Shown here: positions 1-56,829 of the stretch, piece by piece
How positions within the stretch are numbered: the stretch's first letter is position 1
Layout: each line of letters opens with the position of its first letter
Source of the DNA: a virus
Length of the DNA stretch: 56,829 bases
Direction: 5' to 3' (one strand)
IMG/VR virus record: IMGVR_UViG_3300036944_000909
The notes under the pieces: generated by a model
What the model was told of the DNA's origin: nothing
Database searches by the model: none
What the model saw: only the letters and a program-made list of their open reading frames with translations
Position numbers and translations under genes: made by a program

Positions 1-127
1 TCCATGCGGCGCAGTTCGCGCTCAGCTTCCAAGAAGCTGACGACGCTGCACCCCTTCCCTTTCGCCAGGTGGTCGATGACCCCGGCGCGATCGTTGAAGA
101 TCGCCTTGGACAAAGTCGCGCGCGATA
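1..127. repeat. Terminal direct repeat, left copy. Identical to 56703-56829, so either an assembly overlap of a circular molecule or terminal redundancy.
   Basis: Base-by-base comparison of tccatgcggcgcag...gtcgcgcgcgata at both ends shows 127/127 identical. Confidence 0.95.
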
Positions 128-197
128 TATTTCGCTTCTCGCGAACTTGGTCCGCTAGCGCGACAAACTGCTGGATTTCTGGTTTAAGCTTCGCCAT
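1..197 (-). CDS. Cro/CII-like HTH regulator, 5' part of a gene that crosses the circular junction. The full gene is 197->128 joined to 56829->56627 and encodes 90 aa (MAKLKPEIQQFVALADQVREKRNISRATLSKAIFNDRAGVIDHL...).
   Basis: Reverse-strand ATG at 197 (alternative in-frame ATG at 206). The reading frame continues seamlessly through the 127-bp repeat into ORF 56627-56815. HTH-like segment ISRATLSKAIFNDRAGVIDHL. Divergent from the repressor gene. Confidence 0.7.
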   Translation of the reverse strand, partial: MAKLKPEIQQFVALADQVREKRNISRATLSKAIFNDRAGVIDHLAKGKGCSVVSFLEAERELRRM

Positions 198-206
198 GGG
201 GGACAT

Positions 207-281
207 GGTACATAAATGCACCGCCCCTGCAAGTGCCTTTTTCTACCTAGGCTCTAAGAGGCGGCGGTGCGATTTTGTACC
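207..281. promoter_or_regulatory. Immunity-region operator cluster: three 16-bp sites, GGTACATAAATGCACC (207-222), AGTGCCTTTTTCTACC (232-247) and GGTGCGATTTTGTACC (266-281)
   Basis: Imperfect dyads of the form GGT(A/G)C - 6 A/T-rich nt - N(T/C)ACC in the 85-bp gap between divergent regulator genes. The outer sites abut the two start codons (206/197 on -, 283 on +). The same motif recurs at 1319-1361. Confidence 0.55.
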
Positions 282-282
282 T

Positions 283-618
283 ATGAGTCTCGCAGACCGA
301 ATTTCCGCGCGGATCAAGGCGCTAGGCACAAGTGCCCGCGCAATTTCGCTGGAGGTTGGGCCCAACACTCATCTCGTGCAGGCGATCTTGTCGGGAAAAA
401 CCCAGAACCCGCGCATCGACACGCTGCAAAAACTTGCGGGCGCGCTCAAGACGAACACGGAATGGCTGGTCAACGGCGTGGGCGATCCCGATCAGGAAGA
501 AAGCCCAGCCACTGCGGAAGTCACCAGCATCATGCCGAAGCTGGACGAGCGACGGCGGGGGCAGCTTGCGGACTATGCGCGCTTTCTTGCGGAGCAGGCG
601 AAGGCTGATCGGAGCTAG
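283..618 (+). CDS. XRE-family HTH repressor (CI-like, 111 aa, no S24 peptidase domain)
   Basis: MSLADRISARIKALGTSARAISLEVGPNTHLVQAILSGKTQNPRIDTLQKLAGALKTNTEWLV is a classic XRE/Cro-CI HTH. The ATG at 283 lies inside ORF 4-618, whose upstream part is antisense to the junction gene. Monocistronic and convergent with an HNH gene. Confidence 0.85.
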   Translation: MSLADRISARIKALGTSARAISLEVGPNTHLVQAILSGKTQNPRIDTLQKLAGALKTNTEWLVNGVGDPDQEESPATAEVTSIMPKLDERRRGQLADYARFLAEQAKADRS

Positions 619-1282
619 AGCGCCAGTCGGTTGTGTAACGATTGCTCTTGCCTAGATTGCAGTCCTCACAGAGCAGTTGGATGTTGTCCTCGACCAACTC
701 CAGATGCGGATACTTGGAGCGCGGCTTGATGTGGTCAGCGTGGATCTTCACGCCGTCGTGCCGGTGAGAACGCCCGCAAAGGCAGCATTTACCGTGGTAT
801 TTCTCATATACCTTCGCGCGCAAGGCCAGCCAAGGCGCTGACTTGTAGAATGTCCATTTGCGCTGCTTGGATGATTTCTTCGGCGCTGCGGGCTTCTCGC
901 CGCGCTGCTTCAACATGCGCGCCTCAGCACGCGCTATGAAGGCGGCATCCCGCGCCAGCTTGCGCTCATGCCCCGCCCTGCTGCGCGCCGCGCGCTCCTC
1001 ACGACTGAGCTTCGGCTTGTTCTTGCGCTTCGGCTTGTAAGGCTGTGGCTTCGCATAGACTTCGGGCTTTGGCGGCTTCGGGTCGGGTCGAAGCCTTGGC
1101 GGATTCGCGGCCATATCTGCCGCCAGCCAATCCAGCGCCTGCGCATGGCTCATCGGTTTACCCGCCAGGTACGTGACCAACCCGGCAATCGTTTTGTTCG
1201 GCGGAATGCCCGCCGCTCCGCACAGTTTACGCAAGTGCATCATGAGCGCTTGGCGTTCGGGCTTGGTCTGAACGATCTGCAT
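530..1282 (-). CDS. HNH endonuclease with a long basic N-terminal region
   Basis: C-terminal CCLCGRSHRHDGVKIHADHIKPRSKYPHLELVEDNIQLLCEDCNLGKSN carries HNH motifs. ATG at 1282 is preceded by GAGGA (the track starts at TTG 1291). The 3' end overlaps the repressor gene by 89 nt (convergent). Confidence 0.8.
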   Translation of the reverse strand: MQIVQTKPERQALMMHLRKLCGAAGIPPNKTIAGLVTYLAGKPMSHAQALDWLAADMAANPPRLRPDPKPPKPEVYAKPQPYKPKRKNKPKLSREERAARSRAGHERKLARDAAFIARAEARMLKQRGEKPAAPKKSSKQRKWTFYKSAPWLALRAKVYEKYHGKCCLCGRSHRHDGVKIHADHIKPRSKYPHLELVEDNIQLLCEDCNLGKSNRYTTDWRSSSDQPSPAPQESAHSPQAAPAVARPASA

Positions 1283-1318
1283 TCGGGTCAATCCTCAATT
1301 TTGACCCATCGTACATTC

Positions 1319-1361
1319 GGTACTTTTTTCTACCAACCCCCTTGCGGTACTTTTTTACACC
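1319..1361. promoter_or_regulatory. Two operator-like 16-mers upstream of the + strand early operon: GGTACTTTTTTCTACC (1319-1334) and GGTACTTTTTTACACC (1346-1361)
   Basis: Direct repeat of the motif seen at 207-281, in the 125-bp gap before the first + strand early gene. TTGACC at 1301-1306 and TTGCGG/TAGCTT around 1342-1370 are possible promoter hexamers. Confidence 0.5.
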
Positions 1362-1407
1362 GTGTAGCTTTCTCCCATCAGCCCACCACACGGGCAGGGA
1401 GACACCG

Positions 1408-1590
1408 ATGACCACCCGCCATCAGATGACCGCCAGCGAAGCGCGCGAGAACGTCGCCGCGATGCTGAAGGAAACTCCGGCCAGCGCCCGCAAGCGTCTG
1501 CTTCAGATCGCGCTTGGCCCTCTCGGCAACCTCTCGGACGAGGCCCGCGCCGTTTATCAGGCCGCGCTCTCCGCTTCCCCCAACACCTAG
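1408..1590 (+). CDS. Hypothetical protein (60 aa)
   Basis: ATG at 1408 after GGGAGA. First gene of the + strand operon. Internal start of ORF 1342-1590. Confidence 0.55.
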   Translation: MTTRHQMTASEARENVAAMLKETPASARKRLLQIALGPLGNLSDEARAVYQAALSASPNT

Positions 1591-1600
1591 GAGCACACCG

Positions 1601-1966
1601 ATGAACATCGAACACGAAGCCGACGCCCTCTGCGAAGCAGGCCACAAAGCTGGCCAGTCCATCCTGAGCGCGATTGACGATGCCTACGAAGGCCGCAGCA
1701 TTCTTCCCGCCCGAAAGATGCGCCGCGTATTCGACGCGATGATCGAAGGGCTGACGGACGAGATGTCAGCCATCGACGCGCCGCTGTTCATCGCGGCTGC
1801 GTATGGCGCCTTCCCGATTGTGCACCTCTCCGCAGTCGAGCGCGCTGAAATCCAGAGCAACGAGTGGAGCGCTTACGACACGTTCCTTCGGGAGCGCGCC
1901 ACCGAGGCGATGTACGAGGCCGCTGATTATCTCGCTGACCAGCGCCGTGATGAGAGGGCGGCGTGA
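1601..1966 (+). CDS. Hypothetical protein (121 aa)
   Basis: ATG at 1601 after AGGAG (MNIEHEADALCEAG...). Internal start of ORF 1514-1966. Confidence 0.65.
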   Translation: MNIEHEADALCEAGHKAGQSILSAIDDAYEGRSILPARKMRRVFDAMIEGLTDEMSAIDAPLFIAAAYGAFPIVHLSAVERAEIQSNEWSAYDTFLRERATEAMYEAADYLADQRRDERAA

Positions 1967-2199
1967 TGGCAACCGCCCTGATCGCAGTCTGCTCCGCGAA
2001 ACCTCACACCGTGCATCAGCGCGCGGGCCAGAAGCTGACGGACCCGTGGAAGCGCGATGTCTACCATATCGCGCACAGCGGCATCACCACGCTCTGCGGT
2101 CGTGATCGTTCCGGGTGGCTGACCATCGGGCCGATCCAACAGATCACGCCGGACTGCTGCACGCGCTGCGCCCGCATCGTCATGAAGCGAAAGTTGTGA
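1966..2199 (+). CDS. Hypothetical Cys-rich protein (77 aa)
   Basis: TGATG overlap with the upstream stop (alternative GTG at 1963). GAGAGGG lies upstream. Confidence 0.55.
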   Translation: MATALIAVCSAKPHTVHQRAGQKLTDPWKRDVYHIAHSGITTLCGRDRSGWLTIGPIQQITPDCCTRCARIVMKRKL

Positions 2200-2272
2200 C
2201 CGCGCTTCTGTGCCGCCTGATCGAATGGCTGACCTTCCCCTTTCCCGAACTCCCGACTGAGGATGACGTACC

Positions 2273-2563
2273 ATGAGCGCGAAACATACCCCGGGGCCTT
2301 GGGAGGCCAGCATCACTGCAAACAGCATTGGGCAGCGTCACATCTACGACGAGAACAATCACCCCATTGCCCAGACTGTCCATAAAGACGTTGAGCATCC
2401 CGAACGCATCAGCGCAAACGCGCTTTTGATTGCTGCCGCGCCCGAGCTTCTGGACGCCCTGCAAAACCTGCTCGGCTTCGGCATCAACGGAACCATTGAA
2501 AGCCAGATGGCGCAAGACGACGCCCGCGCCGCCATCGCCAAAGCCACTGGAGAAACCAAGTGA
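2273..2563 (+). CDS. Hypothetical phage protein (96 aa, MSAKHTPGPWE... N-terminus common in phage early genes)
   Basis: ATG after GAGGA. Plausible amino-acid composition. Confidence 0.65.
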   Translation: MSAKHTPGPWEASITANSIGQRHIYDENNHPIAQTVHKDVEHPERISANALLIAAAPELLDALQNLLGFGINGTIESQMAQDDARAAIAKATGETK

Positions 2564-2784
2564 CATTAGAACAGCTTAGAACTTTTGCCGAGAGCAAAGA
2601 CCTCTCCGTCATCAAGCTCGCACTCACGAAGGAAGCAGCCCGCGCGCTGATCCGTGAGCATGACCGCGAAGTGAACGCCGCCAGCGATGACGCTGGCCTG
2701 TTCGAAATCACCGCCAGACACAACGCCGCGCCGTACCGCATCCTTGAAGAGATCGCCATCGAGCGGATGCAGGGGCGCACATGA
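2560..2784 (+). CDS. Hypothetical protein (74 aa)
   Basis: GTGA start/stop overlap with the upstream gene. GGAGAA lies upstream. Confidence 0.6.
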   Translation: MTLEQLRTFAESKDLSVIKLALTKEAARALIREHDREVNAASDDAGLFEITARHNAAPYRILEEIAIERMQGRT

Positions 2785-2954
2785 CCGCCTCTAACGTCAT
2801 CGCATTCCCCCGCAAGCGCCGTCCCGTCTGCCCTCTCGATGAAGCCTTCGCACGCTTACGCCGCACAGAGCTGGCGATGGAGCAGGCAGCGGCTGAGATC
2901 GAGGCAGTCGCTAGGCGGCTTGAGCAAGCTAATCAGAGGGAACTGAAGTCATGA
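2781..2954 (+). CDS. Hypothetical small protein (57 aa, MTASNVIAFPRKRRPVCPLDEAF...), below the ORF-track size cut-off
   Basis: Translated by hand. ATGA overlap with the gene on each side and fills the gap exactly. Confidence 0.5.
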   Translation: MTASNVIAFPRKRRPVCPLDEAFARLRRTELAMEQAAAEIEAVARRLEQANQRELKS

Positions 2955-3715
2955 CTGCACTAGCAAAACACGACAACCGCAACGAGGTTGCCAACTCGAC
3001 GCCTGCCTACACCGCCGAAGTCCGCGTTGTGATGGAACTGCTCAACCGGGCAGACCTCCCGATGGACCGCGCCGAGGCCCTGCTTTCACGCCTCGACATG
3101 ATCCGCGAGCGCGACGAGGCCGCAGCCTACAACGAAGCCATGCGCCAGGTGAAGGCAAACCTGCCTGTCGTTGGTCGATCAACCGCGAACTCGCACACGA
3201 AGAAGAACTACGCCGACCTCGCTGACATTGCGGCGGTCTGCGATCCTGTCATCGCTGCGCACGGCTTCTCGACCGAATACTGGCCGTTCAACAGCGAGAA
3301 GCCGGACCATCTCGGCATCGGCTGCACCGTGTCTCACGCCAACGGCCACAAGCGCGAGTACCGCGCAGACGTGCCGCTGGATGGCGCGGGCGCGAAGGGC
3401 AACGCCAACAAGCCCGCAATCCACGCGTGGAAGTCCACCATGACCTACGGACGCCGTGCGCTCAAGGAAGCCATCTTCGACATCGCCACGACAGACGATG
3501 ACGGCAACGGCGCCATGTCGCAGCCCGTCGAGGTCGAGTTCATCAGCGACGAGCAACTGGATGAGCTTCGCGCCGAAATGAAGAAGACCGGCACGGAGGA
3601 AAGCAAGTTCGCCGCCTACCTGAAGGAGCCGACGCTGGGCGCCCTGACGGTGCAAAAATTCCATCAGGCAATGGCGGCGCTGAAGGCCAAGGCCGAAGCT
3701 ATGGGTGTCAAATGA
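2951..3715 (+). CDS. erf: ERF-family single-strand annealing recombinase
   Basis: NYADLADIAAVCDPVIAAHGF...VSHANGH...TYGRRALKEAIFDIATTDDDG matches the ERF core by eye. Followed by an exonuclease gene. Confidence 0.8.
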   Translation: MTALAKHDNRNEVANSTPAYTAEVRVVMELLNRADLPMDRAEALLSRLDMIRERDEAAAYNEAMRQVKANLPVVGRSTANSHTKKNYADLADIAAVCDPVIAAHGFSTEYWPFNSEKPDHLGIGCTVSHANGHKREYRADVPLDGAGAKGNANKPAIHAWKSTMTYGRRALKEAIFDIATTDDDGNGAMSQPVEVEFISDEQLDELRAEMKKTGTEESKFAAYLKEPTLGALTVQKFHQAMAALKAKAEAMGVK

Positions 3716-4332
3716 TTGAGCAAGGTAGCATCGAGTGGAAGCAGGCCAGGCTTGGCCGCGTCACAGCTTCCCGTGTCGCTGACGTAATCGCCAAGACCAA
3801 GACGGGCGTGTCAGCCTCGCGCGCCAATTACGAGGCGCAGATCATCTGCGAGCGCCTGACGGGCGTCGTGGTCGAGGGCTACACGAACGCCGCCATGCAG
3901 CACGGAATCGACACCGAACCGCAGGCGCGAGCCGCCTATGAGTTCATGCGCAACGTGGACGTGGTGCTGGCTTCGTTCGTTGACCATCCCCGCGTGCCGA
4001 TGAGCGGCGCCAGCCCTGACGGCTTCGTGGATGATGACGGGCTGATTGAGATCAAGGCGCCGCAGCCTGCCGCGCACCTTGAGACACTACTTAGCCAGGC
4101 CGTTCCCACGAAATACGTCACCCAAATGATGTGGCAAATGGGCGTCACAGGCCGCAAGTGGTGTGACTATGTTTCATTCAGCCCCGCCTTCCCTGCGCAT
4201 CTACAGTTGTTCGTGAAGCGCGTTCCGCGAGACGAGAAAGTCATCGCCGAATTGGAGAAGGAAGTTCTCGCGTTCCTTGCAGAAGTTGATCGCAAGGTTG
4301 CCTTGCTTCAGCCAATGGAGAAGGCTGCGTGA
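3712..4332 (+). CDS. YqaJ-like (lambda Exo-type, PD-(D/E)xK) recombination exonuclease
   Basis: N-terminus GSIEWKQARLGRVTASRVADVI and SPDGFV...LIEIKAP are YqaJ hallmarks. ATGA-coupled to erf. Confidence 0.8.
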   Translation: MIEQGSIEWKQARLGRVTASRVADVIAKTKTGVSASRANYEAQIICERLTGVVVEGYTNAAMQHGIDTEPQARAAYEFMRNVDVVLASFVDHPRVPMSGASPDGFVDDDGLIEIKAPQPAAHLETLLSQAVPTKYVTQMMWQMGVTGRKWCDYVSFSPAFPAHLQLFVKRVPRDEKVIAELEKEVLAFLAEVDRKVALLQPMEKAA

Positions 4333-4775
4333 GCACTCCCAAAGACCGCCTTTACTGGATTTGGGCGGCAATGCTGGACCGTTGCCGAAACCCAAATTGC
4401 AAAGCGTATGCAGACTATGGTGGTCGCGGCATTTCAGTCTGCGAGCGCTGGCAGAAATTCGAGAATTTTGAAGCTGATATGGCTCCGCGTCCCGAAGGCG
4501 GTCTGCTGGATCGTGAGGACAATGACGGCCCGTATTCACCAGACAATTGCCGTTGGGCAACGCGCAAAGAGCAAAACAGCAATCGCCGAAACTGCATTTA
4601 CGTAATGCACGGTGAAGAGCGAGTTACGCTTCGCGAGTACTGCCGCCGCAATGGCTTGCGCTATCGCCCAATCGTCAAGCGCATTCAGGATCGCAATTGG
4701 CCCGTCGAGATGGCTCTCACGACGCCGCTGGGTTCCGGCAAGCACTTTCGCCGCAATCCGGAGAAAGCAGCATGA
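4329..4775 (+). CDS. Phage DNA-binding protein of the YGGRGI / AP2-like family that accompanies homing HNH endonucleases
   Basis: LYWIWAAMLDRCRNPNCKAYADYGGRGISVCERW...DREDNDGPYSPDNCRWATRKEQNSN pattern. GTGA overlap with the upstream gene. Confidence 0.6.
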   Translation: MSTPKDRLYWIWAAMLDRCRNPNCKAYADYGGRGISVCERWQKFENFEADMAPRPEGGLLDREDNDGPYSPDNCRWATRKEQNSNRRNCIYVMHGEERVTLREYCRRNGLRYRPIVKRIQDRNWPVEMALTTPLGSGKHFRRNPEKAA

Positions 4776-5290
4776 CCGGCTTCCCGCTCTTTGCCAAAGT
4801 CCGCGAAGTCATCATCCCCGAAACCGGGGAAGTTGTTCGCGCGCTCGTGCCTGACAATGCCATGTCAGCCGAAACGCTGGCAAAGGTGCGGGCAGGACGG
4901 ACGGTTCACATCGTCACTGAGACAGCGCGCAACTATGACCAGCTCAAGCTGCTCTGGGCGATGGCCGAGAAGATCCACCAGAACAGCGAGAGGTTCGATA
5001 GCCGGGAGCACGTTGTTGAGGAACTGAAACTCAACACGGGCCACGTCGAACGCAAGTACATCCGCGTGCCAGGCTTGAAGACGCCAGCCTTCCTCGAATG
5101 GCCCGCATCGATCGCTTACGAGTCGATGACGCAGGCCGACTTTCAGGCGTGGCTGGAAAAGGCGCTGGCCTATGTGCGTGCTGAAATCTGGCCGGGCCTG
5201 CCTGAAGGCGACATCAAGGACGAGATCACCGCCATGCTGGGCGACGATGTCTGGCCGACTGAAGGCAAGGCTCGTGGGAGGGCTGCATGA
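4772..5290 (+). CDS. Hypothetical phage protein (172 aa)
   Basis: ATGA overlap. Internal start of ORF 4697-5290. Confidence 0.65.
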   Translation: MTGFPLFAKVREVIIPETGEVVRALVPDNAMSAETLAKVRAGRTVHIVTETARNYDQLKLLWAMAEKIHQNSERFDSREHVVEELKLNTGHVERKYIRVPGLKTPAFLEWPASIAYESMTQADFQAWLEKALAYVRAEIWPGLPEGDIKDEITAMLGDDVWPTEGKARGRAA

Positions 5291-5844
5291 ACCTGCAAGA
5301 GTGGACGGCTGGGATGATCGACGGAACAGCGCCCAAGGCAATCGGTGACATGCCGACCGCTATGCGCAACTGTTCCGACACAGACGCACGGGCGGCGTTT
5401 CTGGTTGCCTACCGCAACTCCATCAAGCGGAACGCGCCGAAGGATTGCTCATACGAAACCCTCGCCAGCAACCTTGGCTACATGGCCTCGGAATGGGAAA
5501 TTCCCGCTTCATGGGCGAAGGCGGTTCGGCTCGCTTTTCCGAAAGCTGATCGCCCGCTAGCCGCCGACACCGCCGCGCACGAAAACGAGTACGGGCGCAA
5601 GATCACTGACAACGTTCTCAAGTTGATTGCTGCTGCCGACAAGACGCAGCGCCAGCGCCACTGCACGATGAACGATCACCAGTTTATCGCGAACCCCGGT
5701 GACACGATCGAGGAAGTGTACGCCGAGTTTGCCGTCGAGAACATGATCTCAAGCTTTCACTACGCGGCGCGTCGGCGCTTCGGGCATGAGTTTGCGAAAA
5801 TCGGTGAGAAAATCTTTGACCTGATTGCAGATCGCGATGCCTGA
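5287..5844 (+). CDS. Hypothetical protein (185 aa)
   Basis: ATGA overlap and a long ORF in the operon frame series. Confidence 0.65.
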   Translation: MNLQEWTAGMIDGTAPKAIGDMPTAMRNCSDTDARAAFLVAYRNSIKRNAPKDCSYETLASNLGYMASEWEIPASWAKAVRLAFPKADRPLAADTAAHENEYGRKITDNVLKLIAAADKTQRQRHCTMNDHQFIANPGDTIEEVYAEFAVENMISSFHYAARRRFGHEFAKIGEKIFDLIADRDA

Positions 5845-6262
5845 CACCAACACGCTGCCCAAGCCCCTCAAACGCAAGAGCTTCACAGCGCGCGAAGTGG
5901 CGTCCGTGTTCATCAAGTACGAAGCGCGCTGCGCCAAGTGCCGCGAGAAAGTCTCACTCGGCAACTACAATATTGATCACATAATTCGCCTGGATGCGCT
6001 CGGAAAACATGAGCTTGAGAACTGGCAACTGCTCTGCATTCCCTGCCACAAGCCCAAGACGGCGAACGACAATCGCGAGGCCAAAAAGGGCCGTCGCATT
6101 CGAGGGGAGAACAAGCCCCGCGTCACGAAGGCAATCCCCAGCCGCCCCTTCGGTCGGATGCCGGAAAGCCGCTCGCCGTCGAAATGGCAGAGCGCGGGCC
6201 GCAGCCTGACGCATCCGAAGCTGAAACGTGGGTTTGACGGCAAAGTTCGGGAGAGAACGTGA
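5837..6262 (+). CDS. HNH endonuclease
   Basis: CAKCREKVSLGNYNIDHIIRLDALGKHELENWQLLCIPCHKPKTAND carries the HNH motif. The track starts at 5825. Confidence 0.8.
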   Translation: MPDTNTLPKPLKRKSFTAREVASVFIKYEARCAKCREKVSLGNYNIDHIIRLDALGKHELENWQLLCIPCHKPKTANDNREAKKGRRIRGENKPRVTKAIPSRPFGRMPESRSPSKWQSAGRSLTHPKLKRGFDGKVRERT

Positions 6263-6441
6263 TGGCAGCACAGGATGATGATGTGGAGCCCCCGCGCGTA
6301 TCGCCAGAGCTGATTGCCGGGCTCAACAAGCTGGCAACGTACCTAACCGAACAGGGCGAATACGAGGCGGTCGATCTTATCGACACGGTCGTGGCGCGAG
6401 TGATCGACGCCGCCCCACCAGCAGCACAGGAGAAGAAGTGA
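6262..6441 (+). CDS. Hypothetical protein (59 aa)
   Basis: TGATG overlap (alternative GTG at 6259). GGGAGAGA lies upstream. Confidence 0.5.
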   Translation: MAAQDDDVEPPRVSPELIAGLNKLATYLTEQGEYEAVDLIDTVVARVIDAAPPAAQEKK

Positions 6442-6647
6442 TGGGCGAGAAAAGTACGCCAGTGTTTTTCATCTCCGCCCTTTGTCTCGTGGCGATTGGC
6501 GGCTTGGTGCTGGTTCTTACGGTTGATGATCGCAAAAAAGACGAGGCCGACAAGTATGCCTGCCCTGCCGGATTGGAGCCCATTCGCGGGGAGCTAACGG
6601 GTTGGTTCTGCGCGAGCCGCCCAACTTTGAAGGACCCCCGCCCATGA
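6441..6647 (+). CDS. Small membrane protein (one TM: VFFISALCLVAIGGLVLVLTV)
   Basis: ATG 6 nt after AGGAGA (alternative GTG at 6438). Hydrophobic helix. Confidence 0.55.
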   Translation: MGEKSTPVFFISALCLVAIGGLVLVLTVDDRKKDEADKYACPAGLEPIRGELTGWFCASRPTLKDPRP

Positions 6648-6898
6648 GCACGACGAGTGACAATCCAAAACCGTTCAACCTGTACAAAGCGCTGGAGCCA
6701 AACGCAGGTGTCAGCACACACATCGACAATCGCAACGCCGCCGAAATCTCCACGGCTATTTCCCTCAAGCGCATTGCCGACGCGCTGGAGATAATCGCGG
6801 CCAAGCCTGCAATTGATCCCGAGGAGCTTGGCCGACAGATCAACACCGCCATTGTTGAAGGCGGCTACACCATCGCGCGACACATGAGGGGACTATGA
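6644..6898 (+). CDS. Hypothetical protein (84 aa)
   Basis: ATGA overlap. Internal start of ORF 6602-6898. Confidence 0.6.
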   Translation: MSTTSDNPKPFNLYKALEPNAGVSTHIDNRNAAEISTAISLKRIADALEIIAAKPAIDPEELGRQINTAIVEGGYTIARHMRGL

Positions 6899-7248
6899 GC
6901 ACGACGCAAGAACTGGTGGAGAGGCTGACGGAATGGGCCAACGGTTGCGAGCGTGAGGCCGCGGCAGACGTGACCAGCGCAATCGGTTTTGTAGCGCGAA
7001 AGGAGGCCGTTCAACTCCGCGCCGCCGCACTTCGCCTAGCCGAGCTGGAGCGGGAGAATGCTGCGCTTAGAGAAGCGCTGAAGCCGTTTGCGGAATACGC
7101 GGCAGAGCAACTCGCCAACTGGATACCGCCGCATGTGGCGAGCGATGACGCAACGCCTGTGTGGGGAGGCAGCTACAACCAAGAGTGCAGCGTTTATATT
7201 GGCGACCTCCGCCGCGCCGCAGCACTAGCGGGGAGCGGGGAGAAGTGA
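6895..7248 (+). CDS. Hypothetical coiled-coil protein (117 aa)
   Basis: ATGA overlap and plausible composition. Confidence 0.65.
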   Translation: MSTTQELVERLTEWANGCEREAAADVTSAIGFVARKEAVQLRAAALRLAELERENAALREALKPFAEYAAEQLANWIPPHVASDDATPVWGGSYNQECSVYIGDLRRAAALAGSGEK

Positions 7249-7634
7249 GCACGCTCGATCCCCTAACGGAAGCCCGTCTTCAGGAAGCCTTTACCACCCG
7301 CTGCGTGGTATCGGCTCGCGAAGTCGCGCGGATCGTTGGGATCGACTATGCTCGCGTCCTAGAAGACATCCGGGAAGGTCGCCTTCAGGGCATACCGTTC
7401 GGAAACCGCGTCGAGTTCACCGCCAGCCACGTCCGGCTATACCTGGGGAGGGCTCCGGAATGTCAGTCTACCAGCCAAGGGGCACAGACCGTTACGTCTA
7501 CGAGTTCCAGATCGCGCGGGTCAAATACCGGGGGCCGTGCAACACCACGAACCTCGCAGAAGCCAAGCGGGTGGAACGCAAGGCGCGAACTAACGCTGAA
7601 GCTGGCATCAAACCGGACGCAGTCAGCGAAATGA
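7245..7634 (+). CDS. Excisionase-like / MerR-type HTH protein
   Basis: GTGA overlap start. SAREVARIVGIDYARVLEDIREGRLQGIPFGNRVEFTASHVRLYL is an excisionase-family HTH. It sits immediately upstream of int. The frame runs 175 nt into int before its stop. Confidence 0.6.
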   Translation: MSTLDPLTEARLQEAFTTRCVVSAREVARIVGIDYARVLEDIREGRLQGIPFGNRVEFTASHVRLYLGRAPECQSTSQGAQTVTSTSSRSRGSNTGGRATPRTSQKPSGWNARRELTLKLASNRTQSAK

Positions 7635-8590
7635 CCGTTTCGACGGCCTGCGATCGATGGTTCGAGGAAGTCGGTCAGACACAGCCGTCAGCGAAGAACT
7701 GGCTGCGGTCGCTCAAGCTGGTCGAGCTGTGCGTAGGCGGCGACCTGCGGCTCAAGGAAATCACCACGGCAACCGTGTCCGAGGCTGTGCGCCGGCGCCG
7801 CCTGATGCTGGCCGAATACCGCTCCAAGGATGGGGTGAAAACCCGCGCCGTCAAAGCCTCGACGGTAAACCGGCAGGTTGTGGACGTCCTCAAACGCATC
7901 ATGCGCCGTGCCGAAATCGTCTGGGGCGCCAAGTCCCTGCAACGCATAGACTGGAGCGCCGTCCGGCTGACCGAAGCCTCGCCGCGGTCGCGCGAGATTG
8001 CGGATGAAGAACACGCGAGGTTGGACGCCTCGCTGCGTGCTGACTTTCGCCCGTTCCGAAACTTCCTCGCGACCTACGGAGTAAGGCTCGGGGAAATGTT
8101 CTTCGACCCGTCCGAGGTCTACGAAGTGCAGGGCCAGGTATCGATCCGCATCCGCGACCGTAAGGACGGCTCCACCTACGTTGTGGACCTGCTTCCCGAT
8201 GACGGCCGGCTGATGCTGGCGAGGAAGTCGCGCGCGATAGCCGCCAAGCTGCCTACGGTGTGGTTCAGGGAGGTTCGCGGCAAGCTGCGGCCCATGACCT
8301 ACAACAGCATTCGCCTCGCCCTGCGCCGCGCCATCAAGCGCGCTGGGCTGACGGATCTGACCATTCACGATCACCGGCACGACGTAGCAACGAAGCTGAC
8401 GCGCAAAGCCGGAATCGCGGTCGCTCAATCTCAGCTTGGACATGCCGATATCGGGACCACGCGCCGCTATGTGCAGGTCAGCACAAAAGATCGCCTCGCA
8501 GCGCTGTCCGCCATGAAATCCGGAGAAAAGTTCGGAGACGACGTTTCCGGCGCTGAAAATAGTGTCTCGAAACAACCGGGTGGCGTATGA
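7460..8590 (+). CDS. int: Tyrosine recombinase / phage integrase
   Basis: GGAGGG RBS. Arm-type N-terminus (YVYEFQIARVKYRG). Catalytic boxes GVRLGEMF, HDHRHDVATKL and LGHADIGTTRRY. Confidence 0.9.
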   Translation: MSVYQPRGTDRYVYEFQIARVKYRGPCNTTNLAEAKRVERKARTNAEAGIKPDAVSEMTVSTACDRWFEEVGQTQPSAKNWLRSLKLVELCVGGDLRLKEITTATVSEAVRRRRLMLAEYRSKDGVKTRAVKASTVNRQVVDVLKRIMRRAEIVWGAKSLQRIDWSAVRLTEASPRSREIADEEHARLDASLRADFRPFRNFLATYGVRLGEMFFDPSEVYEVQGQVSIRIRDRKDGSTYVVDLLPDDGRLMLARKSRAIAAKLPTVWFREVRGKLRPMTYNSIRLALRRAIKRAGLTDLTIHDHRHDVATKLTRKAGIAVAQSQLGHADIGTTRRYVQVSTKDRLAALSAMKSGEKFGDDVSGAENSVSKQPGGV

Positions 8591-8591
8591 T

Positions 8592-8640
8592 GATCATCTG
8601 CTCCCAAAGCAGATGCGCTACCAGACTGCGCCACACTCCG
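8592..8640 (-). other. Partial tRNA-Pro(UGG): acceptor 5' arm, D arm, anticodon arm and variable loop only, with no T arm or 3' end. Candidate attP core.
   Basis: The reverse strand reads CGGAGTG TG GCGC AGTCTGGTA GCGC A TCTGC TTTGGGA GCAGA TGATC. This gives canonical tRNA positions 1-48 with anticodon TGG. The following sequence (ATCATACGCCACC...) cannot form a T arm. Starts 2 nt after the int stop codon. Confidence 0.7.
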
Positions 8641-8846
8641 TGGCGGTCTTTTGGGCGTTTTCGCAGGTTTCAGCAACTGCCCATCGTAGGGTTTCGTCGT
8701 GAATCTAACGGGAACAGCGGGGAAGTCTCGGGACAGTATTCGGAGAAAGCCCCGAGAAGCGTTCCAGTAATGTCCGGTTAACGCGTGCGTCATTCCCCTA
8801 CGTTAACCGATAGACGCACTTCACCCCCCTGCTGAGAGGACGAGAG

Positions 8847-9308
8847 ATGACGCGCTGGAAGCCGATGAAGCTGGCTCCGAAGAATGCCTACATCGACATC
8901 GTCGTGGGTGCTTACAGCTTCGATAGCCAGTCGGTTTCCACGGCGATTGAGCATGGCTGCTTCTGGGTGCGGGGGCCAATCCCGCTCCAGTACGGGCAGA
9001 TCGATGACAACGAGCACTTCCGGTCGGATGGAACGACTGAAGGCTATCTGTGGGATGTCTATGGCGGCTGGTATTCTAGAGACAGCCAGTCTCCCGTCGA
9101 GCGGATTCTCAATTATTCGGTTGAGCTGGCGCTTTACTGGAAGCCCAGCCTGGTAGCGCCTCGGGGCGCAACGGCGCTGATGAAGAAGCTTGCCGCTGCT
9201 TATAGTGCGCCAGAGGTTCGCGAGTTTCTGACCGCCGATGAAATGCGCGCTGCCGTGGAAAAGACCAATGCCCGACTGAAAGCTCGCTATGATCGAAGCA
9301 AGCGCTAA
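8847..9308 (+). CDS. Hypothetical protein (153 aa), accessory gene next to attP
   Basis: ATG after GAGAGGACGAGAG. Plausible composition. Confidence 0.6.
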   Translation: MTRWKPMKLAPKNAYIDIVVGAYSFDSQSVSTAIEHGCFWVRGPIPLQYGQIDDNEHFRSDGTTEGYLWDVYGGWYSRDSQSPVERILNYSVELALYWKPSLVAPRGATALMKKLAAAYSAPEVREFLTADEMRAAVEKTNARLKARYDRSKR

Positions 9309-9523
9309 CCCGGCTCCCTGACGTGGATCTTCACGGAGGTTTCAGGCAGCCACCTGCTACCGGCCAGAACCATGCACTGCCCGTTGCGGTAATCGTGCTG
9401 GAAGCCTGAGCCTTGCCACCTAGCGCGACAGTCGCTCTCCAGCCCTAGCAGCCACACACCAGACGCCACGAGCCCTGCCACGAACACGGATAGGACCGCG
9501 AGCGTGACAGGGCTGAGACGCAT
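9305..9523 (-). CDS. Small membrane-anchored protein (72 aa, N-terminal TM)
   Basis: MRLSPVTLAVLSVFVAGLVASGVWLLGL hydrophobic N-terminus. Lies 3 nt after the upstream gene. Confidence 0.55.
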   Translation of the reverse strand: MRLSPVTLAVLSVFVAGLVASGVWLLGLESDCRARWQGSGFQHDYRNGQCMVLAGSRWLPETSVKIHVREPG

Positions 9524-9526
9524 GGA

Positions 9527-9739
9527 CTAGGCCGTCTTGTTGTTCTTGCGGAAATAGCGCCAGCCGACGATGCCAGCCGCAGTCGCCGTGATGAACGGGA
9601 CGAGTTCAGCCAGGAACGGGATCGGCGGGCCACCGCCGAAGATCCAGCCGAGATAGACGACGACGATGACGCCGACGACATCCAGAAACGTATCGAAGTC
9701 AGGCACGGTCACTTGAGTAGCCACGGCTTTAGTCTCCAT
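9527..9739 (-). CDS. Small two-TM membrane protein (70 aa) with a basic C-terminus
   Basis: Two hydrophobic helices (VVGVIVVVYLGWIFGG and FITATAAGIVGW) followed by RYFRKNNK. No clear RBS. Confidence 0.55.
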   Translation of the reverse strand: METKAVATQVTVPDFDTFLDVVGVIVVVYLGWIFGGGPPIPFLAELVPFITATAAGIVGWRYFRKNNKTA

Positions 9740-9844
9740 TTCTAGGTTGATGTCCTCGTTCGGACGGCTAGAATCCGGAGAGCGGCGAAGGGAGCGTTGG
9801 AGCGCTCACCCTCGCCTGACCACAACGGCCTTTGGAGAGGCGTC

Positions 9845-10441
9845 ATGGATACTCAGCGGATATGTTCGGTTGATGGGTGTGACAAGCCAGCGTCCCACAA
9901 AGAATGGTGCAACGCTCACTACAAACGATGGAAGAGGAACGGCAATCCGCTAGGCCGAAACGCCTCGCCCGGAGAAGCATTGGAATTTCTCAGTGATGCA
10001 CTGGCAACCGCGAAGCCGGGCGATTGCATGATCTGGCCGTACTCCAAAAGCAACAAGGGACGGGGCAAGGTCTACATCAACGGCAAGACGATTGGCGCGC
10101 ACCGCGTCGCGTGTGAGCACATGCACGGCCCGCCACCCTCCCCAGAGCACGAGGCGGCGCACAACTGCGGCAAGGGCCATCTAGGCTGCTTCTCACCGTT
10201 TCATGTGCGCTGGGCCACTCCTGCCGAGAACCAGGCCGACAGGCTGATTCACGGCACAGCGTGTCAAGGCAACACCCACCCTAACTCCACGCTGACCGAG
10301 GATCAGGTTCGCGAAGTCCGCCGCCTGTATGCGACTGGCGAATACTCACAGCGCCGACTGGCTGAGATGTTCGGCGTTGCCCGCCGCACCATTGGAGCGA
10401 TGACAGACGGTCAGAACTGGAAGTGGCTGGACGTCGCCTAG
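9845..10441 (+). CDS. HNH endonuclease (HNH_3-type) with a C-terminal HTH
   Basis: CSVDGCDKPASHKEWCNAHYKRWKRNG, AHRVACEHMHGPPP..EAAHNCGKGHLGCFSPFHVRWATPAENQ and a C-terminal SQRRLAEMFGVARRTI. ATG at 9845 after GGAGAGG. Confidence 0.8.
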   Translation: MDTQRICSVDGCDKPASHKEWCNAHYKRWKRNGNPLGRNASPGEALEFLSDALATAKPGDCMIWPYSKSNKGRGKVYINGKTIGAHRVACEHMHGPPPSPEHEAAHNCGKGHLGCFSPFHVRWATPAENQADRLIHGTACQGNTHPNSTLTEDQVREVRRLYATGEYSQRRLAEMFGVARRTIGAMTDGQNWKWLDVA

Positions 10442-10713
10442 ACCTTGCAAATGGACGCGTCGAAGCTCGCCGGGCGCTTCTCAGGGCAGGCGCACCAGAG
10501 CGAATTATTGTGGTCGCCAACCTGCTCGGCTGTTTCGACGGTCAGGACATCGCCGCGCGAGATCAGGATTGCCTTGCCGGTTGAGCAAAGCGCCTCTTTC
10601 CAGATGGCCCCTTCAGTCGCGGTAATGATGCTTTTCGAGGGTCGAGCTTCCGTCTGGCAGGACGCCAGCAGCGGTATGGCTGCGCACAGCGTCAGCCTCA
10701 GCAATGACTGCAT
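10438..10713 (-). CDS. Outer-membrane lipoprotein, o-spanin candidate (Rz1-like position)
   Basis: MQSLLRLTLCAAIPLLASC contains a lipobox (LLASC). The gene overlaps the 3' part of the i-spanin candidate in another frame. The track starts at 10746. Confidence 0.6.
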   Translation of the reverse strand: MQSLLRLTLCAAIPLLASCQTEARPSKSIITATEGAIWKEALCSTGKAILISRGDVLTVETAEQVGDHNNSLWCACPEKRPASFDASICKV

Positions 10714-10921
10714 CGGTATTCTCCTGAATGTTGGTGACAACTTCACGCTCGACTTCGGCGGCTTCCTTGTCGCGCTTGGCGCCCTCTTCCTTGCGCCCGC
10801 GATGCTCTGCCCGCATGTCCACGAACTTCAGGAAGATGATGGCCGCGAGAGCCCAGAGCACCCAATCCGGGATGCGCTTGAGAAAGCCCCAGATGCCCGT
10901 CCCGATCGCTGCGATGTTCAT
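10613..10921 (-). CDS. i-spanin candidate (Rz-like): N-terminal TM plus a charged helical periplasmic domain
   Basis: MNIAAIGTGIWGFLKRIPDWVLWALAAIIFLKFV followed by RAEHRGRKEEGAKRDKEAAEVEREV. ATGA-type overlap with the lysozyme stop. Overlapped by the lipoprotein ORF. Confidence 0.6.
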   Translation of the reverse strand: MNIAAIGTGIWGFLKRIPDWVLWALAAIIFLKFVDMRAEHRGRKEEGAKRDKEAAEVEREVVTNIQENTDAVIAEADAVRSHTAAGVLPDGSSTLEKHHYRD

Positions 10922-12183
10922 TTCAGCGGCTTCTTCGCTTTGTGCTGCCCATACTTGTAGAGCGCGAACCCGATTGCCACGACGATCAGCCATGTGATCA
11001 GCTCGCGGTTGCCCTCGTTCGTGACCCACGTTTGCGCGGCTTGAGGGAGCAGGTTCGTTGTGCCAAGCGCCGTGACCGTCAGGCCCCAGAAGCGCTTGGA
11101 CATCACCATGTCTTTCGGCTCAATGCTCGCAGGCGCCGCATCCTTCGGGAGCGACGGCGCGGGAATTACCGCAGGCACAGAAGCAGGCGCCGGTCGAGCC
11201 GTAGGTACTGGCTGGGGAGCTGGGACCGTTGGCTTGACCGACACCGCTTCCGAGGAACCACTCGCGGAAGTCTTGATTGCAGGTCCAGCCTGTACTGGGC
11301 CGGGCAGCGGCACAGGCTGGCCCGCCGTTCCTGCCGCTGGCACAGCGACGGGATCAGCTTTGATGGGGGTGGTGAGGACAAGCTCTGCGGGCGGGAGAGG
11401 CTTGGCGCGCATCCGAACATGCGCCAGCGTCGTGAGCCCTTCCGTGCTGATGGAATCGCGCCAGACGCCCGTGGACAAAAGCTTGGCCTTGGTCGGCAAA
11501 GCAACGTCGTTGTCTTTCGTCACGTCGCGGGGGTCATAATCGAGGAAGACGAGCCCGCCCCAGAGACGGCGTCTCAGCAGGCCCCTGTGCGCGTCCTGGT
11601 AGGGATACCACTTCTCCTCTGAGCCAAGCTCAATGCGCTCAGCGCCAGTCAGGTGATCGGGCGGGATTGCCCACCATTGCCCGCCGCTCTTTTCCACGTC
11701 CCAGCCCTTCGGCGGAAGCTTGACCGGGCCGCGCTTTGAACCAGAGCCGTAGACGAACTCCGTCATTGCGACAGCGGCATCCTGCCACTTCTGCGCATTG
11801 ATCGCAGGCAACAGCCGCGAAGATCCGCTCAGCGTTGTCTCACGGGTGTTGAACCGGAAACTGCACAGCACATCGAACTGGTTCTGCGTCAGCGGGACCG
11901 TGACGTACCTGCGGACATACTCCTCGCAATACTTGGCGTTGAAGCCCAGCAGCTTTCGCCGGCGCTCAGGCAGGTGTTCGTCATCGGGCAGCGTGTCGCC
12001 TTGCTGGACCGGACGCCCATCCTCCCAGAAGCAGCAGCCATCACCGATGGTCCACTGATTGCTGGGGCAGAGATAGGCTTCCAGAGCGCAGCCGTCCGCT
12101 GTCTGGCGACAGTCCGCAGGCGCGTTCTCGAACTCGTCTATCTCGCGATAGAACCATTCGCCTACGGTCAGATGGTCGTTCAT
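10918..12183 (-). CDS. GH24-type phage lysozyme fused to a Pro/Ala-rich linker and a C-terminal two-TM, holin-like tail
   Basis: ALEAYLCPSNQWTIGDG, LTQNQFDVLCSFRFN and HRGLLRRRLWGGLVFL match lysozyme blocks. Residues 280-350 are P/A/V-rich. The last 63 aa (MVMSKRFWGLTVTALG...LITWLIVVAIGFALYKYGQHKAKKPLK) are hydrophobic with a basic end. Confidence 0.8.
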   Translation of the reverse strand: MNDHLTVGEWFYREIDEFENAPADCRQTADGCALEAYLCPSNQWTIGDGCCFWEDGRPVQQGDTLPDDEHLPERRRKLLGFNAKYCEEYVRRYVTVPLTQNQFDVLCSFRFNTRETTLSGSSRLLPAINAQKWQDAAVAMTEFVYGSGSKRGPVKLPPKGWDVEKSGGQWWAIPPDHLTGAERIELGSEEKWYPYQDAHRGLLRRRLWGGLVFLDYDPRDVTKDNDVALPTKAKLLSTGVWRDSISTEGLTTLAHVRMRAKPLPPAELVLTTPIKADPVAVPAAGTAGQPVPLPGPVQAGPAIKTSASGSSEAVSVKPTVPAPQPVPTARPAPASVPAVIPAPSLPKDAAPASIEPKDMVMSKRFWGLTVTALGTTNLLPQAAQTWVTNEGNRELITWLIVVAIGFALYKYGQHKAKKPLK

Positions 12184-13715
12184 GCCGCCCTGCCAAATGA
12201 TACACCAGCCACGTCAAGGATAGGCTCGCCTGACGGGCCGATTTCCACGTCAAGCTGCACGTCTTCCGGAGCCTCGGCATCGATCGCGATCTGATGCTCC
12301 CATACAAGGATGTTCTCGCCCGGCTCCTTGGAATCGCCCTGCAAGAGCTTCAGCGTCATCACGGCCTGGCCTGCATCGCCACGCGGCCTAAGCCACCACG
12401 TTGCCTTCGTGCCGTAGGCCGTCCCCTTGCGAACGATCTCGGTTGCCACGTCTTCCGGCTTGTCGTGCGTCTCGATTGAGAAGCCGTGCGATGTGATGTT
12501 CTCGATGGTGATGCTTGCCAGCCTGCCTTCGCGGATGCCTGCCTTCACGGCGGCCCCAAGCACGACGGCCAATTCGGGGTCAACGCCTGAGGCCGGCGCC
12601 TTCCCAAAGAAGTGCGCAACCTTCCTCTGGATCGATTTCACGCGCGTCTGCCCGCCCACCAGAATTACGCAGTCGATATCATGCACCGAAAAGCGGGGGT
12701 CTTTCTCCTTGGCTTCGGCCATTGTGCGCGTCATCGCGTCTTCAATGTCGCGCAGCAGTTCCTTGGTCGCCTCGTCCATGTGGTCGCGGCTGATGCGCTG
12801 GATGACGTGAACATCCTCGTTGGTCTTCTTGTCGATGTCGATGTCCTCGACGCGGAACTCGGTGAGGTCGTCTTCCGACAGTCGGCGCTTGGCCGCTTCG
12901 GCTTCGATCAACAACATGCGCTGCGCGTCAGGCTGCGTGGCAAGTGCGGAGTTCTCGTGCTCAAACTCATGCAGCGTCATGACCAGGCTGCGGAGACGCA
13001 GATCCCAATCGTCGCCGCCAACAAGCGCCGCACCGTTGGTCCCCAGCACGCGGAACAGACCGCCGCCGATCTCGAACGCTGCACAGTCAGTCGTACCAGC
13101 CCCAACGTCCACCACGAAGATGCGGCTGACCTTCTCGGCTTCTTCCTTAAAGCCATGCGCAATGGCCGCGGCAACCGGCTCGTGCAGCAATTCGACTTCT
13201 TCGAATCCCGCCATCTCTGCCGCTTTGCGCAGTGCGTTGCTCTGGGCGATATTGTAGGCGGAAGGTACGCAGATGATGGCGTTCTTGACCGACTTGCCCA
13301 GCTTTTCTTCAGCCGCTTCCCGAAGATGGATCAGCACATAACTGACCAGTTCCTCGGGCGGATAAGTGAACCCGTCATAGCCTTGGTAGGCGAGCATTCC
13401 GGTGCGCTTGCCTTCCGCATCGACGCCCTCGCACATCTGCTCCGGATAGGCTTCCTCCGGGTTGTAGACGGCCCCTAGCTGGCGCTTGAAGCTGGTGAAG
13501 CAGTAGGGCGAACGCGGCGAACGTTCACGCGCACGCAAGGCGCGCTGCCCCACAACCACTTCCCACGGATTTTCGGGGTTGTCGGTGTGAACCAGCATGA
13601 CGGCAGACGGAACCAGTTCCGATCCGTCGATCTTCAGGACTTCGGGGCCAAGAGGTCCATAGATGGCAACTGCTGAGTTGCATGTACCGAGGTCAATCGC
13701 GATCCAGTCAATCAT
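12180..13715 (-). CDS. Hsp70 (DnaK/HscC-like) family ATPase: intact nucleotide-binding domain plus a beta substrate-binding domain, no helical lid
   Basis: IAIDLGTCNSAVAI (phosphate-1), IFVVDVGAGTTDCAAFEI (phosphate-2) and VILVGGQTRVKSIQ (adenosine motif). The C-terminal ~110 aa are beta-rich. ATGA overlaps at both ends (13712-13715 and 12180-12183). Confidence 0.85.
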   Translation of the reverse strand: MIDWIAIDLGTCNSAVAIYGPLGPEVLKIDGSELVPSAVMLVHTDNPENPWEVVVGQRALRARERSPRSPYCFTSFKRQLGAVYNPEEAYPEQMCEGVDAEGKRTGMLAYQGYDGFTYPPEELVSYVLIHLREAAEEKLGKSVKNAIICVPSAYNIAQSNALRKAAEMAGFEEVELLHEPVAAAIAHGFKEEAEKVSRIFVVDVGAGTTDCAAFEIGGGLFRVLGTNGAALVGGDDWDLRLRSLVMTLHEFEHENSALATQPDAQRMLLIEAEAAKRRLSEDDLTEFRVEDIDIDKKTNEDVHVIQRISRDHMDEATKELLRDIEDAMTRTMAEAKEKDPRFSVHDIDCVILVGGQTRVKSIQRKVAHFFGKAPASGVDPELAVVLGAAVKAGIREGRLASITIENITSHGFSIETHDKPEDVATEIVRKGTAYGTKATWWLRPRGDAGQAVMTLKLLQGDSKEPGENILVWEHQIAIDAEAPEDVQLDVEIGPSGEPILDVAGVSFGRAA

Positions 13716-15097
13716 TGTGCGGCAACCTTCATGGCTTGGGCATTGCTGCGGTCAGCGAGGATAAGCACGCGGTTACGCGCCGCTTTGGTTGCGGCCTTCA
13801 TGAATGACGAGTTCTTGCCGCCCTTCCGTGGCCCTTGCTTGACGGGCGCGGGATCGACCAGAACGATCGGGTCAGGCGTCGGCTGGGGTATCTCGGATGG
13901 CGCGGTATCTTGCGCCGGGATGTCCGCTGTCTGAAGCAGGGTGACGGTCGGCGCATCCGTGACGGCGCGGTTCTGCGCATTCTCCGCTCTCTGGAGGATG
14001 CCAGAGATGATCGCGTTGGCTTCAGCGCGCTTGAGGTTGCGCTCTGCCGCGCGCATCGCGTCGTAGATGTCCGGATCATCGCCCGCCTTGATCGCCTCCA
14101 GGCGAACACGGGCCTCCTCTGCCCGCAGCCTGATCTCGGCTAGTTCCTGTTCTGCCATTGCCTGCTGTCGGGACAGCTCTGCCTCGACTTGCGCCTTGTG
14201 GACGATGGCTTCGATCTCGACACGCTTGATGGCTGCATCCAGACGGCCAACCAGCCCCTCGATCGCGCCAAGGCCAAAGAACGCCATAGCTTCGATCCAC
14301 AGCGCGAACAGGAACAGGATCGTCAGGCCCCAGATAAGGGCGTCACCCCAGATAGAGCCAAGCACCGAGAAGATGGCGTCGGCGGGCGAAACTTCGGTCT
14401 TGACCTCCGCTGTCTCCGTCTGGATCGTTTCCCGCTGCTGCTCGATCTCGGCAATCTGCGTTTCCAGCGAGTTGATTTCTCCGCTGGCGTCCGTGCGGTA
14501 CTTCTGGATCTCCTGACGCAGCAGGGCGATGTTCTGGTTGTCTGCGGGGCTGATTCCCGGAACGCCGTCCTGCGCGATGAGCTGGATCGACATATTCGCT
14601 TCAGAGATCGAGTCGTCGCGGTTCTTTTCGATGCGGGCAATCTGCGTTTGCAGCGTTTCGATGCGCGCGGCCTTGTTGGTGTCGGAGACTGCCGTTGTCG
14701 CTTCGGCAATGGTCGCGCCCTGCGTCTGGACCTTGTGACCGCCAGCAAAGAACGAAAGCGCCGGCACAAGGCAGAGAAGCCCCGCCACGACGGAAAGCGT
14801 GCGGATCGTGCGCGCCTCTTTCTTCAGGTCGGCCATGCCCCTGATGCGCTGCATGACCGGACCAGCGAACACGCCGCAGGAACGAATGGTCAGCGCGATC
14901 AGGAGGAAGACCGGCACGAGATACCAGGTCGGCGCCCACGCAATGAAGAAGATTGCGTCGAGAACATAGACGGCGATGATCGAGCCGACAGAGGCTCCGA
15001 TCAGGCCGCTCTTGGACCAGCGCAGGATACGCGTGGCGGCAAGCCGCTCCTTGTGGTCAGGGTGATTGCCCTGCCACTCCCATCCGAGGATTTTCAT
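13712..15097 (-). CDS. Polytopic membrane protein with two long coiled-coil segments (461 aa)
   Basis: ATG at 15097 after GAGAGGG (the track starts at 15184). Three N-terminal TM helices, a ~150-aa heptad-like segment (IETLQTQIARIEKN...LETQIAEIEQQRETIQTE), a TM hairpin (ALIWGLTILFLFALWIEAMAFFGLGAI), a second coiled coil, and a Pro-rich basic tail. Confidence 0.75.
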   Translation of the reverse strand: MKILGWEWQGNHPDHKERLAATRILRWSKSGLIGASVGSIIAVYVLDAIFFIAWAPTWYLVPVFLLIALTIRSCGVFAGPVMQRIRGMADLKKEARTIRTLSVVAGLLCLVPALSFFAGGHKVQTQGATIAEATTAVSDTNKAARIETLQTQIARIEKNRDDSISEANMSIQLIAQDGVPGISPADNQNIALLRQEIQKYRTDASGEINSLETQIAEIEQQRETIQTETAEVKTEVSPADAIFSVLGSIWGDALIWGLTILFLFALWIEAMAFFGLGAIEGLVGRLDAAIKRVEIEAIVHKAQVEAELSRQQAMAEQELAEIRLRAEEARVRLEAIKAGDDPDIYDAMRAAERNLKRAEANAIISGILQRAENAQNRAVTDAPTVTLLQTADIPAQDTAPSEIPQPTPDPIVLVDPAPVKQGPRKGGKNSSFMKAATKAARNRVLILADRSNAQAMKVAAQ

Positions 15098-15119
15098 ATG
15101 CCCAGCCCTCTCGTTCGCG

Positions 15120-15548
15120 CTACATGCGCGCGGTGGTTTCCCAGAAGACAAACAGCGCCCCGAAAATGGAAAGCACCGCTCCAAGGATCAGAAACAGCAC
15201 CTGTTGGCGCGTCTTCTTTGCTTCGTTCGCCGCCATCTCCCGATCGCGTGCGAGCATCAATTCCACTTGCGCCAGAAGCGCATTGGACTGGTTCTCATTG
15301 GCCGTGGCGAAGTGCTCACGAACACCTGATAGTGCATCACGCATAGCCGTCTCCCACTCGCGTCGAATCTCCTTGATGTCTTCATCACTCACAGCATCGC
15401 CAAGCTTTTCGCGAATGCTGTCCAGCGCGCCTTCAAAGCGTGACTTCAGGACTGAAACGGCCTCTTGCAACGCTGCGATTTTTTCCCAATCGGATCGCTC
15501 AGACGAGCGTTTTTGCAGCTCAAGCTGCTCCTTCAGCAGAAGTTCCAT
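15120..15548 (-). CDS. Tail-anchored coiled-coil protein (142 aa, single C-terminal TM)
   Basis: Charged helical sequence ending in VLFLILGAVLSIFGALFVFW. Confidence 0.7.
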   Translation of the reverse strand: MELLLKEQLELQKRSSERSDWEKIAALQEAVSVLKSRFEGALDSIREKLGDAVSDEDIKEIRREWETAMRDALSGVREHFATANENQSNALLAQVELMLARDREMAANEAKKTRQQVLFLILGAVLSIFGALFVFWETTARM

Positions 15549-15569
15549 TTTGCCCAGCCCCTTTCGAAA

Positions 15570-16172
15570 TCATCGCTTTGCTCCCACCTGCGCAAACATG
15601 CCCTGCACACGGCTGACGAGGTTCTCGCGCCCGAAGTTCTCATCGACCGTGCCGCGCAGCCTCCGCAGACGCGCCTTCTCGGTGATGAGCTTCTCGGTCC
15701 ATTCGTTCACCCGCTCAGGCGGGACTGTGCAGAGCGCCAGTTCAAGCGACTGATCGGAAAGCACGGTTGCCATGTCCAGAAGCTCATCGACGCCCAGCGT
15801 CATGCGCTCGACGGCCTGCTCCAGCGTTTCATCGCCCGTCATGAGCTGGCCGAAGTCGTCAGGGATACCAGGATACGGCCCCACCTCTCCCCAATCCGAC
15901 ATGAGCGCATCAGGGGCGGGAAGAAGCGGGGCTTCGGCTGCGGCGCGAAGCTGTTCGTTCTCTCTGCTGAGTTCGGCAATGCGCGACAGCAGCGCGTCTG
16001 CGTCCGCATTGGTGACGCCGCTACCGTGCATGACAGGCGTAAGCGATGGTTTGCGCCGCGAATGCTCCAGAACTTCAGCGGAGTTTTCTGTCGTTCGGCG
16101 GATATCGACCCGCACTCCCATTTCAGTAAACGCAACGAACAGCGCCCTGTGATGGGCGGCGGCTTCCGACAT
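15570..16172 (-). CDS. Hypothetical soluble coiled-coil protein (200 aa)
   Basis: ATG at 16172 after GGAGA (the track starts at 16238 and would overlap the upstream gene). Confidence 0.65.
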   Translation of the reverse strand: MSEAAAHHRALFVAFTEMGVRVDIRRTTENSAEVLEHSRRKPSLTPVMHGSGVTNADADALLSRIAELSRENEQLRAAAEAPLLPAPDALMSDWGEVGPYPGIPDDFGQLMTGDETLEQAVERMTLGVDELLDMATVLSDQSLELALCTVPPERVNEWTEKLITEKARLRRLRGTVDENFGRENLVSRVQGMFAQVGAKR

Positions 16173-16189
16173 GACAATGTCTCCGGGTA

Positions 16190-16975
16190 TCAGCGCTTGC
16201 GAAGCGCAACGATTGTTTCGTTCACCACGAACAGGCAAGCTTCGACCGTAAAGCCGAACTCAGGCGCAAGGCGCGCGATGTGCTCTTGCAGCGTCTCCAT
16301 AGTCCACGCGTGGACGTGAACGTCAAAGCCAGCGGCCATGATACGCCGCGCCTCCGCCTCGTGCTGATCATCAGGAATCGGTTCAGCCAGGTGGGGATGA
16401 ACGTCTCGGATGTGCTCAAGATAGGCGGCAAGTTTAGTGCCAGCGCCGCCGTCTTTCATGTCTGCCAGAAGGTGGTCGAACATGGTCGGCGCCCGCCACT
16501 TGTCGAAGGTGTGCCGCATGTCTGGAACGGCCATCAGCAGGATGCCGCCAGGCTTTAGACGCGCCAGCGCCTCACGGATGGAACCGAAGGGGTCGAACAG
16601 ATGCTCGATGACGTGCGCGTGAACGATGAAGTCGAGCGAAGCCGGCGCCACCACGTCGAACGTCTGCGCGTCCACGAACTCGCAAGGTCCGACACAGTTT
16701 CCGAAATATGCCTCAAGCCCTGCCGCGTCACGCACGTCACCATACAGGCAGGAGGCTGAGGCGGGTAACGGCCAGGGGCGAGATCCAGCACCAACCTCGA
16801 CGCCTCGTCCACGGATCAAGACTGACGCAACACCGCGGCGGGCACTGAAGATTTCAGCATCAAGGCGCTCACGCAGCATGTCGCTGCTCTCGCGCTGCAT
16901 GGCGACCAGCGTGCCGATCATGTGATCGACCGACTGGCGCCGCCAGAACTCATGCGTTTCTTCCGGCCGGAACAT
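16190..16975 (-). CDS. Class I SAM-dependent methyltransferase
   Basis: VEVGAGSRPWPL (motif I-like, GxGxG type), ARLKPGGILLMAVPD (post-II/III) and a Rossmann-type alternation. Confidence 0.7.
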   Translation of the reverse strand: MFRPEETHEFWRRQSVDHMIGTLVAMQRESSDMLRERLDAEIFSARRGVASVLIRGRGVEVGAGSRPWPLPASASCLYGDVRDAAGLEAYFGNCVGPCEFVDAQTFDVVAPASLDFIVHAHVIEHLFDPFGSIREALARLKPGGILLMAVPDMRHTFDKWRAPTMFDHLLADMKDGGAGTKLAAYLEHIRDVHPHLAEPIPDDQHEAEARRIMAAGFDVHVHAWTMETLQEHIARLAPEFGFTVEACLFVVNETIVALRKR

Positions 16976-17001
16976 GACGACATCCGTTGCTGCAGAGAAG
17001 A

Positions 17002-20000
17002 TTAGGCCGCTTCGTAGTGTCCGTCGACGATGAAGCTAACACCGGTTCCGGTGGGATATGTGCCTGTCGCCGTAACAACCTGCACTTGCGATGTTCCCGT
17101 CATCCCCGCCGTAACAGCGACAAGACCGCTTGTGCGACCCGGCATAATCTGGGTGGTCGCAGCCTTCGGTGCAATTGGCAGCGGAATCAAAATCGAGCCA
17201 GCGCCTGTCCCGTTGTTCGTGTTGGTAAATTCAATATGCGTCTCGATCAGCTTCCCGATGCGCTTGATCCAGACGGCGGCTGACACGTCAGTGAGAGACC
17301 CCGATCCGGACGCAACAGCAGAGCCCGTCGCCTGCGTATAGGTAGCCGCCAGCGCCCGCGCTTGACGCACATAGCTCGATAGGAGCGAGCGCGTGGCCGG
17401 CACGGGGCCGTCCGTGTCCCAATAGATCGCGCCTGTTACCTCGGTTGGGTCCGACCCAATGGTGAAGTCGCTATCCTTCACGGTCCCATTCGCGTTGTTG
17501 AAGGCCGCAGACACTCCTGTCAGGGCGAACGTACGAACGTTATCGAAGACGAAGCTGGCGACTGCCGTCATCGAAATGCCGCCAGTGGCGTTGGTGGTGT
17601 TGTCGCCAGCAAGCGTCACGTTGCAGAACGACAGGCGCTCGTTCGAGCCACCGCTTACAAGCGCTGCCCACGAGGACGGTGCGCCCGCCAGCCAGGTATT
17701 CAGAACGTTTGCGGCATAGACCGACTTGCCGCCACCTGCGCCGGCAAACTTGAGGCCGATGCCGTTTGTCCCGTACTGACCGTCGAGAATTGAATCGGTC
17801 ACTGAGAGTTGCAGCGCGTCATCAACAAGGAAGGCGATGCAATCGGCCACTGTCGGCAGGATTTCCAGCCGCGAGAACACAGCCCCTTCACTATGGGGCG
17901 AGGCGTCAGTTGTGACTGTGGCGTTGGTGTCCGGCGTTCCGATGTCTGTCAGGTTCCCGCCGCCGTCGATCGGCGACAGGGTCAGCGTTGTTGCAGTGCG
18001 GGCCGTGACCCGACAGACGCGCCCGTTGTTCGTCGTGAATGCGCCGAGCGTTACCACCGCGTCTACGAGAATGCCGTCAGAGATGAAGCTCTGAGCGCCG
18101 CCAGCCTGTCGCGTCAGAACGTTAGATGCAATGGTAAAGCCGTCCCCGACACTGGCGGTAACTGTGATCGTGCTTGCTGTGTCAATGTGGACACCGAACT
18201 TGCCCCCACGGCTGACAATATCCTCGCCATGAAAGCCAACACCGCCATCGCGGATGTGCAGCAGTTTCCAATAGTTGAGAATGAGCGCGCTCTGAAGACG
18301 CCCCGAGTCAGCGCCGTTCACCTGGAGAAAGATCTGAGATCCACCGACCTGTCCGGAACCCTGAACGTTGCGGACGATCTGACGATAGTTGTTGTATTCC
18401 TCTTTCGTAAACCGGAACGCGATGCCCGCAAGCCCCGACTCGTCCTTGATGAAGCCGCCATCCCAGATGATCTCCGAGCCGGTGATGTCAAACCACACTG
18501 CACACGCGGCAAGTGGCGTGATCGTGGCTCCGTCCGCGAAGATGGTATAGCCGCCGTAGTCCAGGCCAGATTTCGGCTCAAGCGTTCCAGCGCCAATCAG
18601 GTAAGGACCGCCCGGATCGATGATGCACCGCGTACCCTCGCCCGCTTCTGCAATCATCGCCCAGAAGGCCGCGCTGTCCGCGCCGGCGCCGTAGCTCGTA
18701 TAGAAGTCGAGGATGTGCAGTTCGTTCTGTCCGATGCGGACGCCCATGTTGCGGGCAAAGCGGAACTTGCGCTTGTCCGTCATGGTCAGCGTGAACGGCT
18801 TCGTTCCATCCCACTGGTTATCAGTGACGATGAAAGGCCCGCCGCTGGCCCCATCGAGCAGGATGAAGTTTGTCGTGCCAGCGAACAGAACCGTATTGCC
18901 GCTGATTGTCGTGGAGCCGGCGTTCTCGACATCGACAGAGCAGTTGGAAATGTTGGAAAAGCGGTTGTCGCTTATGATCAGCGATGCCGTGTTATCCTTC
19001 GCGGCGACACCAAAGGCCGCGTTCTGGATGTCATTGTTGCTGATGTCGATGTTGACGCAATTGCCGGGCGCCGTCTCGTTCAGGTAGATGCCAACGCCGT
19101 TCGTCGCGTCGGCGCGATACGGAGAAATCCAGTTGTTCGAGATCAGGACGCCGTCGATGTTCTGCGTACCCGGCGACAGCACAATGCCATAGGCCTGGCA
19201 CTGATCGATCGTGTTGTTGATTACGCGCAGCTCGAGCGTTTCGCGAACATCGAGGAACGCGTCCCCCGTCAGGATAGACGAGTTGCCTTCGATGCGGATG
19301 CCTTCAGGACGCGCCGCGCCTCCGCTGGCGTGAACAAAAATGCCCTGCCCCGTCCCGCCAAACACGTTGTCCTCGATGACGGTCTCGATGTTGATGTCTG
19401 CGGATGTCCGATCCACCTCCACGCAATACGCAGCCCCGGCGCGGGCAACGTAGAACTCATTGTCCTTGATGCTGGCATACGAGCCGCGCGTGTAGAGAAG
19501 CGGGTCGGTTGCGGCGACATTGGTTCCCGCTAGACGGCAGAACGAGATGTCGTGAAACTCGCCGTCCTCAAGGTCGATGCACTTCCCTGCCGTTCCGGTA
19601 TGCTCGATATTCAGATTGCGGATGTTGACGTGAAAGGCTGACGTAACGCTGATCGCATCACCAGTGCCGGAATAGGTAATGGTGCGCTGCCTTTGGTCGC
19701 CCCTGACTTCGCCTTCCAGCGTCACGTAATCGCCGCTGATGACGATCGGCGTTGTTCCGGTGCAGGTGACGTCCACGATGACGTGCTTCGCGCCCGTCGC
19801 AAGGGCGGCATTGACCGCAGCGGCTCCGGTAACAACGTCGGTCTCATACCATGAGGCGCGCGTAGGGCCTGTGTAGGCGTTGCCCAGAAGTGTCGGCCAC
19901 GTTGACCCAAGCTCAGCGGCGAGGACCGGCGCCCAGCCCGACCCGAGCCCCACCTCGATGGCGTCTATGTCGGCAATCTCAAGATGCACAACCGAACCGT

Positions 20001-20496
20001 CTGTCGCTCGGCCAAGCAGCTTCGTCACACTTGTAGGGGCGATTGGAAGAGATTGTTCTGCGGTTTCGCGCCAATCCACCTTGAGCGATCGGTCGATATC
20101 TCGCCGCGCTTCCTGAAGCTCCTCGGTCAGAACCGACATCGCAGCCGACAGGGCCTCTGCCGAGAAGTTGCCACCCGATGACAGCGAGATCACATCGGCC
20201 AGAGACTGAAGTCGCGTGACAACCAGGCGCTCCGTCGATGCGAGAACAGCCTGCGCCGAGGTCAGCGTGATGGTCACGGCATCCACGTCCGTCAGGTTCG
20301 CGGTGAAGTCCGTGTTTACCGCAAGAGCAGTACCAGTCTCGTCAGTTACCGAGGCGTAGCGGCGAACGACCAAGTGCGCAGTGCTGCGAATGCGGATCGG
20401 ATTTCCCGAGCTATCATTCAAAGTAAAAGGCCCGCGCGTACCAGATCCAATAAAGACCACGCGAGGATTGTGGGTCGCCATCACGTCATAGGGCAC
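17002..20496 (-). CDS. Tailspike / tail fibre with a right-handed parallel beta-helix (pectate-lyase-like, probable polysaccharide depolymerase)
   Basis: 1164 aa. GTG start after GGAGCAA. Repeated beta-helix rungs (IRNLNIEHTG, IKDNEFYV, IEDNVFGG, ISNNWISP, ISNNDIQN, ISDNRFSN). Position after the ejection proteins. Confidence 0.8.
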   Translation of the reverse strand: MPYDVMATHNPRVVFIGSGTRGPFTLNDSSGNPIRIRSTAHLVVRRYASVTDETGTALAVNTDFTANLTDVDAVTITLTSAQAVLASTERLVVTRLQSLADVISLSSGGNFSAEALSAAMSVLTEELQEARRDIDRSLKVDWRETAEQSLPIAPTSVTKLLGRATDGSVVHLEIADIDAIEVGLGSGWAPVLAAELGSTWPTLLGNAYTGPTRASWYETDVVTGAAAVNAALATGAKHVIVDVTCTGTTPIVISGDYVTLEGEVRGDQRQRTITYSGTGDAISVTSAFHVNIRNLNIEHTGTAGKCIDLEDGEFHDISFCRLAGTNVAATDPLLYTRGSYASIKDNEFYVARAGAAYCVEVDRTSADINIETVIEDNVFGGTGQGIFVHASGGAARPEGIRIEGNSSILTGDAFLDVRETLELRVINNTIDQCQAYGIVLSPGTQNIDGVLISNNWISPYRADATNGVGIYLNETAPGNCVNIDISNNDIQNAAFGVAAKDNTASLIISDNRFSNISNCSVDVENAGSTTISGNTVLFAGTTNFILLDGASGGPFIVTDNQWDGTKPFTLTMTDKRKFRFARNMGVRIGQNELHILDFYTSYGAGADSAAFWAMIAEAGEGTRCIIDPGGPYLIGAGTLEPKSGLDYGGYTIFADGATITPLAACAVWFDITGSEIIWDGGFIKDESGLAGIAFRFTKEEYNNYRQIVRNVQGSGQVGGSQIFLQVNGADSGRLQSALILNYWKLLHIRDGGVGFHGEDIVSRGGKFGVHIDTASTITVTASVGDGFTIASNVLTRQAGGAQSFISDGILVDAVVTLGAFTTNNGRVCRVTARTATTLTLSPIDGGGNLTDIGTPDTNATVTTDASPHSEGAVFSRLEILPTVADCIAFLVDDALQLSVTDSILDGQYGTNGIGLKFAGAGGGKSVYAANVLNTWLAGAPSSWAALVSGGSNERLSFCNVTLAGDNTTNATGGISMTAVASFVFDNVRTFALTGVSAAFNNANGTVKDSDFTIGSDPTEVTGAIYWDTDGPVPATRSLLSSYVRQARALAATYTQATGSAVASGSGSLTDVSAAVWIKRIGKLIETHIEFTNTNNGTGAGSILIPLPIAPKAATTQIMPGRTSGLVAVTAGMTGTSQVQVVTATGTYPTGTGVSFIVDGHYEAA

Positions 20497-20578
20497 TGGG
20501 TGTTGCTCCGGTCAAAAACGATCTCGCCCCGCTGTTTCCAGCAGGGCTTTGAGGAGGTGTCAGTAGTGGCGTGGTTGA

Positions 20579-21150
20579 CTACTTAGCGCCGGTCACTGAG
20601 CGCCATGTTCGTCCGCTTTGAATGTAAAAGACGGCGGACGAGCTACAGCCGTATTCTAGGGCTATTTCGCTATCAGAACGCTTGTCGATGTAGATTTTTC
20701 GGACGTCGTCAGGTGTTAGCCTTGTGCCGGGGTGTGTTTCGCCCGTGATAAGTGTTCCGTGCTCGCGCGCGTCTTCTACGTTCTGCCTTCTCGTCGCGAA
20801 GCGCAGATGGTTAGGATTTACGCACCACCTGTTGCCACATCGATGCGCGGCATCCGCTTTCGGGAACGACGGAGGCCCGTGCTCCATTTCGCACATTGCT
20901 CTGTGCGCGCCCATTCGCTTGCCTCGCCACGTCACGGCGCCGTATCCGGGCCTCCAATTCCGTAGGGCCAACGAACGCAAGCCTCCCCCTTAAATCCACG
21001 GAGAGCTTCAAGAAACTTTACACCTGCGCCAGCCTCACACTGCGCCTTTGCATCAAGCGAACCAGTAAGTCGTTTGCGCGAGTAATGCTTGCCGCAAAGA
21101 TCCTTTGCCAGAACCTCGCGCTCACAGTCGTTTGCGCTGCACTTTGCCAT
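20579..21150 (-). pseudogene. HNH endonuclease split by a frameshift (ORFs 20932-21150 and 20579-20980). Paralogue of 9845-10441.
   Basis: The first ORF (MAKCSANDCEREVLAKDLCGKHYSRKR...CVRWPYG) parallels the N-terminus of the 9845 gene. The second ORF (GYGAVTWRGKRMGAHRAMCEMEHGPP...AAHRCGNRWCVNPNHLRFATRRQN) parallels its HNH core. The frames differ by one nucleotide around 20940-20960. Confidence 0.7.
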
Positions 21151-21159
21151 GCTCCGATT

Positions 21160-24100
21160 CTACTCTCTCGGAGGCCCTGAGAGAAGGGCTTTCGGGTCCT
21201 CAGTCCTTCCGCTGATCAGAGCTTCAGCGCCGCGGACGAACCTGTCCAGAGCGGCGGCTGGATAGCCAAACCAGACGCCCGCCGCCATGTTGGCCGGGCG
21301 CAGGATATCGATCGCATCTTTCGTCGTCGCAGTCCCCTCACGCACGCGCTCTGCGCCTGTGAATGTTTCCGTGATGACCTTGCTTGCCTCCTCAAAGGCG
21401 CGCGTTCCTTGCGGGCCATTATAGCCAAACCCGGCGACAGCGCTGCCCAACTGCCCGAAGAGACCGAGCGGCCCGATCAGGAAAGCGACCTGCTCGCGGA
21501 TGTACTGTTCTTCAAGCGGCTCATCTTCATCGCCACCGCCCGGCGACATCATCGCCGCAACCGCCATGCTGCCGATCACGGGCACAACCATGAGCACGCC
21601 CATGTTCATTGCCCAGATTGCAGCTTGTCCCGGATTGCGGAAGTTGGTCTGGCGCGTGGTGTTGACCGCAAGGTTCCAGTTCGCAATGGCTGCCGTGATG
21701 TAGTTCGTGAATATCCGCTGCATCGGCCCGCCGCGCTGGAACGCGGAGACCTGGAATATCTCACCGCTGCCTTGTGCGTCGATGACGATCTGATCTGCGC
21801 CAGCCGCGGCATCCTTCTCCGACATGCCGCTGGCCGTGAATTTCTCGTATGCGCCAAGCCACGTAGGCCCATCGACGGCGAGCCACTGAACGCGCTGCAT
21901 CATGAACATGGACGCCACATCGATTGCGCGCTTGGCGTCTGCCTTGATGTTCCCGTCATTGATCCGGCGCTGCTGGTCGGCAATCGCCTGGTTCATCACC
22001 TGCATACGCACGCGCATGTAGGGCGAGCGTTCAAGAATGAACGCCGTCCCGTTCTGCATCCCGCTTGCACTGAAGCCCATGCGAACCATGCCGCGAAGCA
22101 GCCAGCCAGCCCCGGCAATCGGCCCCGTGCGCTGGTCGCCAAGCCGCACGATCGATGTCGTGTAGCCAAGCATCTGCTTGATGACTGTGCCGATGTTAAG
22201 ACCCAGCGCGACGTTCGTTGCGCCGTTTCTCACGCGGACCATGATGCGCTCTGTCGGCCCCCGAGGGCCAGCAAGCCCGTTGCGGGTGTCACGCATCGCG
22301 CTCATCAGCGCCTTGTACGTGACCCAGCCGTGCCGCGAGACAATGACCTTCTGCGTGCGGGGATGGGCGATGATGCGCCCGGCATCAAGGATGGCCTTCT
22401 GCGTGGCGATATTGCCCACGACTTCGTTCACATGCGCCCCGAGCGTGATGGAGAAATCCAGCAGCACGGGCATCGTCACCTTGCCCTTGACGCGCTCCTT
22501 TGTAGAGCCTGTCGCCTTGCGCGTACCCGCCCTGCCCGTGATCTGTTTGGCCGTGTCCGTGATGGCCTGCTGATCCGCCCGCGACGACTGGTGCGGGTTG
22601 TAACGAATGGGGAAATAATCCCCTTGGATGACTCCGTACTTTGTGACGATCGGCAGGCCCGGCTGTTTGCTGAGCGGGACGCCGTGAACCTCTTCGTGAG
22701 CCTTCGTCGCCTCGGGGTACAGAGAGTTCACATAGTCCCACACCGAGGTGAGAAACTTCCAGTCGGTCTGGTCAAGGGTATCGAGGACGCGCTGGACGGT
22801 CGCCTGGTCCCAGCCATAGCCATCCATGATGCGGCGCCGGCTGATCTCTGTGCCCCAGTACAAGGCCACCGTCAGGCGCTCCATCTTCGCCAGCGGAACC
22901 GGAATGCCGGGGATGTTGATCTGATCCTTGCGCAGCGCCTCGACGTTGATGCCGTAAGCTGCCCGGAACAGCGCGACGACACGCTCCTCCTCCAGCCGCA
23001 GGCGAGCCACGCCTTCCGCTCCAGCCCTGTTCAGCTTCTGGATCGTGTTCTTTGCCAGCGGGCCGTTGTCGATGCCGTCGATGAAGCGGACGATCGATTG
23101 CATGGTCCGCAGTTCGACAAAGAACTCCTTGAAGCCCCGCTTGTTCTTCTCCTTCGGCGCATAGGAGGCGTATGATTCCGGGGGTAATTCTTCTGGCTTG
23201 GCTGCAATCGCCTGCGCCTCGATGTCGTCAAGCGCCAGGCTGAGAAGCCGACGCTCGCCCTCGACCATCAGCGCGCCCTCGCGGCGAGCCATCTTCTCGA
23301 TCATGTCAAGCTGGTCGCGAACCGCCATCAGTTCTTCGACGGTCAGGCTCTTGTAGTTCCTGACAGCGGCGTCCGCCTGCATAACGGCCGGAGCTTCGGA
23401 GCGATCAATCTCTTCCTGCTGCGCCGCCATAAGCTCTTCTTCGGACAGGCCCGACAGGTCACGCAGCGGATCGATCGCAGCCTGCTTGGACGCGAACCAC
23501 GCGGCGAGGCTCTGGCGCTCCTTCTTCCGCGTGACCGACTTGAACTCGTAGCCCTCAAGGATCTGATCGATCTGCTGGATGTAGTCCTTGCCCGCCTTGA
23601 GCAGCTTGATGCGCTTGTCCTTGCTATCGAAAGATTTGGCGTGCTTGACCGCTTTCTCGATCTGCTCGGCCATCTTCTTCGCCTCAGTGTATTGAAGCGA
23701 GTTCAGCAGCCGATACTTCGCATACTCCGCAGCCTTGGCCGGGTCTTTCTCCTTGATCGCCTTTTCCGACCAGCGACGTTCCAGCGTGAGGTACTGGTTG
23801 TAGTTCAGCACCTCGCGGACCTGCTTGGAGCGGAGGTTCTCGATGGCCTGCTGCTTCAATGCGTTTGTCGCAATGCGCTGCCCGCCGGCTTCGGCAAGGG
23901 CTTCCAGCTCGATTTCCCACTGGCGATGCTGAAGCTCATTGCGGGCGTATTCCTCGGCCTTCGCCATGATCGTGCCGTCACGGAACACGTCGCCATTGCG
24001 CTCGATCATGCGCTTGCGGGTTTCTTCGCGGATGAGCTTGTCACGCAGCGGGCCTTGCTTCAGGCCGTCGAGCAACGCCCTGCCGTTGGGCATCTTGAAG

Positions 24101-27100
24101 AACGGGGCGGCTTCATCCGGGCCGATGGCGTTCTCGCCCTGGCCGGTCAGCATCACGGCCAGCTTGGCGCGTAGGACGCTCACGTCCTTCTCGTGGATGT
24201 TGATGTCGTTCTGGTCGAACCAGGCTTCCCAGCGTTCAGCGTTGGCGATCACGCTGACAGTCGGGATGTCGTCGCGGCGGTAGCGCGGGGCCTGCCCATC
24301 AATGTCGGCGCGCAGCGTGTCGAGGAATTGCGCCGGCGTCGGCAGCTCTTCCCCGTCGAAATAGCCAGCCTCCCATGCGGCTTCGATGGCCTGCTGCATG
24401 TCATAGGAGCGCGAACGCTTGCTGTCTTTCGTCGGGTCTGCGATCAGCCCACGCGCGGCCTTTTTCTCGCCAATGATCTTCAGTATCTCGCCGTCCGTGT
24501 CGCGGATGCCCCTGTAGCTGATACGGCCCTCGCCCTGTCCGATGTTGCGCGGCGTCGAGAGGTACTTCCACAGCGACTTTGGCGGCGTCTCGTTCAGCGT
24601 CTTGCGGATGTCGCGGGCAGTCGCAAGGTACATATCGACATCGTTCGCGGTCGCGCTGAAGGCTGCAACCTCGGGCGGGATTTCTGCAAGCGCCTGTTCG
24701 CCGTACTGGTCGCGCACGGCTTGGAGGTTGAGGCGCATGGGGGGGAGGTTTGGGGGCGGCGTCGTGCGCCCAGCGCCGTCGCCCGTCTGATATAGCGCAA
24801 CGCCTTCAGCAAGCTTGGTAATCGCCTGCGGCGTCAGTTGAATCGCAGGCACGCTGCTGCGCTCTGCGATTACCGCCTTGCCGTGATCTGCTCCGTCCAC
24901 CCATTCGACGAACAGGCCTTCCTTGTTTACTAGGCTGTAGATGGTCGAGCCGTCAGTGTCTTTTTCGCGCTTAACCCTCAGACCTAAATCCAGCGTTTCT
25001 TTGCCGACGGTTACGCCAAGTGACTTGGCTACGCGGCTTAGCGTGTTGGGTAGGCGCTCGTCGTAAAACTTGTCAGTTCCCTCGTTGCGCAGCACTTCAT
25101 GGAGTGAATCATGGGTCGGGAACGTGACGGTCTTGTACCCATCTTTCGCTGCTCGCTGCAGAATATGCCGGACGAAAGGTTCCTCCCAGTTCTCGACTGG
25201 CGCGCGCGGCGGCTGCGGAGTGTCGCGCTCCTGTTGTGCAGCATTTAGTGCGTCGTATTCCCGCTGAACCGCGGCCTCAGCCTCTCGCATGAGCTCTGCA
25301 CCGACAGCGTCGTCCGTCCAAAAGCCGCCCTGACGCTTGACGCTCCCATCGGGATTGCGCTCGCCAGCCTTGAACTCAAACTTGCCGGGGTTGTCCTTCT
25401 GCCAAGCAATCCAGCGCAGCATAGCGCGCTGCTTATCCTCGCCAGCACGCTCCAGCAGGGTCTTTGCGTCAACGCGCTCGCCCTTGTATCCGAAACGCGC
25501 ACCCTCCTGATGAAGGTCGCTTTGCAGTTCTTCAACGTGCAGGACAGTTTCGCCGCCGACTTTGCGCTCGGTCGTGCGGATATGTCCGACAACTCCAGAC
25601 GCATCCCAGTTGTGGCTCCGGTAGTCTAATCCCGGCATGATGAATTGTTGCTGCGTGTAGTTCGTCCAGCTGCCCGGCGCCACGTATTGACTATAGTTCG
25701 CCGCGTCGGAAGCATTGATAGGCTCAAGACCGCCCTTCGGCTTTGTCGCGAGCGTTTCCTCGATCGAGGTGAATGTCGTGCGGTTGCGCGCTAGAGCTTC
25801 CTCAAACATCGACTTTGGAATGTCGCCGGTGACACCTTCCTGCTCGAGTGCGCGCAACGCTGGCTCGATCTGGTAAGTAAACGCCTCCTTCGATGCGCCG
25901 CCGTCTCGCATGAGTTTCCGCCACTGGTCAGCGGATAGGGCTTTCGCGTTCTTGAATCGCTTTGGCGGGTTCGCGAGAGCGCGTTCGGCAGAGGTGATGA
26001 AGCCCAGTGCGTCAGGCTGGCCGGGCCGAAAGATGCGGTCATCCGCACCCAACACCATGGGCTCGTCCCAGTATGTTGCGGCTGATGCGTCGAGTTGGCG
26101 CGTGGGCTGGACGGTCTGCGCGAGCGTCGATCCGCCCGCATCGTACCAACGCACAGTCTCCAGGGTATCCCCGCTTTCGATCAAGGCGCGCTCTGCGTTC
26201 TCCGGCGCTCCGAGAAGCTGGATTGCATCGTCGTGCGTGTAGTTGAAGCCGTCGAAGGCAATGGTCTTCCCATCATAGCGCAGGAGCCTCACTGCCGGCG
26301 GCGTGCCTTGCGAAAACATCTTCCGCACCATGCGCTGAATCGATCGGTCTGACGGGTTCTCCACGTAATTGTCGAGGAAGGCGCCCATCCAGTCACCGTC
26401 GCCCTGAGCGAGAAGACGCGCGCTGTCCGATTTGTCCGGATCAAAGGCCGCGTTAGGTGAGCGTAGATCGTTCGGGTTGAACACCACGGTCGTCTTGATG
26501 GCGCGGGAGAAAGAGCCCTCGTCCTTCGTGACCGTGATCGAGTTGAGCCCTTCAGCCTGGAGAACGTCAGTTGCGCGGCTGCGAGCCTGTTCGCCAAGGC
26601 GGTTGATCTCGGCTTCCCATGTGCTCAGGATGGCGTTGAGTTCGTCGCTTCTCTGACGCCATTCGGGGCTTCGGCGTTCCGTGTTGCGCCACTCCGCATC
26701 CCGAGCATTGAAGTTTTCCTTGTAACGGGCATCTGCCGCATTCATCTCATCGACAATCGACGCATAGGCTGCGTCCTGCCGCAGATGCGCCTCCAGCTCT
26801 GCCCGATCCGTAAAGGTTCGGTTGTTGCCAAGGCGCATCAGGAGCGGCACCTGAACCTTGCCAATGCCGATCTTGCCTGCCGTGGGCTTCGTGAACACGC
26901 CAACCGGCATGATATGGTCGCCAGTCGCGGCGCGGCGACGGTTCAGTTCGAAGCCGCTTATGATACCGACAGCGGAATCCTCGGTCGTTTCGTGGAAGCC
27001 TTTGGCCGTGAACCCCATCTCCTTGGCGCGGGCGTTCCGGGCTGCATCGGACATGTCCAGCCCCTTCGCGCGAGCCGCAATCCATTCCGCCGCTTCCTTG

Positions 27101-30100
27101 AGGTCCGCCCCGAGGTAGCCGTCAGCCTGCGCAAGGCTGAGCATGGCCTCGGCTTGTGCAGCAGCCTCCTCTGCCTGCGCCTCTCGCGTGTCGCGATACT
27201 GTCCCGTCGAGAGCCAGTAGAACGCCCGCTGTTCAGGCCGCTCGTCGATCTCGGACTGGACTTCGCGACGGACCTCGCGTTCTTCTTCCTGATAAACATT
27301 CGTCAGGCGGCGCGTATGTTGCTCAATGAGCAGGGCGGAATGTCGGGCTTTCGCCAGATCGCGCGCTGCGGCGTACCGCTCGCGCATTCGAACCATAAAC
27401 TTCTCTTTGCGTTCCGGCTTCCACAGGCCCTTCGGGTCCAGCTTCGCGATGATGGATTTCGCCATCGTCTCGCCATCGGCAACGAAGCCAGCGTGAACAG
27501 CATTGATCGCCTCATCGCTCGCCAGCGAGCGGTCAAAGACCTGACGGATTTCGGCAGGCACGATCAGGTCGATGATCTCTTGCGTCTTCAGCCGCTTCCC
27601 CGCCGCCCTCTCTGCGGCGTCGATCTTCGCCCGCGTCTCCGGGCCGACATCGCGGATGGCCGCAGACATACCGAGCTTCATGGCTTTGTAGACGCTCAGC
27701 ATCCACTGTTTGATTGTCTCGAATACAGACCGCAGCGCAGTTGTGGGCGCCTGACCCGTCATGAAGTAAACGCCGTAAGCTTCGGCAAATGTCTCGTGAA
27801 GCTTGCGCCCCTCGGCAGTGATGAAGCCCGTCTCGGGGTCGTACATATTGCTCCATTCGGGATGGAGCCCATGCCAGTTCAGGATCGCCGCCCAATGACC
27901 GATGATATACGGATTGGCATCCTCACGCCGGGACATGCGCCAGACGATGTCGAGATATTCGTGCGCCCCTTCGTGCAAGAGCGTATCGAGACGCTGGCTC
28001 TCGAATAGGGTTGTCTTGCGCTTGATCGTCGCCGTCTGCGCCTGGAACTCGCCACGGTTGCCAGGGGACGCCAGCGCAGCCTTCCGCTCCTCGATCTTCG
28101 CCTTGTTCTTGCTGGCGAGCGCCTTGACGCGGTTCAGCGCCGTTTCGGTATCCACATCAGGATACAGCGCCGCCGCAATCTGGGGGTTCTTCACGCCCCG
28201 CGCACGAAGCTCGATCAGCCGCTGCGTGACCGGCGACATGCCCCTGTCGTTGAAATGCGGCTTCTGCGAATCATACCCACGCTCGCGGGAACGGAACAGC
28301 CAGCGCTTCACATCGTCGGCAGAGACAACCGCATCGGGCTCGACCGCGTTCATCCGCTCCGCAATCGCCTCATTGCTGAGACCGTCACGCGCGCCCTTCC
28401 ACGCTTCGAACTCCTGCGGGGAAAGCTCCTTGGAAGCAAACTCAAGTTCCACATCTCCGGGCGGGTTGGCCGTGCGCACCATGCTTTGGGCGATGGCGCC
28501 GCTATCCTCTGTCCACGTTCCACCCAGAACGATTGGCGCGAACTCGTCCTTGTAAAGCTGCTCGGGATCGACTTCCTGACCTGACGCCGCCGACATGCGC
28601 TGCGCCAGTGTCACGACCTTCGCTGCACGCTCCTCGGCATACGTCTCCGATGTCTCGGCATTGTAGACGCCAAGGTCGGCAATCTGCTGGCGGATCGTAT
28701 TGCGCAGCCGATCCTCGGCATCCGCAAAAGCCTGCTCGCGCTCACCAACTTCGGCCCGCGCCTGCATGGCCTCTTCAAATGCCGCCTTTGCGGCTTCACT
28801 CTCGCGTGCCGTGCTATCGTCCAGCGAGAACTTCATGTCCGCGCTGAGCGCCTGGTCGATCACATCACCAGAAACACCAATGTCCTTCTTGGCTGTCACC
28901 AGCGCGGCAGCATAGTTGCCTGTCGGCACAGCGACGAAATCGCCAGTGTCCATCGCGGTTGTGATTGTCTCAGCTTCAATGCGCCATGCCGTTGCAAGTT
29001 GCTCAACCGTGACGCCCTTTTCCTGCGCCAGCGAGCGGATGGCCTCGGGGTCAATCAACAGGTTCTCACGCGGCCCGCCAGCCAACGCCTGCGCAGCGAC
29101 CTCGCGATACTTGTCCGCGCCGACCGTCCCGCGCTTCAGCAGCTTGGACGAGTTGGCGTTGTTCTTCATGTCCGTCAGGTAGTTGGCGCGAGCTTCAGCA
29201 CGCTTCTGTCTCGCGTTCCTGTCGATCTGGTCGCCCGCAGCCTGCATCCCCTGCGCGACCGTGGTCGTGACGCCTGACATGATGGTGGACGCAACCAGCG
29301 TCTCAAGGGCGGCGTTCGGACGCTCAGCCAGGAACTCGCCCAGCGTCTTGTCGGGGTTCAGTTCGATAAACGTCGAGGCGTCCTGAAGGAACGTCGCCGC
29401 CTGTTCGGTGATGCCTTCAGCCGCAGCCTGACGGAAGAACGTCTTTGCGAACGAGCTATCCTTTGCCAGATCGTCCACGAGGAACTTCAGCGGGATGAAC
29501 TCGGTCGCAGTCTCGATGCCGCCTTGCGTCAGGGCGTAGCGGAAGGCATCGCCCAGCGACTTGCCCTCGTCCCGCGCCTCACCATAGGCGCCGCCCGCAG
29601 TCGTCGCTCCCATCGATCCAGAGCCCACCACGGGGCTTTTCGTGACCGCCGTGATGGCGAGCGAGACAAGCGTGGATGGGGCCGACTGCGCCGCGCCATA
29701 GATACCGCGCTCAAGCCACGTCTCGCCTACAGGCGCGTTCGCCTTGCCCTGCGCGGCCATCTCCTGCCGCTTCATGTCGGCCATGAGCGAGCGCTGGACC
29801 TGCTCGTTCACCAGCCCGAACTTGCCGGGGAACCAGTCGGGGAGCGCCTTGTAGATCGACGCATTGGCATCGCCAAGCATCTGGTCGAGGCCGTAAAGCT
29901 GCTCGGGGATCTTGTCCACGAAGCCGGATTGCAGCGCCTGCCCGGTCTTCTCCAGCGACAGATTGCCGGGGCTGAAGAATGCCTGCGTTTGCTCCCACCA
30001 GCCGAGGCTCTCGACATCGTCGTGGGCGACTTCCAGGTTGGCGGGGTTGTAGTCCAGCCATGCGCGGAGCTTCGGGGCGGTCTTCCGCAGTTCATCGATC

Positions 30101-30735
30101 GCCTGCGCACGGTCCACCGCAACGAACGTGTCGCGGTTGCGCTCGACCTCAAGACGATTCACACCCTGCCGTTCGGCAAGGTCAGCATCGATCGCCGCCT
30201 GATCCGCGTTCGGCGCATTGAGCATCCGAGCGCGTAGCTCGCGCGTGCTGTCGCCTTCCTTCCGAATACGCAGCCGGTCGCGGATATCGGATATCGTCTG
30301 ATCCGAGAGACCGCCTTCACCGCCGGGCCCGCCAGAGCCCATGCCTGCGCTGCCGCTATCGCCCTCGGGGGCAGCAGGGCGCGCCAGATCCTCAGTCCAT
30401 TCGCCAACCTGACCGAAGCCCGTTTCGTCACGGACGGGGTCGTCCAGGTCTGGCTCAACCAATCGATTGAACACACCACCCGGCAGGGCGTCCGCATTTG
30501 GCTGCGGGTCGCCATTTGTCCTGACCCGCCAGCCGCCCGTCACGGGCTCGGGAATGTTGATCGGTGACGTCCCGCCGTTGGGGTCGAACCGTTTGACCGG
30601 CGTGTTCATCAGATCCTTGAGCTTGGCGGCGGCGGCTTCGCGATAGCGCCTGGCTTCTTCAGCCTCGACCTGCTCAGTGATGTCGTCCGCGGCCCCCGCA
30701 GCACGCGAGGCAGATGAGAATGGGATAACTGGCAT
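21160..30735 (-). CDS. Giant (3191 aa) internal virion / ejection protein, probably a multidomain polyvalent protein
   Basis: Single uninterrupted ORF in the position of T7 gp16. HEGAH zincin-like motif at 27961-27975. Two sigma-r4/LuxR-like HTH segments at 28096-28425. C-terminal hydrophobic helices (AIWAMNMGVLMVVPVIGSMAVAAMM and VAFLIGPLGLFGQLGSAVAGFG). Confidence 0.8.
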   Translation of the reverse strand: MPVIPFSSASRAAGAADDITEQVEAEEARRYREAAAAKLKDLMNTPVKRFDPNGGTSPINIPEPVTGGWRVRTNGDPQPNADALPGGVFNRLVEPDLDDPVRDETGFGQVGEWTEDLARPAAPEGDSGSAGMGSGGPGGEGGLSDQTISDIRDRLRIRKEGDSTRELRARMLNAPNADQAAIDADLAERQGVNRLEVERNRDTFVAVDRAQAIDELRKTAPKLRAWLDYNPANLEVAHDDVESLGWWEQTQAFFSPGNLSLEKTGQALQSGFVDKIPEQLYGLDQMLGDANASIYKALPDWFPGKFGLVNEQVQRSLMADMKRQEMAAQGKANAPVGETWLERGIYGAAQSAPSTLVSLAITAVTKSPVVGSGSMGATTAGGAYGEARDEGKSLGDAFRYALTQGGIETATEFIPLKFLVDDLAKDSSFAKTFFRQAAAEGITEQAATFLQDASTFIELNPDKTLGEFLAERPNAALETLVASTIMSGVTTTVAQGMQAAGDQIDRNARQKRAEARANYLTDMKNNANSSKLLKRGTVGADKYREVAAQALAGGPRENLLIDPEAIRSLAQEKGVTVEQLATAWRIEAETITTAMDTGDFVAVPTGNYAAALVTAKKDIGVSGDVIDQALSADMKFSLDDSTARESEAAKAAFEEAMQARAEVGEREQAFADAEDRLRNTIRQQIADLGVYNAETSETYAEERAAKVVTLAQRMSAASGQEVDPEQLYKDEFAPIVLGGTWTEDSGAIAQSMVRTANPPGDVELEFASKELSPQEFEAWKGARDGLSNEAIAERMNAVEPDAVVSADDVKRWLFRSRERGYDSQKPHFNDRGMSPVTQRLIELRARGVKNPQIAAALYPDVDTETALNRVKALASKNKAKIEERKAALASPGNRGEFQAQTATIKRKTTLFESQRLDTLLHEGAHEYLDIVWRMSRREDANPYIIGHWAAILNWHGLHPEWSNMYDPETGFITAEGRKLHETFAEAYGVYFMTGQAPTTALRSVFETIKQWMLSVYKAMKLGMSAAIRDVGPETRAKIDAAERAAGKRLKTQEIIDLIVPAEIRQVFDRSLASDEAINAVHAGFVADGETMAKSIIAKLDPKGLWKPERKEKFMVRMRERYAAARDLAKARHSALLIEQHTRRLTNVYQEEEREVRREVQSEIDERPEQRAFYWLSTGQYRDTREAQAEEAAAQAEAMLSLAQADGYLGADLKEAAEWIAARAKGLDMSDAARNARAKEMGFTAKGFHETTEDSAVGIISGFELNRRRAATGDHIMPVGVFTKPTAGKIGIGKVQVPLLMRLGNNRTFTDRAELEAHLRQDAAYASIVDEMNAADARYKENFNARDAEWRNTERRSPEWRQRSDELNAILSTWEAEINRLGEQARSRATDVLQAEGLNSITVTKDEGSFSRAIKTTVVFNPNDLRSPNAAFDPDKSDSARLLAQGDGDWMGAFLDNYVENPSDRSIQRMVRKMFSQGTPPAVRLLRYDGKTIAFDGFNYTHDDAIQLLGAPENAERALIESGDTLETVRWYDAGGSTLAQTVQPTRQLDASAATYWDEPMVLGADDRIFRPGQPDALGFITSAERALANPPKRFKNAKALSADQWRKLMRDGGASKEAFTYQIEPALRALEQEGVTGDIPKSMFEEALARNRTTFTSIEETLATKPKGGLEPINASDAANYSQYVAPGSWTNYTQQQFIMPGLDYRSHNWDASGVVGHIRTTERKVGGETVLHVEELQSDLHQEGARFGYKGERVDAKTLLERAGEDKQRAMLRWIAWQKDNPGKFEFKAGERNPDGSVKRQGGFWTDDAVGAELMREAEAAVQREYDALNAAQQERDTPQPPRAPVENWEEPFVRHILQRAAKDGYKTVTFPTHDSLHEVLRNEGTDKFYDERLPNTLSRVAKSLGVTVGKETLDLGLRVKREKDTDGSTIYSLVNKEGLFVEWVDGADHGKAVIAERSSVPAIQLTPQAITKLAEGVALYQTGDGAGRTTPPPNLPPMRLNLQAVRDQYGEQALAEIPPEVAAFSATANDVDMYLATARDIRKTLNETPPKSLWKYLSTPRNIGQGEGRISYRGIRDTDGEILKIIGEKKAARGLIADPTKDSKRSRSYDMQQAIEAAWEAGYFDGEELPTPAQFLDTLRADIDGQAPRYRRDDIPTVSVIANAERWEAWFDQNDINIHEKDVSVLRAKLAVMLTGQGENAIGPDEAAPFFKMPNGRALLDGLKQGPLRDKLIREETRKRMIERNGDVFRDGTIMAKAEEYARNELQHRQWEIELEALAEAGGQRIATNALKQQAIENLRSKQVREVLNYNQYLTLERRWSEKAIKEKDPAKAAEYAKYRLLNSLQYTEAKKMAEQIEKAVKHAKSFDSKDKRIKLLKAGKDYIQQIDQILEGYEFKSVTRKKERQSLAAWFASKQAAIDPLRDLSGLSEEELMAAQQEEIDRSEAPAVMQADAAVRNYKSLTVEELMAVRDQLDMIEKMARREGALMVEGERRLLSLALDDIEAQAIAAKPEELPPESYASYAPKEKNKRGFKEFFVELRTMQSIVRFIDGIDNGPLAKNTIQKLNRAGAEGVARLRLEEERVVALFRAAYGINVEALRKDQINIPGIPVPLAKMERLTVALYWGTEISRRRIMDGYGWDQATVQRVLDTLDQTDWKFLTSVWDYVNSLYPEATKAHEEVHGVPLSKQPGLPIVTKYGVIQGDYFPIRYNPHQSSRADQQAITDTAKQITGRAGTRKATGSTKERVKGKVTMPVLLDFSITLGAHVNEVVGNIATQKAILDAGRIIAHPRTQKVIVSRHGWVTYKALMSAMRDTRNGLAGPRGPTERIMVRVRNGATNVALGLNIGTVIKQMLGYTTSIVRLGDQRTGPIAGAGWLLRGMVRMGFSASGMQNGTAFILERSPYMRVRMQVMNQAIADQQRRINDGNIKADAKRAIDVASMFMMQRVQWLAVDGPTWLGAYEKFTASGMSEKDAAAGADQIVIDAQGSGEIFQVSAFQRGGPMQRIFTNYITAAIANWNLAVNTTRQTNFRNPGQAAIWAMNMGVLMVVPVIGSMAVAAMMSPGGGDEDEPLEEQYIREQVAFLIGPLGLFGQLGSAVAGFGYNGPQGTRAFEEASKVITETFTGAERVREGTATTKDAIDILRPANMAAGVWFGYPAAALDRFVRGAEALISGRTEDPKALLSGPPRE

Positions 30736-32336
30736 CAGTCACCCACCACGCGCGCAAATTCCGCATCGAGTTCCGCCTTGGTGGGTTCACGGCGCTTCAT
30801 GCGGACGAACTCGGCTCTGATCTCGTTGCGAATGTTGGCGTTCTCGTCATAGGGAGCAGCGGCGCCGGCGCGATCCATCCACGCGTCACGGTCGTTGGTC
30901 GGCAGGCCCATCCACTTGTCGGGCTGGTAGCTACGCAGCGCCCGCGCAACGGCATCGCGCGCTTGATCCACGGTCATCTCTTTGCCGCCCATGGTGGGCG
31001 AAAGCTCTTCGGCAACCTTCCGCAACACACCGCTGAAGGGAATCGAGTCTGTTGGCAGGTTCTTCGGATCAGCTTCAGATCCAATCCGCCACTCCGGAAC
31101 AACACGCTTGGCCTCATCCAGAAGCGCCCGTTCGATGGCGTTTGTCGGCCCGACCTTGGGTCCTTCAAGGCGCATTTTCAGGACTTGCTCGTCCACTGCG
31201 CGCTGATCGGCCTGGGTCATCAGATCATAATAGGCGCGGTGCTGGTCGCTCCACGTCTCTTTGCCGCCCATGAACCGCGCGCCGTCCATCTCCGCCATTG
31301 AGTTGAAAATGAACCTGACATCCTTGCTGCGGTTTTCCGCTGCCGCTCGCTCAGCAGCCGAAAGCTTCGATGCCTCAGCCTCAGCCCTCCGGCGATCTTC
31401 CTCGGTCCTGACGGCGCGGTAGAGCGTGTCACGCCGCGCTGGGTCAATGTCGCCGCGCGCGATAGCCTCGTCCACATGACGATAGCCATTCTTGCCGGCC
31501 ATGACGTCCACCTGGAAGTTGGCGTCGTTGACGTTCCAGCGCTCGTTGCGTTCCTTCTCGATCCGGCTTTTCGCTCTGTTGATCGATGACTTGGCGTCAT
31601 CGACATACGCCTTCGGAATGCCCGCCTTGCCGCCCTCAGCCGCCAGCTTCTCGGCAGTGTCAAACATACCCTGCTCAGCCAGCGCCTCGACCTCGGCTGT
31701 CCAGCGCACCGACCGATCCTTGACGCCCGAGGCAGCAATTTCAGCCTCGTAGCGCGCGACATCATCCGGCCCGACCAGCCCAAGCTCTGCGCTCGACTTG
31801 ATGCCGGCCAGCACAGCAACCTGTTGGGCGGCGCGTGTTTCCGGCGAGATAGACGCGTCACCGGCAGTCGCGTTCAGTTCCGCGATGCTCGTGATGTGAC
31901 CGCCGCGAACCTTTTCCACAGACCGCTTGCGCGAGAGGTCAACCGACCAGTTCTCGCCCTCGCCCTGCCAGCCTTTCGCGCGGTCCATCCACAGCGTGCG
32001 AGCACGTTCGGAGCCGATCTTGCCGGATACGTCCTTGAGGATCGCCTCGGATTCCTGACGCCAGCGATCCGGCAGCGCCACCTCGGGCGTCTCGGCATCG
32101 GCCTCCAGATCGCGCTTGAGGCGGTCCAGACGCGTGCGGGCGTCGATCTCCGCCTTGACGAGTTCCTGGTCGGTCTGGGCCTTCTGGATGCGGCCAGCGA
32201 CTTCTAGTCCGACCTGCCCCACCTTCGTGAGTGCATCGCCCATCGAGTTGTCGGGCGCGAGCGTCGGCTGTTCGATGATGCGCCGGTTTGCCTGCGGGGC
32301 AACCTGCGACTCGTAACGATTCGGTACGGTGGGCAA
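30735..32336 (-). CDS. Internal virion protein (533 aa, helical and charged)
   Basis: Long ORF directly upstream of the giant gene (TGATG overlap). TTG start with no clear RBS, so the start is uncertain. Confidence 0.7.
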   Translation of the reverse strand: MPTVPNRYESQVAPQANRRIIEQPTLAPDNSMGDALTKVGQVGLEVAGRIQKAQTDQELVKAEIDARTRLDRLKRDLEADAETPEVALPDRWRQESEAILKDVSGKIGSERARTLWMDRAKGWQGEGENWSVDLSRKRSVEKVRGGHITSIAELNATAGDASISPETRAAQQVAVLAGIKSSAELGLVGPDDVARYEAEIAASGVKDRSVRWTAEVEALAEQGMFDTAEKLAAEGGKAGIPKAYVDDAKSSINRAKSRIEKERNERWNVNDANFQVDVMAGKNGYRHVDEAIARGDIDPARRDTLYRAVRTEEDRRRAEAEASKLSAAERAAAENRSKDVRFIFNSMAEMDGARFMGGKETWSDQHRAYYDLMTQADQRAVDEQVLKMRLEGPKVGPTNAIERALLDEAKRVVPEWRIGSEADPKNLPTDSIPFSGVLRKVAEELSPTMGGKEMTVDQARDAVARALRSYQPDKWMGLPTNDRDAWMDRAGAAAPYDENANIRNEIRAEFVRMKRREPTKAELDAEFARVVGD

Positions 32337-32382
32337 TGGGCGCTCGAACGGTTATGGTCCGCCCATCGACAGAGGGCAGGAC

Positions 32383-32652
32383 ATGAAGATCAAAGCAGTG
32401 ATGTTGGCTCTGGCGCTGGGTGGATGCGTGACTGAGCCTGACGTTGTGTCAGAAGCGTTTCTCACCCCAGACGGCGCGGCAGGTCACATCGTTTATTGTG
32501 GTGGAGAGGCAACCTCGATTGCCGAATGCTATGATGACGCGCGCAAGATTTGCGGAGGAAACTACCTGCTTATCAGCGAAGATGTCGGAACGCGCATTCT
32601 CACGAACCGGACGTCCACGGAAAACCGCAGCATCAAGATCACCTGCGCCTAG
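32383..32652 (+). CDS. Small Cys-rich lipoprotein (89 aa), an antisense-oriented accessory gene inside the virion operon
   Basis: MKIKAVMLALALGGC has a lipobox. ATG at 32383 after AGGGCAGGA. It is the only + strand gene between 10442 and 46817. Fills a 312-bp gap between - strand genes. Confidence 0.65.
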   Translation: MKIKAVMLALALGGCVTEPDVVSEAFLTPDGAAGHIVYCGGEATSIAECYDDARKICGGNYLLISEDVGTRILTNRTSTENRSIKITCA

Positions 32653-33227
32653 ACCACAGGCTTCTTCATGGTTGTGGTTCCGCCAAACGACTGCGCCCAA
32701 TCAACCTGACTTGCCGAGTTTGCCAGTGACGCCGCGCTGCTGATAGACCCAGCCCGCGTCTGGTTGCGCATGATGTTAGCTTGGGATTTTCCAGTGCGTC
32801 TAGTGGTTTCCGCTTGGTATCTATCCTTGTTGGCGTCATCTTCCGCTCTCGCCATGATCAGAAGCTGATCGATCGACGCCTCGCGGATCGTCTCCGCCTG
32901 CACCGCCATCTCGGATTGATCGGTCGTTGAATTGTTGCCCGCCGCCGCCATCGCCCGGCGCTGTGCCAGGATTTCCCGCGCCTTCTTGCCGATGCGGTCG
33001 GCATTGTAGGAGCCTTCGGCAAGCGTAGACTTGGCCCGCGCCTCGATCTGCGCCGCCTCGATCTGTGCCGATGCATCAGATGCAGACGCTGCCTTGCGGC
33101 CCGCCTTGGCGCTCTCGGAGAGGCCGTAGGCGCCCACGGCCAGAGATCCAACCGCCAGCGTGCCGACAACGGCAGGAGCCGCCATGAATGTGCCGACAGC
33201 GGCGAGTGCAGGAAGAAGAAATGCCAT
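32649..33227 (-). CDS. Internal virion protein (192 aa, N-terminal hydrophobic segment)
   Basis: MAFLLPALAAVGTFMAAPAVVGTLAVGSLAVGAYG followed by a helical region. Position equivalent to T7 gp14. Confidence 0.65.
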   Translation of the reverse strand: MAFLLPALAAVGTFMAAPAVVGTLAVGSLAVGAYGLSESAKAGRKAASASDASAQIEAAQIEARAKSTLAEGSYNADRIGKKAREILAQRRAMAAAGNNSTTDQSEMAVQAETIREASIDQLLIMARAEDDANKDRYQAETTRRTGKSQANIMRNQTRAGSISSAASLANSASQVDWAQSFGGTTTMKKPVV

Positions 33228-33613
33228 CAGTGCTTCCTCACCCGATTACGCAGGTCCAGCTTCCAGTCCGTCCGGGTCATCTGCACGAAGCCCAGATGCT
33301 CCATCCATTCCCGCGCGCGGGGCTGGCTCTCATCACACTGCGCCCAGACTTCCGTGATCTGCTGAACCCCGTCGAACGCAACCGAGGCCAGCGCATCCAG
33401 CGCCTTCACAATCTGCTTGTGGACAGAGCGCGTGCAGTGCTCGTTCCGGCTGAACCCCACCCACCACCGATCGCCAATGGGATAGGCGCAGAACAGGCAA
33501 GCCATTCGCCCCGAGTTCGAGAACCCAGCAAAGCCGCAGATCAGGTGCTCGTCACCAAAGGACCGCTCGCCCCATGCCCGGATGTGAGCCGCGGTGATGT
33601 CCTCGAACATCAT
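33227..33613 (-). CDS. Hypothetical protein (128 aa), possibly acetyltransferase-like
   Basis: Start directly after the upstream stop (MMFEDITAAH...). C-terminal AREWMEHLGF resembles a GNAT C-terminus, but only weakly. Confidence 0.5.
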   Translation of the reverse strand: MMFEDITAAHIRAWGERSFGDEHLICGFAGFSNSGRMACLFCAYPIGDRWWVGFSRNEHCTRSVHKQIVKALDALASVAFDGVQQITEVWAQCDESQPRAREWMEHLGFVQMTRTDWKLDLRNRVRKH

Positions 33614-35871
33614 GACGCAGTCGTCACCGCCAGGCCCAGAACAGTCGCCGGCCCAACGCCCTCCAGACGCACACAGACGCGCGCATCGTTTGTCCACGAG
33701 CCCGACAGCGGGAAATCCACGTCCTCGCTGTAGACCGGCAGGACGCTGTCATAGGTCGCATCCTCGCGGCTGCGATCATCCAGCGTGCTCATCTCGGTGA
33801 AGTCCTGGCCCCAGCTCACACCGCCGCCGACCGTGTTGTGCAGCACAAGGCCCAGCCGCTCGATCTTCTTCGACTTCGTGATGTTGGGAGCCCGAGGACC
33901 CTTGTAAAAACCCTGGTACTTCAGCCCGACAATCGCATAGGTCACGGCAAAGCTCGTCGTGATCGACCCGCCAGAAACCGTGTGCGGCCCGCTGATCCGG
34001 CCATTCCCCCAGACGTAAACGCTCTGGCCTTCCAGATGGCTGAGCCCGGTCAACGTCGAGGTCGAAGCGCCCGAATACTCAAGCGCCGCCTCAAGCCGCC
34101 ATGCCGCTGAACTGCTTGTCCAACGCTCACGCGCTTGTTTTTCCACGTATCTTACCGTGGACCCGCCAATCGTGCGGCTCACCACGCGGTAAACGTGATC
34201 TTCCGGCGTACCCGGAACCACGCAAACGCTCTCGATCTTTGCGTCCGCTCCTGTCGGATCGATCCGCGACCAGCCACCGACCTGCTCCGCCACGCTCAGA
34301 AGCATGGTGGCGCACTGGCCGTCCGATCTTACCGCATAGAGGCGCGGCTCAGGCTCGTGCTGATAGGCAAGCTCCAGAAGCGATCCTGTGCCTACTCCGG
34401 CGATATCCCGATGCAGGCGCGAGAGGTTGACCAGGCTGTACCCTGCCCCATCCCACACCATCAGGTTGACCTTGCGGCCCGACCTGTGAATGAACGCGGG
34501 CGAGCCATCGACCAGCGCTGCATCCGCGTCGATCGAACCGCGATCCGTCCTGATCCTCGCTCGCGCATTGTCAGGCGTCATCACCTCATCGTCCCGGCCT
34601 GCGGAGATATAGCCCTCGCCGCCACCCGTGCCGATCATCAGCCTGTCGCGCGCCTTGGCCCAGCGCGGCAGGTTCATCTGCCCCGGAATAGTCCCCGAGA
34701 TCGCCCGATCGGCTTCCGATCCGAGGTCGAAGCTCTCATAATCGTCCGACACCGACTGCCAGCGCCGGCCAGAACGCAGGAAGGAGAGGCGCCCATCAAA
34801 CAGCGCCGGGAAGCTGGGCCAGCCGAAGCGATCCGACCACGAGCCGCGCGCCCAGATCGAGGTTGCGTCCGTCGTGGAGAACGGCTCCAGCACGTCCACG
34901 GTCACAGCGTTGTCGGCATCGACCGTGAAGATCCGGCCCACGCCATCGGTGACGCCGCCCGAATAGGTCAGCTCCATAGCCGCCGTGCCACTGGTCCAGG
35001 CGGTAACCTTCAGGCGGTAGTAGACGACCTGGCCATCCAGCGCATCATTGAGCGAGGCGCTTGTGGCGCTCGTCACCGTGGTCACGTCGGCCCAGTTTGT
35101 CTCGCCCCCTACCGATCGCTGCAGCGTCACCGACGCTACAAACGTTCCGCTGATCGTGTAGTAGAACGTCCGAACCGCAGCGCCCGTGCCAGACACCCGG
35201 ATCGCGTCGCTCGTGACGTTGAGCGCATTACCCGAGGCCGTCTCATATTGCCCGTTCTGCGTCAGCCGGATCAGCGAGCCCGCATCCGTCGCCTTGAACA
35301 CAGGCCCCGACGCCGTAATGACTGACGTTCCGGTCCGCGCACTTGGCGTCAGGGTGATGCCTGAAATCTCGTTGCTTTCGAACGGCCCGTCCTTGGGCTG
35401 GAACAGGCGCAGGCCCCACGAAGCCGTCCCGAACCGCGCCAGCACGCGAGGCTTTGTCCGTCCGTCAGCCAGCCACATCACGTTGAGGCTCTGCTCCGAC
35501 CGGATCGATCGCAGCGTGGCGCCGTCGTATGGCGTTGGTAGCGACAGAAGACCAGGCGCGACACGCTCCAGACCGCTTAGGGTCGCCTGACCTACCTCAC
35601 GAAGCTGGAACTCGAGATAGTAGGGCGAGACACCCGGCGTGAATGTGTGGACGTAATCTCCTGGCGGAAACTCGATGTCCTCGACAATCTCCTGACCGCC
35701 CGCTGTCGATCCGACCCGCAGTACCAGAGGCCGGCGCGCGACGTTGAACTTGAAGGATACCTCGGCTGTCGGCTCAGCGGTCGTGACGGACGAACGGCCA
35801 ATTGCATAATCGCCCGCCTCGCAGACGAATGCCCCGCCCGTCGCTCCCGTTGCCGTGAAGGATGATGCCAT
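33610..35871 (-). CDS. Tail tubular protein B (T7 gp12-like nozzle protein)
   Basis: 753 aa, beta-rich, downstream of the tubular A gene. Size and order match podovirus gp11/gp12. Confidence 0.65.
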   Translation of the reverse strand: MASSFTATGATGGAFVCEAGDYAIGRSSVTTAEPTAEVSFKFNVARRPLVLRVGSTAGGQEIVEDIEFPPGDYVHTFTPGVSPYYLEFQLREVGQATLSGLERVAPGLLSLPTPYDGATLRSIRSEQSLNVMWLADGRTKPRVLARFGTASWGLRLFQPKDGPFESNEISGITLTPSARTGTSVITASGPVFKATDAGSLIRLTQNGQYETASGNALNVTSDAIRVSGTGAAVRTFYYTISGTFVASVTLQRSVGGETNWADVTTVTSATSASLNDALDGQVVYYRLKVTAWTSGTAAMELTYSGGVTDGVGRIFTVDADNAVTVDVLEPFSTTDATSIWARGSWSDRFGWPSFPALFDGRLSFLRSGRRWQSVSDDYESFDLGSEADRAISGTIPGQMNLPRWAKARDRLMIGTGGGEGYISAGRDDEVMTPDNARARIRTDRGSIDADAALVDGSPAFIHRSGRKVNLMVWDGAGYSLVNLSRLHRDIAGVGTGSLLELAYQHEPEPRLYAVRSDGQCATMLLSVAEQVGGWSRIDPTGADAKIESVCVVPGTPEDHVYRVVSRTIGGSTVRYVEKQARERWTSSSAAWRLEAALEYSGASTSTLTGLSHLEGQSVYVWGNGRISGPHTVSGGSITTSFAVTYAIVGLKYQGFYKGPRAPNITKSKKIERLGLVLHNTVGGGVSWGQDFTEMSTLDDRSREDATYDSVLPVYSEDVDFPLSGSWTNDARVCVRLEGVGPATVLGLAVTTAS

Positions 35872-35886
35872 GAATCAGGGACGCCT

Positions 35887-36366
35887 TTAGTAAGCGGTGC
35901 AATACCAGTAGCCGCCCGGCAGGCCCTCACCGAACTCGATCCAGACGCAGCCCGACCCCTCAGATGGAGGCTCATACCCGCTGCCACCGTCTCCCGTGGG
36001 GGGCGGATCGCCGCCTGATGGCGCCGCCGCAGTCTCGTCCGTGAACGTCCCGACAGTGGCCGCAGCGCCCGTCAGGGTCACATAGGCGTCGTCCTGAATG
36101 AACCGGACAAGCTCGTCGCTCAACTCGAGCGCGAAGGCGTTCTCGATGGAGAACACCCAAGGCCGCAGGATCGCCACGCCATTGGATGGGGTAGCCCGCA
36201 GGAATTGCGTACCCGGCGCAAGCTCCATCGCGCCTTGTTCGATCAGGAAGACGTTCTCGAACCGCTCGCCCAGAGACGCATGGTTCTCGAAATCGACCCG
36301 CGCGAGGGCGTAGCTGTCAGCCTCGCCCAGAAAGCTGACCGTAATGCTCTTGGACTGCGTGGCCAT
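35887..36366 (-). CDS. Hypothetical virion protein (159 aa)
   Basis: Abuts the upstream stop. Lies within the tail module. Confidence 0.55.
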   Translation of the reverse strand: MATQSKSITVSFLGEADSYALARVDFENHASLGERFENVFLIEQGAMELAPGTQFLRATPSNGVAILRPWVFSIENAFALELSDELVRFIQDDAYVTLTGAAATVGTFTDETAAAPSGGDPPPTGDGGSGYEPPSEGSGCVWIEFGEGLPGGYWYCTAY

Positions 36367-36993
36367 TTAGGTGTCGTTCTCGCGACCGCCGCGCATCCCG
36401 CTGAAACGGGACACCTGCCAGCGGGACGGACCCGTAGGCCAGGCTGGCTGCTGCTGGGCGTCCCAGTTCTTCGCCACGCGCAGCATCTTCGCCTGCCACT
36501 TGTCCAGACGATCCATCGTGTTCTCGTTGCTGTCCGAGACAGGCACAACCGCATGAGCGAGAAGCGCCGCCACCAGATCAGCGAAGTGCTGCGACCACGA
36601 ACCCTCAAGCGTCAGCCATTCGGACGAGATGTACTTGAGGCAGGTCGTCGCCTCGTTCGAGCAGATGCGCCCGGCGCGGTCCTCGTACATGATCGAGGCC
36701 CCATCGGGACGCATGTTGTGCTCGCCGTTCGTGACCTTCACGATACGCCAGCAGCCAGCAGGCTTGTTGAAGCCGTAGTCCCATCCTGCCGGCGTTGGTT
36801 CAGTCGCCGTCAGGACTTCGACATCCGTGCAGAAGTTCCAGGGATGCTTTTCGAAAGCAAGCCGGACCTTCTCGTCATATCGGTCGCGGACACGCTTCAC
36901 CCACTCCTTGTTTGTGGTCGTGAGTGGCGTTGCGTCTTCCGGCTCACCGATAAGGTGAAGCGCCGAATTGAGTATGGCGCTCTTGGAAGGCAT
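36367..36993 (-). CDS. Tail tubular protein A (T7 gp11-like adaptor)
   Basis: 208 aa. N-terminus ILNSALHLIGEPEDATP...EKHPWNF resembles the gp11 family. Position matches. Confidence 0.65.
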   Translation of the reverse strand: MPSKSAILNSALHLIGEPEDATPLTTTNKEWVKRVRDRYDEKVRLAFEKHPWNFCTDVEVLTATEPTPAGWDYGFNKPAGCWRIVKVTNGEHNMRPDGASIMYEDRAGRICSNEATTCLKYISSEWLTLEGSWSQHFADLVAALLAHAVVPVSDSNENTMDRLDKWQAKMLRVAKNWDAQQQPAWPTGPSRWQVSRFSGMRGGRENDT

Positions 36994-37505
36994 CAGACAG
37001 TCTCAACCGTCTGGGCATCCGTCGATGTACGCGGGGCCTTACCTCGACGCGGGGTGGGAGGAGCAACAGCCAGAGACGTCGCCTCCTTGTCCACCAGAGC
37101 GAACAGCTTGATCTCGGCTTCCTCGATCGTGGAGAAGCCGCCTTCCATCGCGACATCGCCCCTGAAGATCGTGTGCTTCGAGACGCCGCCGAAATACTTG
37201 ATGTCCCAGCCGTCAGGCAGATCAGCGCCATCGAAATGGGTGATGAAGCGCAGCGCCGTGCGGACCTGGTTGACGCCTGCCGGAATGGCCCGGACCATGA
37301 TCTCGCCGTACCAGCTCTGGTCTTCGGCAGAAATCTCGATCACGTCCCCGACCTTAAACTTGGCGGCAAGCATCCCGAAATAGTGCGGGGTCTGAACGTC
37401 CTCGGGCGTATGGCCCGGCGCAACGCGGCAGAGCCAGTAGGCGCGATGGGCGTTCTCGCGGTCGATGACAAGCGCGGACGGAACGCAGTGAACGGGGTCT
37501 GGCAT
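36993..37505 (-). CDS. Hypothetical virion-module protein (170 aa)
   Basis: TGATG overlap with the downstream gene. Confidence 0.6.
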   Translation of the reverse strand: MPDPVHCVPSALVIDRENAHRAYWLCRVAPGHTPEDVQTPHYFGMLAAKFKVGDVIEISAEDQSWYGEIMVRAIPAGVNQVRTALRFITHFDGADLPDGWDIKYFGGVSKHTIFRGDVAMEGGFSTIEEAEIKLFALVDKEATSLAVAPPTPRRGKAPRTSTDAQTVETV

Positions 37506-37564
37506 TGGTTGTCCTTAAAGTTGTGGCGGGGAGCCGAAGCCCCCCGCCAGCCATAGAGGTTCGG

Positions 37565-37912
37565 TCAGGTATTGGTAATCGTAATTGCGAGGCCGTCCGT
37601 GAGGTCGGCTGCGCCGGCAGTCGAGATGCCGATCACGTTGTGGATCGTCGTGGCGACGAGGACGTTGGCCGTAGCCGCTGCCGTCAGCTTTTCAGCCGTG
37701 GTTGCGGGAATGGCCGTGGTCCAGCGACGGACGATGACGATGTCGCCCTTCTCCATGCCGCGCCCACCGAGGACGGACGCGCCAGCATCGGAGATGTAGC
37801 CCGCCGCATAGACGGTCGCGATGGCGTCCACGGTGTCGTAAACCCACACCTGTAGGCCAACCGCACCGCCGCCAGTGGCGACGCAGTGCAGGTCTTTTGC
37901 AATATAAGCCAT
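37565..37912 (-). CDS. Hypothetical head-associated protein (115 aa, Ala/Gly/Thr-rich)
   Basis: GGAGAA RBS. Lies immediately downstream of the capsid gene. Confidence 0.6.
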   Translation of the reverse strand: MAYIAKDLHCVATGGGAVGLQVWVYDTVDAIATVYAAGYISDAGASVLGGRGMEKGDIVIVRRWTTAIPATTAEKLTAAATANVLVATTIHNVIGISTAGAADLTDGLAITITNT

Positions 37913-37936
37913 TTTCGAGTTCTCCTGATCCGACCG

Positions 37937-38782
37937 TTACGCGAGCGCGGCGGTGTCGTTGTGGACGATCTTGATGACGCCGCGGGGCAGCGGCACGCAG
38001 GCCGCGTGCATCACGTCGAAGCGGACGCCCTCGTAGTCATCCTCTTCCGACTCAAACATATGCGGCTTGGGCTCGCCTTCGAGAAGGTGGCCGACCGCAT
38101 CGCGATGGAAGATGAAGTTGTTCGAGGTCGCCGTGCCGTTGCCGGTGAGGCCGGTGTGCGTGAACCAGTTCACACCCATCCAGTTGCGCACCTTCATCGT
38201 CCAGGCGTTGTTGTCCATAGCCGAGACCGAGGTGAAGTCCTTCGACTTGAACTCCGCGATGCGCAGCATCTGCTGAGCAAAGGCAGGAGTGACAACGCCG
38301 AACAGGTTCCCGTCGTCGGGGATGTCCTTGTTGAGCAACACGAGAAGTGCGCGCTGGATCACGGACAGGGTCGAGGCCGTCACCGTGCCGTCCGGGTGGA
38401 CGACCGAGGTGGCGTCGAGCGTCTTGATGACGAGGTTGTCGATGCCCTTGTTGATGGCGCCGCGACCGCGCTTCGACATGGCCGTGCGGGTGTTCTTGTT
38501 CGCACGGAACAGGTCGAAGTTGTCGATCTGGTACTTCTTGTGGATCTTGCGCAGCGTGGCCGAGACCTGAGACAGGCCGAGGTCCGATTTCGGAACCTTG
38601 CCGTCGCGGGTCTTCTCGACCGCTTCGTCTGCCGGATCGACGACATCGAAGAATGCCGTGCCGCCGTTAATGACGCCGTTCGCAGAGGTCGCGATCCGCA
38701 TCTTTGCGACATCGCGATCGTAGTCCATCTTGAACTCGTCCATATAAATGGAACGAAACTGGTTCGTGATCTGGTTGACCAT
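37937..38782 (-). CDS. Major capsid protein
   Basis: 281 aa directly after the scaffold gene. GGGAAAG RBS. Typical position and composition. Confidence 0.7.
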   Translation of the reverse strand: MVNQITNQFRSIYMDEFKMDYDRDVAKMRIATSANGVINGGTAFFDVVDPADEAVEKTRDGKVPKSDLGLSQVSATLRKIHKKYQIDNFDLFRANKNTRTAMSKRGRGAINKGIDNLVIKTLDATSVVHPDGTVTASTLSVIQRALLVLLNKDIPDDGNLFGVVTPAFAQQMLRIAEFKSKDFTSVSAMDNNAWTMKVRNWMGVNWFTHTGLTGNGTATSNNFIFHRDAVGHLLEGEPKPHMFESEEDDYEGVRFDVMHAACVPLPRGVIKIVHNDTAALA

Positions 38783-38823
38783 TGGTCTTTCCCATCATTT
38801 GCATGGTGGGCGATGCCGGCAAT

Positions 38824-38857
38824 AGAGCGGGTAGCCCGCAAGACGCGGGGCCGCTCT
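38824..38857 (-). promoter_or_regulatory. Compound GC-rich stem-loop between the scaffold and capsid genes
   Basis: AGAGCGG gtag CCCGC aagac GCGGG g CCGCTCT gives 7+5 bp of pairing with no T tract. Possible processing/stability or attenuating element. Confidence 0.35.
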
Positions 38858-38955
38858 CGTCGCCTTGGATGAGGCGCAGGGCCGACTGGGTCGGGTAACC
38901 TGCGGAGCTTCGCGCGGGCCGATCGCCGGAAAGGCGCCGCGCCGGGCTCTAGGAC

Positions 38956-39888
38956 TTAGCTGATGCTGTCCAATTTCGTGATGATCGCTTCAAGCTCGCC
39001 ACCAGGGCCAGCAAGGCGGTTGTACTCCTTGACCTCGTCGGGATTGCCGTAGGCCAGCTTCATGATCTCGTTCTTGCGTTCCTTGAGGCTCGAGGGCGTG
39101 CCGCCCATCTGGGATGCCGCCCACAGCAGCGGGTCCTGGCCGGCAAGGCGTCCTGCCTGCATCATCGCCTTCACGAACAGCGGATTGTCTCCGAGCAGCG
39201 AGCCATCAGCCAGTTGCACCGAGCTAAGCTCACCCGCGTCACGGCCTGCCAGCGCCGTCAGGCCCTGAGAGGTGAACTGAAGGTTCGGCTTGAACTCATT
39301 GCCCCATTCGGCCTTGAGCGCCTGCTCGGCCCTCATCTTGGCTTCCTGCGCCGATGCGACGAGGCCTGCCTGCGCGTTCTCGCGCATCTCGACGTAAAGC
39401 TCTTGCGCTGCCTTCACCACGTCGGGGGATGCCGCAAAGCCGCCCTTGCCGTGGAGATATTCCGTGATGCTCTTCAGTTGTGCCTGGTCGTTCTCGTCCA
39501 GCGCCACGCCCTCGGGAAGCTCCAGCTTGAACAGCTTGGCGTAGCCCTCGGGCTTGTCAGGTACGCCCAGCGCCTTGGCAAAGGATGACTTCTCCTCGTC
39601 CGTCGCTTCCTTGCCGGGCAGCTTGATGCGTCCGGATTCGTGCAGTTCGCGCTGGGTCTGCTCCAGCGAGTCGAAGAGCACGCCAGGATCGGAGAAGCGT
39701 TCCAGCCGCTTCGACAGCTTTGTGGCAGCAGCCTCGTCACCCTTGGCGCGAGCCTCGACGATCGACTTGCGCCAGTCGGATGTCTCCTTGGTCTCGACCT
39801 TCTCCGGCGCCTTGGCTTCGACCTTCTCGACAACCTTGGTCTCGGTCGTTTCCACGACTTCAGGTCTCGCGATCGTTTCCGTCGTCAT
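38956..39888 (-). CDS. Scaffolding protein
   Basis: 310 aa, acidic, helical, Lys/Glu/Ala-rich. GGAGA RBS. Lies between the portal block and the capsid gene. Confidence 0.6.
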   Translation of the reverse strand: MTTETIARPEVVETTETKVVEKVEAKAPEKVETKETSDWRKSIVEARAKGDEAAATKLSKRLERFSDPGVLFDSLEQTQRELHESGRIKLPGKEATDEEKSSFAKALGVPDKPEGYAKLFKLELPEGVALDENDQAQLKSITEYLHGKGGFAASPDVVKAAQELYVEMRENAQAGLVASAQEAKMRAEQALKAEWGNEFKPNLQFTSQGLTALAGRDAGELSSVQLADGSLLGDNPLFVKAMMQAGRLAGQDPLLWAASQMGGTPSSLKERKNEIMKLAYGNPDEVKEYNRLAGPGGELEAIITKLDSIS

Positions 39889-40165
39889 TCACGTCTCCAA
39901 GATGTTTCAGGGTCCACGGGGCTTCCCCGCCGACCAGTTCGGCAACTTGTTGCCCTACGATCCTCGCCCCATCGCTCATGCCAACAGCGCGCTCACTGGC
40001 GTTAGGAAGCGGAGGCCGGCCCATCGGCTGCGTCAGCTTGAACACCCACATCAGGCAGAGCTTCTGTTGCCCGCCAGACGCATCACCACGCGCCAGGGCC
40101 GCGAAAGCCTGGCAGACATGCTTCGGGACGTCCTCAGACCCGCCATCGCCATAGGTGAGCTTCAT
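39860..40165 (-). CDS. Hypothetical protein (101 aa)
   Basis: Fills the gap and starts 2 nt after the upstream stop. No RBS. Overlaps the scaffold start by 29 nt. Confidence 0.4.
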   Translation of the reverse strand: MKLTYGDGGSEDVPKHVCQAFAALARGDASGGQQKLCLMWVFKLTQPMGRPPLPNASERAVGMSDGARIVGQQVAELVGGEAPWTLKHLGDVNDDGNDRET

Positions 40166-40167
40166 GG

Positions 40168-40638
40168 TCAGGCGCCGTACACAACTTCGATGGAGTATGA
40201 GTCCAGCGTGGCCGTTTCAGCCCCAGTCGCCTTTTCAATCGTGATGAGGAACGCAACGACAGCCGATGTGTCGATGGCTGATGTAGACGCCGCTGCGAGC
40301 GTTTGCGTTGTCGTCGTGCCGTTGTTGCCCAGCACGAAATATCGCTGCGAAGACGCGCCGTTACGGTTGAAGACGCGGGCCTCAAAATTCCAGTTGTTCA
40401 CCGTCGTGTGAACAATGCCGAGGATTGTGGCCGCGCCGAACTTGGCCCTGAGCGTCTTGTTGTTCGCACTGTTTGTGTAGCTGCCCTCGGCAATGATCTG
40501 AATATAGCCGTTTGGACCCATAGCGCCAGCCGGAACGGACACAGTCAGGACAGTCTGCTCGGTCGTGTTTGATGCGGTTGTGACCTGAACGCCCGAAGCC
40601 GCCAAAATGCGGGAAGTCGGCCTGGTAAATATGGGCAT
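40168..40638 (-). CDS. Hypothetical virion protein (156 aa, beta-rich)
   Basis: TGATG overlap with the upstream gene. Confidence 0.6.
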   Translation of the reverse strand: MPIFTRPTSRILAASGVQVTTASNTTEQTVLTVSVPAGAMGPNGYIQIIAEGSYTNSANNKTLRAKFGAATILGIVHTTVNNWNFEARVFNRNGASSQRYFVLGNNGTTTTQTLAAASTSAIDTSAVVAFLITIEKATGAETATLDSYSIEVVYGA

Positions 40639-41024
40639 CAGGTCAGCTCCGTCACGCGAGCCGAGCCCGCACCGTCAGCCGCCCAGAGGCCTGTCAGGAT
40701 GCCTGTAAAGCCGTAGGGAACTTCGTAGTAGCCAAGCGACGGGATCTGCACCGTGTAGACCGTGGCGCTCACCGTACCCGTTCCAAGCAACAGATAGAGC
40801 GCGTTGGCGTCGTCGTTGTAGACCGTCGCGCCGTATCGCGCCGTGTTCGCGGCGAGGATGGTTTGAGCGCCGGTTGTTGAGGCAACCGACGTGGTCGTGC
40901 CGGTACTGACCGCGCCATCACCAGCCGGGTTTCCACCGCCTCCGCCCCCGGTCGTCGGGAGCGGGTAGGCTGAACTAACCGCACGCGCCGTGCCATCAGC
41001 CGCAACGAATGTGATCTGGGTCAC
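40638..41024 (-). CDS. Hypothetical virion protein (128 aa, Gly/Thr-rich)
   Basis: GTGA overlap with the portal stop. Confidence 0.6.
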   Translation of the reverse strand: MTQITFVAADGTARAVSSAYPLPTTGGGGGGNPAGDGAVSTGTTTSVASTTGAQTILAANTARYGATVYNDDANALYLLLGTGTVSATVYTVQIPSLGYYEVPYGFTGILTGLWAADGAGSARVTELT

Positions 41025-42739
41025 TGGGCCGCCCCTTCCATATCCTGCTTCAACATCCGCATGTTCTCCGGGTTGGCCTTCGCCGCCATCTCGGCAACCA
41101 TAGCCGCCTTCTCTTCAGCAGCCTGCGCCGCCTGTTGTTCCTGACGCTGCGCGCGGCGCTCTTCGACCACATCGCGCTTGCGGGTCCACTTCGTCTTGAA
41201 GTTCGCCATGCTGTCGCGGGTCACTTCGTCCATGTCGATGTGATCAGCCGCATCCGACTGCATCTCGGCCAGCGCCTGAAACTGAGCCTGGACCTCGAGC
41301 GCTTCCTGACGCCGAAGCTCAGTGAACGCCTCGGTCAACGCCGTCTGGAACTCGAACCTGGTCTTGTCGCCCTCAAGCTCTTCCGGCGCCGGCAGGAACC
41401 CGCCCCACGGATCAGCAGGGCCGTGTGCGTTGAGGATCAGCGTGAACACGCCGTCCTGCATGGTCGCATAGTCGGCTTCGATCGGCTCGAAGATGGGCGA
41501 GGCATCGCGCAGCGCATTCTTGAACCGCTGTCTGAACTCGCCCAGCGTCATTTCACGGTCAGGCATTTGCAGCATGTCGCTGAAGAACGCCTTGGCCATG
41601 TCGATGGCCTTGAACTGCACGTATTCGAGGACCGTCTTGGCTTCCCCACCGGGAACAGCCTGGATGAAATCGCCCTGCGTGGTCCGGTCGTAATCCACGT
41701 TGCGATAGAGCATCGCACCCGACTGGATGCGGACCTCACCGATGAACCCATCGTCAGGCGCAGTCAGCGCCGGATCAGCCGTGAACTCGATGCCCTTGAG
41801 CGCCGCAGCCTCGGCCGTGTTCAGCGTCTCGCCATCCGCCAGCGCCATGCCAGCAGCAGGCGACATCGCCACAACCTCGCCAGGCAGGCGCATCCAGCGG
41901 CGCACGCTGTAAGGGAAATGGTCGAGATATTCCTCGCGGAGCCCCAGTTCCTCATCCTTCACGCCCGAACCGTGGGCGATGTAGATCGAGACGAACTTGG
42001 CCGTTGCACGCGGCTTCTTCTCGCCCTCTTCGTAAGCGTAGGCATCGACCGGAGCCACGCAGCGGCGGAACTCGACCGTGTCGCCCTGACACTCAGGCTT
42101 GTCCAGCATCTCCTGCCAGGCGCGCGGCAGTTCTTCACGCTTGAACAGGCTCAGCAACTGGGACACGCGCGGCTTCATCCGCTCGTGAACCGCGTCCACA
42201 ATGCCTTCCGCGCTCTCTTCCCACGCGCAATCACGCAGGTGGACAGACGCGAAATAGACGCCGGATCGATCGCTGTTGTAGGCGTACCTGACGACCGAGT
42301 TTCCGAATATCGCGTACTGCTTGTCAGCCATCGCCATTGCGACAGTGAACATGGACTTGGCCGAATAGAGCACGTTGCGCTGACGCATCGTCGCGTCCTC
42401 GCACCATGCCTTGATGTCGTCCCGCTCCATCAGCTCTTCAGGCTGGGCGACGAGCTTGAACCACTGTTCGCCCTTGGCCCTGGTCATCGAGCCGATGCGC
42501 TCTGCCAATGTCTGGGCGAACTTCTGCGGCTTGGATGTGAACAGCCCGTCGTAGATCGTCGCCGGATCAGTCAGGTTGGTCGTGAAGCTGGCAAGCTCAG
42601 GCGCGAAGATTTCCGCCAGCTTCTGCCAGAGATGCAGCCAGCGGGTCTGCTTGCCGAATGCCGATTCACCACGATCGCGCCACTTCTTCGCACGCTTGTG
42701 CAGCCCGGATCGAGCATCGGGACCAGCATCATAAGCCAT
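41021..42739 (-). CDS. Portal (head-to-tail connector) protein, podovirus type
   Basis: 572 aa, downstream of terL. The acidic/basic C-terminal tail and overall pattern resemble T7 gp8-type connectors. Confidence 0.75.
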   Translation of the reverse strand: MAYDAGPDARSGLHKRAKKWRDRGESAFGKQTRWLHLWQKLAEIFAPELASFTTNLTDPATIYDGLFTSKPQKFAQTLAERIGSMTRAKGEQWFKLVAQPEELMERDDIKAWCEDATMRQRNVLYSAKSMFTVAMAMADKQYAIFGNSVVRYAYNSDRSGVYFASVHLRDCAWEESAEGIVDAVHERMKPRVSQLLSLFKREELPRAWQEMLDKPECQGDTVEFRRCVAPVDAYAYEEGEKKPRATAKFVSIYIAHGSGVKDEELGLREEYLDHFPYSVRRWMRLPGEVVAMSPAAGMALADGETLNTAEAAALKGIEFTADPALTAPDDGFIGEVRIQSGAMLYRNVDYDRTTQGDFIQAVPGGEAKTVLEYVQFKAIDMAKAFFSDMLQMPDREMTLGEFRQRFKNALRDASPIFEPIEADYATMQDGVFTLILNAHGPADPWGGFLPAPEELEGDKTRFEFQTALTEAFTELRRQEALEVQAQFQALAEMQSDAADHIDMDEVTRDSMANFKTKWTRKRDVVEERRAQRQEQQAAQAAEEKAAMVAEMAAKANPENMRMLKQDMEGAAQ

Positions 42740-42740
42740 A

Positions 42741-42977
42741 CTACATGCCGCCCGAGGCGATGGTCTTCACGGTCGCAGACTTGCCATAGGCGCCGCCTGC
42801 AAGCGTTGACATCCGGCCCTTGCGCTTGCGTGCAGCCTCGTCGTTCATGCGGATCTTGTCGGTAATGTCGGCGTTCTCCGGGTCGGGCAGGTCCATCGGC
42901 TTCATCGCCTGCTGCGCAAGCGTGGCGATCTGAGCGTCCGTCTGCTGGCCTGCTGTGGCCTTGGCTTTCTTCTTCAT
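42741..42977 (-). CDS. Hypothetical small basic protein (78 aa)
   Basis: ATGA overlap with the terL stop. Confidence 0.55.
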   Translation of the reverse strand: MKKKAKATAGQQTDAQIATLAQQAMKPMDLPDPENADITDKIRMNDEAARKRKGRMSTLAGGAYGKSATVKTIASGGM

Positions 42978-44563
42978 GATCGGCGTCCGACTACTTTCGA
43001 GTGATGACGTGCCGGCGTTGAGCCTGCGGACTTGCGCTTCTTCTTCGTCGCAGCACGGTCCTGCTTGCGTTGTGCGTTCGGTTCAGCCCACGCGAAGATT
43101 GCAGACCACGCCTCGTCAGGCGATCGGCCCAGGCGCTTGCTGATCTCTTCGTTGCCCTCGATCGCAATCGTGGTGCGTGAATCGACGTGCGCCTTCTCAC
43201 GGAAGGCTGCGAGTTCCATCAGCAGGCCGCGACCAGGCGGCAACGCGATGTTGTCGCCCTTCTCCGGGTCGAGCCCTTCCTTCAGGCGCCAGACCCATTC
43301 GGCTCGCTTGTTGGCAAAGCCCCGATCGCCGTAGCGTTCCTTTTCGCCCGAGCCCTCTGCACCCTTGCAGCGGACCACGTTGAAGTTGTTGCTCTCCAGC
43401 GCCGAGGACAGGCCACCGCCATATCCGCCGCCGCAGTCGATGTTGAATTGCGGGTCGTCCTTGGCGTTCTCAACCGCGAATGCCGCCTGCTTGGCCGTGG
43501 TATCGACCTCGACGCCTGGTTTCATCTTGGCCGGGCCGAACGTCGTCCCGTGCAATGGCGTGCAGGCCATGCGGTCCTTGCCGCCATCAGCCATGTCGAT
43601 ACCGAGCGCCGTCATCGGCTTGTCGGTCAGGTCTTTCTGCCGGAACTGAAACCGCTGTTGAGCGGCGACGATCCACGATGTCGGGATCACCTGCCGGTCT
43701 GCGTCCTCGAGGGTAGCCTTGAACCTGCCGTATGCCAGAGCATCACGAAGATGCTTCGGCAGGGCCATGAGCGTCGAGCCGTAGCCCGTCTCGGCAAGAT
43801 CGGGGTTGTCACCCAATCCAGCCGGGATGAAGGTTCGCGATCGAGGCCGGATGATCTCGCCGCTTGGCCCCTCGCCCACATAATCGGCGCTGACCTCGAC
43901 GTCCTCCTGGTCGCCTATCGTGGTGTAGTATCGAAGCTCGCCGGGCTGAGCCGGATTCGGATGGTTCTCATCCAGCCATGCTGCCCAGTATTCAATGACC
44001 CAGAGCCCCTCGGGCGTCACAGGCGGGTTGCCGGCGCCGACAATGCGTGTCCGCTGCCCCGGTTTGACCGTTCGCAGCCAGGCGTTGACCGTCCGGTATT
44101 CGTCCTTCGTGAACTGGGTGAGTTCGTCCCACCCCTTCAGGTCGGTCGGGTCGCCCTGATAGCGTTCCCACGCCGTTGGATCTGATAGCGCGCCGAAGCG
44201 GACAATCCTGTCCGAGTTCGGAATACGCCAGACATGGTCAGAGCCGTTATAGCCGTCCCGTGTCCCAAGCACCTGCGCCATGCGATCGACCAGCGCTTGC
44301 CGGTCATTGTGCTGGCGACGGAACAGGCGACTGACTGTGTGCTCGTTCAGCGCCAGGCCGATCAGCAGGTCCGATTTCCCGCCGCCTGCCTGTCCGCCGT
44401 AGAACAGCTCGTCGGCTGGGGAGAAGTAGGCGTCGGTTTGTGGTCCAGGATTTGGGAGCCACTTCATCCCCGCCGTTGCCTTGTTGGCGAGGCCGAGGAC
44501 TTCCTTCCGGTCCTTCTCCGGCATCTTCTGGAGACGCGTTAGGATGTCGTCCAGTTGGCTCAT
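42974..44563 (-). CDS. terL: Terminase large subunit
   Basis: Walker A-like YGGQAGGGKSD. 529 aa. Preceded by the small subunit and followed by the portal. Confidence 0.85.
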   Translation of the reverse strand: MSQLDDILTRLQKMPEKDRKEVLGLANKATAGMKWLPNPGPQTDAYFSPADELFYGGQAGGGKSDLLIGLALNEHTVSRLFRRQHNDRQALVDRMAQVLGTRDGYNGSDHVWRIPNSDRIVRFGALSDPTAWERYQGDPTDLKGWDELTQFTKDEYRTVNAWLRTVKPGQRTRIVGAGNPPVTPEGLWVIEYWAAWLDENHPNPAQPGELRYYTTIGDQEDVEVSADYVGEGPSGEIIRPRSRTFIPAGLGDNPDLAETGYGSTLMALPKHLRDALAYGRFKATLEDADRQVIPTSWIVAAQQRFQFRQKDLTDKPMTALGIDMADGGKDRMACTPLHGTTFGPAKMKPGVEVDTTAKQAAFAVENAKDDPQFNIDCGGGYGGGLSSALESNNFNVVRCKGAEGSGEKERYGDRGFANKRAEWVWRLKEGLDPEKGDNIALPPGRGLLMELAAFREKAHVDSRTTIAIEGNEEISKRLGRSPDEAWSAIFAWAEPNAQRKQDRAATKKKRKSAGSTPARHHSKVVGRRS

Positions 44564-44633
44564 TTGGACGATTTCACCTTACGGAGCGGGTTCACTTCCG
44601 CATTTCATGCCTCGGACGCTCAGCCGCGGCGAA

Positions 44634-45092
44634 CTAATCTTCTGCGCGAACGGCCTTTGCGAGCAACATTGAAACCTTGCGTGCCGCCGATCGATCAGTG
44701 TCAGGCGATGGCGGGTCGGCCTTCGGGTCCATTTCACGCGTGTCCACATGCGCCTTCTCGCTCCAGCCCTTGAAGCGCTGCGCCATGTACTTGAGGTTGG
44801 CCGCGCCCTGGAACTCGCTGGGCGTTTTCTCTAGCCCTTCGCGGATCTTTCGCGCCCAACAAGCCTCTGCGGCTTCCTGCGCGCGTGAGAAGGCTTCAGA
44901 AAATTCCGGGTGAACGCCGCTCCATTCGTACAGCGTCTGGATCGAAACATCGAGTTCGTCGGCCATTTCAGGGACAGTCATGCCCTGTTTGCCGTGCATT
45001 ACGATGGCGGCGCAGAACTCTGGTTTATACTTGCTGGGGCGTCCGACAGGACGGGGCTCAGGCTTGAGGGTTTCGGTATCAGGCATTTTCAC
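44634..45092 (-). CDS. terS: Terminase small subunit
   Basis: GRPSKYKPEF...MTVPEMADELDVSIQTLYEWSGVHPEFSEAFSRA is the typical HTH N-terminus of phage small terminases. Confidence 0.7.
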   Translation of the reverse strand: MKMPDTETLKPEPRPVGRPSKYKPEFCAAIVMHGKQGMTVPEMADELDVSIQTLYEWSGVHPEFSEAFSRAQEAAEACWARKIREGLEKTPSEFQGAANLKYMAQRFKGWSEKAHVDTREMDPKADPPSPDTDRSAARKVSMLLAKAVRAED

Positions 45093-45303
45093 TCATCCGC
45101 ATGAGTACGTGCTTTCCGGCCTCGAGGAGCCAGAGCGTGTTCATTGAGCCCTTGGAGCCGGCGAGGAAGATCGTGCCGTCATGCTGAAAGCCGACCACGA
45201 CGACTTCGGCTAACTGATCCTTTGCGCCTTCAAGCACTGCATCAGGGCTGACGACGTAGTTCTCTCCTACGTCTTGACCCTTCAGGTTGATTACGTTGCT
45301 CAT
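45079..45303 (-). CDS. Hypothetical protein (74 aa)
   Basis: MSNVINLKGQDVGENYVV.... Only the 3' 74 codons of the 334-aa ORF 45079-46083 look coding. ATGA-type overlap with the upstream gene. Confidence 0.55.
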   Translation of the reverse strand: MSNVINLKGQDVGENYVVSPDAVLEGAKDQLAEVVVVGFQHDGTIFLAGSKGSMNTLWLLEAGKHVLMRMSENA

Positions 45304-46049
45304 GGCGCAACAAAGTATCCAGCCGACACGCGCCAGATTACGGCGGTTGTGGCTGGGCAGACGATCGTGGTGGCTGTGCCCTGTGCGGATACGGCCAGCG
45401 GATACGCGAAGTCCTCGCGCCACGGGAATAGCGTGCCCTGCGCCGCAGCTTCGGCTGGGAAGCTGAAAGCCAGCGAGCCTGGCAGGTTGGTCGAGGTCAC
45501 CGTGACCGGCGCCGCAGCCGCCGTCAGCAGCGCTGTCGCGAAACGATTTATGGAAAGGTATGTGAGGTAGTGGCGCAGGCCAGCGCCTGGCGATGCAATT
45601 GTCAGCGTCACAGCAGCGGCAGCGGCGCCAACAGCCGTTGCCAGCGTCGAGGTGACGAATGTCTGCGGCCCGTTGTCTGGCGCCAGCGAGGCGTTGATGT
45701 ATGCCGTTGGCCCGCCCGATGTGTAGGCCGTGCAGCGGATGCGCGCCCGGCGATAGCCGAGGCAGCTTCCGATCCAGACGCCGGATGTCGTGCCCGTAAT
45801 GGCAGCGACATAGCCGACAGCCGCCACGTTCAGCGCGCGTACCGGGATTGGCGTCCAGTTTGTCCCGTCTACTGTGCCGGCGGCTTCGAACGTGCCATTG
45901 AACGTCCCGCGCAGATCCACCATGACGGACGCGCAGCCATCGCAGTCGATGACAACCTCGGCGCCGTTCGAGCCCAGGGTGCCCGTGTCGTACAGGTTCT
46001 CGCGCGGGTGCAGGACGCGCGGCGTGCCCTTGTCGGTTGAAAGTTTCAA
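45300..46049 (-). CDS. Hypothetical beta-rich protein (249 aa)
   Basis: Plausible composition. Overlaps the stop of the collagen-like gene by 4 nt. Confidence 0.65.
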   Translation of the reverse strand: MKLSTDKGTPRVLHPRENLYDTGTLGSNGAEVVIDCDGCASVMVDLRGTFNGTFEAAGTVDGTNWTPIPVRALNVAAVGYVAAITGTTSGVWIGSCLGYRRARIRCTAYTSGGPTAYINASLAPDNGPQTFVTSTLATAVGAAAAAVTLTIASPGAGLRHYLTYLSINRFATALLTAAAAPVTVTSTNLPGSLAFSFPAEAAAQGTLFPWREDFAYPLAVSAQGTATTIVCPATTAVIWRVSAGYFVAP

Positions 46050-46555
46050 GCCAGAACCTCGTATGCGATCTTGACCGGGCCATTCATCGGAAGCAGGGAC
46101 AGCAGCGTGAGCGTGACCGTGTCAGTCCCGCCCCTTGCCGCTACCGTTGTCTCTGGCATTCCCTCGCCATTGTTCTCGTCGCTGTCATCGCCAGCCTTGA
46201 GCCATGCACGCAGCAGCGCTGCCGATGACATGCCGGGATGCGATATCGTGCTTTCCACGAAGTAGGCGTTCGCCGGGGTCAGAGTTGCGGAATAGACCGT
46301 CCAGGCAGCGCCTGCGGGGCCGGTTGCGCCCGTTGCTCCATCAGCGCCGTTGGTTCCGTTGGTGCCATTTGTGCCGTTGGTGCCGTTAGAACCCGCCGCT
46401 CCGGTCGCGCCCGCTGGACCCGTAGGCCCCGCTGGTCCGGTTGGGCCGGTTGGGCCGGTTGGGCCTTGCGGCCCTGTTCCGCCCGTGGAAGCCGACGACA
46501 GAGACGAGGAAACAGCCGCGTCCGTTATTGTGCTTCGTCTTGGCCTGTCGCGCAC
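46046..46555 (-). CDS. Collagen-like (Gly-X-Y repeat) protein, first gene of the late operon
   Basis: About 19 uninterrupted G-X-Y triplets (GPQGPTGPTGPTGPAGPTGPAGATGAAGSNGTNGTNGTNGTNGADGATGATGPAG). GTG start with a weak RBS. Confidence 0.65.
   Translation of the reverse strand: MRDRPRRSTITDAAVSSSLSSASTGGTGPQGPTGPTGPTGPAGPTGPAGATGAAGSNGTNGTNGTNGTNGADGATGATGPAGAAWTVYSATLTPANAYFVESTISHPGMSSAALLRAWLKAGDDSDENNGEGMPETTVAARGGTDTVTLTLLSLLPMNGPVKIAYEVLA
46303..46483. repeat. 9-bp tandem repeats encoding the collagen-like triplets
   Basis: (CCGGTTGGG)x3 is perfect at 46437-46463. GTTGGTGCC-type units span 46349-46386. Confidence 0.8.
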
Positions 46556-46817
46556 AATACTAGCCTTTGCTTGCGCTCAACTTGGAGACGACTGTAATGC
46601 AAGTAACGCACTTGTGATTATTTCGGCTTACCGTTCACGTATTTCGACTTTGACAGCCGAATACTTCGCGTAACTTGCGAGTACGGAAGTGATTACTTCC
46701 CCGCTATTTGACATTGCAGGTTGAACCACACCCCCAACAGCAGGGAGCCTAAGCCCCCTGCCGGATCGGTCGGCGCGTCAACGCCGCTCGGTCTGATTGA
46801 AAGAAAGCACTCTTCCA
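46556..46817. promoter_or_regulatory. Lower-GC divergent control region between the late operon and a + strand membrane-protein gene
   Basis: Palindromes CAAGTAACGCACTTG (46600-46614) and GGAAGTGATTACTTCC (46685-46700). Inverted repeat TTCGGCT/AGCCGAA (46622-46628 / 46655-46661). TTGACA at 46650-46655 with TAACTT 15 nt downstream. Confidence 0.45.
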
Positions 46818-47678
46818 ATGACCAAAACTCTTAATGCACGCCCTGCCGGATTCAAACCCGGCCTTGTCTTTCTGGCCTTGTTTAGTTTCGCGATGGGCGC
46901 CTTGGGCGTCTATGGCTGGCTTCAGAGCGACATGGACCAGATCAGCCGCCTTGCCCTCGCCTTTGGCGCAGGCGCTACGGCCCTGGTCATCCCCTTCACC
47001 GTGATTGCGCTTGGACGCTCTTGGGCGTCTGCCGGCGTGATCCCGGTTCTGATGGTTGCGATGGCCCTGCAGGCCGTCAGCTTCCACAACTTCTACGGAA
47101 CGACGATCGAAGCGCCTCACAAGGATGCCTTTGATGCCGGTCTCGAGCCGCTTCAGCTCGAGGTTGGCCGGACCACCGGACGGCTCGAGAAGGCGCAGGC
47201 CGCTCTCGACGCCTTCCCGGCCCTCGTTCTTCCCGATTGCCTCTGCCCGAAGACGACCGCGGCGAAAACCGCATCGTGGGAAGCCCAGCGCGCTCCGCTG
47301 GCGCTTGCAGTCGATACCGCCAAGGCTGACCGCCAGAATGCACGCGATGCGCTGGCGACCGCCTCGGAAGCCTACCGTCCGCTGGCCCCTGATTGGGCCG
47401 TCTGGCTGGTTGGCGGTCTCCTCGACCTCTCGATCGCCCTCGCGATCTGGTCGCTGGAGACAACCGCCCGCAGGCTCCGCAAGGAGCATGAGGCGAAACT
47501 GGTGGCCGAGGCGAAAGCTGAAGCAAAGCGCGAAGAGCGCCGCCGCCAACTGGTTCGCGAGGAACGCGCCGAACAGCGCGCCATCCGCGAGAAGGCCAAG
47601 GCCAAAGCGGCTAAAGATGCCGCCAAGGCCCGCCCGGTGCAGCCCTTCGTTCCGAAGCTGGTTGCCAACGATAGATAG
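46818..47678 (+). CDS. Polytopic membrane protein with coiled-coil and Lys/Ala/Glu-rich tail (286 aa)
   Basis: ATG at 46818 (the track starts at TTG 46797). Three N-terminal TM helices, a helical segment, a fourth TM (WAVWLVGGLLDLSIALAIWSL), then RKEHEAKLVAEAKAEAKREERRRQ. Confidence 0.7.
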   Translation: MTKTLNARPAGFKPGLVFLALFSFAMGALGVYGWLQSDMDQISRLALAFGAGATALVIPFTVIALGRSWASAGVIPVLMVAMALQAVSFHNFYGTTIEAPHKDAFDAGLEPLQLEVGRTTGRLEKAQAALDAFPALVLPDCLCPKTTAAKTASWEAQRAPLALAVDTAKADRQNARDALATASEAYRPLAPDWAVWLVGGLLDLSIALAIWSLETTARRLRKEHEAKLVAEAKAEAKREERRRQLVREERAEQRAIREKAKAKAAKDAAKARPVQPFVPKLVANDR

Positions 47679-47698
47679 CCGGTTCAGCCTGACGCCTG

Positions 47699-47731
47699 CC
47701 GCCGCTCCAGAAATGGGGCGGCGGTTTGCGT
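47699..47731 (+). terminator. Rho-independent terminator
   Basis: CCGCCGC tccagaaatggg GCGGCGG followed by TTTGCGTT, 20 nt after the stop at 47678. Confidence 0.6.
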
Positions 47732-47785
47732 TCTGATGATGAGGAGGCGCTGGTCAAAGCCAGCCGCCCTCCCTTTGGAAACTGG

Positions 47786-48025
47786 TTAACTTGTTGCAGG
47801 CTCGCCGCGGACGGTTGCCGCCTCTGCGTTTCGAATGTCCTCATGCTGAGCCGCTATCCGTGCGTGCTCGCAGGCGAGATCGTATTCGGCGCGGAGGTCG
47901 CGCATCGCTTGCGTCAGGAAGCTCTTGCGATGGTCGGGGCGCATCCTGCGGAAGTGCGTCGGGAACTTCACCACGGCCTTGCCGCCGTGTCTGAAGCCCA
48001 CGATTTTGACCACCATTCGCAGCAT
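47786..48025 (-). CDS. Hypothetical basic protein (79 aa)
   Basis: The start overlaps the stop of the upstream gene (MLRMVVKIVGFRHGG...). Internal start of ORF 47786-48163. Confidence 0.5.
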   Translation of the reverse strand: MLRMVVKIVGFRHGGKAVVKFPTHFRRMRPDHRKSFLTQAMRDLRAEYDLACEHARIAAQHEDIRNAEAATVRGEPATS

Positions 48026-48618
48026 TATCGCCTCGGCGTGAGTTTGGCTTTGGCCCGTGGCGGCGGGGTTGTGGATGGCGGCGGGCTGGACGATGCAGCC
48101 GCAACCTTCAGCCGGGGCGCGACGGGCTCTGCCTTGCCGGGCGGGCTGTGGATATCTGCCCACGCTTCCTTGATCGGGCGGCGCGTTTCCAGCTTCAGGG
48201 TCGGGGCTCTGTTGACCTCAACGTTGATGCTTCTGATGCCCTCTTTATCCCCAAAAATCCGGTGCCCGACCCATAGGCGTATCGAGGCGATGTTCCCCGA
48301 AATCACGCATTTGGCATCGGGCCAGCTTGGGGTGACTTCCACTCTCAGGCCGGGGTAAATCTCTGCGTATTCACGGGCGACAGCGTGCCGGGCCAGTTCT
48401 TCAAGGTGCGCTTCAGCCTCTTCGGCGCCCATCTTGGAAACGTCCACGCCTTTAACGGCCTGGATTGCTGCCTGCCTTAGCCGCTCGTCCGTGAAGTCGT
48501 TGGAGCGGACGACGCCGACAGGCTCAACGCGGTTCTTGCTGAAGAAGTAAGCCCCTGCCGCGATAGCCGCAGTCAGGGCCAGCAAGATCCACGCAAAGTC
48601 TGCGAAGGATAGGGACAT
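48025..48618 (-). CDS. Membrane-anchored protein (197 aa, N-terminal TM, Pro/Ser-rich basic tail)
   Basis: AGGGAGGGG RBS. FAWILLALTAAIAAGAYFF anchor. Confidence 0.65.
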   Translation of the reverse strand: MSLSFADFAWILLALTAAIAAGAYFFSKNRVEPVGVVRSNDFTDERLRQAAIQAVKGVDVSKMGAEEAEAHLEELARHAVAREYAEIYPGLRVEVTPSWPDAKCVISGNIASIRLWVGHRIFGDKEGIRSINVEVNRAPTLKLETRRPIKEAWADIHSPPGKAEPVAPRLKVAAASSSPPPSTTPPPRAKAKLTPRR

Positions 48619-48813
48619 GGGAGAAGCCCCTCCCTGATTTCAGACATAGCTTAGGATATGGTCATTTTGCATGACCAGCTCGCAGGACGCTCGGCTTTCG
48701 CCTACTCGCAGGGAAACACCTGCGCATGTCCCGGTCATGTTGACGGATTCCAGCCCCATCAAACAGTGCGTGCATATTGTGGCGGTTTGCGGCGAAGCAC
48801 AACCCCTAGCGGT

Positions 48814-49341
48814 TCAAGCCGCTTCGGACTTGTAGCATTGAGCCACAGGAAACCGGACCTCGGTTGAGACTGAATTGAACATGACGAGGTCGAACACGGC
48901 TTCATGCCGCTGGATATCCTTGACCCGAAGTTCAAAGCCCTCGAATGCCGGCGCGTCGATGCGGACCATGTCGCCAATCTCAAAGGGCGAGCCCCGGAAG
49001 AAGCGGAAATAGTCCGGCAGGCTTTCGTCGGGCAGGTCCAAGAACGCGCCCAGCGCCTCCGGATTGAGCCGCACGGGGCGTCCCTCAAGGGATACCACCG
49101 ACCGGATCATGTGGCAGCGGTGGACCTCCATCCACGGGTTGCCGGTTGTGCCGATGAAAACATATCCAGGCGCTGCGACGGCTTCACGTTCCTTGCGCTT
49201 GCCGTTAGTCCAGCGCCCGAACTTCTTCTCGGTCTTGGCGAACGCCTTGAAGCCCCGATAGATCAGGTGCTTTCTGACCATGTGTTCGCGCATTGGGAGC
49301 GTTCGAAGCGCGAACCATGCAAGTTCCGTCCCCGTGGTCAT
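48814..49341 (-). CDS. NusG/RfaH-like transcription antitermination factor (NGN + KOW)
   Basis: WFALRTLPMREHMVRKHLIYRGFKAF...APGYVFI (NGN-like) and FEIGDMVRIDAPAFEGFELRVKDI (KOW-like). ATG at 49341 after AGGAAAAGG. Confidence 0.7.
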   Translation of the reverse strand: MTTGTELAWFALRTLPMREHMVRKHLIYRGFKAFAKTEKKFGRWTNGKRKEREAVAAPGYVFIGTTGNPWMEVHRCHMIRSVVSLEGRPVRLNPEALGAFLDLPDESLPDYFRFFRGSPFEIGDMVRIDAPAFEGFELRVKDIQRHEAVFDLVMFNSVSTEVRFPVAQCYKSEAA

Positions 49342-49490
49342 CGCCTTTTCCTTTCGTGTCCGATTGATCCGATTGCCAGGAACGTCAGGCCCAGCCCGCC
49401 GATGATTGTGTTGATGACGTTGATGTCCGTCTGGGGTCGCCATAGGAGGGCGCCCACGAGGGCCAGAAGGGCTAAGCCTGCGAGCCTCAT
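49338..49490 (-). CDS. Mini membrane protein (50 aa, two hydrophobic segments)
   Basis: MRLAGLALLALVGALLWRPQTDINVINTIIGGLGLTFLAIGSIGHERKRR. ATGA overlaps on both sides. Confidence 0.5.
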   Translation of the reverse strand: MRLAGLALLALVGALLWRPQTDINVINTIIGGLGLTFLAIGSIGHERKRR

Positions 49491-49594
49491 GTGTTCCCCC
49501 CGCTTCCATGCTTGATCGCGTTCCAGACGATCCATGCGAGGAATGGCAGGGCTGCGATGACGCCCACCAGCAGGGCGAGTTGTTCGCCGCTCAT
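49487..49594 (-). CDS. Mini membrane peptide (35 aa, one TM)
   Basis: MSGEQLALLVGVIAALPFLAWIVWNAIKHGSGGNT. ATGA overlaps on both sides. Confidence 0.45.
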   Translation of the reverse strand: MSGEQLALLVGVIAALPFLAWIVWNAIKHGSGGNT

Positions 49595-49692
49595 TGCTTG
49601 CGCCCCCATCCGAATACGAAGCTGAGCGCCGGGAGCGCGAGGCAGATGCCAAGCATGACGAGACAGATCCAAAAGCCCTGCTCGATCCACAT
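49591..49692 (-). CDS. Mini membrane peptide (33 aa, one TM), below the ORF-track cut-off
   Basis: Hand translation gives MWIEQGFWICLVMLGICLALPALSFVFGWGRKQ. TGATG overlap upstream and ATGA downstream. Confidence 0.45.
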   Translation of the reverse strand: MWIEQGFWICLVMLGICLALPALSFVFGWGRKQ

Positions 49693-50450
49693 CACGCGTC
49701 CACCTTGGGCTTGCCGAACAGGTGAGAGACGCCTCCCCACGGGTTGAACCGATTGCGCTCCGCAACCTTCTCCGGGCTGTAGTAGTCGTGAGCCTTGGCG
49801 AGTGCGTCAGCCTCGGGGTTGGTGACAGGCGCATCGACTACAGGCGCGTATCCCTCGGTCGGCTGGGGCTCGTTCCAGACTGGCTCGGGGATGGGCGGCT
49901 CGGACGCTGGCCCGGTCATCACCCCGTAGCCATGGGGCTCGCCATGCTCGTTGACTTCACCCGCGTATCGGCTCCCATCCGGATAGTGGATGACGGCATA
50001 CGCGCTGTCGTCGTCTGCGACAGGCTCCACGTCTGCTGTCAGCTCTATGGCTGCGGCTCGGGTGGCTTCGTCGTCGGGCTCAGCGAACTCGCTGGCGTCG
50101 TCGGGCTCGTCCAGTTCGTCGCCTAGCGTTTCGTCGCCCTGCTCTGGGCCGTGATCGTCGTCCCTGTCGCCTATGATCCGATCAATGACGTAGTCGGAAA
50201 GCATGTGCCCATCATCCCCGGTCTGCGTCTCGGGCTCGGGGATGGGGGCGTTCTCGGCTTCGATGTACGCGGCGATAGCAACAGCGGTCGGGTCTGCGGG
50301 CTCTAGCGCGGCGATGGCGCGGTCGAGGTCTGCAATCAAGTCGCGAACGTCAGTCGCTTTGTGAATCCACTTTACGACTACAGCATCATACTCGTCGCGC
50401 TGCTCGACAGCAGTCGCCCGGCGCTTTGTTAGGTCTTCAAGAAGTTTCAT
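49692..50450 (-). CDS. Highly acidic protein (252 aa) with one MORN-like repeat
   Basis: AGGGGA RBS. Long Asp/Glu runs. YPDGSRYAGEVNEHGEPHGYGV resembles a MORN unit. Confidence 0.65.
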   Translation of the reverse strand: MKLLEDLTKRRATAVEQRDEYDAVVVKWIHKATDVRDLIADLDRAIAALEPADPTAVAIAAYIEAENAPIPEPETQTGDDGHMLSDYVIDRIIGDRDDDHGPEQGDETLGDELDEPDDASEFAEPDDEATRAAAIELTADVEPVADDDSAYAVIHYPDGSRYAGEVNEHGEPHGYGVMTGPASEPPIPEPVWNEPQPTEGYAPVVDAPVTNPEADALAKAHDYYSPEKVAERNRFNPWGGVSHLFGKPKVDA

Positions 50451-50476
50451 CTGTGGTCCCCTGTGTTGGTTGAAAG

Positions 50477-50902
50477 CTACGCTGCGTGTGAGTGTTGTTC
50501 GGGCTCGTCGTCGCGATAGTCGGCTGCGGCTTGCTCAAGCCCATCAGGCGCGTGGCGGCGCAGCGTGCGGAACAGCGATGACGTGCTGACCCCGAACGCG
50601 TCGGAGATGTCCTGCCAGTTCCAGCCCGCCTTGCGGCACAGCGCCAGCATCTCCAGCCGCTTGCCGAGATCGAAGGCCCGGAGCTTCCGCGTTGCGATGA
50701 TGCGCCCGTTGTCAGCCAGTTCGGCGCGAACGTCTGGCGGCGCGTTGTTGCCGATCCATTCGATCGCCGCAGGCTTCGTGACGTTCCACTGCTGGGCCAG
50801 CCAGGATATGCTCTGACGCGCGACGATTGCCTGCTGGATGTCGCGCATACGGTCGCGGCGCTGGGCGAGAAGGGCTTCGGGCTTGCGGCTTGTGGTGGTC
50901 AT
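50477..50902 (-). CDS. HTH DNA-binding protein (141 aa)
   Basis: SISWLAQQWNVTKPAAIEWI and WQDISDAFGVSTSSLFRTLRRH are HTH-like segments. Confidence 0.6.
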   Translation of the reverse strand: MTTTSRKPEALLAQRRDRMRDIQQAIVARQSISWLAQQWNVTKPAAIEWIGNNAPPDVRAELADNGRIIATRKLRAFDLGKRLEMLALCRKAGWNWQDISDAFGVSTSSLFRTLRRHAPDGLEQAAADYRDDEPEQHSHAA

Positions 50903-51309
50903 GCTGCCTCGCTGCGAATGATGTTGTGCTCGTGCGGCGGGCGCTGGCGCTGGAACTTGAAGCCGGAATACGCTTGCGCACGGTGCGCCTCGCAGTATGG
51001 GCTATCGGGCTGGCATTGATCGCCGCAGAACCGATGGCCGCTGCGGGCTTCAGCGATCGGCCAGCGGCACTGCTCGCGTTCAAGCTCGATGATTGAGAAG
51101 CCTACCTCTTTCGAAACAGCGACAGGACGCGGTGCAAGCACATGCACGATACGTCCCGGCCTGCGCTGTGACAGGCCAAGCCGATGCGCCTTGCCCACGA
51201 CGCTGTTCTTAGACGTCTTCAGTTCACGCGCGATCTGGGCGCATGACAGGCCAGCCGTCCACAACTCACGCAGCTTGGCGATTTCTGGTTCGCCCCAATA
51301 GAACATCAT
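50899..51309 (-). CDS. gcrA: GcrA-family cell-cycle regulator homologue
   Basis: W..EIAKLRELWTAGLSCAQIARELKTSKNSVVGKAHRLGLSQR at the N-terminus, and CRWPI....HRFCGDQCQPDSPYCEAHRAQAY at the C-terminus. ATG at 51309 after GGGAGG (the upstream part of the track ORF is Arg/Ser/Pro junk). Confidence 0.8.
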   Translation of the reverse strand: MMFYWGEPEIAKLRELWTAGLSCAQIARELKTSKNSVVGKAHRLGLSQRRPGRIVHVLAPRPVAVSKEVGFSIIELEREQCRWPIAEARSGHRFCGDQCQPDSPYCEAHRAQAYSGFKFQRQRPPHEHNIIRSEAA

Positions 51310-51539
51310 GCCGCCCTCCCAACGTTGACGCCTTTGACTGAATAGGCCCTGCACCTGTCGTGGTACGTTTCGCGGGGGCGGCGCTCGTGCGGACTTCCCT
51401 CGCCTGCGCACATGGGGCGGGGATGGATGCGGAGATGCGCGCAGCCCTCGCATGTTTGGCGGGTGACGAGCTGGGCTGCTTGGGATGCGGCTTGCCTTAC
51501 GTCGTGCGGCTGGTTGGTTCGAATGTGGCGACCGCTCAT
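51306..51539 (-). CDS. Hypothetical small Cys/His-containing protein (77 aa)
   Basis: ATGA overlaps at both ends. Third-position GC about 80 % in a 60-nt hand count. Confidence 0.45.
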   Translation of the reverse strand: MSGRHIRTNQPHDVRQAASQAAQLVTRQTCEGCAHLRIHPRPMCAGEGSPHERRPRETYHDRCRAYSVKGVNVGRAA

Positions 51540-51961
51540 GCTGCCCTCCGGATGTCGATGCGGACGCCTTCCGGCCCCTCGTCAGCCCAGCCCGCAGACA
51601 CGCGCTCGCATTCCGCGTCATCCTCGGTGACGACGCCGACGAGCAGGTCCAGGATCGGCTTGATCAGGTTGTCGATGTCCCGCTTGCGCTTCGTGCGCGT
51701 GGCGGTGATGACGACTGCGAACTTGCCGGGGATGGCCCCCGCCTGTTGCGCCTGAAGTTCCTGCGTTGCGGCCTTCGACCAGCGGCGATACGCGGTCGAT
51801 CGAACGCGCCCGACGCCCTCAACGTTTGCCCAGCAGCGGTTCACGCTAGGGGGCATCGGCAGGACGATGGACACCACGTCAGCCGCTGGCTTGAACCGGA
51901 TCGGCGTGGACAGCTTGACGTGCGGGCGGGCTTCGATGTCTTTCAGGGTCCAGGTGGTCAT
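51536..51961 (-). CDS. rusA: RusA-family Holliday junction resolvase
   Basis: LPMPPSVNRCW...STAYRRW...KRDIDNLIKPILDLLVGVVTEDD matches the RusA pattern. Confidence 0.8.
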   Translation of the reverse strand: MTTWTLKDIEARPHVKLSTPIRFKPAADVVSIVLPMPPSVNRCWANVEGVGRVRSTAYRRWSKAATQELQAQQAGAIPGKFAVVITATRTKRKRDIDNLIKPILDLLVGVVTEDDAECERVSAGWADEGPEGVRIDIRRAA

Positions 51962-52833
51962 GCGAACAGTGTCCCTTCCTGTTTGAGCTCGAGCTTGGCC
52001 CAGAGGGCCGCGATGACGGGGTGATTGCGGGGCTTGCCCTCGAGCAGCGGGCGCAGCGGCTCGAGCGGGCCGCGATAGCCGGTGTGGTCAGGGGTGGGGC
52101 CAAGCGCGGGCTTCCAAGCGCCCGTCTCGAGCCAGTCGGCCAGGATCGACGGCCAGTCGAGGCCGTCCCGGCTTCCGATGGGAACCACGTTGCCGCTCGG
52201 CAGGTGGTGCTCGTACCGGCCATCGCGGAGAAAGCGATCCAGCGCCGGGGCGTATTCCGCCGTGATGGTCCGCAGCCAGAGCTTTGAGGCGTTGATGATC
52301 TGCTCGGGCTCGTGCTTGTCGCAGGCCCGCTTGAACTGCTCAAGAACCTTCGACTTGGCTTTTGAGCGGGTCCGACCCTTCGCCGGCCACATGGCCCAGA
52401 GTGCTTCGAAGGGCTCGTTCAACGAAATAGATGACGGTTCTAACTGACGGTTTACTTGTCCGGCAGATTTCGCCGCTGGTTGATGCGGTTTTTCGCCATT
52501 GGCAGGATTTGCCGCTGGTGTTTTTGCCTTGATTTCTCCACCGGCAGATTTCGCCACTGGCTGAAATTGCCGCTGGACGAAATACCGATACCGGCCAAGC
52601 GTGCCGTCCGAGTTGCGGGTACGATCCCGCTTCATCGCGCCCATGTTCTCGAGCGCGTCCAGATGCTCCCGCACTGTCCGCTCGCTCATGCCGGTCTCTT
52701 CCGCGATCAGCTTGACGGACGGGTAACAGGACCAATCCTCGTCGCAGCGATTGCACAGCGTCACGAGCGCGAACTTCTGTCCGCTCGAGAGGCCGCGCAG
52801 GGCATAAGCCCAGGTGATTGCCTGAACACTCAT
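51958..52833 (-). CDS. Replication initiator (N-terminal winged-helix domain, lambda O-like organisation)
   Basis: AITWAYALRGLSSGQKFALVTLCNRCDEDWSCYPSVKLIAEETGMSERTVREHLDALENMG is a wHTH. ATGA overlap with the dnaB stop (alternative ATG at 52854). Iterons lie inside the linker-coding region. Confidence 0.7.
   Translation of the reverse strand: MSVQAITWAYALRGLSSGQKFALVTLCNRCDEDWSCYPSVKLIAEETGMSERTVREHLDALENMGAMKRDRTRNSDGTLGRYRYFVQRQFQPVAKSAGGEIKAKTPAANPANGEKPHQPAAKSAGQVNRQLEPSSISLNEPFEALWAMWPAKGRTRSKAKSKVLEQFKRACDKHEPEQIINASKLWLRTITAEYAPALDRFLRDGRYEHHLPSGNVVPIGSRDGLDWPSILADWLETGAWKPALGPTPDHTGYRGPLEPLRPLLEGKPRNHPVIAALWAKLELKQEGTLFA
52462..52576. repeat. Iteron array (candidate ori) inside the initiator gene
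   Basis: GGCAGATTTCGCCGCTGG (52462-52479), GGCAGGATTTGCCGCTGG (52501-52518), GGCAGATTTCGCCACTGG (52543-52560), GGCTGAAATTGCCGCTGG (52559-52576), and a degenerate GCGGTTTTTCGCCATTGG (52485-52502). Confidence 0.65.
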
Positions 52834-54233
52834 GCCGCCGACCTCGCCTGCCACTCGTCCTCGCGATCGAGGATCGCGTTGGCGCCCATCTCGCAGAACA
52901 GCTTGACGGTCCCGACAGGGCCGTTGCGCTGCTTGGCGACGATGAGCTCCATTGTGTTCCGCTCGACGCGGCCAGCGGGTGTCTCGGCGTCGTCATGAGC
53001 TCGGTCGGCGTAGTATTCGTCGCGGTAGAGGAACGTGACGTGCGCGGCATCCTGCTCGAGCGATCCGGAATCGCGGAGGTCCGCCAGCGTCGGGCGCTTG
53101 TTCGTCCGGCTTTCGGTCGCCCGGTTGAGCTGGGACAGGCCGATGACGGCAATCCCGAGCTCGCCAGCCATGTCCATCAGGCCCTTGGAAATGTCGGTCA
53201 CTTCCTGGGTTTTGTTCCCGCCCCGGTTCTTCTCTGGGGTGACGTGGCCGATGTGGTCAACGAACAGCACGCGCAGGGGCGTGCCCTTGTGCTCCATCTT
53301 CGCCTTGAGGCGGCGGGTTCTCGAGCGGATCTCGGAGACGGTCAGGCCCTTGGTTTCGTCAAAGGCGATCGGCAGAGCTCGGACTTCGTTCAGCCCGACC
53401 AGCATTTTCCGGTAATTGGGGCCGTCCGGCATCCGCTTCTTGAGGAACGGCTCGTAATAGGGATTGCCGCTGTTTCCGCCCATGACCGTCAAGGGGCGAT
53501 AGGCTCGAGCCGCGGCCATCCGGCATTGCAGGGCATAGCTGCGCATCTCGAGCGAGAAGACGCCGACGCCATCGCCTCGAGCCGCAATGGCATGGGCCAC
53601 GCTGCACATGGCGGCGGACTTGCCAATCGACGGGCGGGCGGCGATGATACCGAACGCGGCGAGCTCGAAACCGCCTGTCATCTCGTCATAGTCGGCCCAG
53701 CCGGTCTTGACGGACGGCGACATGGAGCTCGAGACGTCATCCCCGAAGGCCCAGGTATCGCTCGAGACAGCGCCTGCCGCAACGTCGGCCAACTGGCGCT
53801 GAAGGCGCTCGAGATTGGCGGGCGCGTTCTGGAACGGCTCGCGCTGAAGGGTCGCCAGATACTCGTTGGCGCAGGTTTCGGAGCGCAGGACGAGGCGGCG
53901 CTGAAGCAGGAACTCGACGGCGTGCTTGACCTCCTCGGCATAGAGGAAGTTCTTGTTGACGCTCGAGATGACCTCGTTGACGTCTTTGACCGCAAAGCCG
54001 TGACCCTTCAGGAGCTCGATAAACCGGGCGGCAGAAAACTCCCCGGTTTTGCGCGTCTCGAGCACGCATTCCCAGATGATCGGGTTCCAGCCAGCGAGGA
54101 AGTCGCCGGGCGCCGGCAGCACGTCGAAGGTGTCCAGAAGCTCATTGCTCGAGAAGGCGCACGCGATCAGCGCCCCCTCGAGATGCTGCCCGAGTTGATC
54201 GTTGACGGTCTTGCGGATCAGCGGGTCGCTCAT
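52830..54233 (-). CDS. dnaB: Replicative DNA helicase (DnaB family)
   Basis: ARPSIGKSAAM (Walker A), LFVDHIGH, LSQLNR, LADLRDSGSLEQDA and IVAKQRNGPVG. Confidence 0.9.
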   Translation of the reverse strand: MSDPLIRKTVNDQLGQHLEGALIACAFSSNELLDTFDVLPAPGDFLAGWNPIIWECVLETRKTGEFSAARFIELLKGHGFAVKDVNEVISSVNKNFLYAEEVKHAVEFLLQRRLVLRSETCANEYLATLQREPFQNAPANLERLQRQLADVAAGAVSSDTWAFGDDVSSSMSPSVKTGWADYDEMTGGFELAAFGIIAARPSIGKSAAMCSVAHAIAARGDGVGVFSLEMRSYALQCRMAAARAYRPLTVMGGNSGNPYYEPFLKKRMPDGPNYRKMLVGLNEVRALPIAFDETKGLTVSEIRSRTRRLKAKMEHKGTPLRVLFVDHIGHVTPEKNRGGNKTQEVTDISKGLMDMAGELGIAVIGLSQLNRATESRTNKRPTLADLRDSGSLEQDAAHVTFLYRDEYYADRAHDDAETPAGRVERNTMELIVAKQRNGPVGTVKLFCEMGANAILDREDEWQARSAA

Positions 54234-54415
54234 TCTGCGGCCCTCGGATACGGGGTGCAGACACGCTCTTTGCTGGCCTCAAGGACGCGCTGGGCCTCCT
54301 CATCACGGGCGAGCATGTGCTTGAGACGTTCGATGGCCTGGGGCCTGCCCACGCGGCGCTTGTAGGCGGCGTAGGCGGCGTCGAGATGCTGGGCGAGTTC
54401 GGTTGCTTCGTTCAC
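54230..54415 (-). CDS. Hypothetical protein (61 aa)
   Basis: GTGA overlap start (VNEATELAQHLD...) and ATGA overlap at the end. Confidence 0.5.
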   Translation of the reverse strand: MNEATELAQHLDAAYAAYKRRVGRPQAIERLKHMLARDEEAQRVLEASKERVCTPYPRAAE

Positions 54416-54780
54416 GCTGCACGCTCCTGACCTTCGTTTGCTTTGCGGAGTTGTGTTGTGGGGTCGTAGGGACGCCCGCCACGAATGGCCCAAACGACCG
54501 TCGAATGATCGCGATTGAAAAGGCGTCCGATGTGGGGGAATGAGTAGCCCAGCTCCTCACGGATGCGCCGCATGGCGAGCCAGCGGGGCTCCATGAGGTA
54601 CTTGAACCGGCGCGGGCCAGTCAGATCCTCGGGCGTCAGTTCATAGGCCGCCGCGACTTCCGCGATGATCTTGCGGGCGCGGGCCGGGGGCGAGGCAATC
54701 AGCACCACGGGCGGCGCCGGGTCGATCGGCTGGCCTGTGAGCGGGTCGAACTCAAGGTAAAACGTCTCTGCGTCGGTCAT
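54412..54780 (-). CDS. DnaA domain-IV-like DNA-binding protein (122 aa), with no AAA+ domain
   Basis: IIAEVAAAYELTPEDLTGPRRFKYLMEPRWLAMRRIREELGYSFPHIGRLFNRDHSTVVWAI matches the DnaA C-terminal HTH pattern, including the ...DHSTV signature. Confidence 0.75.
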   Translation of the reverse strand: MTDAETFYLEFDPLTGQPIDPAPPVVLIASPPARARKIIAEVAAAYELTPEDLTGPRRFKYLMEPRWLAMRRIREELGYSFPHIGRLFNRDHSTVVWAIRGGRPYDPTTQLRKANEGQERAA

Positions 54781-54995
54781 TTGCCCGCCTTTTTCGGTTG
54801 TTTCGGGTTTGCCTTCGCCTCTGTGCGTGGCCCTGTTTGGAGGCGAGCGTCGGGGAGGTTGAGTTCGAGGACGGTGTTGGCGTGGCGGGCGGTTTCCATG
54901 TTCCAGCCGAGCGATTTCGCCAGCTCATTGATGGTGGAGCATTTGGAAGCGAGATTTCTGATCTCGGGGGCGCGGGTTTGGATTTCGGAGGTCAT
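54777..54995 (-). CDS. Hypothetical small protein (72 aa), possible HTH
   Basis: ATGA overlaps on both sides. Confidence 0.55.
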   Translation of the reverse strand: MTSEIQTRAPEIRNLASKCSTINELAKSLGWNMETARHANTVLELNLPDARLQTGPRTEAKANPKQPKKAGK

Positions 54996-56062
54996 GCTGC
55001 TGCCCTCGCTTGGAGGATGGCGCGGCCGATCGTGTACGGAACAATTGGAGGGTTCAGGTTCCCGAGGGCGGCAATTCGGTGTGCCCGATTGGCAACCCCA
55101 TGAACCACTCGCACCACGTCGGGTTCAGGCTCCCAAGTATGGCGTTCTCGCCGTGCGATTGCAGTCCCGATCGGCGCGTAGCTGTTAGAGTAGGCAGCAA
55201 AACCGTCGCCGTCAGACCTAACGAGTTGCGCTCCCACTCCGCGGGAGCCCCGCAGTCCCGATAGTCCCGAGCGCACAGCGTCGGCATCATGGCTACGTGC
55301 GTCCGCAGGTTGTCCCCGCCCTTGCGCTTCTCGCTCCGACCAGGTCCGCCCGTACCGTCCGCTTTCGTCAGCGTGGGCATCATCGCCCGCTCGCGGTTGT
55401 TCACTTCCCGGCCCAATTCGTTTCCACTCGGGCCAGCTCTCCTCGGTTGGCCCGGCTTCCCAACCCCATGCAGCGTCGGAAACATCTCGGCGCCGGTTCG
55501 CCACGATCCAGAGGCGATCACGGATGTGGGGTGCGTCAAAGGCGGCAGCTGGTAGGCAGTGCCATTCCGCATCGAACCCGAGCGCGGCCAGGTCCCCGAG
55601 AACGCGGCCAAAGTCAAATCCCCCGTTGATGCCAAGGAGGTTTGAGCTGTTTTCCAGGATGAGTCCTTCGACTCCCAGTTCGCCAGCCAGACGGGCGATC
55701 TCGCCCCATAGGCCCGAGCGTGTTCCGTCCAGGCCAGATCCTGTGCCCGCAAGGCTGATGTCCTGGCATGGCCAGCCAGCAACGATCCACTGGGGAACAA
55801 TTCCAGCGTCTCGCAGGACGCCTGCGTTGAGGTCGCGGACGTCTTCGAAGATGCGGACATCGGGCCAGTGTTTCCTGAGGATTTTGCGGGGGTATTCTTC
55901 GATCTCGCAGAAGGCGACGGTGCGGAAACCGCCTGTCCGTTCAAGGCCGAGGCTGTAGGCGCCAATTCCGCTGAAGAGATCGAGCACACGCAGCGGCGTC
56001 ACGAACTCGCCGTCATTTCGTGCGTTAAGGATTTTGTCGCGTGTCACGTTGCGGAGGTCCAT
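54992..56062 (-). CDS. DNA (cytosine-5) methyltransferase. The ORF is open, but the conserved central region appears to lie in another frame.
   Basis: Motif I DLFSGIG, IV GWPCQDIS, VI ILENS, VIII FDAPHIRDRLWIVA and X RIAALGNLNPPIVP are all in this frame. ATG at 56062 (the track starts at TTG 56104). See the finding on frame usage between about 55078 and 55500. Confidence 0.75.
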   Translation of the reverse strand: MDLRNVTRDKILNARNDGEFVTPLRVLDLFSGIGAYSLGLERTGGFRTVAFCEIEEYPRKILRKHWPDVRIFEDVRDLNAGVLRDAGIVPQWIVAGWPCQDISLAGTGSGLDGTRSGLWGEIARLAGELGVEGLILENSSNLLGINGGFDFGRVLGDLAALGFDAEWHCLPAAAFDAPHIRDRLWIVANRRRDVSDAAWGWEAGPTEESWPEWKRIGPGSEQPRAGDDAHADESGRYGRTWSEREAQGRGQPADARSHDADAVRSGLSGLRGSRGVGAQLVRSDGDGFAAYSNSYAPIGTAIARRERHTWEPEPDVVRVVHGVANRAHRIAALGNLNPPIVPYTIGRAILQARAAA

Positions 56063-56146
56063 TCCGTAAAGGCTGCGATGTCTTGGCGAGGGCTCCGGGT
56101 GCAATCCGGGGCCTTCGTTCGTTTCAGGTCACGTTCGGAGAAGGGT

Positions 56147-56196
56147 CAGCAGCCGGGCGTTGGGGTCCGGGGGGGGATTGGGACGCCCGGCTGCTG
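56147..56196. promoter_or_regulatory. Perfect 14-bp inverted repeat with a 22-nt G-rich loop
   Basis: CAGCAGCCGGGCGT (56147-56160) ... ACGCCCGGCTGCTG (56183-56196). Loop is tggggtccggggggggattggg. Confidence 0.6.
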
Positions 56197-56257
56197 TTCG
56201 CGCTCTGGTTGGGGGTGGAGCGCGAAACTGAATGAAGGAGCCCCGAGCAGCAGGCTT

Positions 56258-56289
56258 GGGCGTGGGGGTCGGGGGTTTGCTGCGGGGGG
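56258..56289 (+). other. G-tract cluster with G-quadruplex potential
   Basis: GGG cgt GGGGG tc GGGGG tttgctgc GGGGGG. More G runs lie at 56162-56182 and 56209-56222. Confidence 0.45.
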
Positions 56290-56315
56290 TGGCCGTTAGG
56301 CCGAGTGGGGATGAT

Positions 56316-56366
56316 TGTTCGATATCGTACCGAAGCCCTTGACGCGTCGCGGGGCCGCAATATTGT
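56316..56366 (+). promoter_or_regulatory. Operator-like 16-mer TGTTCGATATCGTACC (56316-56331) followed by a sigma70-type promoter, TTGACG (56339-56344) - 16 nt - TATTGT (56361-56366)
   Basis: The right half-site GTACC and the 16-bp geometry match the sites at 207-281 and 1319-1361. The hexamers are correctly spaced and lie 30 nt upstream of the TTG start at 56397. Confidence 0.45.
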
Positions 56367-56396
56367 CGCACCCAAACCGGGCACGCAGGGGGCTAC

Positions 56397-56645
56397 TTGG
56401 CTGAATTCGTTGAGAGTATTGGGCGCTACGTCTTTGACGCGGCGAACGGAACCGTTGCGACCGTCATGGCTAAGAAGGACGCGGACGGGCGCATAACCGA
56501 AACCGTCACGCACATCACGACGGTGCAGATATTCCTGAAATGGTGCGCATCCATGCGCGCCGTTGAGGCTGACATCATGCAGCACATGGGCAGGCAGAAC
56601 GTCGTTGAGATGAGCGATTTCCGGGGTCATGCCGATACGGCCTGA
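56397..56645 (+). CDS. Hypothetical protein (82 aa), convergent with and overlapping the Cro/CII-like gene by 19 nt
   Basis: TTG start after AGGGGG. Hand-counted third-position GC is about 60/85/75 % in three 60-nt blocks, against about 60/50/55 % for the competing - strand ORF 56124-56630. More natural amino-acid composition. Confidence 0.5.
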   Translation: MAEFVESIGRYVFDAANGTVATVMAKKDADGRITETVTHITTVQIFLKWCASMRAVEADIMQHMGRQNVVEMSDFRGHADTA

Positions 56646-56829
56646 CGCTCACGCCCCTTGATCTTGGGCTTGTGCTTCGGGGGCGTGTAGTTCGGGTCGA
56701 TGTCCATGCGGCGCAGTTCGCGCTCAGCTTCCAAGAAGCTGACGACGCTGCACCCCTTCCCTTTCGCCAGGTGGTCGATGACCCCGGCGCGATCGTTGAA
56801 GATCGCCTTGGACAAAGTCGCGCGCGATA
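56627..56829 (-). CDS. Cro/CII-like HTH regulator, 3' part of the junction-spanning gene (see 1-197)
   Basis: Same frame as ORF 56627-56815. The frame stays open to the window end and continues at base 128 after removing the 127-bp duplicate. Confidence 0.7.
   Translation of the reverse strand, partial: SRATLSKAIFNDRAGVIDHLAKGKGCSVVSFLEAERELRRMDIDPNYTPPKHKPKIKGRERQAVSA
56703..56829. repeat. Terminal direct repeat, right copy (identical to 1-127)
   Basis: 127/127 identity. Confidence 0.95.

Follow-up and report, generated by a model that had tools for sequence, protein, structure and literature searches.

A lidless Hsp70 and three partner genes in one invariant order with the lysis genes of an uncultured temperate phage lineage

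At the end of the late operon of a temperate, uncultured podophage, a conserved module of four genes, encoding the cc protein, a tail-anchored coiled-coil protein, a membrane protein and an Hsp70, keeps, together with a C-terminally anchored lysozyme, a gene order that does not vary throughout a deeply diverged phage lineage, all members of which have the module fused into the lysis gene set. Counted as far as each contig extends, the order cc protein, tail-anchored coiled coil, polytopic membrane protein, lidless Hsp70, C-terminally anchored lysozyme and spanins was found in 34 of 34 contigs, which cover at least five Hsp70 clades with a mutual identity of ≤42%. No description of a comparable phage module was found in the literature corpus searched; from the sequences we infer, with a probability of roughly 40%, that it is a dedicated Hsp70 machine, docked at the membrane, which takes charge of the two-helix C-terminal anchor of the endolysin and so controls lysis.

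The window, the whole stretch of 56,829 nucleotides analysed here (IMG/VR record IMGVR_UViG_3300036944_000909), carries the late genes on the minus strand. All five minus-strand reading frames that a sequence-only reading had joined into one cassette were found at their positions, and the 200-aa and 461-aa products are identical in JGI gene calls (P0174, P0121). Pfam supports the identities given to the methyltransferase, the Hsp70 and the lysozyme. The proposed unit is indeed coherent, yet consists of four genes: the class I SAM methyltransferase (16190-16975; Pfam Methyltransf_23/11, with 32.5 bits against a cut-off of 27 for Methyltransf_23) is excluded because tblastn found a homologue in none of 52 related locus records. 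No phage homologue exceeds 23% identity; the gene is an insertion peculiar to the window phage, outside the conserved module. The membrane partner, on the other hand, co-occurs with the Hsp70 throughout the neighbourhoods surveyed, and lysis genes flank the pair.

Searches seeded with the Hsp70, the 142-aa tail-anchored protein, the membrane protein, the full-length lysozyme or the i-spanin all led to the same gene order, and none recovered a module part without its partners, in agreement with the original view of a coherent, unnamed unit in a late/lysis operon. Profile and fold searches placed the non-Hsp70 parts in no known system, and profile and structure searches gave no J domain, GrpE, defence-system or structural match for the module. 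Three ATGA overlaps, all read directly, link the genes for membrane protein, Hsp70, lysozyme and i-spanin into one chain in the window; the first two had been recognized before, and the third joins the lysozyme stop to the i-spanin start (10918-10921). A signal scan of the block showed no excess of promoters or terminators within it. Where the membrane protein and Hsp70 genes were both mapped, in about two dozen loci, the former ends 4 nt past the Hsp70 start or within ~11 nt before it, and Hsp70 and lysozyme genes overlap or abut with the exception of three loci. An HNH gene stands between the Hsp70 and the lysozyme in three loci, so that translational coupling is dispensable.

The 511-aa Hsp70 (12180-13715) matches PF00012 with an E value of 6e-76 over profile positions 2-454 of 599 and can be aligned to residues 5-475 of Escherichia coli DnaK. 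Motifs and alignment bear out the initial description of an intact nucleotide-binding domain (about 12540-13715; DLGTCNS, DVGAGTTD, LVGGQTR) and a beta substrate domain (about 12183-12539); as the protein ends right after the last strand of the latter, it is without a helical lid. ATPase motifs are retained and the lid is absent in 14 of 14 family members from five clades, and the score lies under the DnaK and HscA equivalog cut-offs. Pfam and profile searches and a motif check found no J domain or exchange factor among the module genes. An HPD tripeptide, reported as missing in the sequence-only reading, does occur at residues 12-14 of the 461-aa protein; being limited to the window and L041 among 31 loci, it was rejected as a J domain.

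Directly upstream of the membrane protein gene in every locus lies the gene for the 142-aa tail-anchored coiled-coil protein (15120-15548), assigned by hydropathy and alignment. As first described, it has one C-terminal transmembrane segment (residues 117-135, nucleotides 15144-15200; mean Kyte-Doolittle hydropathy 2.8 in a 19-residue window), followed by ~7 residues; Pfam, PHROG and further profile searches gave no family match. The 461-aa protein is polytopic, as had been proposed; the AF2 model shows N-terminal transmembrane helices and a pair of long helical hairpins. Three N-terminal transmembrane helices (residues about 33-120; 14738-15001; from hydropathy and AF2, with model helices at 13-54, 60-85 and 89-119) precede an antiparallel hairpin (residues 132-231; 14405-14704; pLDDT 85-93), which by the positive-inside rule is predicted to lie on the periplasmic side. 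Its arms are about 45 residues long in the model, and its tip loop, DGVPGIS-ADN, is invariant at D177, V179-S183, D186 and N187 in an alignment of 40 homologues. A fourth transmembrane helix (residues 253-280) leads into a cytoplasmic helical hairpin that extends to residue 380 (13958-14341; model helices 253-338 and 346-380), followed by a disordered, Pro-rich linker (residues 383-422; 13832-13951; pLDDT below 50) and by the conserved C-terminal tail, RKGGKNSSFMKAATKAARNRVLILADRSNAQAMKVAAQ (13715-13831). An alternative 'type B' body shows recurrent sub-threshold PG_binding_1 matches at the equivalent position; Pfam gave no such match in the window's own membrane protein.

The membrane protein is a chimera of an exchangeable body, a disordered linker, which alignments identify as the recombination junction, and a tail, the last ~45 residues, that is kept with its Hsp70. 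In pairwise comparisons, tail identity follows Hsp70 identity with a Spearman coefficient of 0.91, against 0.08 for the body, and the tail is the sole part conserved between the two body types. L028 and L040, for example, have unrelated bodies (22% identity), whereas their tails are 82% and their Hsp70s 89% identical, and the window and L041 provide a second swap in line with the pairing of tail and Hsp70. The tail consists of a basic stretch followed by a four-residue hydrophobic core (NRVLILADR), which AF2 places in coil between two helices behind the disordered linker. With a strict test, requiring at least four of five hydrophobic core residues and at least three K/R in the 14 residues upstream, 40 of 60 distinct tails show this pattern; a further 18, read by eye, have a weaker or Pro-containing core, and two do not fit. 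Segments bound by DnaK have four to five hydrophobic residues flanked by basic ones, the model peptide being NRLLLTG. As the tail shares this pattern, it is proposed as a docking site or client motif of the Hsp70.

The 421-aa endolysin (10918-12183; PHROG endolysin families) contains a T4-type lysozyme domain (PF00959, E 2e-18; residues 29-149), with E19, C39 and T45 invariant in the lysozyme alignment. Beyond this domain follow a Pro/Ala-rich linker, a pair of C-terminal helices of moderate hydrophobicity and a basic end (nucleotides about 10954-11100), an arrangement found in 25 of 25 module-adjacent lysozymes. The only two relatives of the domain found outside the module in the viral collection (34-35% identity) are both plain proteins of 151-158 aa in unrelated phages without the module. 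Endolysins that carry a two-helix transmembrane domain at the C-terminus have been described as a class; how they reach the wall is not known, and one of them lyses cells alone and requires this domain to do so (PMC7143992, PMC8943055). Related two-helix-anchored endolysins of chiviruses function without any phage Hsp70 (PMC7143992), and tail-anchored proteins in E. coli are assisted by DnaK/DnaJ (PMC6794478).

The i-spanin (102 aa, with an N-terminal transmembrane segment; 10613-10921) is conserved 3' of the lysozyme in relatives, and its gene overlaps that of an o-spanin lipoprotein (lipobox LLASC; 10438-10746; phrog_1275 Rz-like spanin, E 5e-8), giving a complete two-component spanin. Small transmembrane genes directly follow the spanins in relatives; in the window, an HNH gene on the opposite strand (9797-10441) lies in between. 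The first (9527-9739) encodes a 70-aa protein that has two hydrophobic segments and ends in a basic C-terminus; it has no PHROG match, and only architecture and position make it a holin candidate. In its place, relatives have a small two-TM protein of one of three unrelated kinds. The gene that closes the late operon encodes a 72-aa candidate lysis regulator (9305-9523), which has one N-terminal transmembrane segment and a small domain with two Cys that ends in HVREPG; its homologues occur in 33 locus records. Since such holin-like genes lie downstream of the spanins, the module does not, as had been supposed, take the place of the holin, and a canonical holin-endolysin route is available.

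Tailspike maturation, already considered in the sequence-only reading, stays a live if unlikely rival, and the main one, because of the cc protein, the N-half of which goes together with the fibre/spike gene upstream in three of the six groups. This half (residues 1-95, short coiled coil included; 15888-16172) is variable, modelled with low confidence by AF2 and swapped among phages independently of the Hsp70 (Spearman 0.13). The C-terminal helical domain (residues 96-200; 15570-15887; six helices, pLDDT about 90) is a conserved block in alignments, has no family match in Pfam, PHROG, PDB or Foldseek, and tracks Hsp70 identity in pairwise comparison (Spearman 0.78, Pearson 0.95) although swappable genes lie between. 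The cc protein might thus be an adaptor in a tail fibre or tailspike assembly platform, its N-domain recognizing the upstream fibre or spike and its C-domain delivering it to the membrane-docked Hsp70 for folding or trimerization, with the adjacency to lysis genes a mere matter of operon order. Co-variation of the N-half with the C-terminal part of the upstream gene, despite deep divergence of the module, speaks for such a role: in L001/L022 the upstream gene is 95%, the N-half 91% and the Hsp70 about 36% identical, in L008/L028 the figures are 81%, 61% and about 31%, the L016 group shows the same pattern, and L004/L007, which share the spike middle only, have unrelated N-halves. Closterovirus Hsp70 homologues, moreover, work in virion tail assembly (PMC12978162). 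Yet L018, L019 and L032 have N-halves 99-100% identical behind different or unrelated upstream proteins, and L024/L026 share the N-half but just the first 121 fibre residues. The cc gene always directly follows the fibre/spike region or the last virion gene, but in the window the methyltransferase separates it from the spike. PHROG, Foldseek and structure searches found no similarity to tail-fibre chaperone families, and an assembly platform does not account for the polytopic nature of the membrane protein, for its hairpin and invariant tip or for the ATGA chain.

Somewhat less likely again is a device for lysis timing or for the envelope that works otherwise than via the endolysin anchor. The membrane protein would in this case be holin-, antiholin- or spanin-like, and the Hsp70 would remodel its oligomeric state by pulling on the flexible C-terminal tails, much as clathrin tails are pulled by Hsc70, and so tie lysis to cellular ATP. 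Synteny and ATGA coupling apply equally to this device, for which the disordered linker and tail are compatible and the modelled hairpin arms long enough for wall contact. Clades exchange the body of the membrane protein, with dS at 0.5-1.4 where that of the Hsp70 is saturated, and a dN/dS of about 0.1 shows purifying selection on it; it behaves like the envelope-facing lysis parts, spanins and lysozyme anchor likewise being exchanged horizontally, a point that counts for the endolysin-handling machine as well. The matches of the membrane protein to phrog_739, an Rz-like spanin (E 0.005), and to HlyD adaptors (E 8e-7, well short of the cut-off) are, however, weak and such as coiled coils produce through their composition. 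The phage already encodes holin candidates of its own and a complete spanin, the cc and tail-anchored proteins are left without a role, and we know of no precedent for an ATP-driven chaperone in holin control.

We consider it improbable that the Hsp70 is a general proteostasis helper folding late proteins, such as the 3191-aa internal protein or the 1164-aa spike, next to unrelated small late genes. DnaK-like genes do occur in jumbo and huge phages, and the ATPase and substrate domains look functional, but the three partner genes are never apart from the Hsp70 in the 34 contigs, and its relationship with the tail and the loss of the lid in all clades point to a dedicated, membrane-localized job. 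A survey of viral HSP70s contained a single Caudoviricetes sequence, suggested to be a possible misannotation (PMC12978162), so that a phage Hsp70 would not be a routine auxiliary gene. A prophage moron for defence, abortive infection or superinfection exclusion, also raised from the sequence alone, is very improbable: the phage is temperate (integrase at 7460-8590 and also in L040), the block lies, as morons often do, between tail genes and the attachment/integrase end, and the membrane body comes in exchangeable types, but the block is present in every lineage member in fixed order, is ATGA-chained to endolysin and spanin without a promoter or terminator of its own, has a body under purifying rather than diversifying selection, matches PADLOC only at noise level (PD-Lambda-1, E 0.0034, 14 bits) and, with two module probes, had no copy in 185,579 species-representative genomes.

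Of the three roles first considered, that of a chaperone device for the membrane-tailed lysozyme is the best supported, and is unproven. Tail and lysozyme N-domain adjoin the Hsp70 gene, so their co-variation with it could reflect linkage or vertical descent, and the endolysin anchor swaps independently of the Hsp70 (Spearman -0.02), giving no co-evolution signal for the proposed client. The chivirus endolysins, the dispensable coupling, the lack of a J domain or exchange factor in the module and the presence of holin candidates speak against this role as well. Hsp70-assisted and GET-type tail-anchor handling, and the membrane-tethered Hsp70s of Tim44/mtHsp70 and Sec63/BiP, follow a similar logic, without the module being a member of these systems. 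In the endolysin-handling machine, the tail, with its basic helix and aliphatic core, would bind the Hsp70 substrate groove and keep the ATPase on the cytoplasmic side of the inner membrane, on a platform built from the cytoplasmic coiled coils of the membrane and tail-anchored proteins and from the cc C-domain, while the hairpin, periplasmic in the predicted topology, would position the device against the cell wall. On the platform the Hsp70 would capture the endolysin's pair of weakly hydrophobic C-terminal helices, and perhaps also the anchor of the 142-aa protein, translated from the same mRNA right after the Hsp70, and either retain them or pass them to the membrane. Such handling would set the time and place at which an otherwise self-acting type of endolysin engages the envelope.

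The five minus-strand open reading frames which the sequence-only reading had described as an Hsp70/coiled-coil/methyltransferase cassette are present exactly as claimed, and the order of four of them, encoding a 200-aa coiled-coil protein, a 142-aa tail-anchored coiled-coil protein, a 461-aa membrane protein and a lidless Hsp70, followed by the genes for the lysozyme (endolysin) and the i-spanin, is invariant in 34 contigs as far as each contig extends. The coherent unit is nevertheless one of four and not of five genes, as none of the 52 related locus records contains the methyltransferase. Contexts were drawn from IMG/VR, Logan, ENA, JGI and NCBI assemblies with the Hsp70, the 142-aa protein, the membrane protein, the lysozyme and the i-spanin as seeds, and no locus with one part of the module minus the others occurs among the 34 contigs. 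A scan with the i-spanin for close relatives lacking the module returned module-bearing contigs only, and none were found via the C-terminus of the giant internal protein. The ATGA overlaps of the membrane protein and Hsp70 genes and of the Hsp70 and lysozyme genes can be read directly from the sequence, and a third one joins the lysozyme gene to that of the 102-aa i-spanin. For the coiled-coil, the tail-anchored and the membrane protein, profile and fold searches gave no confident match to a known system, with Pfam, PHROG, NCBIfam and PADLOC yielding no meaningful match for any of the three.

The class I SAM methyltransferase (16190-16975, minus strand), located between the tailspike and the coiled-coil protein gene, matches the Rossmann-type SAM-binding domain profiles Methyltransf_23 with 32.5 bits (cut-off 27) and Methyltransf_11 with 24.5 bits (cut-off 21.2); among phage proteins it finds no counterpart of more than 23% identity. 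The insertion is specific to the window phage and stands outside the module.

The window, 56,829 bp long, comprises an entire contig. The late operon is that of a podophage, with terminase, portal, tail tubular protein, capsid, a 3191-aa internal protein and a 1164-aa spike. PHROGs point to a T7-like/HTVC010P-like podophage layout, and the portal shares just about 25% identity with that of HTVC010P-type pelagiphages; cultured relatives of the window phage were not found by megablast, and an N4-like identity, prompted by the 3191-aa open reading frame, was dismissed as cultured phages gave no match. The integrase (7460-8590, plus strand), the ERF recombinase (2951-3715, plus strand) and the C5 cytosine DNA methylase (54992-56104, minus strand) identify the phage as temperate. 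Despite these markers, two module-specific probes detected no module copy in hosts or prophages among 185,579 species-representative genomes. Between 8500 and 21500, no excess of promoter-like or terminator-like sequences is seen.

The 3191-aa open reading frame (21160-30735, minus strand), which matches phrog_9880 over its C-terminal third, probably encodes an ejected internal virion protein. Its counterparts in relatives range from 1500 to 3375 aa, with LPD22 and ART-PolyVal domains of the 'polyvalent protein' type, and its C-terminus is poorly conserved (14-42% identity). The tailspike (17002-20496, minus strand) has the first ~190 residues in common with relatives (40-50% identity in the related loci L040, L028, L007 and L021), the rest being unique and without PHROG match, and thus consists of a typical anchor domain and a swapped receptor-binding part. 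HNH genes are found in the window on the opposite strand between the spanins and the holin-like genes (9797-10441, plus strand) and at a late-operon junction (20579-20980, minus strand). These homing-endonuclease-like genes (HNH_3, some with an additional HTH_7) have related genes in other phages (L017, 3678-4238; L026, 10198-10743; L048, 2948-3559; L007, 13783-14391), which occupy varying late-operon junctions; several of the HNH genes are on the opposite strand, and in three loci HNH genes lie between the Hsp70 and the lysozyme genes.

The Hsp70 (12180-13715, minus strand) matches PF00012 with an E value of 6e-76 and 256 bits (cut-off 20.6), covering the profile only as far as position 454 of 599. 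Aligned with two DnaKs, 14 members from five clades keep the nucleotide motifs D-x-G-T/S, KR, EP-x-AAA, D-x-G-G/A-G-T-x-D and VGG-x-T/S-R/H. The beta-sandwich substrate-binding domain is complete, as residues 5-491 align to residues 5-475 of DnaK by phmmer, and the helical lid and the C-terminal tail are absent, all family members ending about 20 residues past the equivalent of DnaK residue 475. Pfam, phmmer and the family alignment thereby bear out the earlier description of a lidless Hsp70 with intact nucleotide motifs and a beta substrate domain. Family members are 495-513 aa long and fall into at least five clades of at most 42% mutual identity, all lidless; the family comprises 19 clusters at 46-96% identity, followed by a sharp fall to cellular DnaK at about 32%. 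The protein stays below the NCBIfam equivalog cut-offs, with 246 bits versus 648 and 822 for the DnaK models and 196-198 bits versus 620 and 709 for the HscA models, and can be placed in a known superfamily as a divergent member without lid.

Among the best 150 matches (P0227-P0375) of a profile search in 1.84 billion representative proteins, 54 are short Hsp70s of 470-540 aa, some 20 of which are closer to the window phage family than to DnaK, so the family is sizeable. The other ~34 among these best 150 matches are no closer to the phage family than to DnaK, and further populations of lidless Hsp70s may thus exist in metagenomes. Hsp70 matches in phage records are DnaK-like genes of about 30% identity, mostly from unannotated records, bacterial contigs and jumbo phages. 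Full-text literature searches yielded no account of an Hsp70 within the lysis cassette of a phage. Only one Caudoviricetes sequence is listed in a survey of viral HSP70s from 2026, which suggests that it may be misannotated (PMC12978162).

With respect to co-chaperones, no DnaJ or GrpE Pfam match is found in the coiled-coil, the tail-anchored or the membrane protein, and GrpE appears in the PDB profile search with an E value of 6 at best, that is, at noise level, in line with the earlier statement that no GrpE-like partner is encoded. The parallel statement that an HPD motif is missing needs correction: there is no J domain and the tripeptide is lacking in the coiled-coil and tail-anchored proteins, but it does exist in the membrane protein (residues 12-14; window positions 15056-15064). 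It is shared only by close relatives of the same body type (e.g. locus L041 and protein P0124) and has no J-domain context; with HPD in only two of 31 membrane proteins, a J-domain role was rejected. A GrpE-like or BAG-like nature of the coiled-coil protein found no support, as PDB profile and Foldseek searches gave noise only (GrpE, E 6; plant BAG, E 1.8-2.9). The Hsp70 may use the DnaJ or GrpE of the host.

As in DnaK, the window Hsp70 combines an ATPase domain with all nucleotide motifs and a complete beta domain, and it resembles HscC, which works with the membrane tail-anchored J-proteins DjlB and DjlC, in being a dedicated Hsp70 with membrane-anchored partners. In contrast to DnaK and HscC, it is lidless, only ~32% identical to cellular DnaK and located in a phage lysis operon, its partners are without J domain or conserved HPD, and GrpE is not encoded. 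We regard the four-gene module as a new form of the theme of a dedicated Hsp70 with membrane-anchored partners. Closterovirus Hsp70h and the HSP70s of giant viruses are also viral homologues with dedicated non-housekeeping roles, but belong to eukaryotic viruses, with Hsp70h being a virion tail and movement protein (PMC12978162).

The adjoining lysozyme (10918-12183, minus strand) matches PF00959 with 67 bits (cut-off 22.3) and PHROG endolysin families. T4-type lysozymes possess the catalytic triad Glu-x8-Asp/Cys-x5-Thr; E19, C39 and T45 are invariant in eight homologues, with C39 and T45 fitting C-x5-T and the glutamate of this putative triad located 19 residues upstream instead of 8. A Pro/Ala-rich linker of ~120 residues follows, and two moderately hydrophobic C-terminal helices with a basic end are present in all 25 module-adjacent lysozymes; the window enzyme has no other hydrophobic segment and no N-terminal signal. 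Other lysozyme matches are only plain enzymes of 151-158 aa from unrelated low-GC phages. The i-spanin (102 aa; 10613-10921, minus strand), with a transmembrane segment at residues ~17-37, and the o-spanin lipoprotein (10438-10746, minus strand; lipobox LLASC; phrog_1275, E 5e-8), the gene of which overlaps that of the i-spanin, form a two-component spanin pair by the presence of an N-terminal transmembrane segment and an overlapping lipoprotein gene.

The module had been placed 'where the holin should be', a view which does not hold, since holin and regulator candidates exist downstream of the spanins and the module consequently does not substitute for a missing holin. A 70-aa protein (9527-9739, minus strand) with two hydrophobic segments and a basic end is class II holin-like by architecture and fits also by its position in relatives; PHROG, Pfam and NCBIfam gave no match. 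A 72-aa protein (9305-9523, minus strand) with one N-terminal transmembrane segment, two cysteines and an HVREPG-like C-terminal end could be an antiholin-like regulator; proteins of this type, without family match, occur in 33 related locus records and close the late operon in most relatives. Equivalents of both genes directly follow the spanins in relatives.

The AlphaFold2 model of the membrane protein (40 homologues; mean pLDDT 66, pTM 0.35) consists of three N-terminal transmembrane helices, an antiparallel hairpin (residues 132-231, pLDDT 85-93) whose tip loop, DGVPGIS-ADN, is invariant, a fourth transmembrane helix that continues as another hairpin on the cytoplasmic side, a Pro-rich and disordered linker (residues 383-422) and the tail. 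By the positive-inside rule we infer that the first hairpin is periplasmic. The body occurs in two forms, type A, as in the window, and an unrelated-looking type B, which most relatives carry in its stead. In the corresponding region of type B, a PG_binding_1 half-domain is matched below threshold in five of six proteins (E 0.0045-0.26); a peptidoglycan-binding domain was also considered for the window protein and not found there, the recurrent sub-threshold matches being confined to type B. In the type A body family, 17 of 43 listed homologues have a precomputed match to DUF4407 (PF14362), a family of bacterial membrane proteins, and the L007 orthologue reaches 18 bits (E 0.0018; cut-off 31.3); the window protein itself stays below threshold, with no match at E <= 0.01, and the Hsp70-matching tail is confined to the phage proteins. 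Full-text searches yielded no characterisation of DUF4407, and Foldseek with the membrane protein gave nothing below E 0.4. In the coiled-coil protein, conservation is poor over the N-terminal half, and a short coiled coil and a compact six-helix C-domain (pLDDT ~90) are present. For this domain no structural neighbour was found; a Foldseek search of viral models (BFVD) with the protein gave nothing below E 0.25.

DnaK clients display a hydrophobic core with basic flanks, as in the model peptide NRLLLTG. Of 60 distinct membrane protein tails, from 73 proteins, 58 are of one design, with a Gly/basic start (R-x-G-G-K), a basic amphipathic stretch, a four-residue aliphatic/aromatic core (LLIL, LLVI, YILV, VILV, YIPV or WIPV) and acidic/small residues, many ending in KVAAE. 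Under a strict count demanding at least four of five hydrophobic core residues and at least three K/R within the 14 residues upstream, 40 of the 60 still qualify. At the level of sequence the tails match the client pattern, which together with the disordered linker suggests that the tail would dock into the substrate domain of the Hsp70 at the membrane.

The identity of each part was compared with that of the Hsp70 pairwise over about 25 loci by Spearman correlation. Coefficients are high for the C-terminal 45 residues of the membrane protein (0.91), the catalytic domain of the lysozyme (0.81) and the C-domain of the coiled-coil protein (0.78), lower for the tail-anchored protein (0.40), and near zero for the N-half of the coiled-coil protein (0.13), the membrane protein body (0.08) and the lysozyme anchor (-0.02); body and anchor do not co-vary either (Spearman ~0). 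Thus, L028 (type B) and L040 (type A) have bodies of 22% identity with Hsp70s of 89% and tails of 82%, and the window and L041 have bodies of 73% identity with Hsp70s of 34% and tails of 27%. The type B body is 72-96% identical across clades with Hsp70s of ~37% identity, and its dS of 0.5-1.4 at a dN/dS of ~0.1, with dS of the Hsp70 saturated, indicates recent exchange under purifying selection. Exchange of this kind has also affected the lysozyme anchor and the spanins, with up to 100% identity across clades; among L001-L032 (e.g. L003 versus L021) such identities are reached where the catalytic domains are ~35% identical, so recombination cuts the endolysin gene at the Pro/Ala linker. The mosaic identities thus show that recombination repeatedly cuts three genes at domain boundaries, with the tail staying with the Hsp70. 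As tail and lysozyme N-domain adjoin the Hsp70 gene, their correlations could arise, even without contact, from linkage or vertical descent; the C-domain of the coiled-coil protein tracks the Hsp70 although swappable DNA separates the two.

The fixed position, the ATGA chain to lysozyme and i-spanin, an envelope-facing body evolving like the membrane parts of lysis, and the exclusive association with an unusual endolysin argue for a late, lysis-linked function. Endolysins with two C-terminal transmembrane helices are known from Enc34, M4Lys and chiviruses, with the route of the catalytic domain to the wall unexplained (PMC7143992, PMC8943055). The window enzyme shares with the Enc34/M4Lys type an N-terminal catalytic domain, a linker and two hydrophobic helices, adjoining spanins and the absence of an N-terminal signal or SAR (signal-anchor-release) sequence, but belongs to PF00959 and not PHA02564, so common descent with Enc34 is unlikely, and has a much longer Pro/Ala linker of ~120 aa (PMC8943055, PMC7143992). 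Unlike in the window phage, an Hsp70 module is lacking in Enc34/M4Lys phages; M4Lys lyses E. coli alone and requires its transmembrane domain (PMC7143992, PMC8943055). DnaK/DnaJ assist tail-anchored proteins of E. coli (PMC6794478).

Considering synteny, translational coupling, the type of endolysin and the Hsp70/DnaK literature, we regard as the best explanation, with a probability of about 0.4, that the Hsp70, docked at the membrane, retains or delivers the anchor of the endolysin, perhaps also that of the 142-aa protein, and so controls endolysin deployment. An endolysin with two transmembrane helices is dangerous when co-expressed with virion genes, and Hsp70s bind such hydrophobic C-terminal segments. 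The membrane receptor would tether the lidless Hsp70 via its built-in client-like tail, and an ATP-driven chaperone gate would hold, release or insert the two-helix anchor. That the four genes constitute a previously unknown lysis component in the form of such a gate is a tentative proposal, with a realistic though less than even chance that the module represents a new kind of lysis control. The idea of a chaperone device for the lysozyme, raised before, is hence retained as the best account, against which stands that the anchor varies independently of the Hsp70; further counterarguments are the HNH insertions, which break the coupling in three loci, the presence of holin candidates and the chiviruses, which manage a two-helix endolysin without Hsp70 (PMC7143992).

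Membrane-held ATPase chaperones with a coiled-coil receptor, a flexible basic tether and C-terminal hydrophobic clients are known from the membrane-tethered Hsp70 motors Tim44/Pam18-mtHsp70 and Sec63-BiP and from tail-anchor targeting by Get3-Get1/Get2. The module would resemble them by analogy only, as no sequence or fold relation is detected and a J-protein is lacking; located on the cytoplasmic (cis) side, its Hsp70 cannot pull a protein outwards. In mycobacteriophage Ms6, export of the endolysin LysA is assisted by Gp1, a small type-III-secretion-like chaperone, the gene of which is likewise coupled to and immediately upstream of the endolysin gene, with a proposed control of wall access; Gp1, however, is not an Hsp70, has no membrane partners, acts in a Gram-positive-like host and shows no homology.

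The strongest rival, although an unlikely one, is an assembly platform for the fibre or spike, as the coiled-coil protein gene lies directly downstream of the fibre gene and in three groups its N-half varies in step with the distal part of the fibre/spike gene upstream despite deep divergence of the remaining module. The same co-variation fails in three other groups, and sequence or fold similarity to tail-fibre assembly chaperones is absent. Tailspike maturation, as proposed earlier, belongs with this less likely reading. It is rather improbable that the module works directly on the membrane protein as an envelope or timing device, and quite improbable that its Hsp70 is a generic chaperone gene. 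A defence or exclusion moron, also suggested previously, is very improbable, as PADLOC-DB gave no significant match for any module protein (best matches PD-Lambda-1, with an E value of 0.0034 at 14 bits, and PDC-M61B, with 20 bits across 40 residues).

As the module stands beside a class of endolysins whose route to the wall is unexplained (PMC8943055), control of the endolysin anchor by the Hsp70 is a concrete, testable candidate mechanism, for which the chimerism of membrane protein bodies and tails offers ready-made specificity swaps. Should assembly of the fibre at the membrane apply instead, this would also be new for tailed phages. The lineage contributes genuine phage Hsp70s by the dozen, all lidless and in a fixed genetic context, and as such a natural experiment on what an Hsp70 without lid can do. 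If true, control of the endolysin anchor would provide a mechanism for keeping C-terminally anchored endolysins harmless and then deploying them, and would be the first demonstrated function of a genuine phage-encoded Hsp70.
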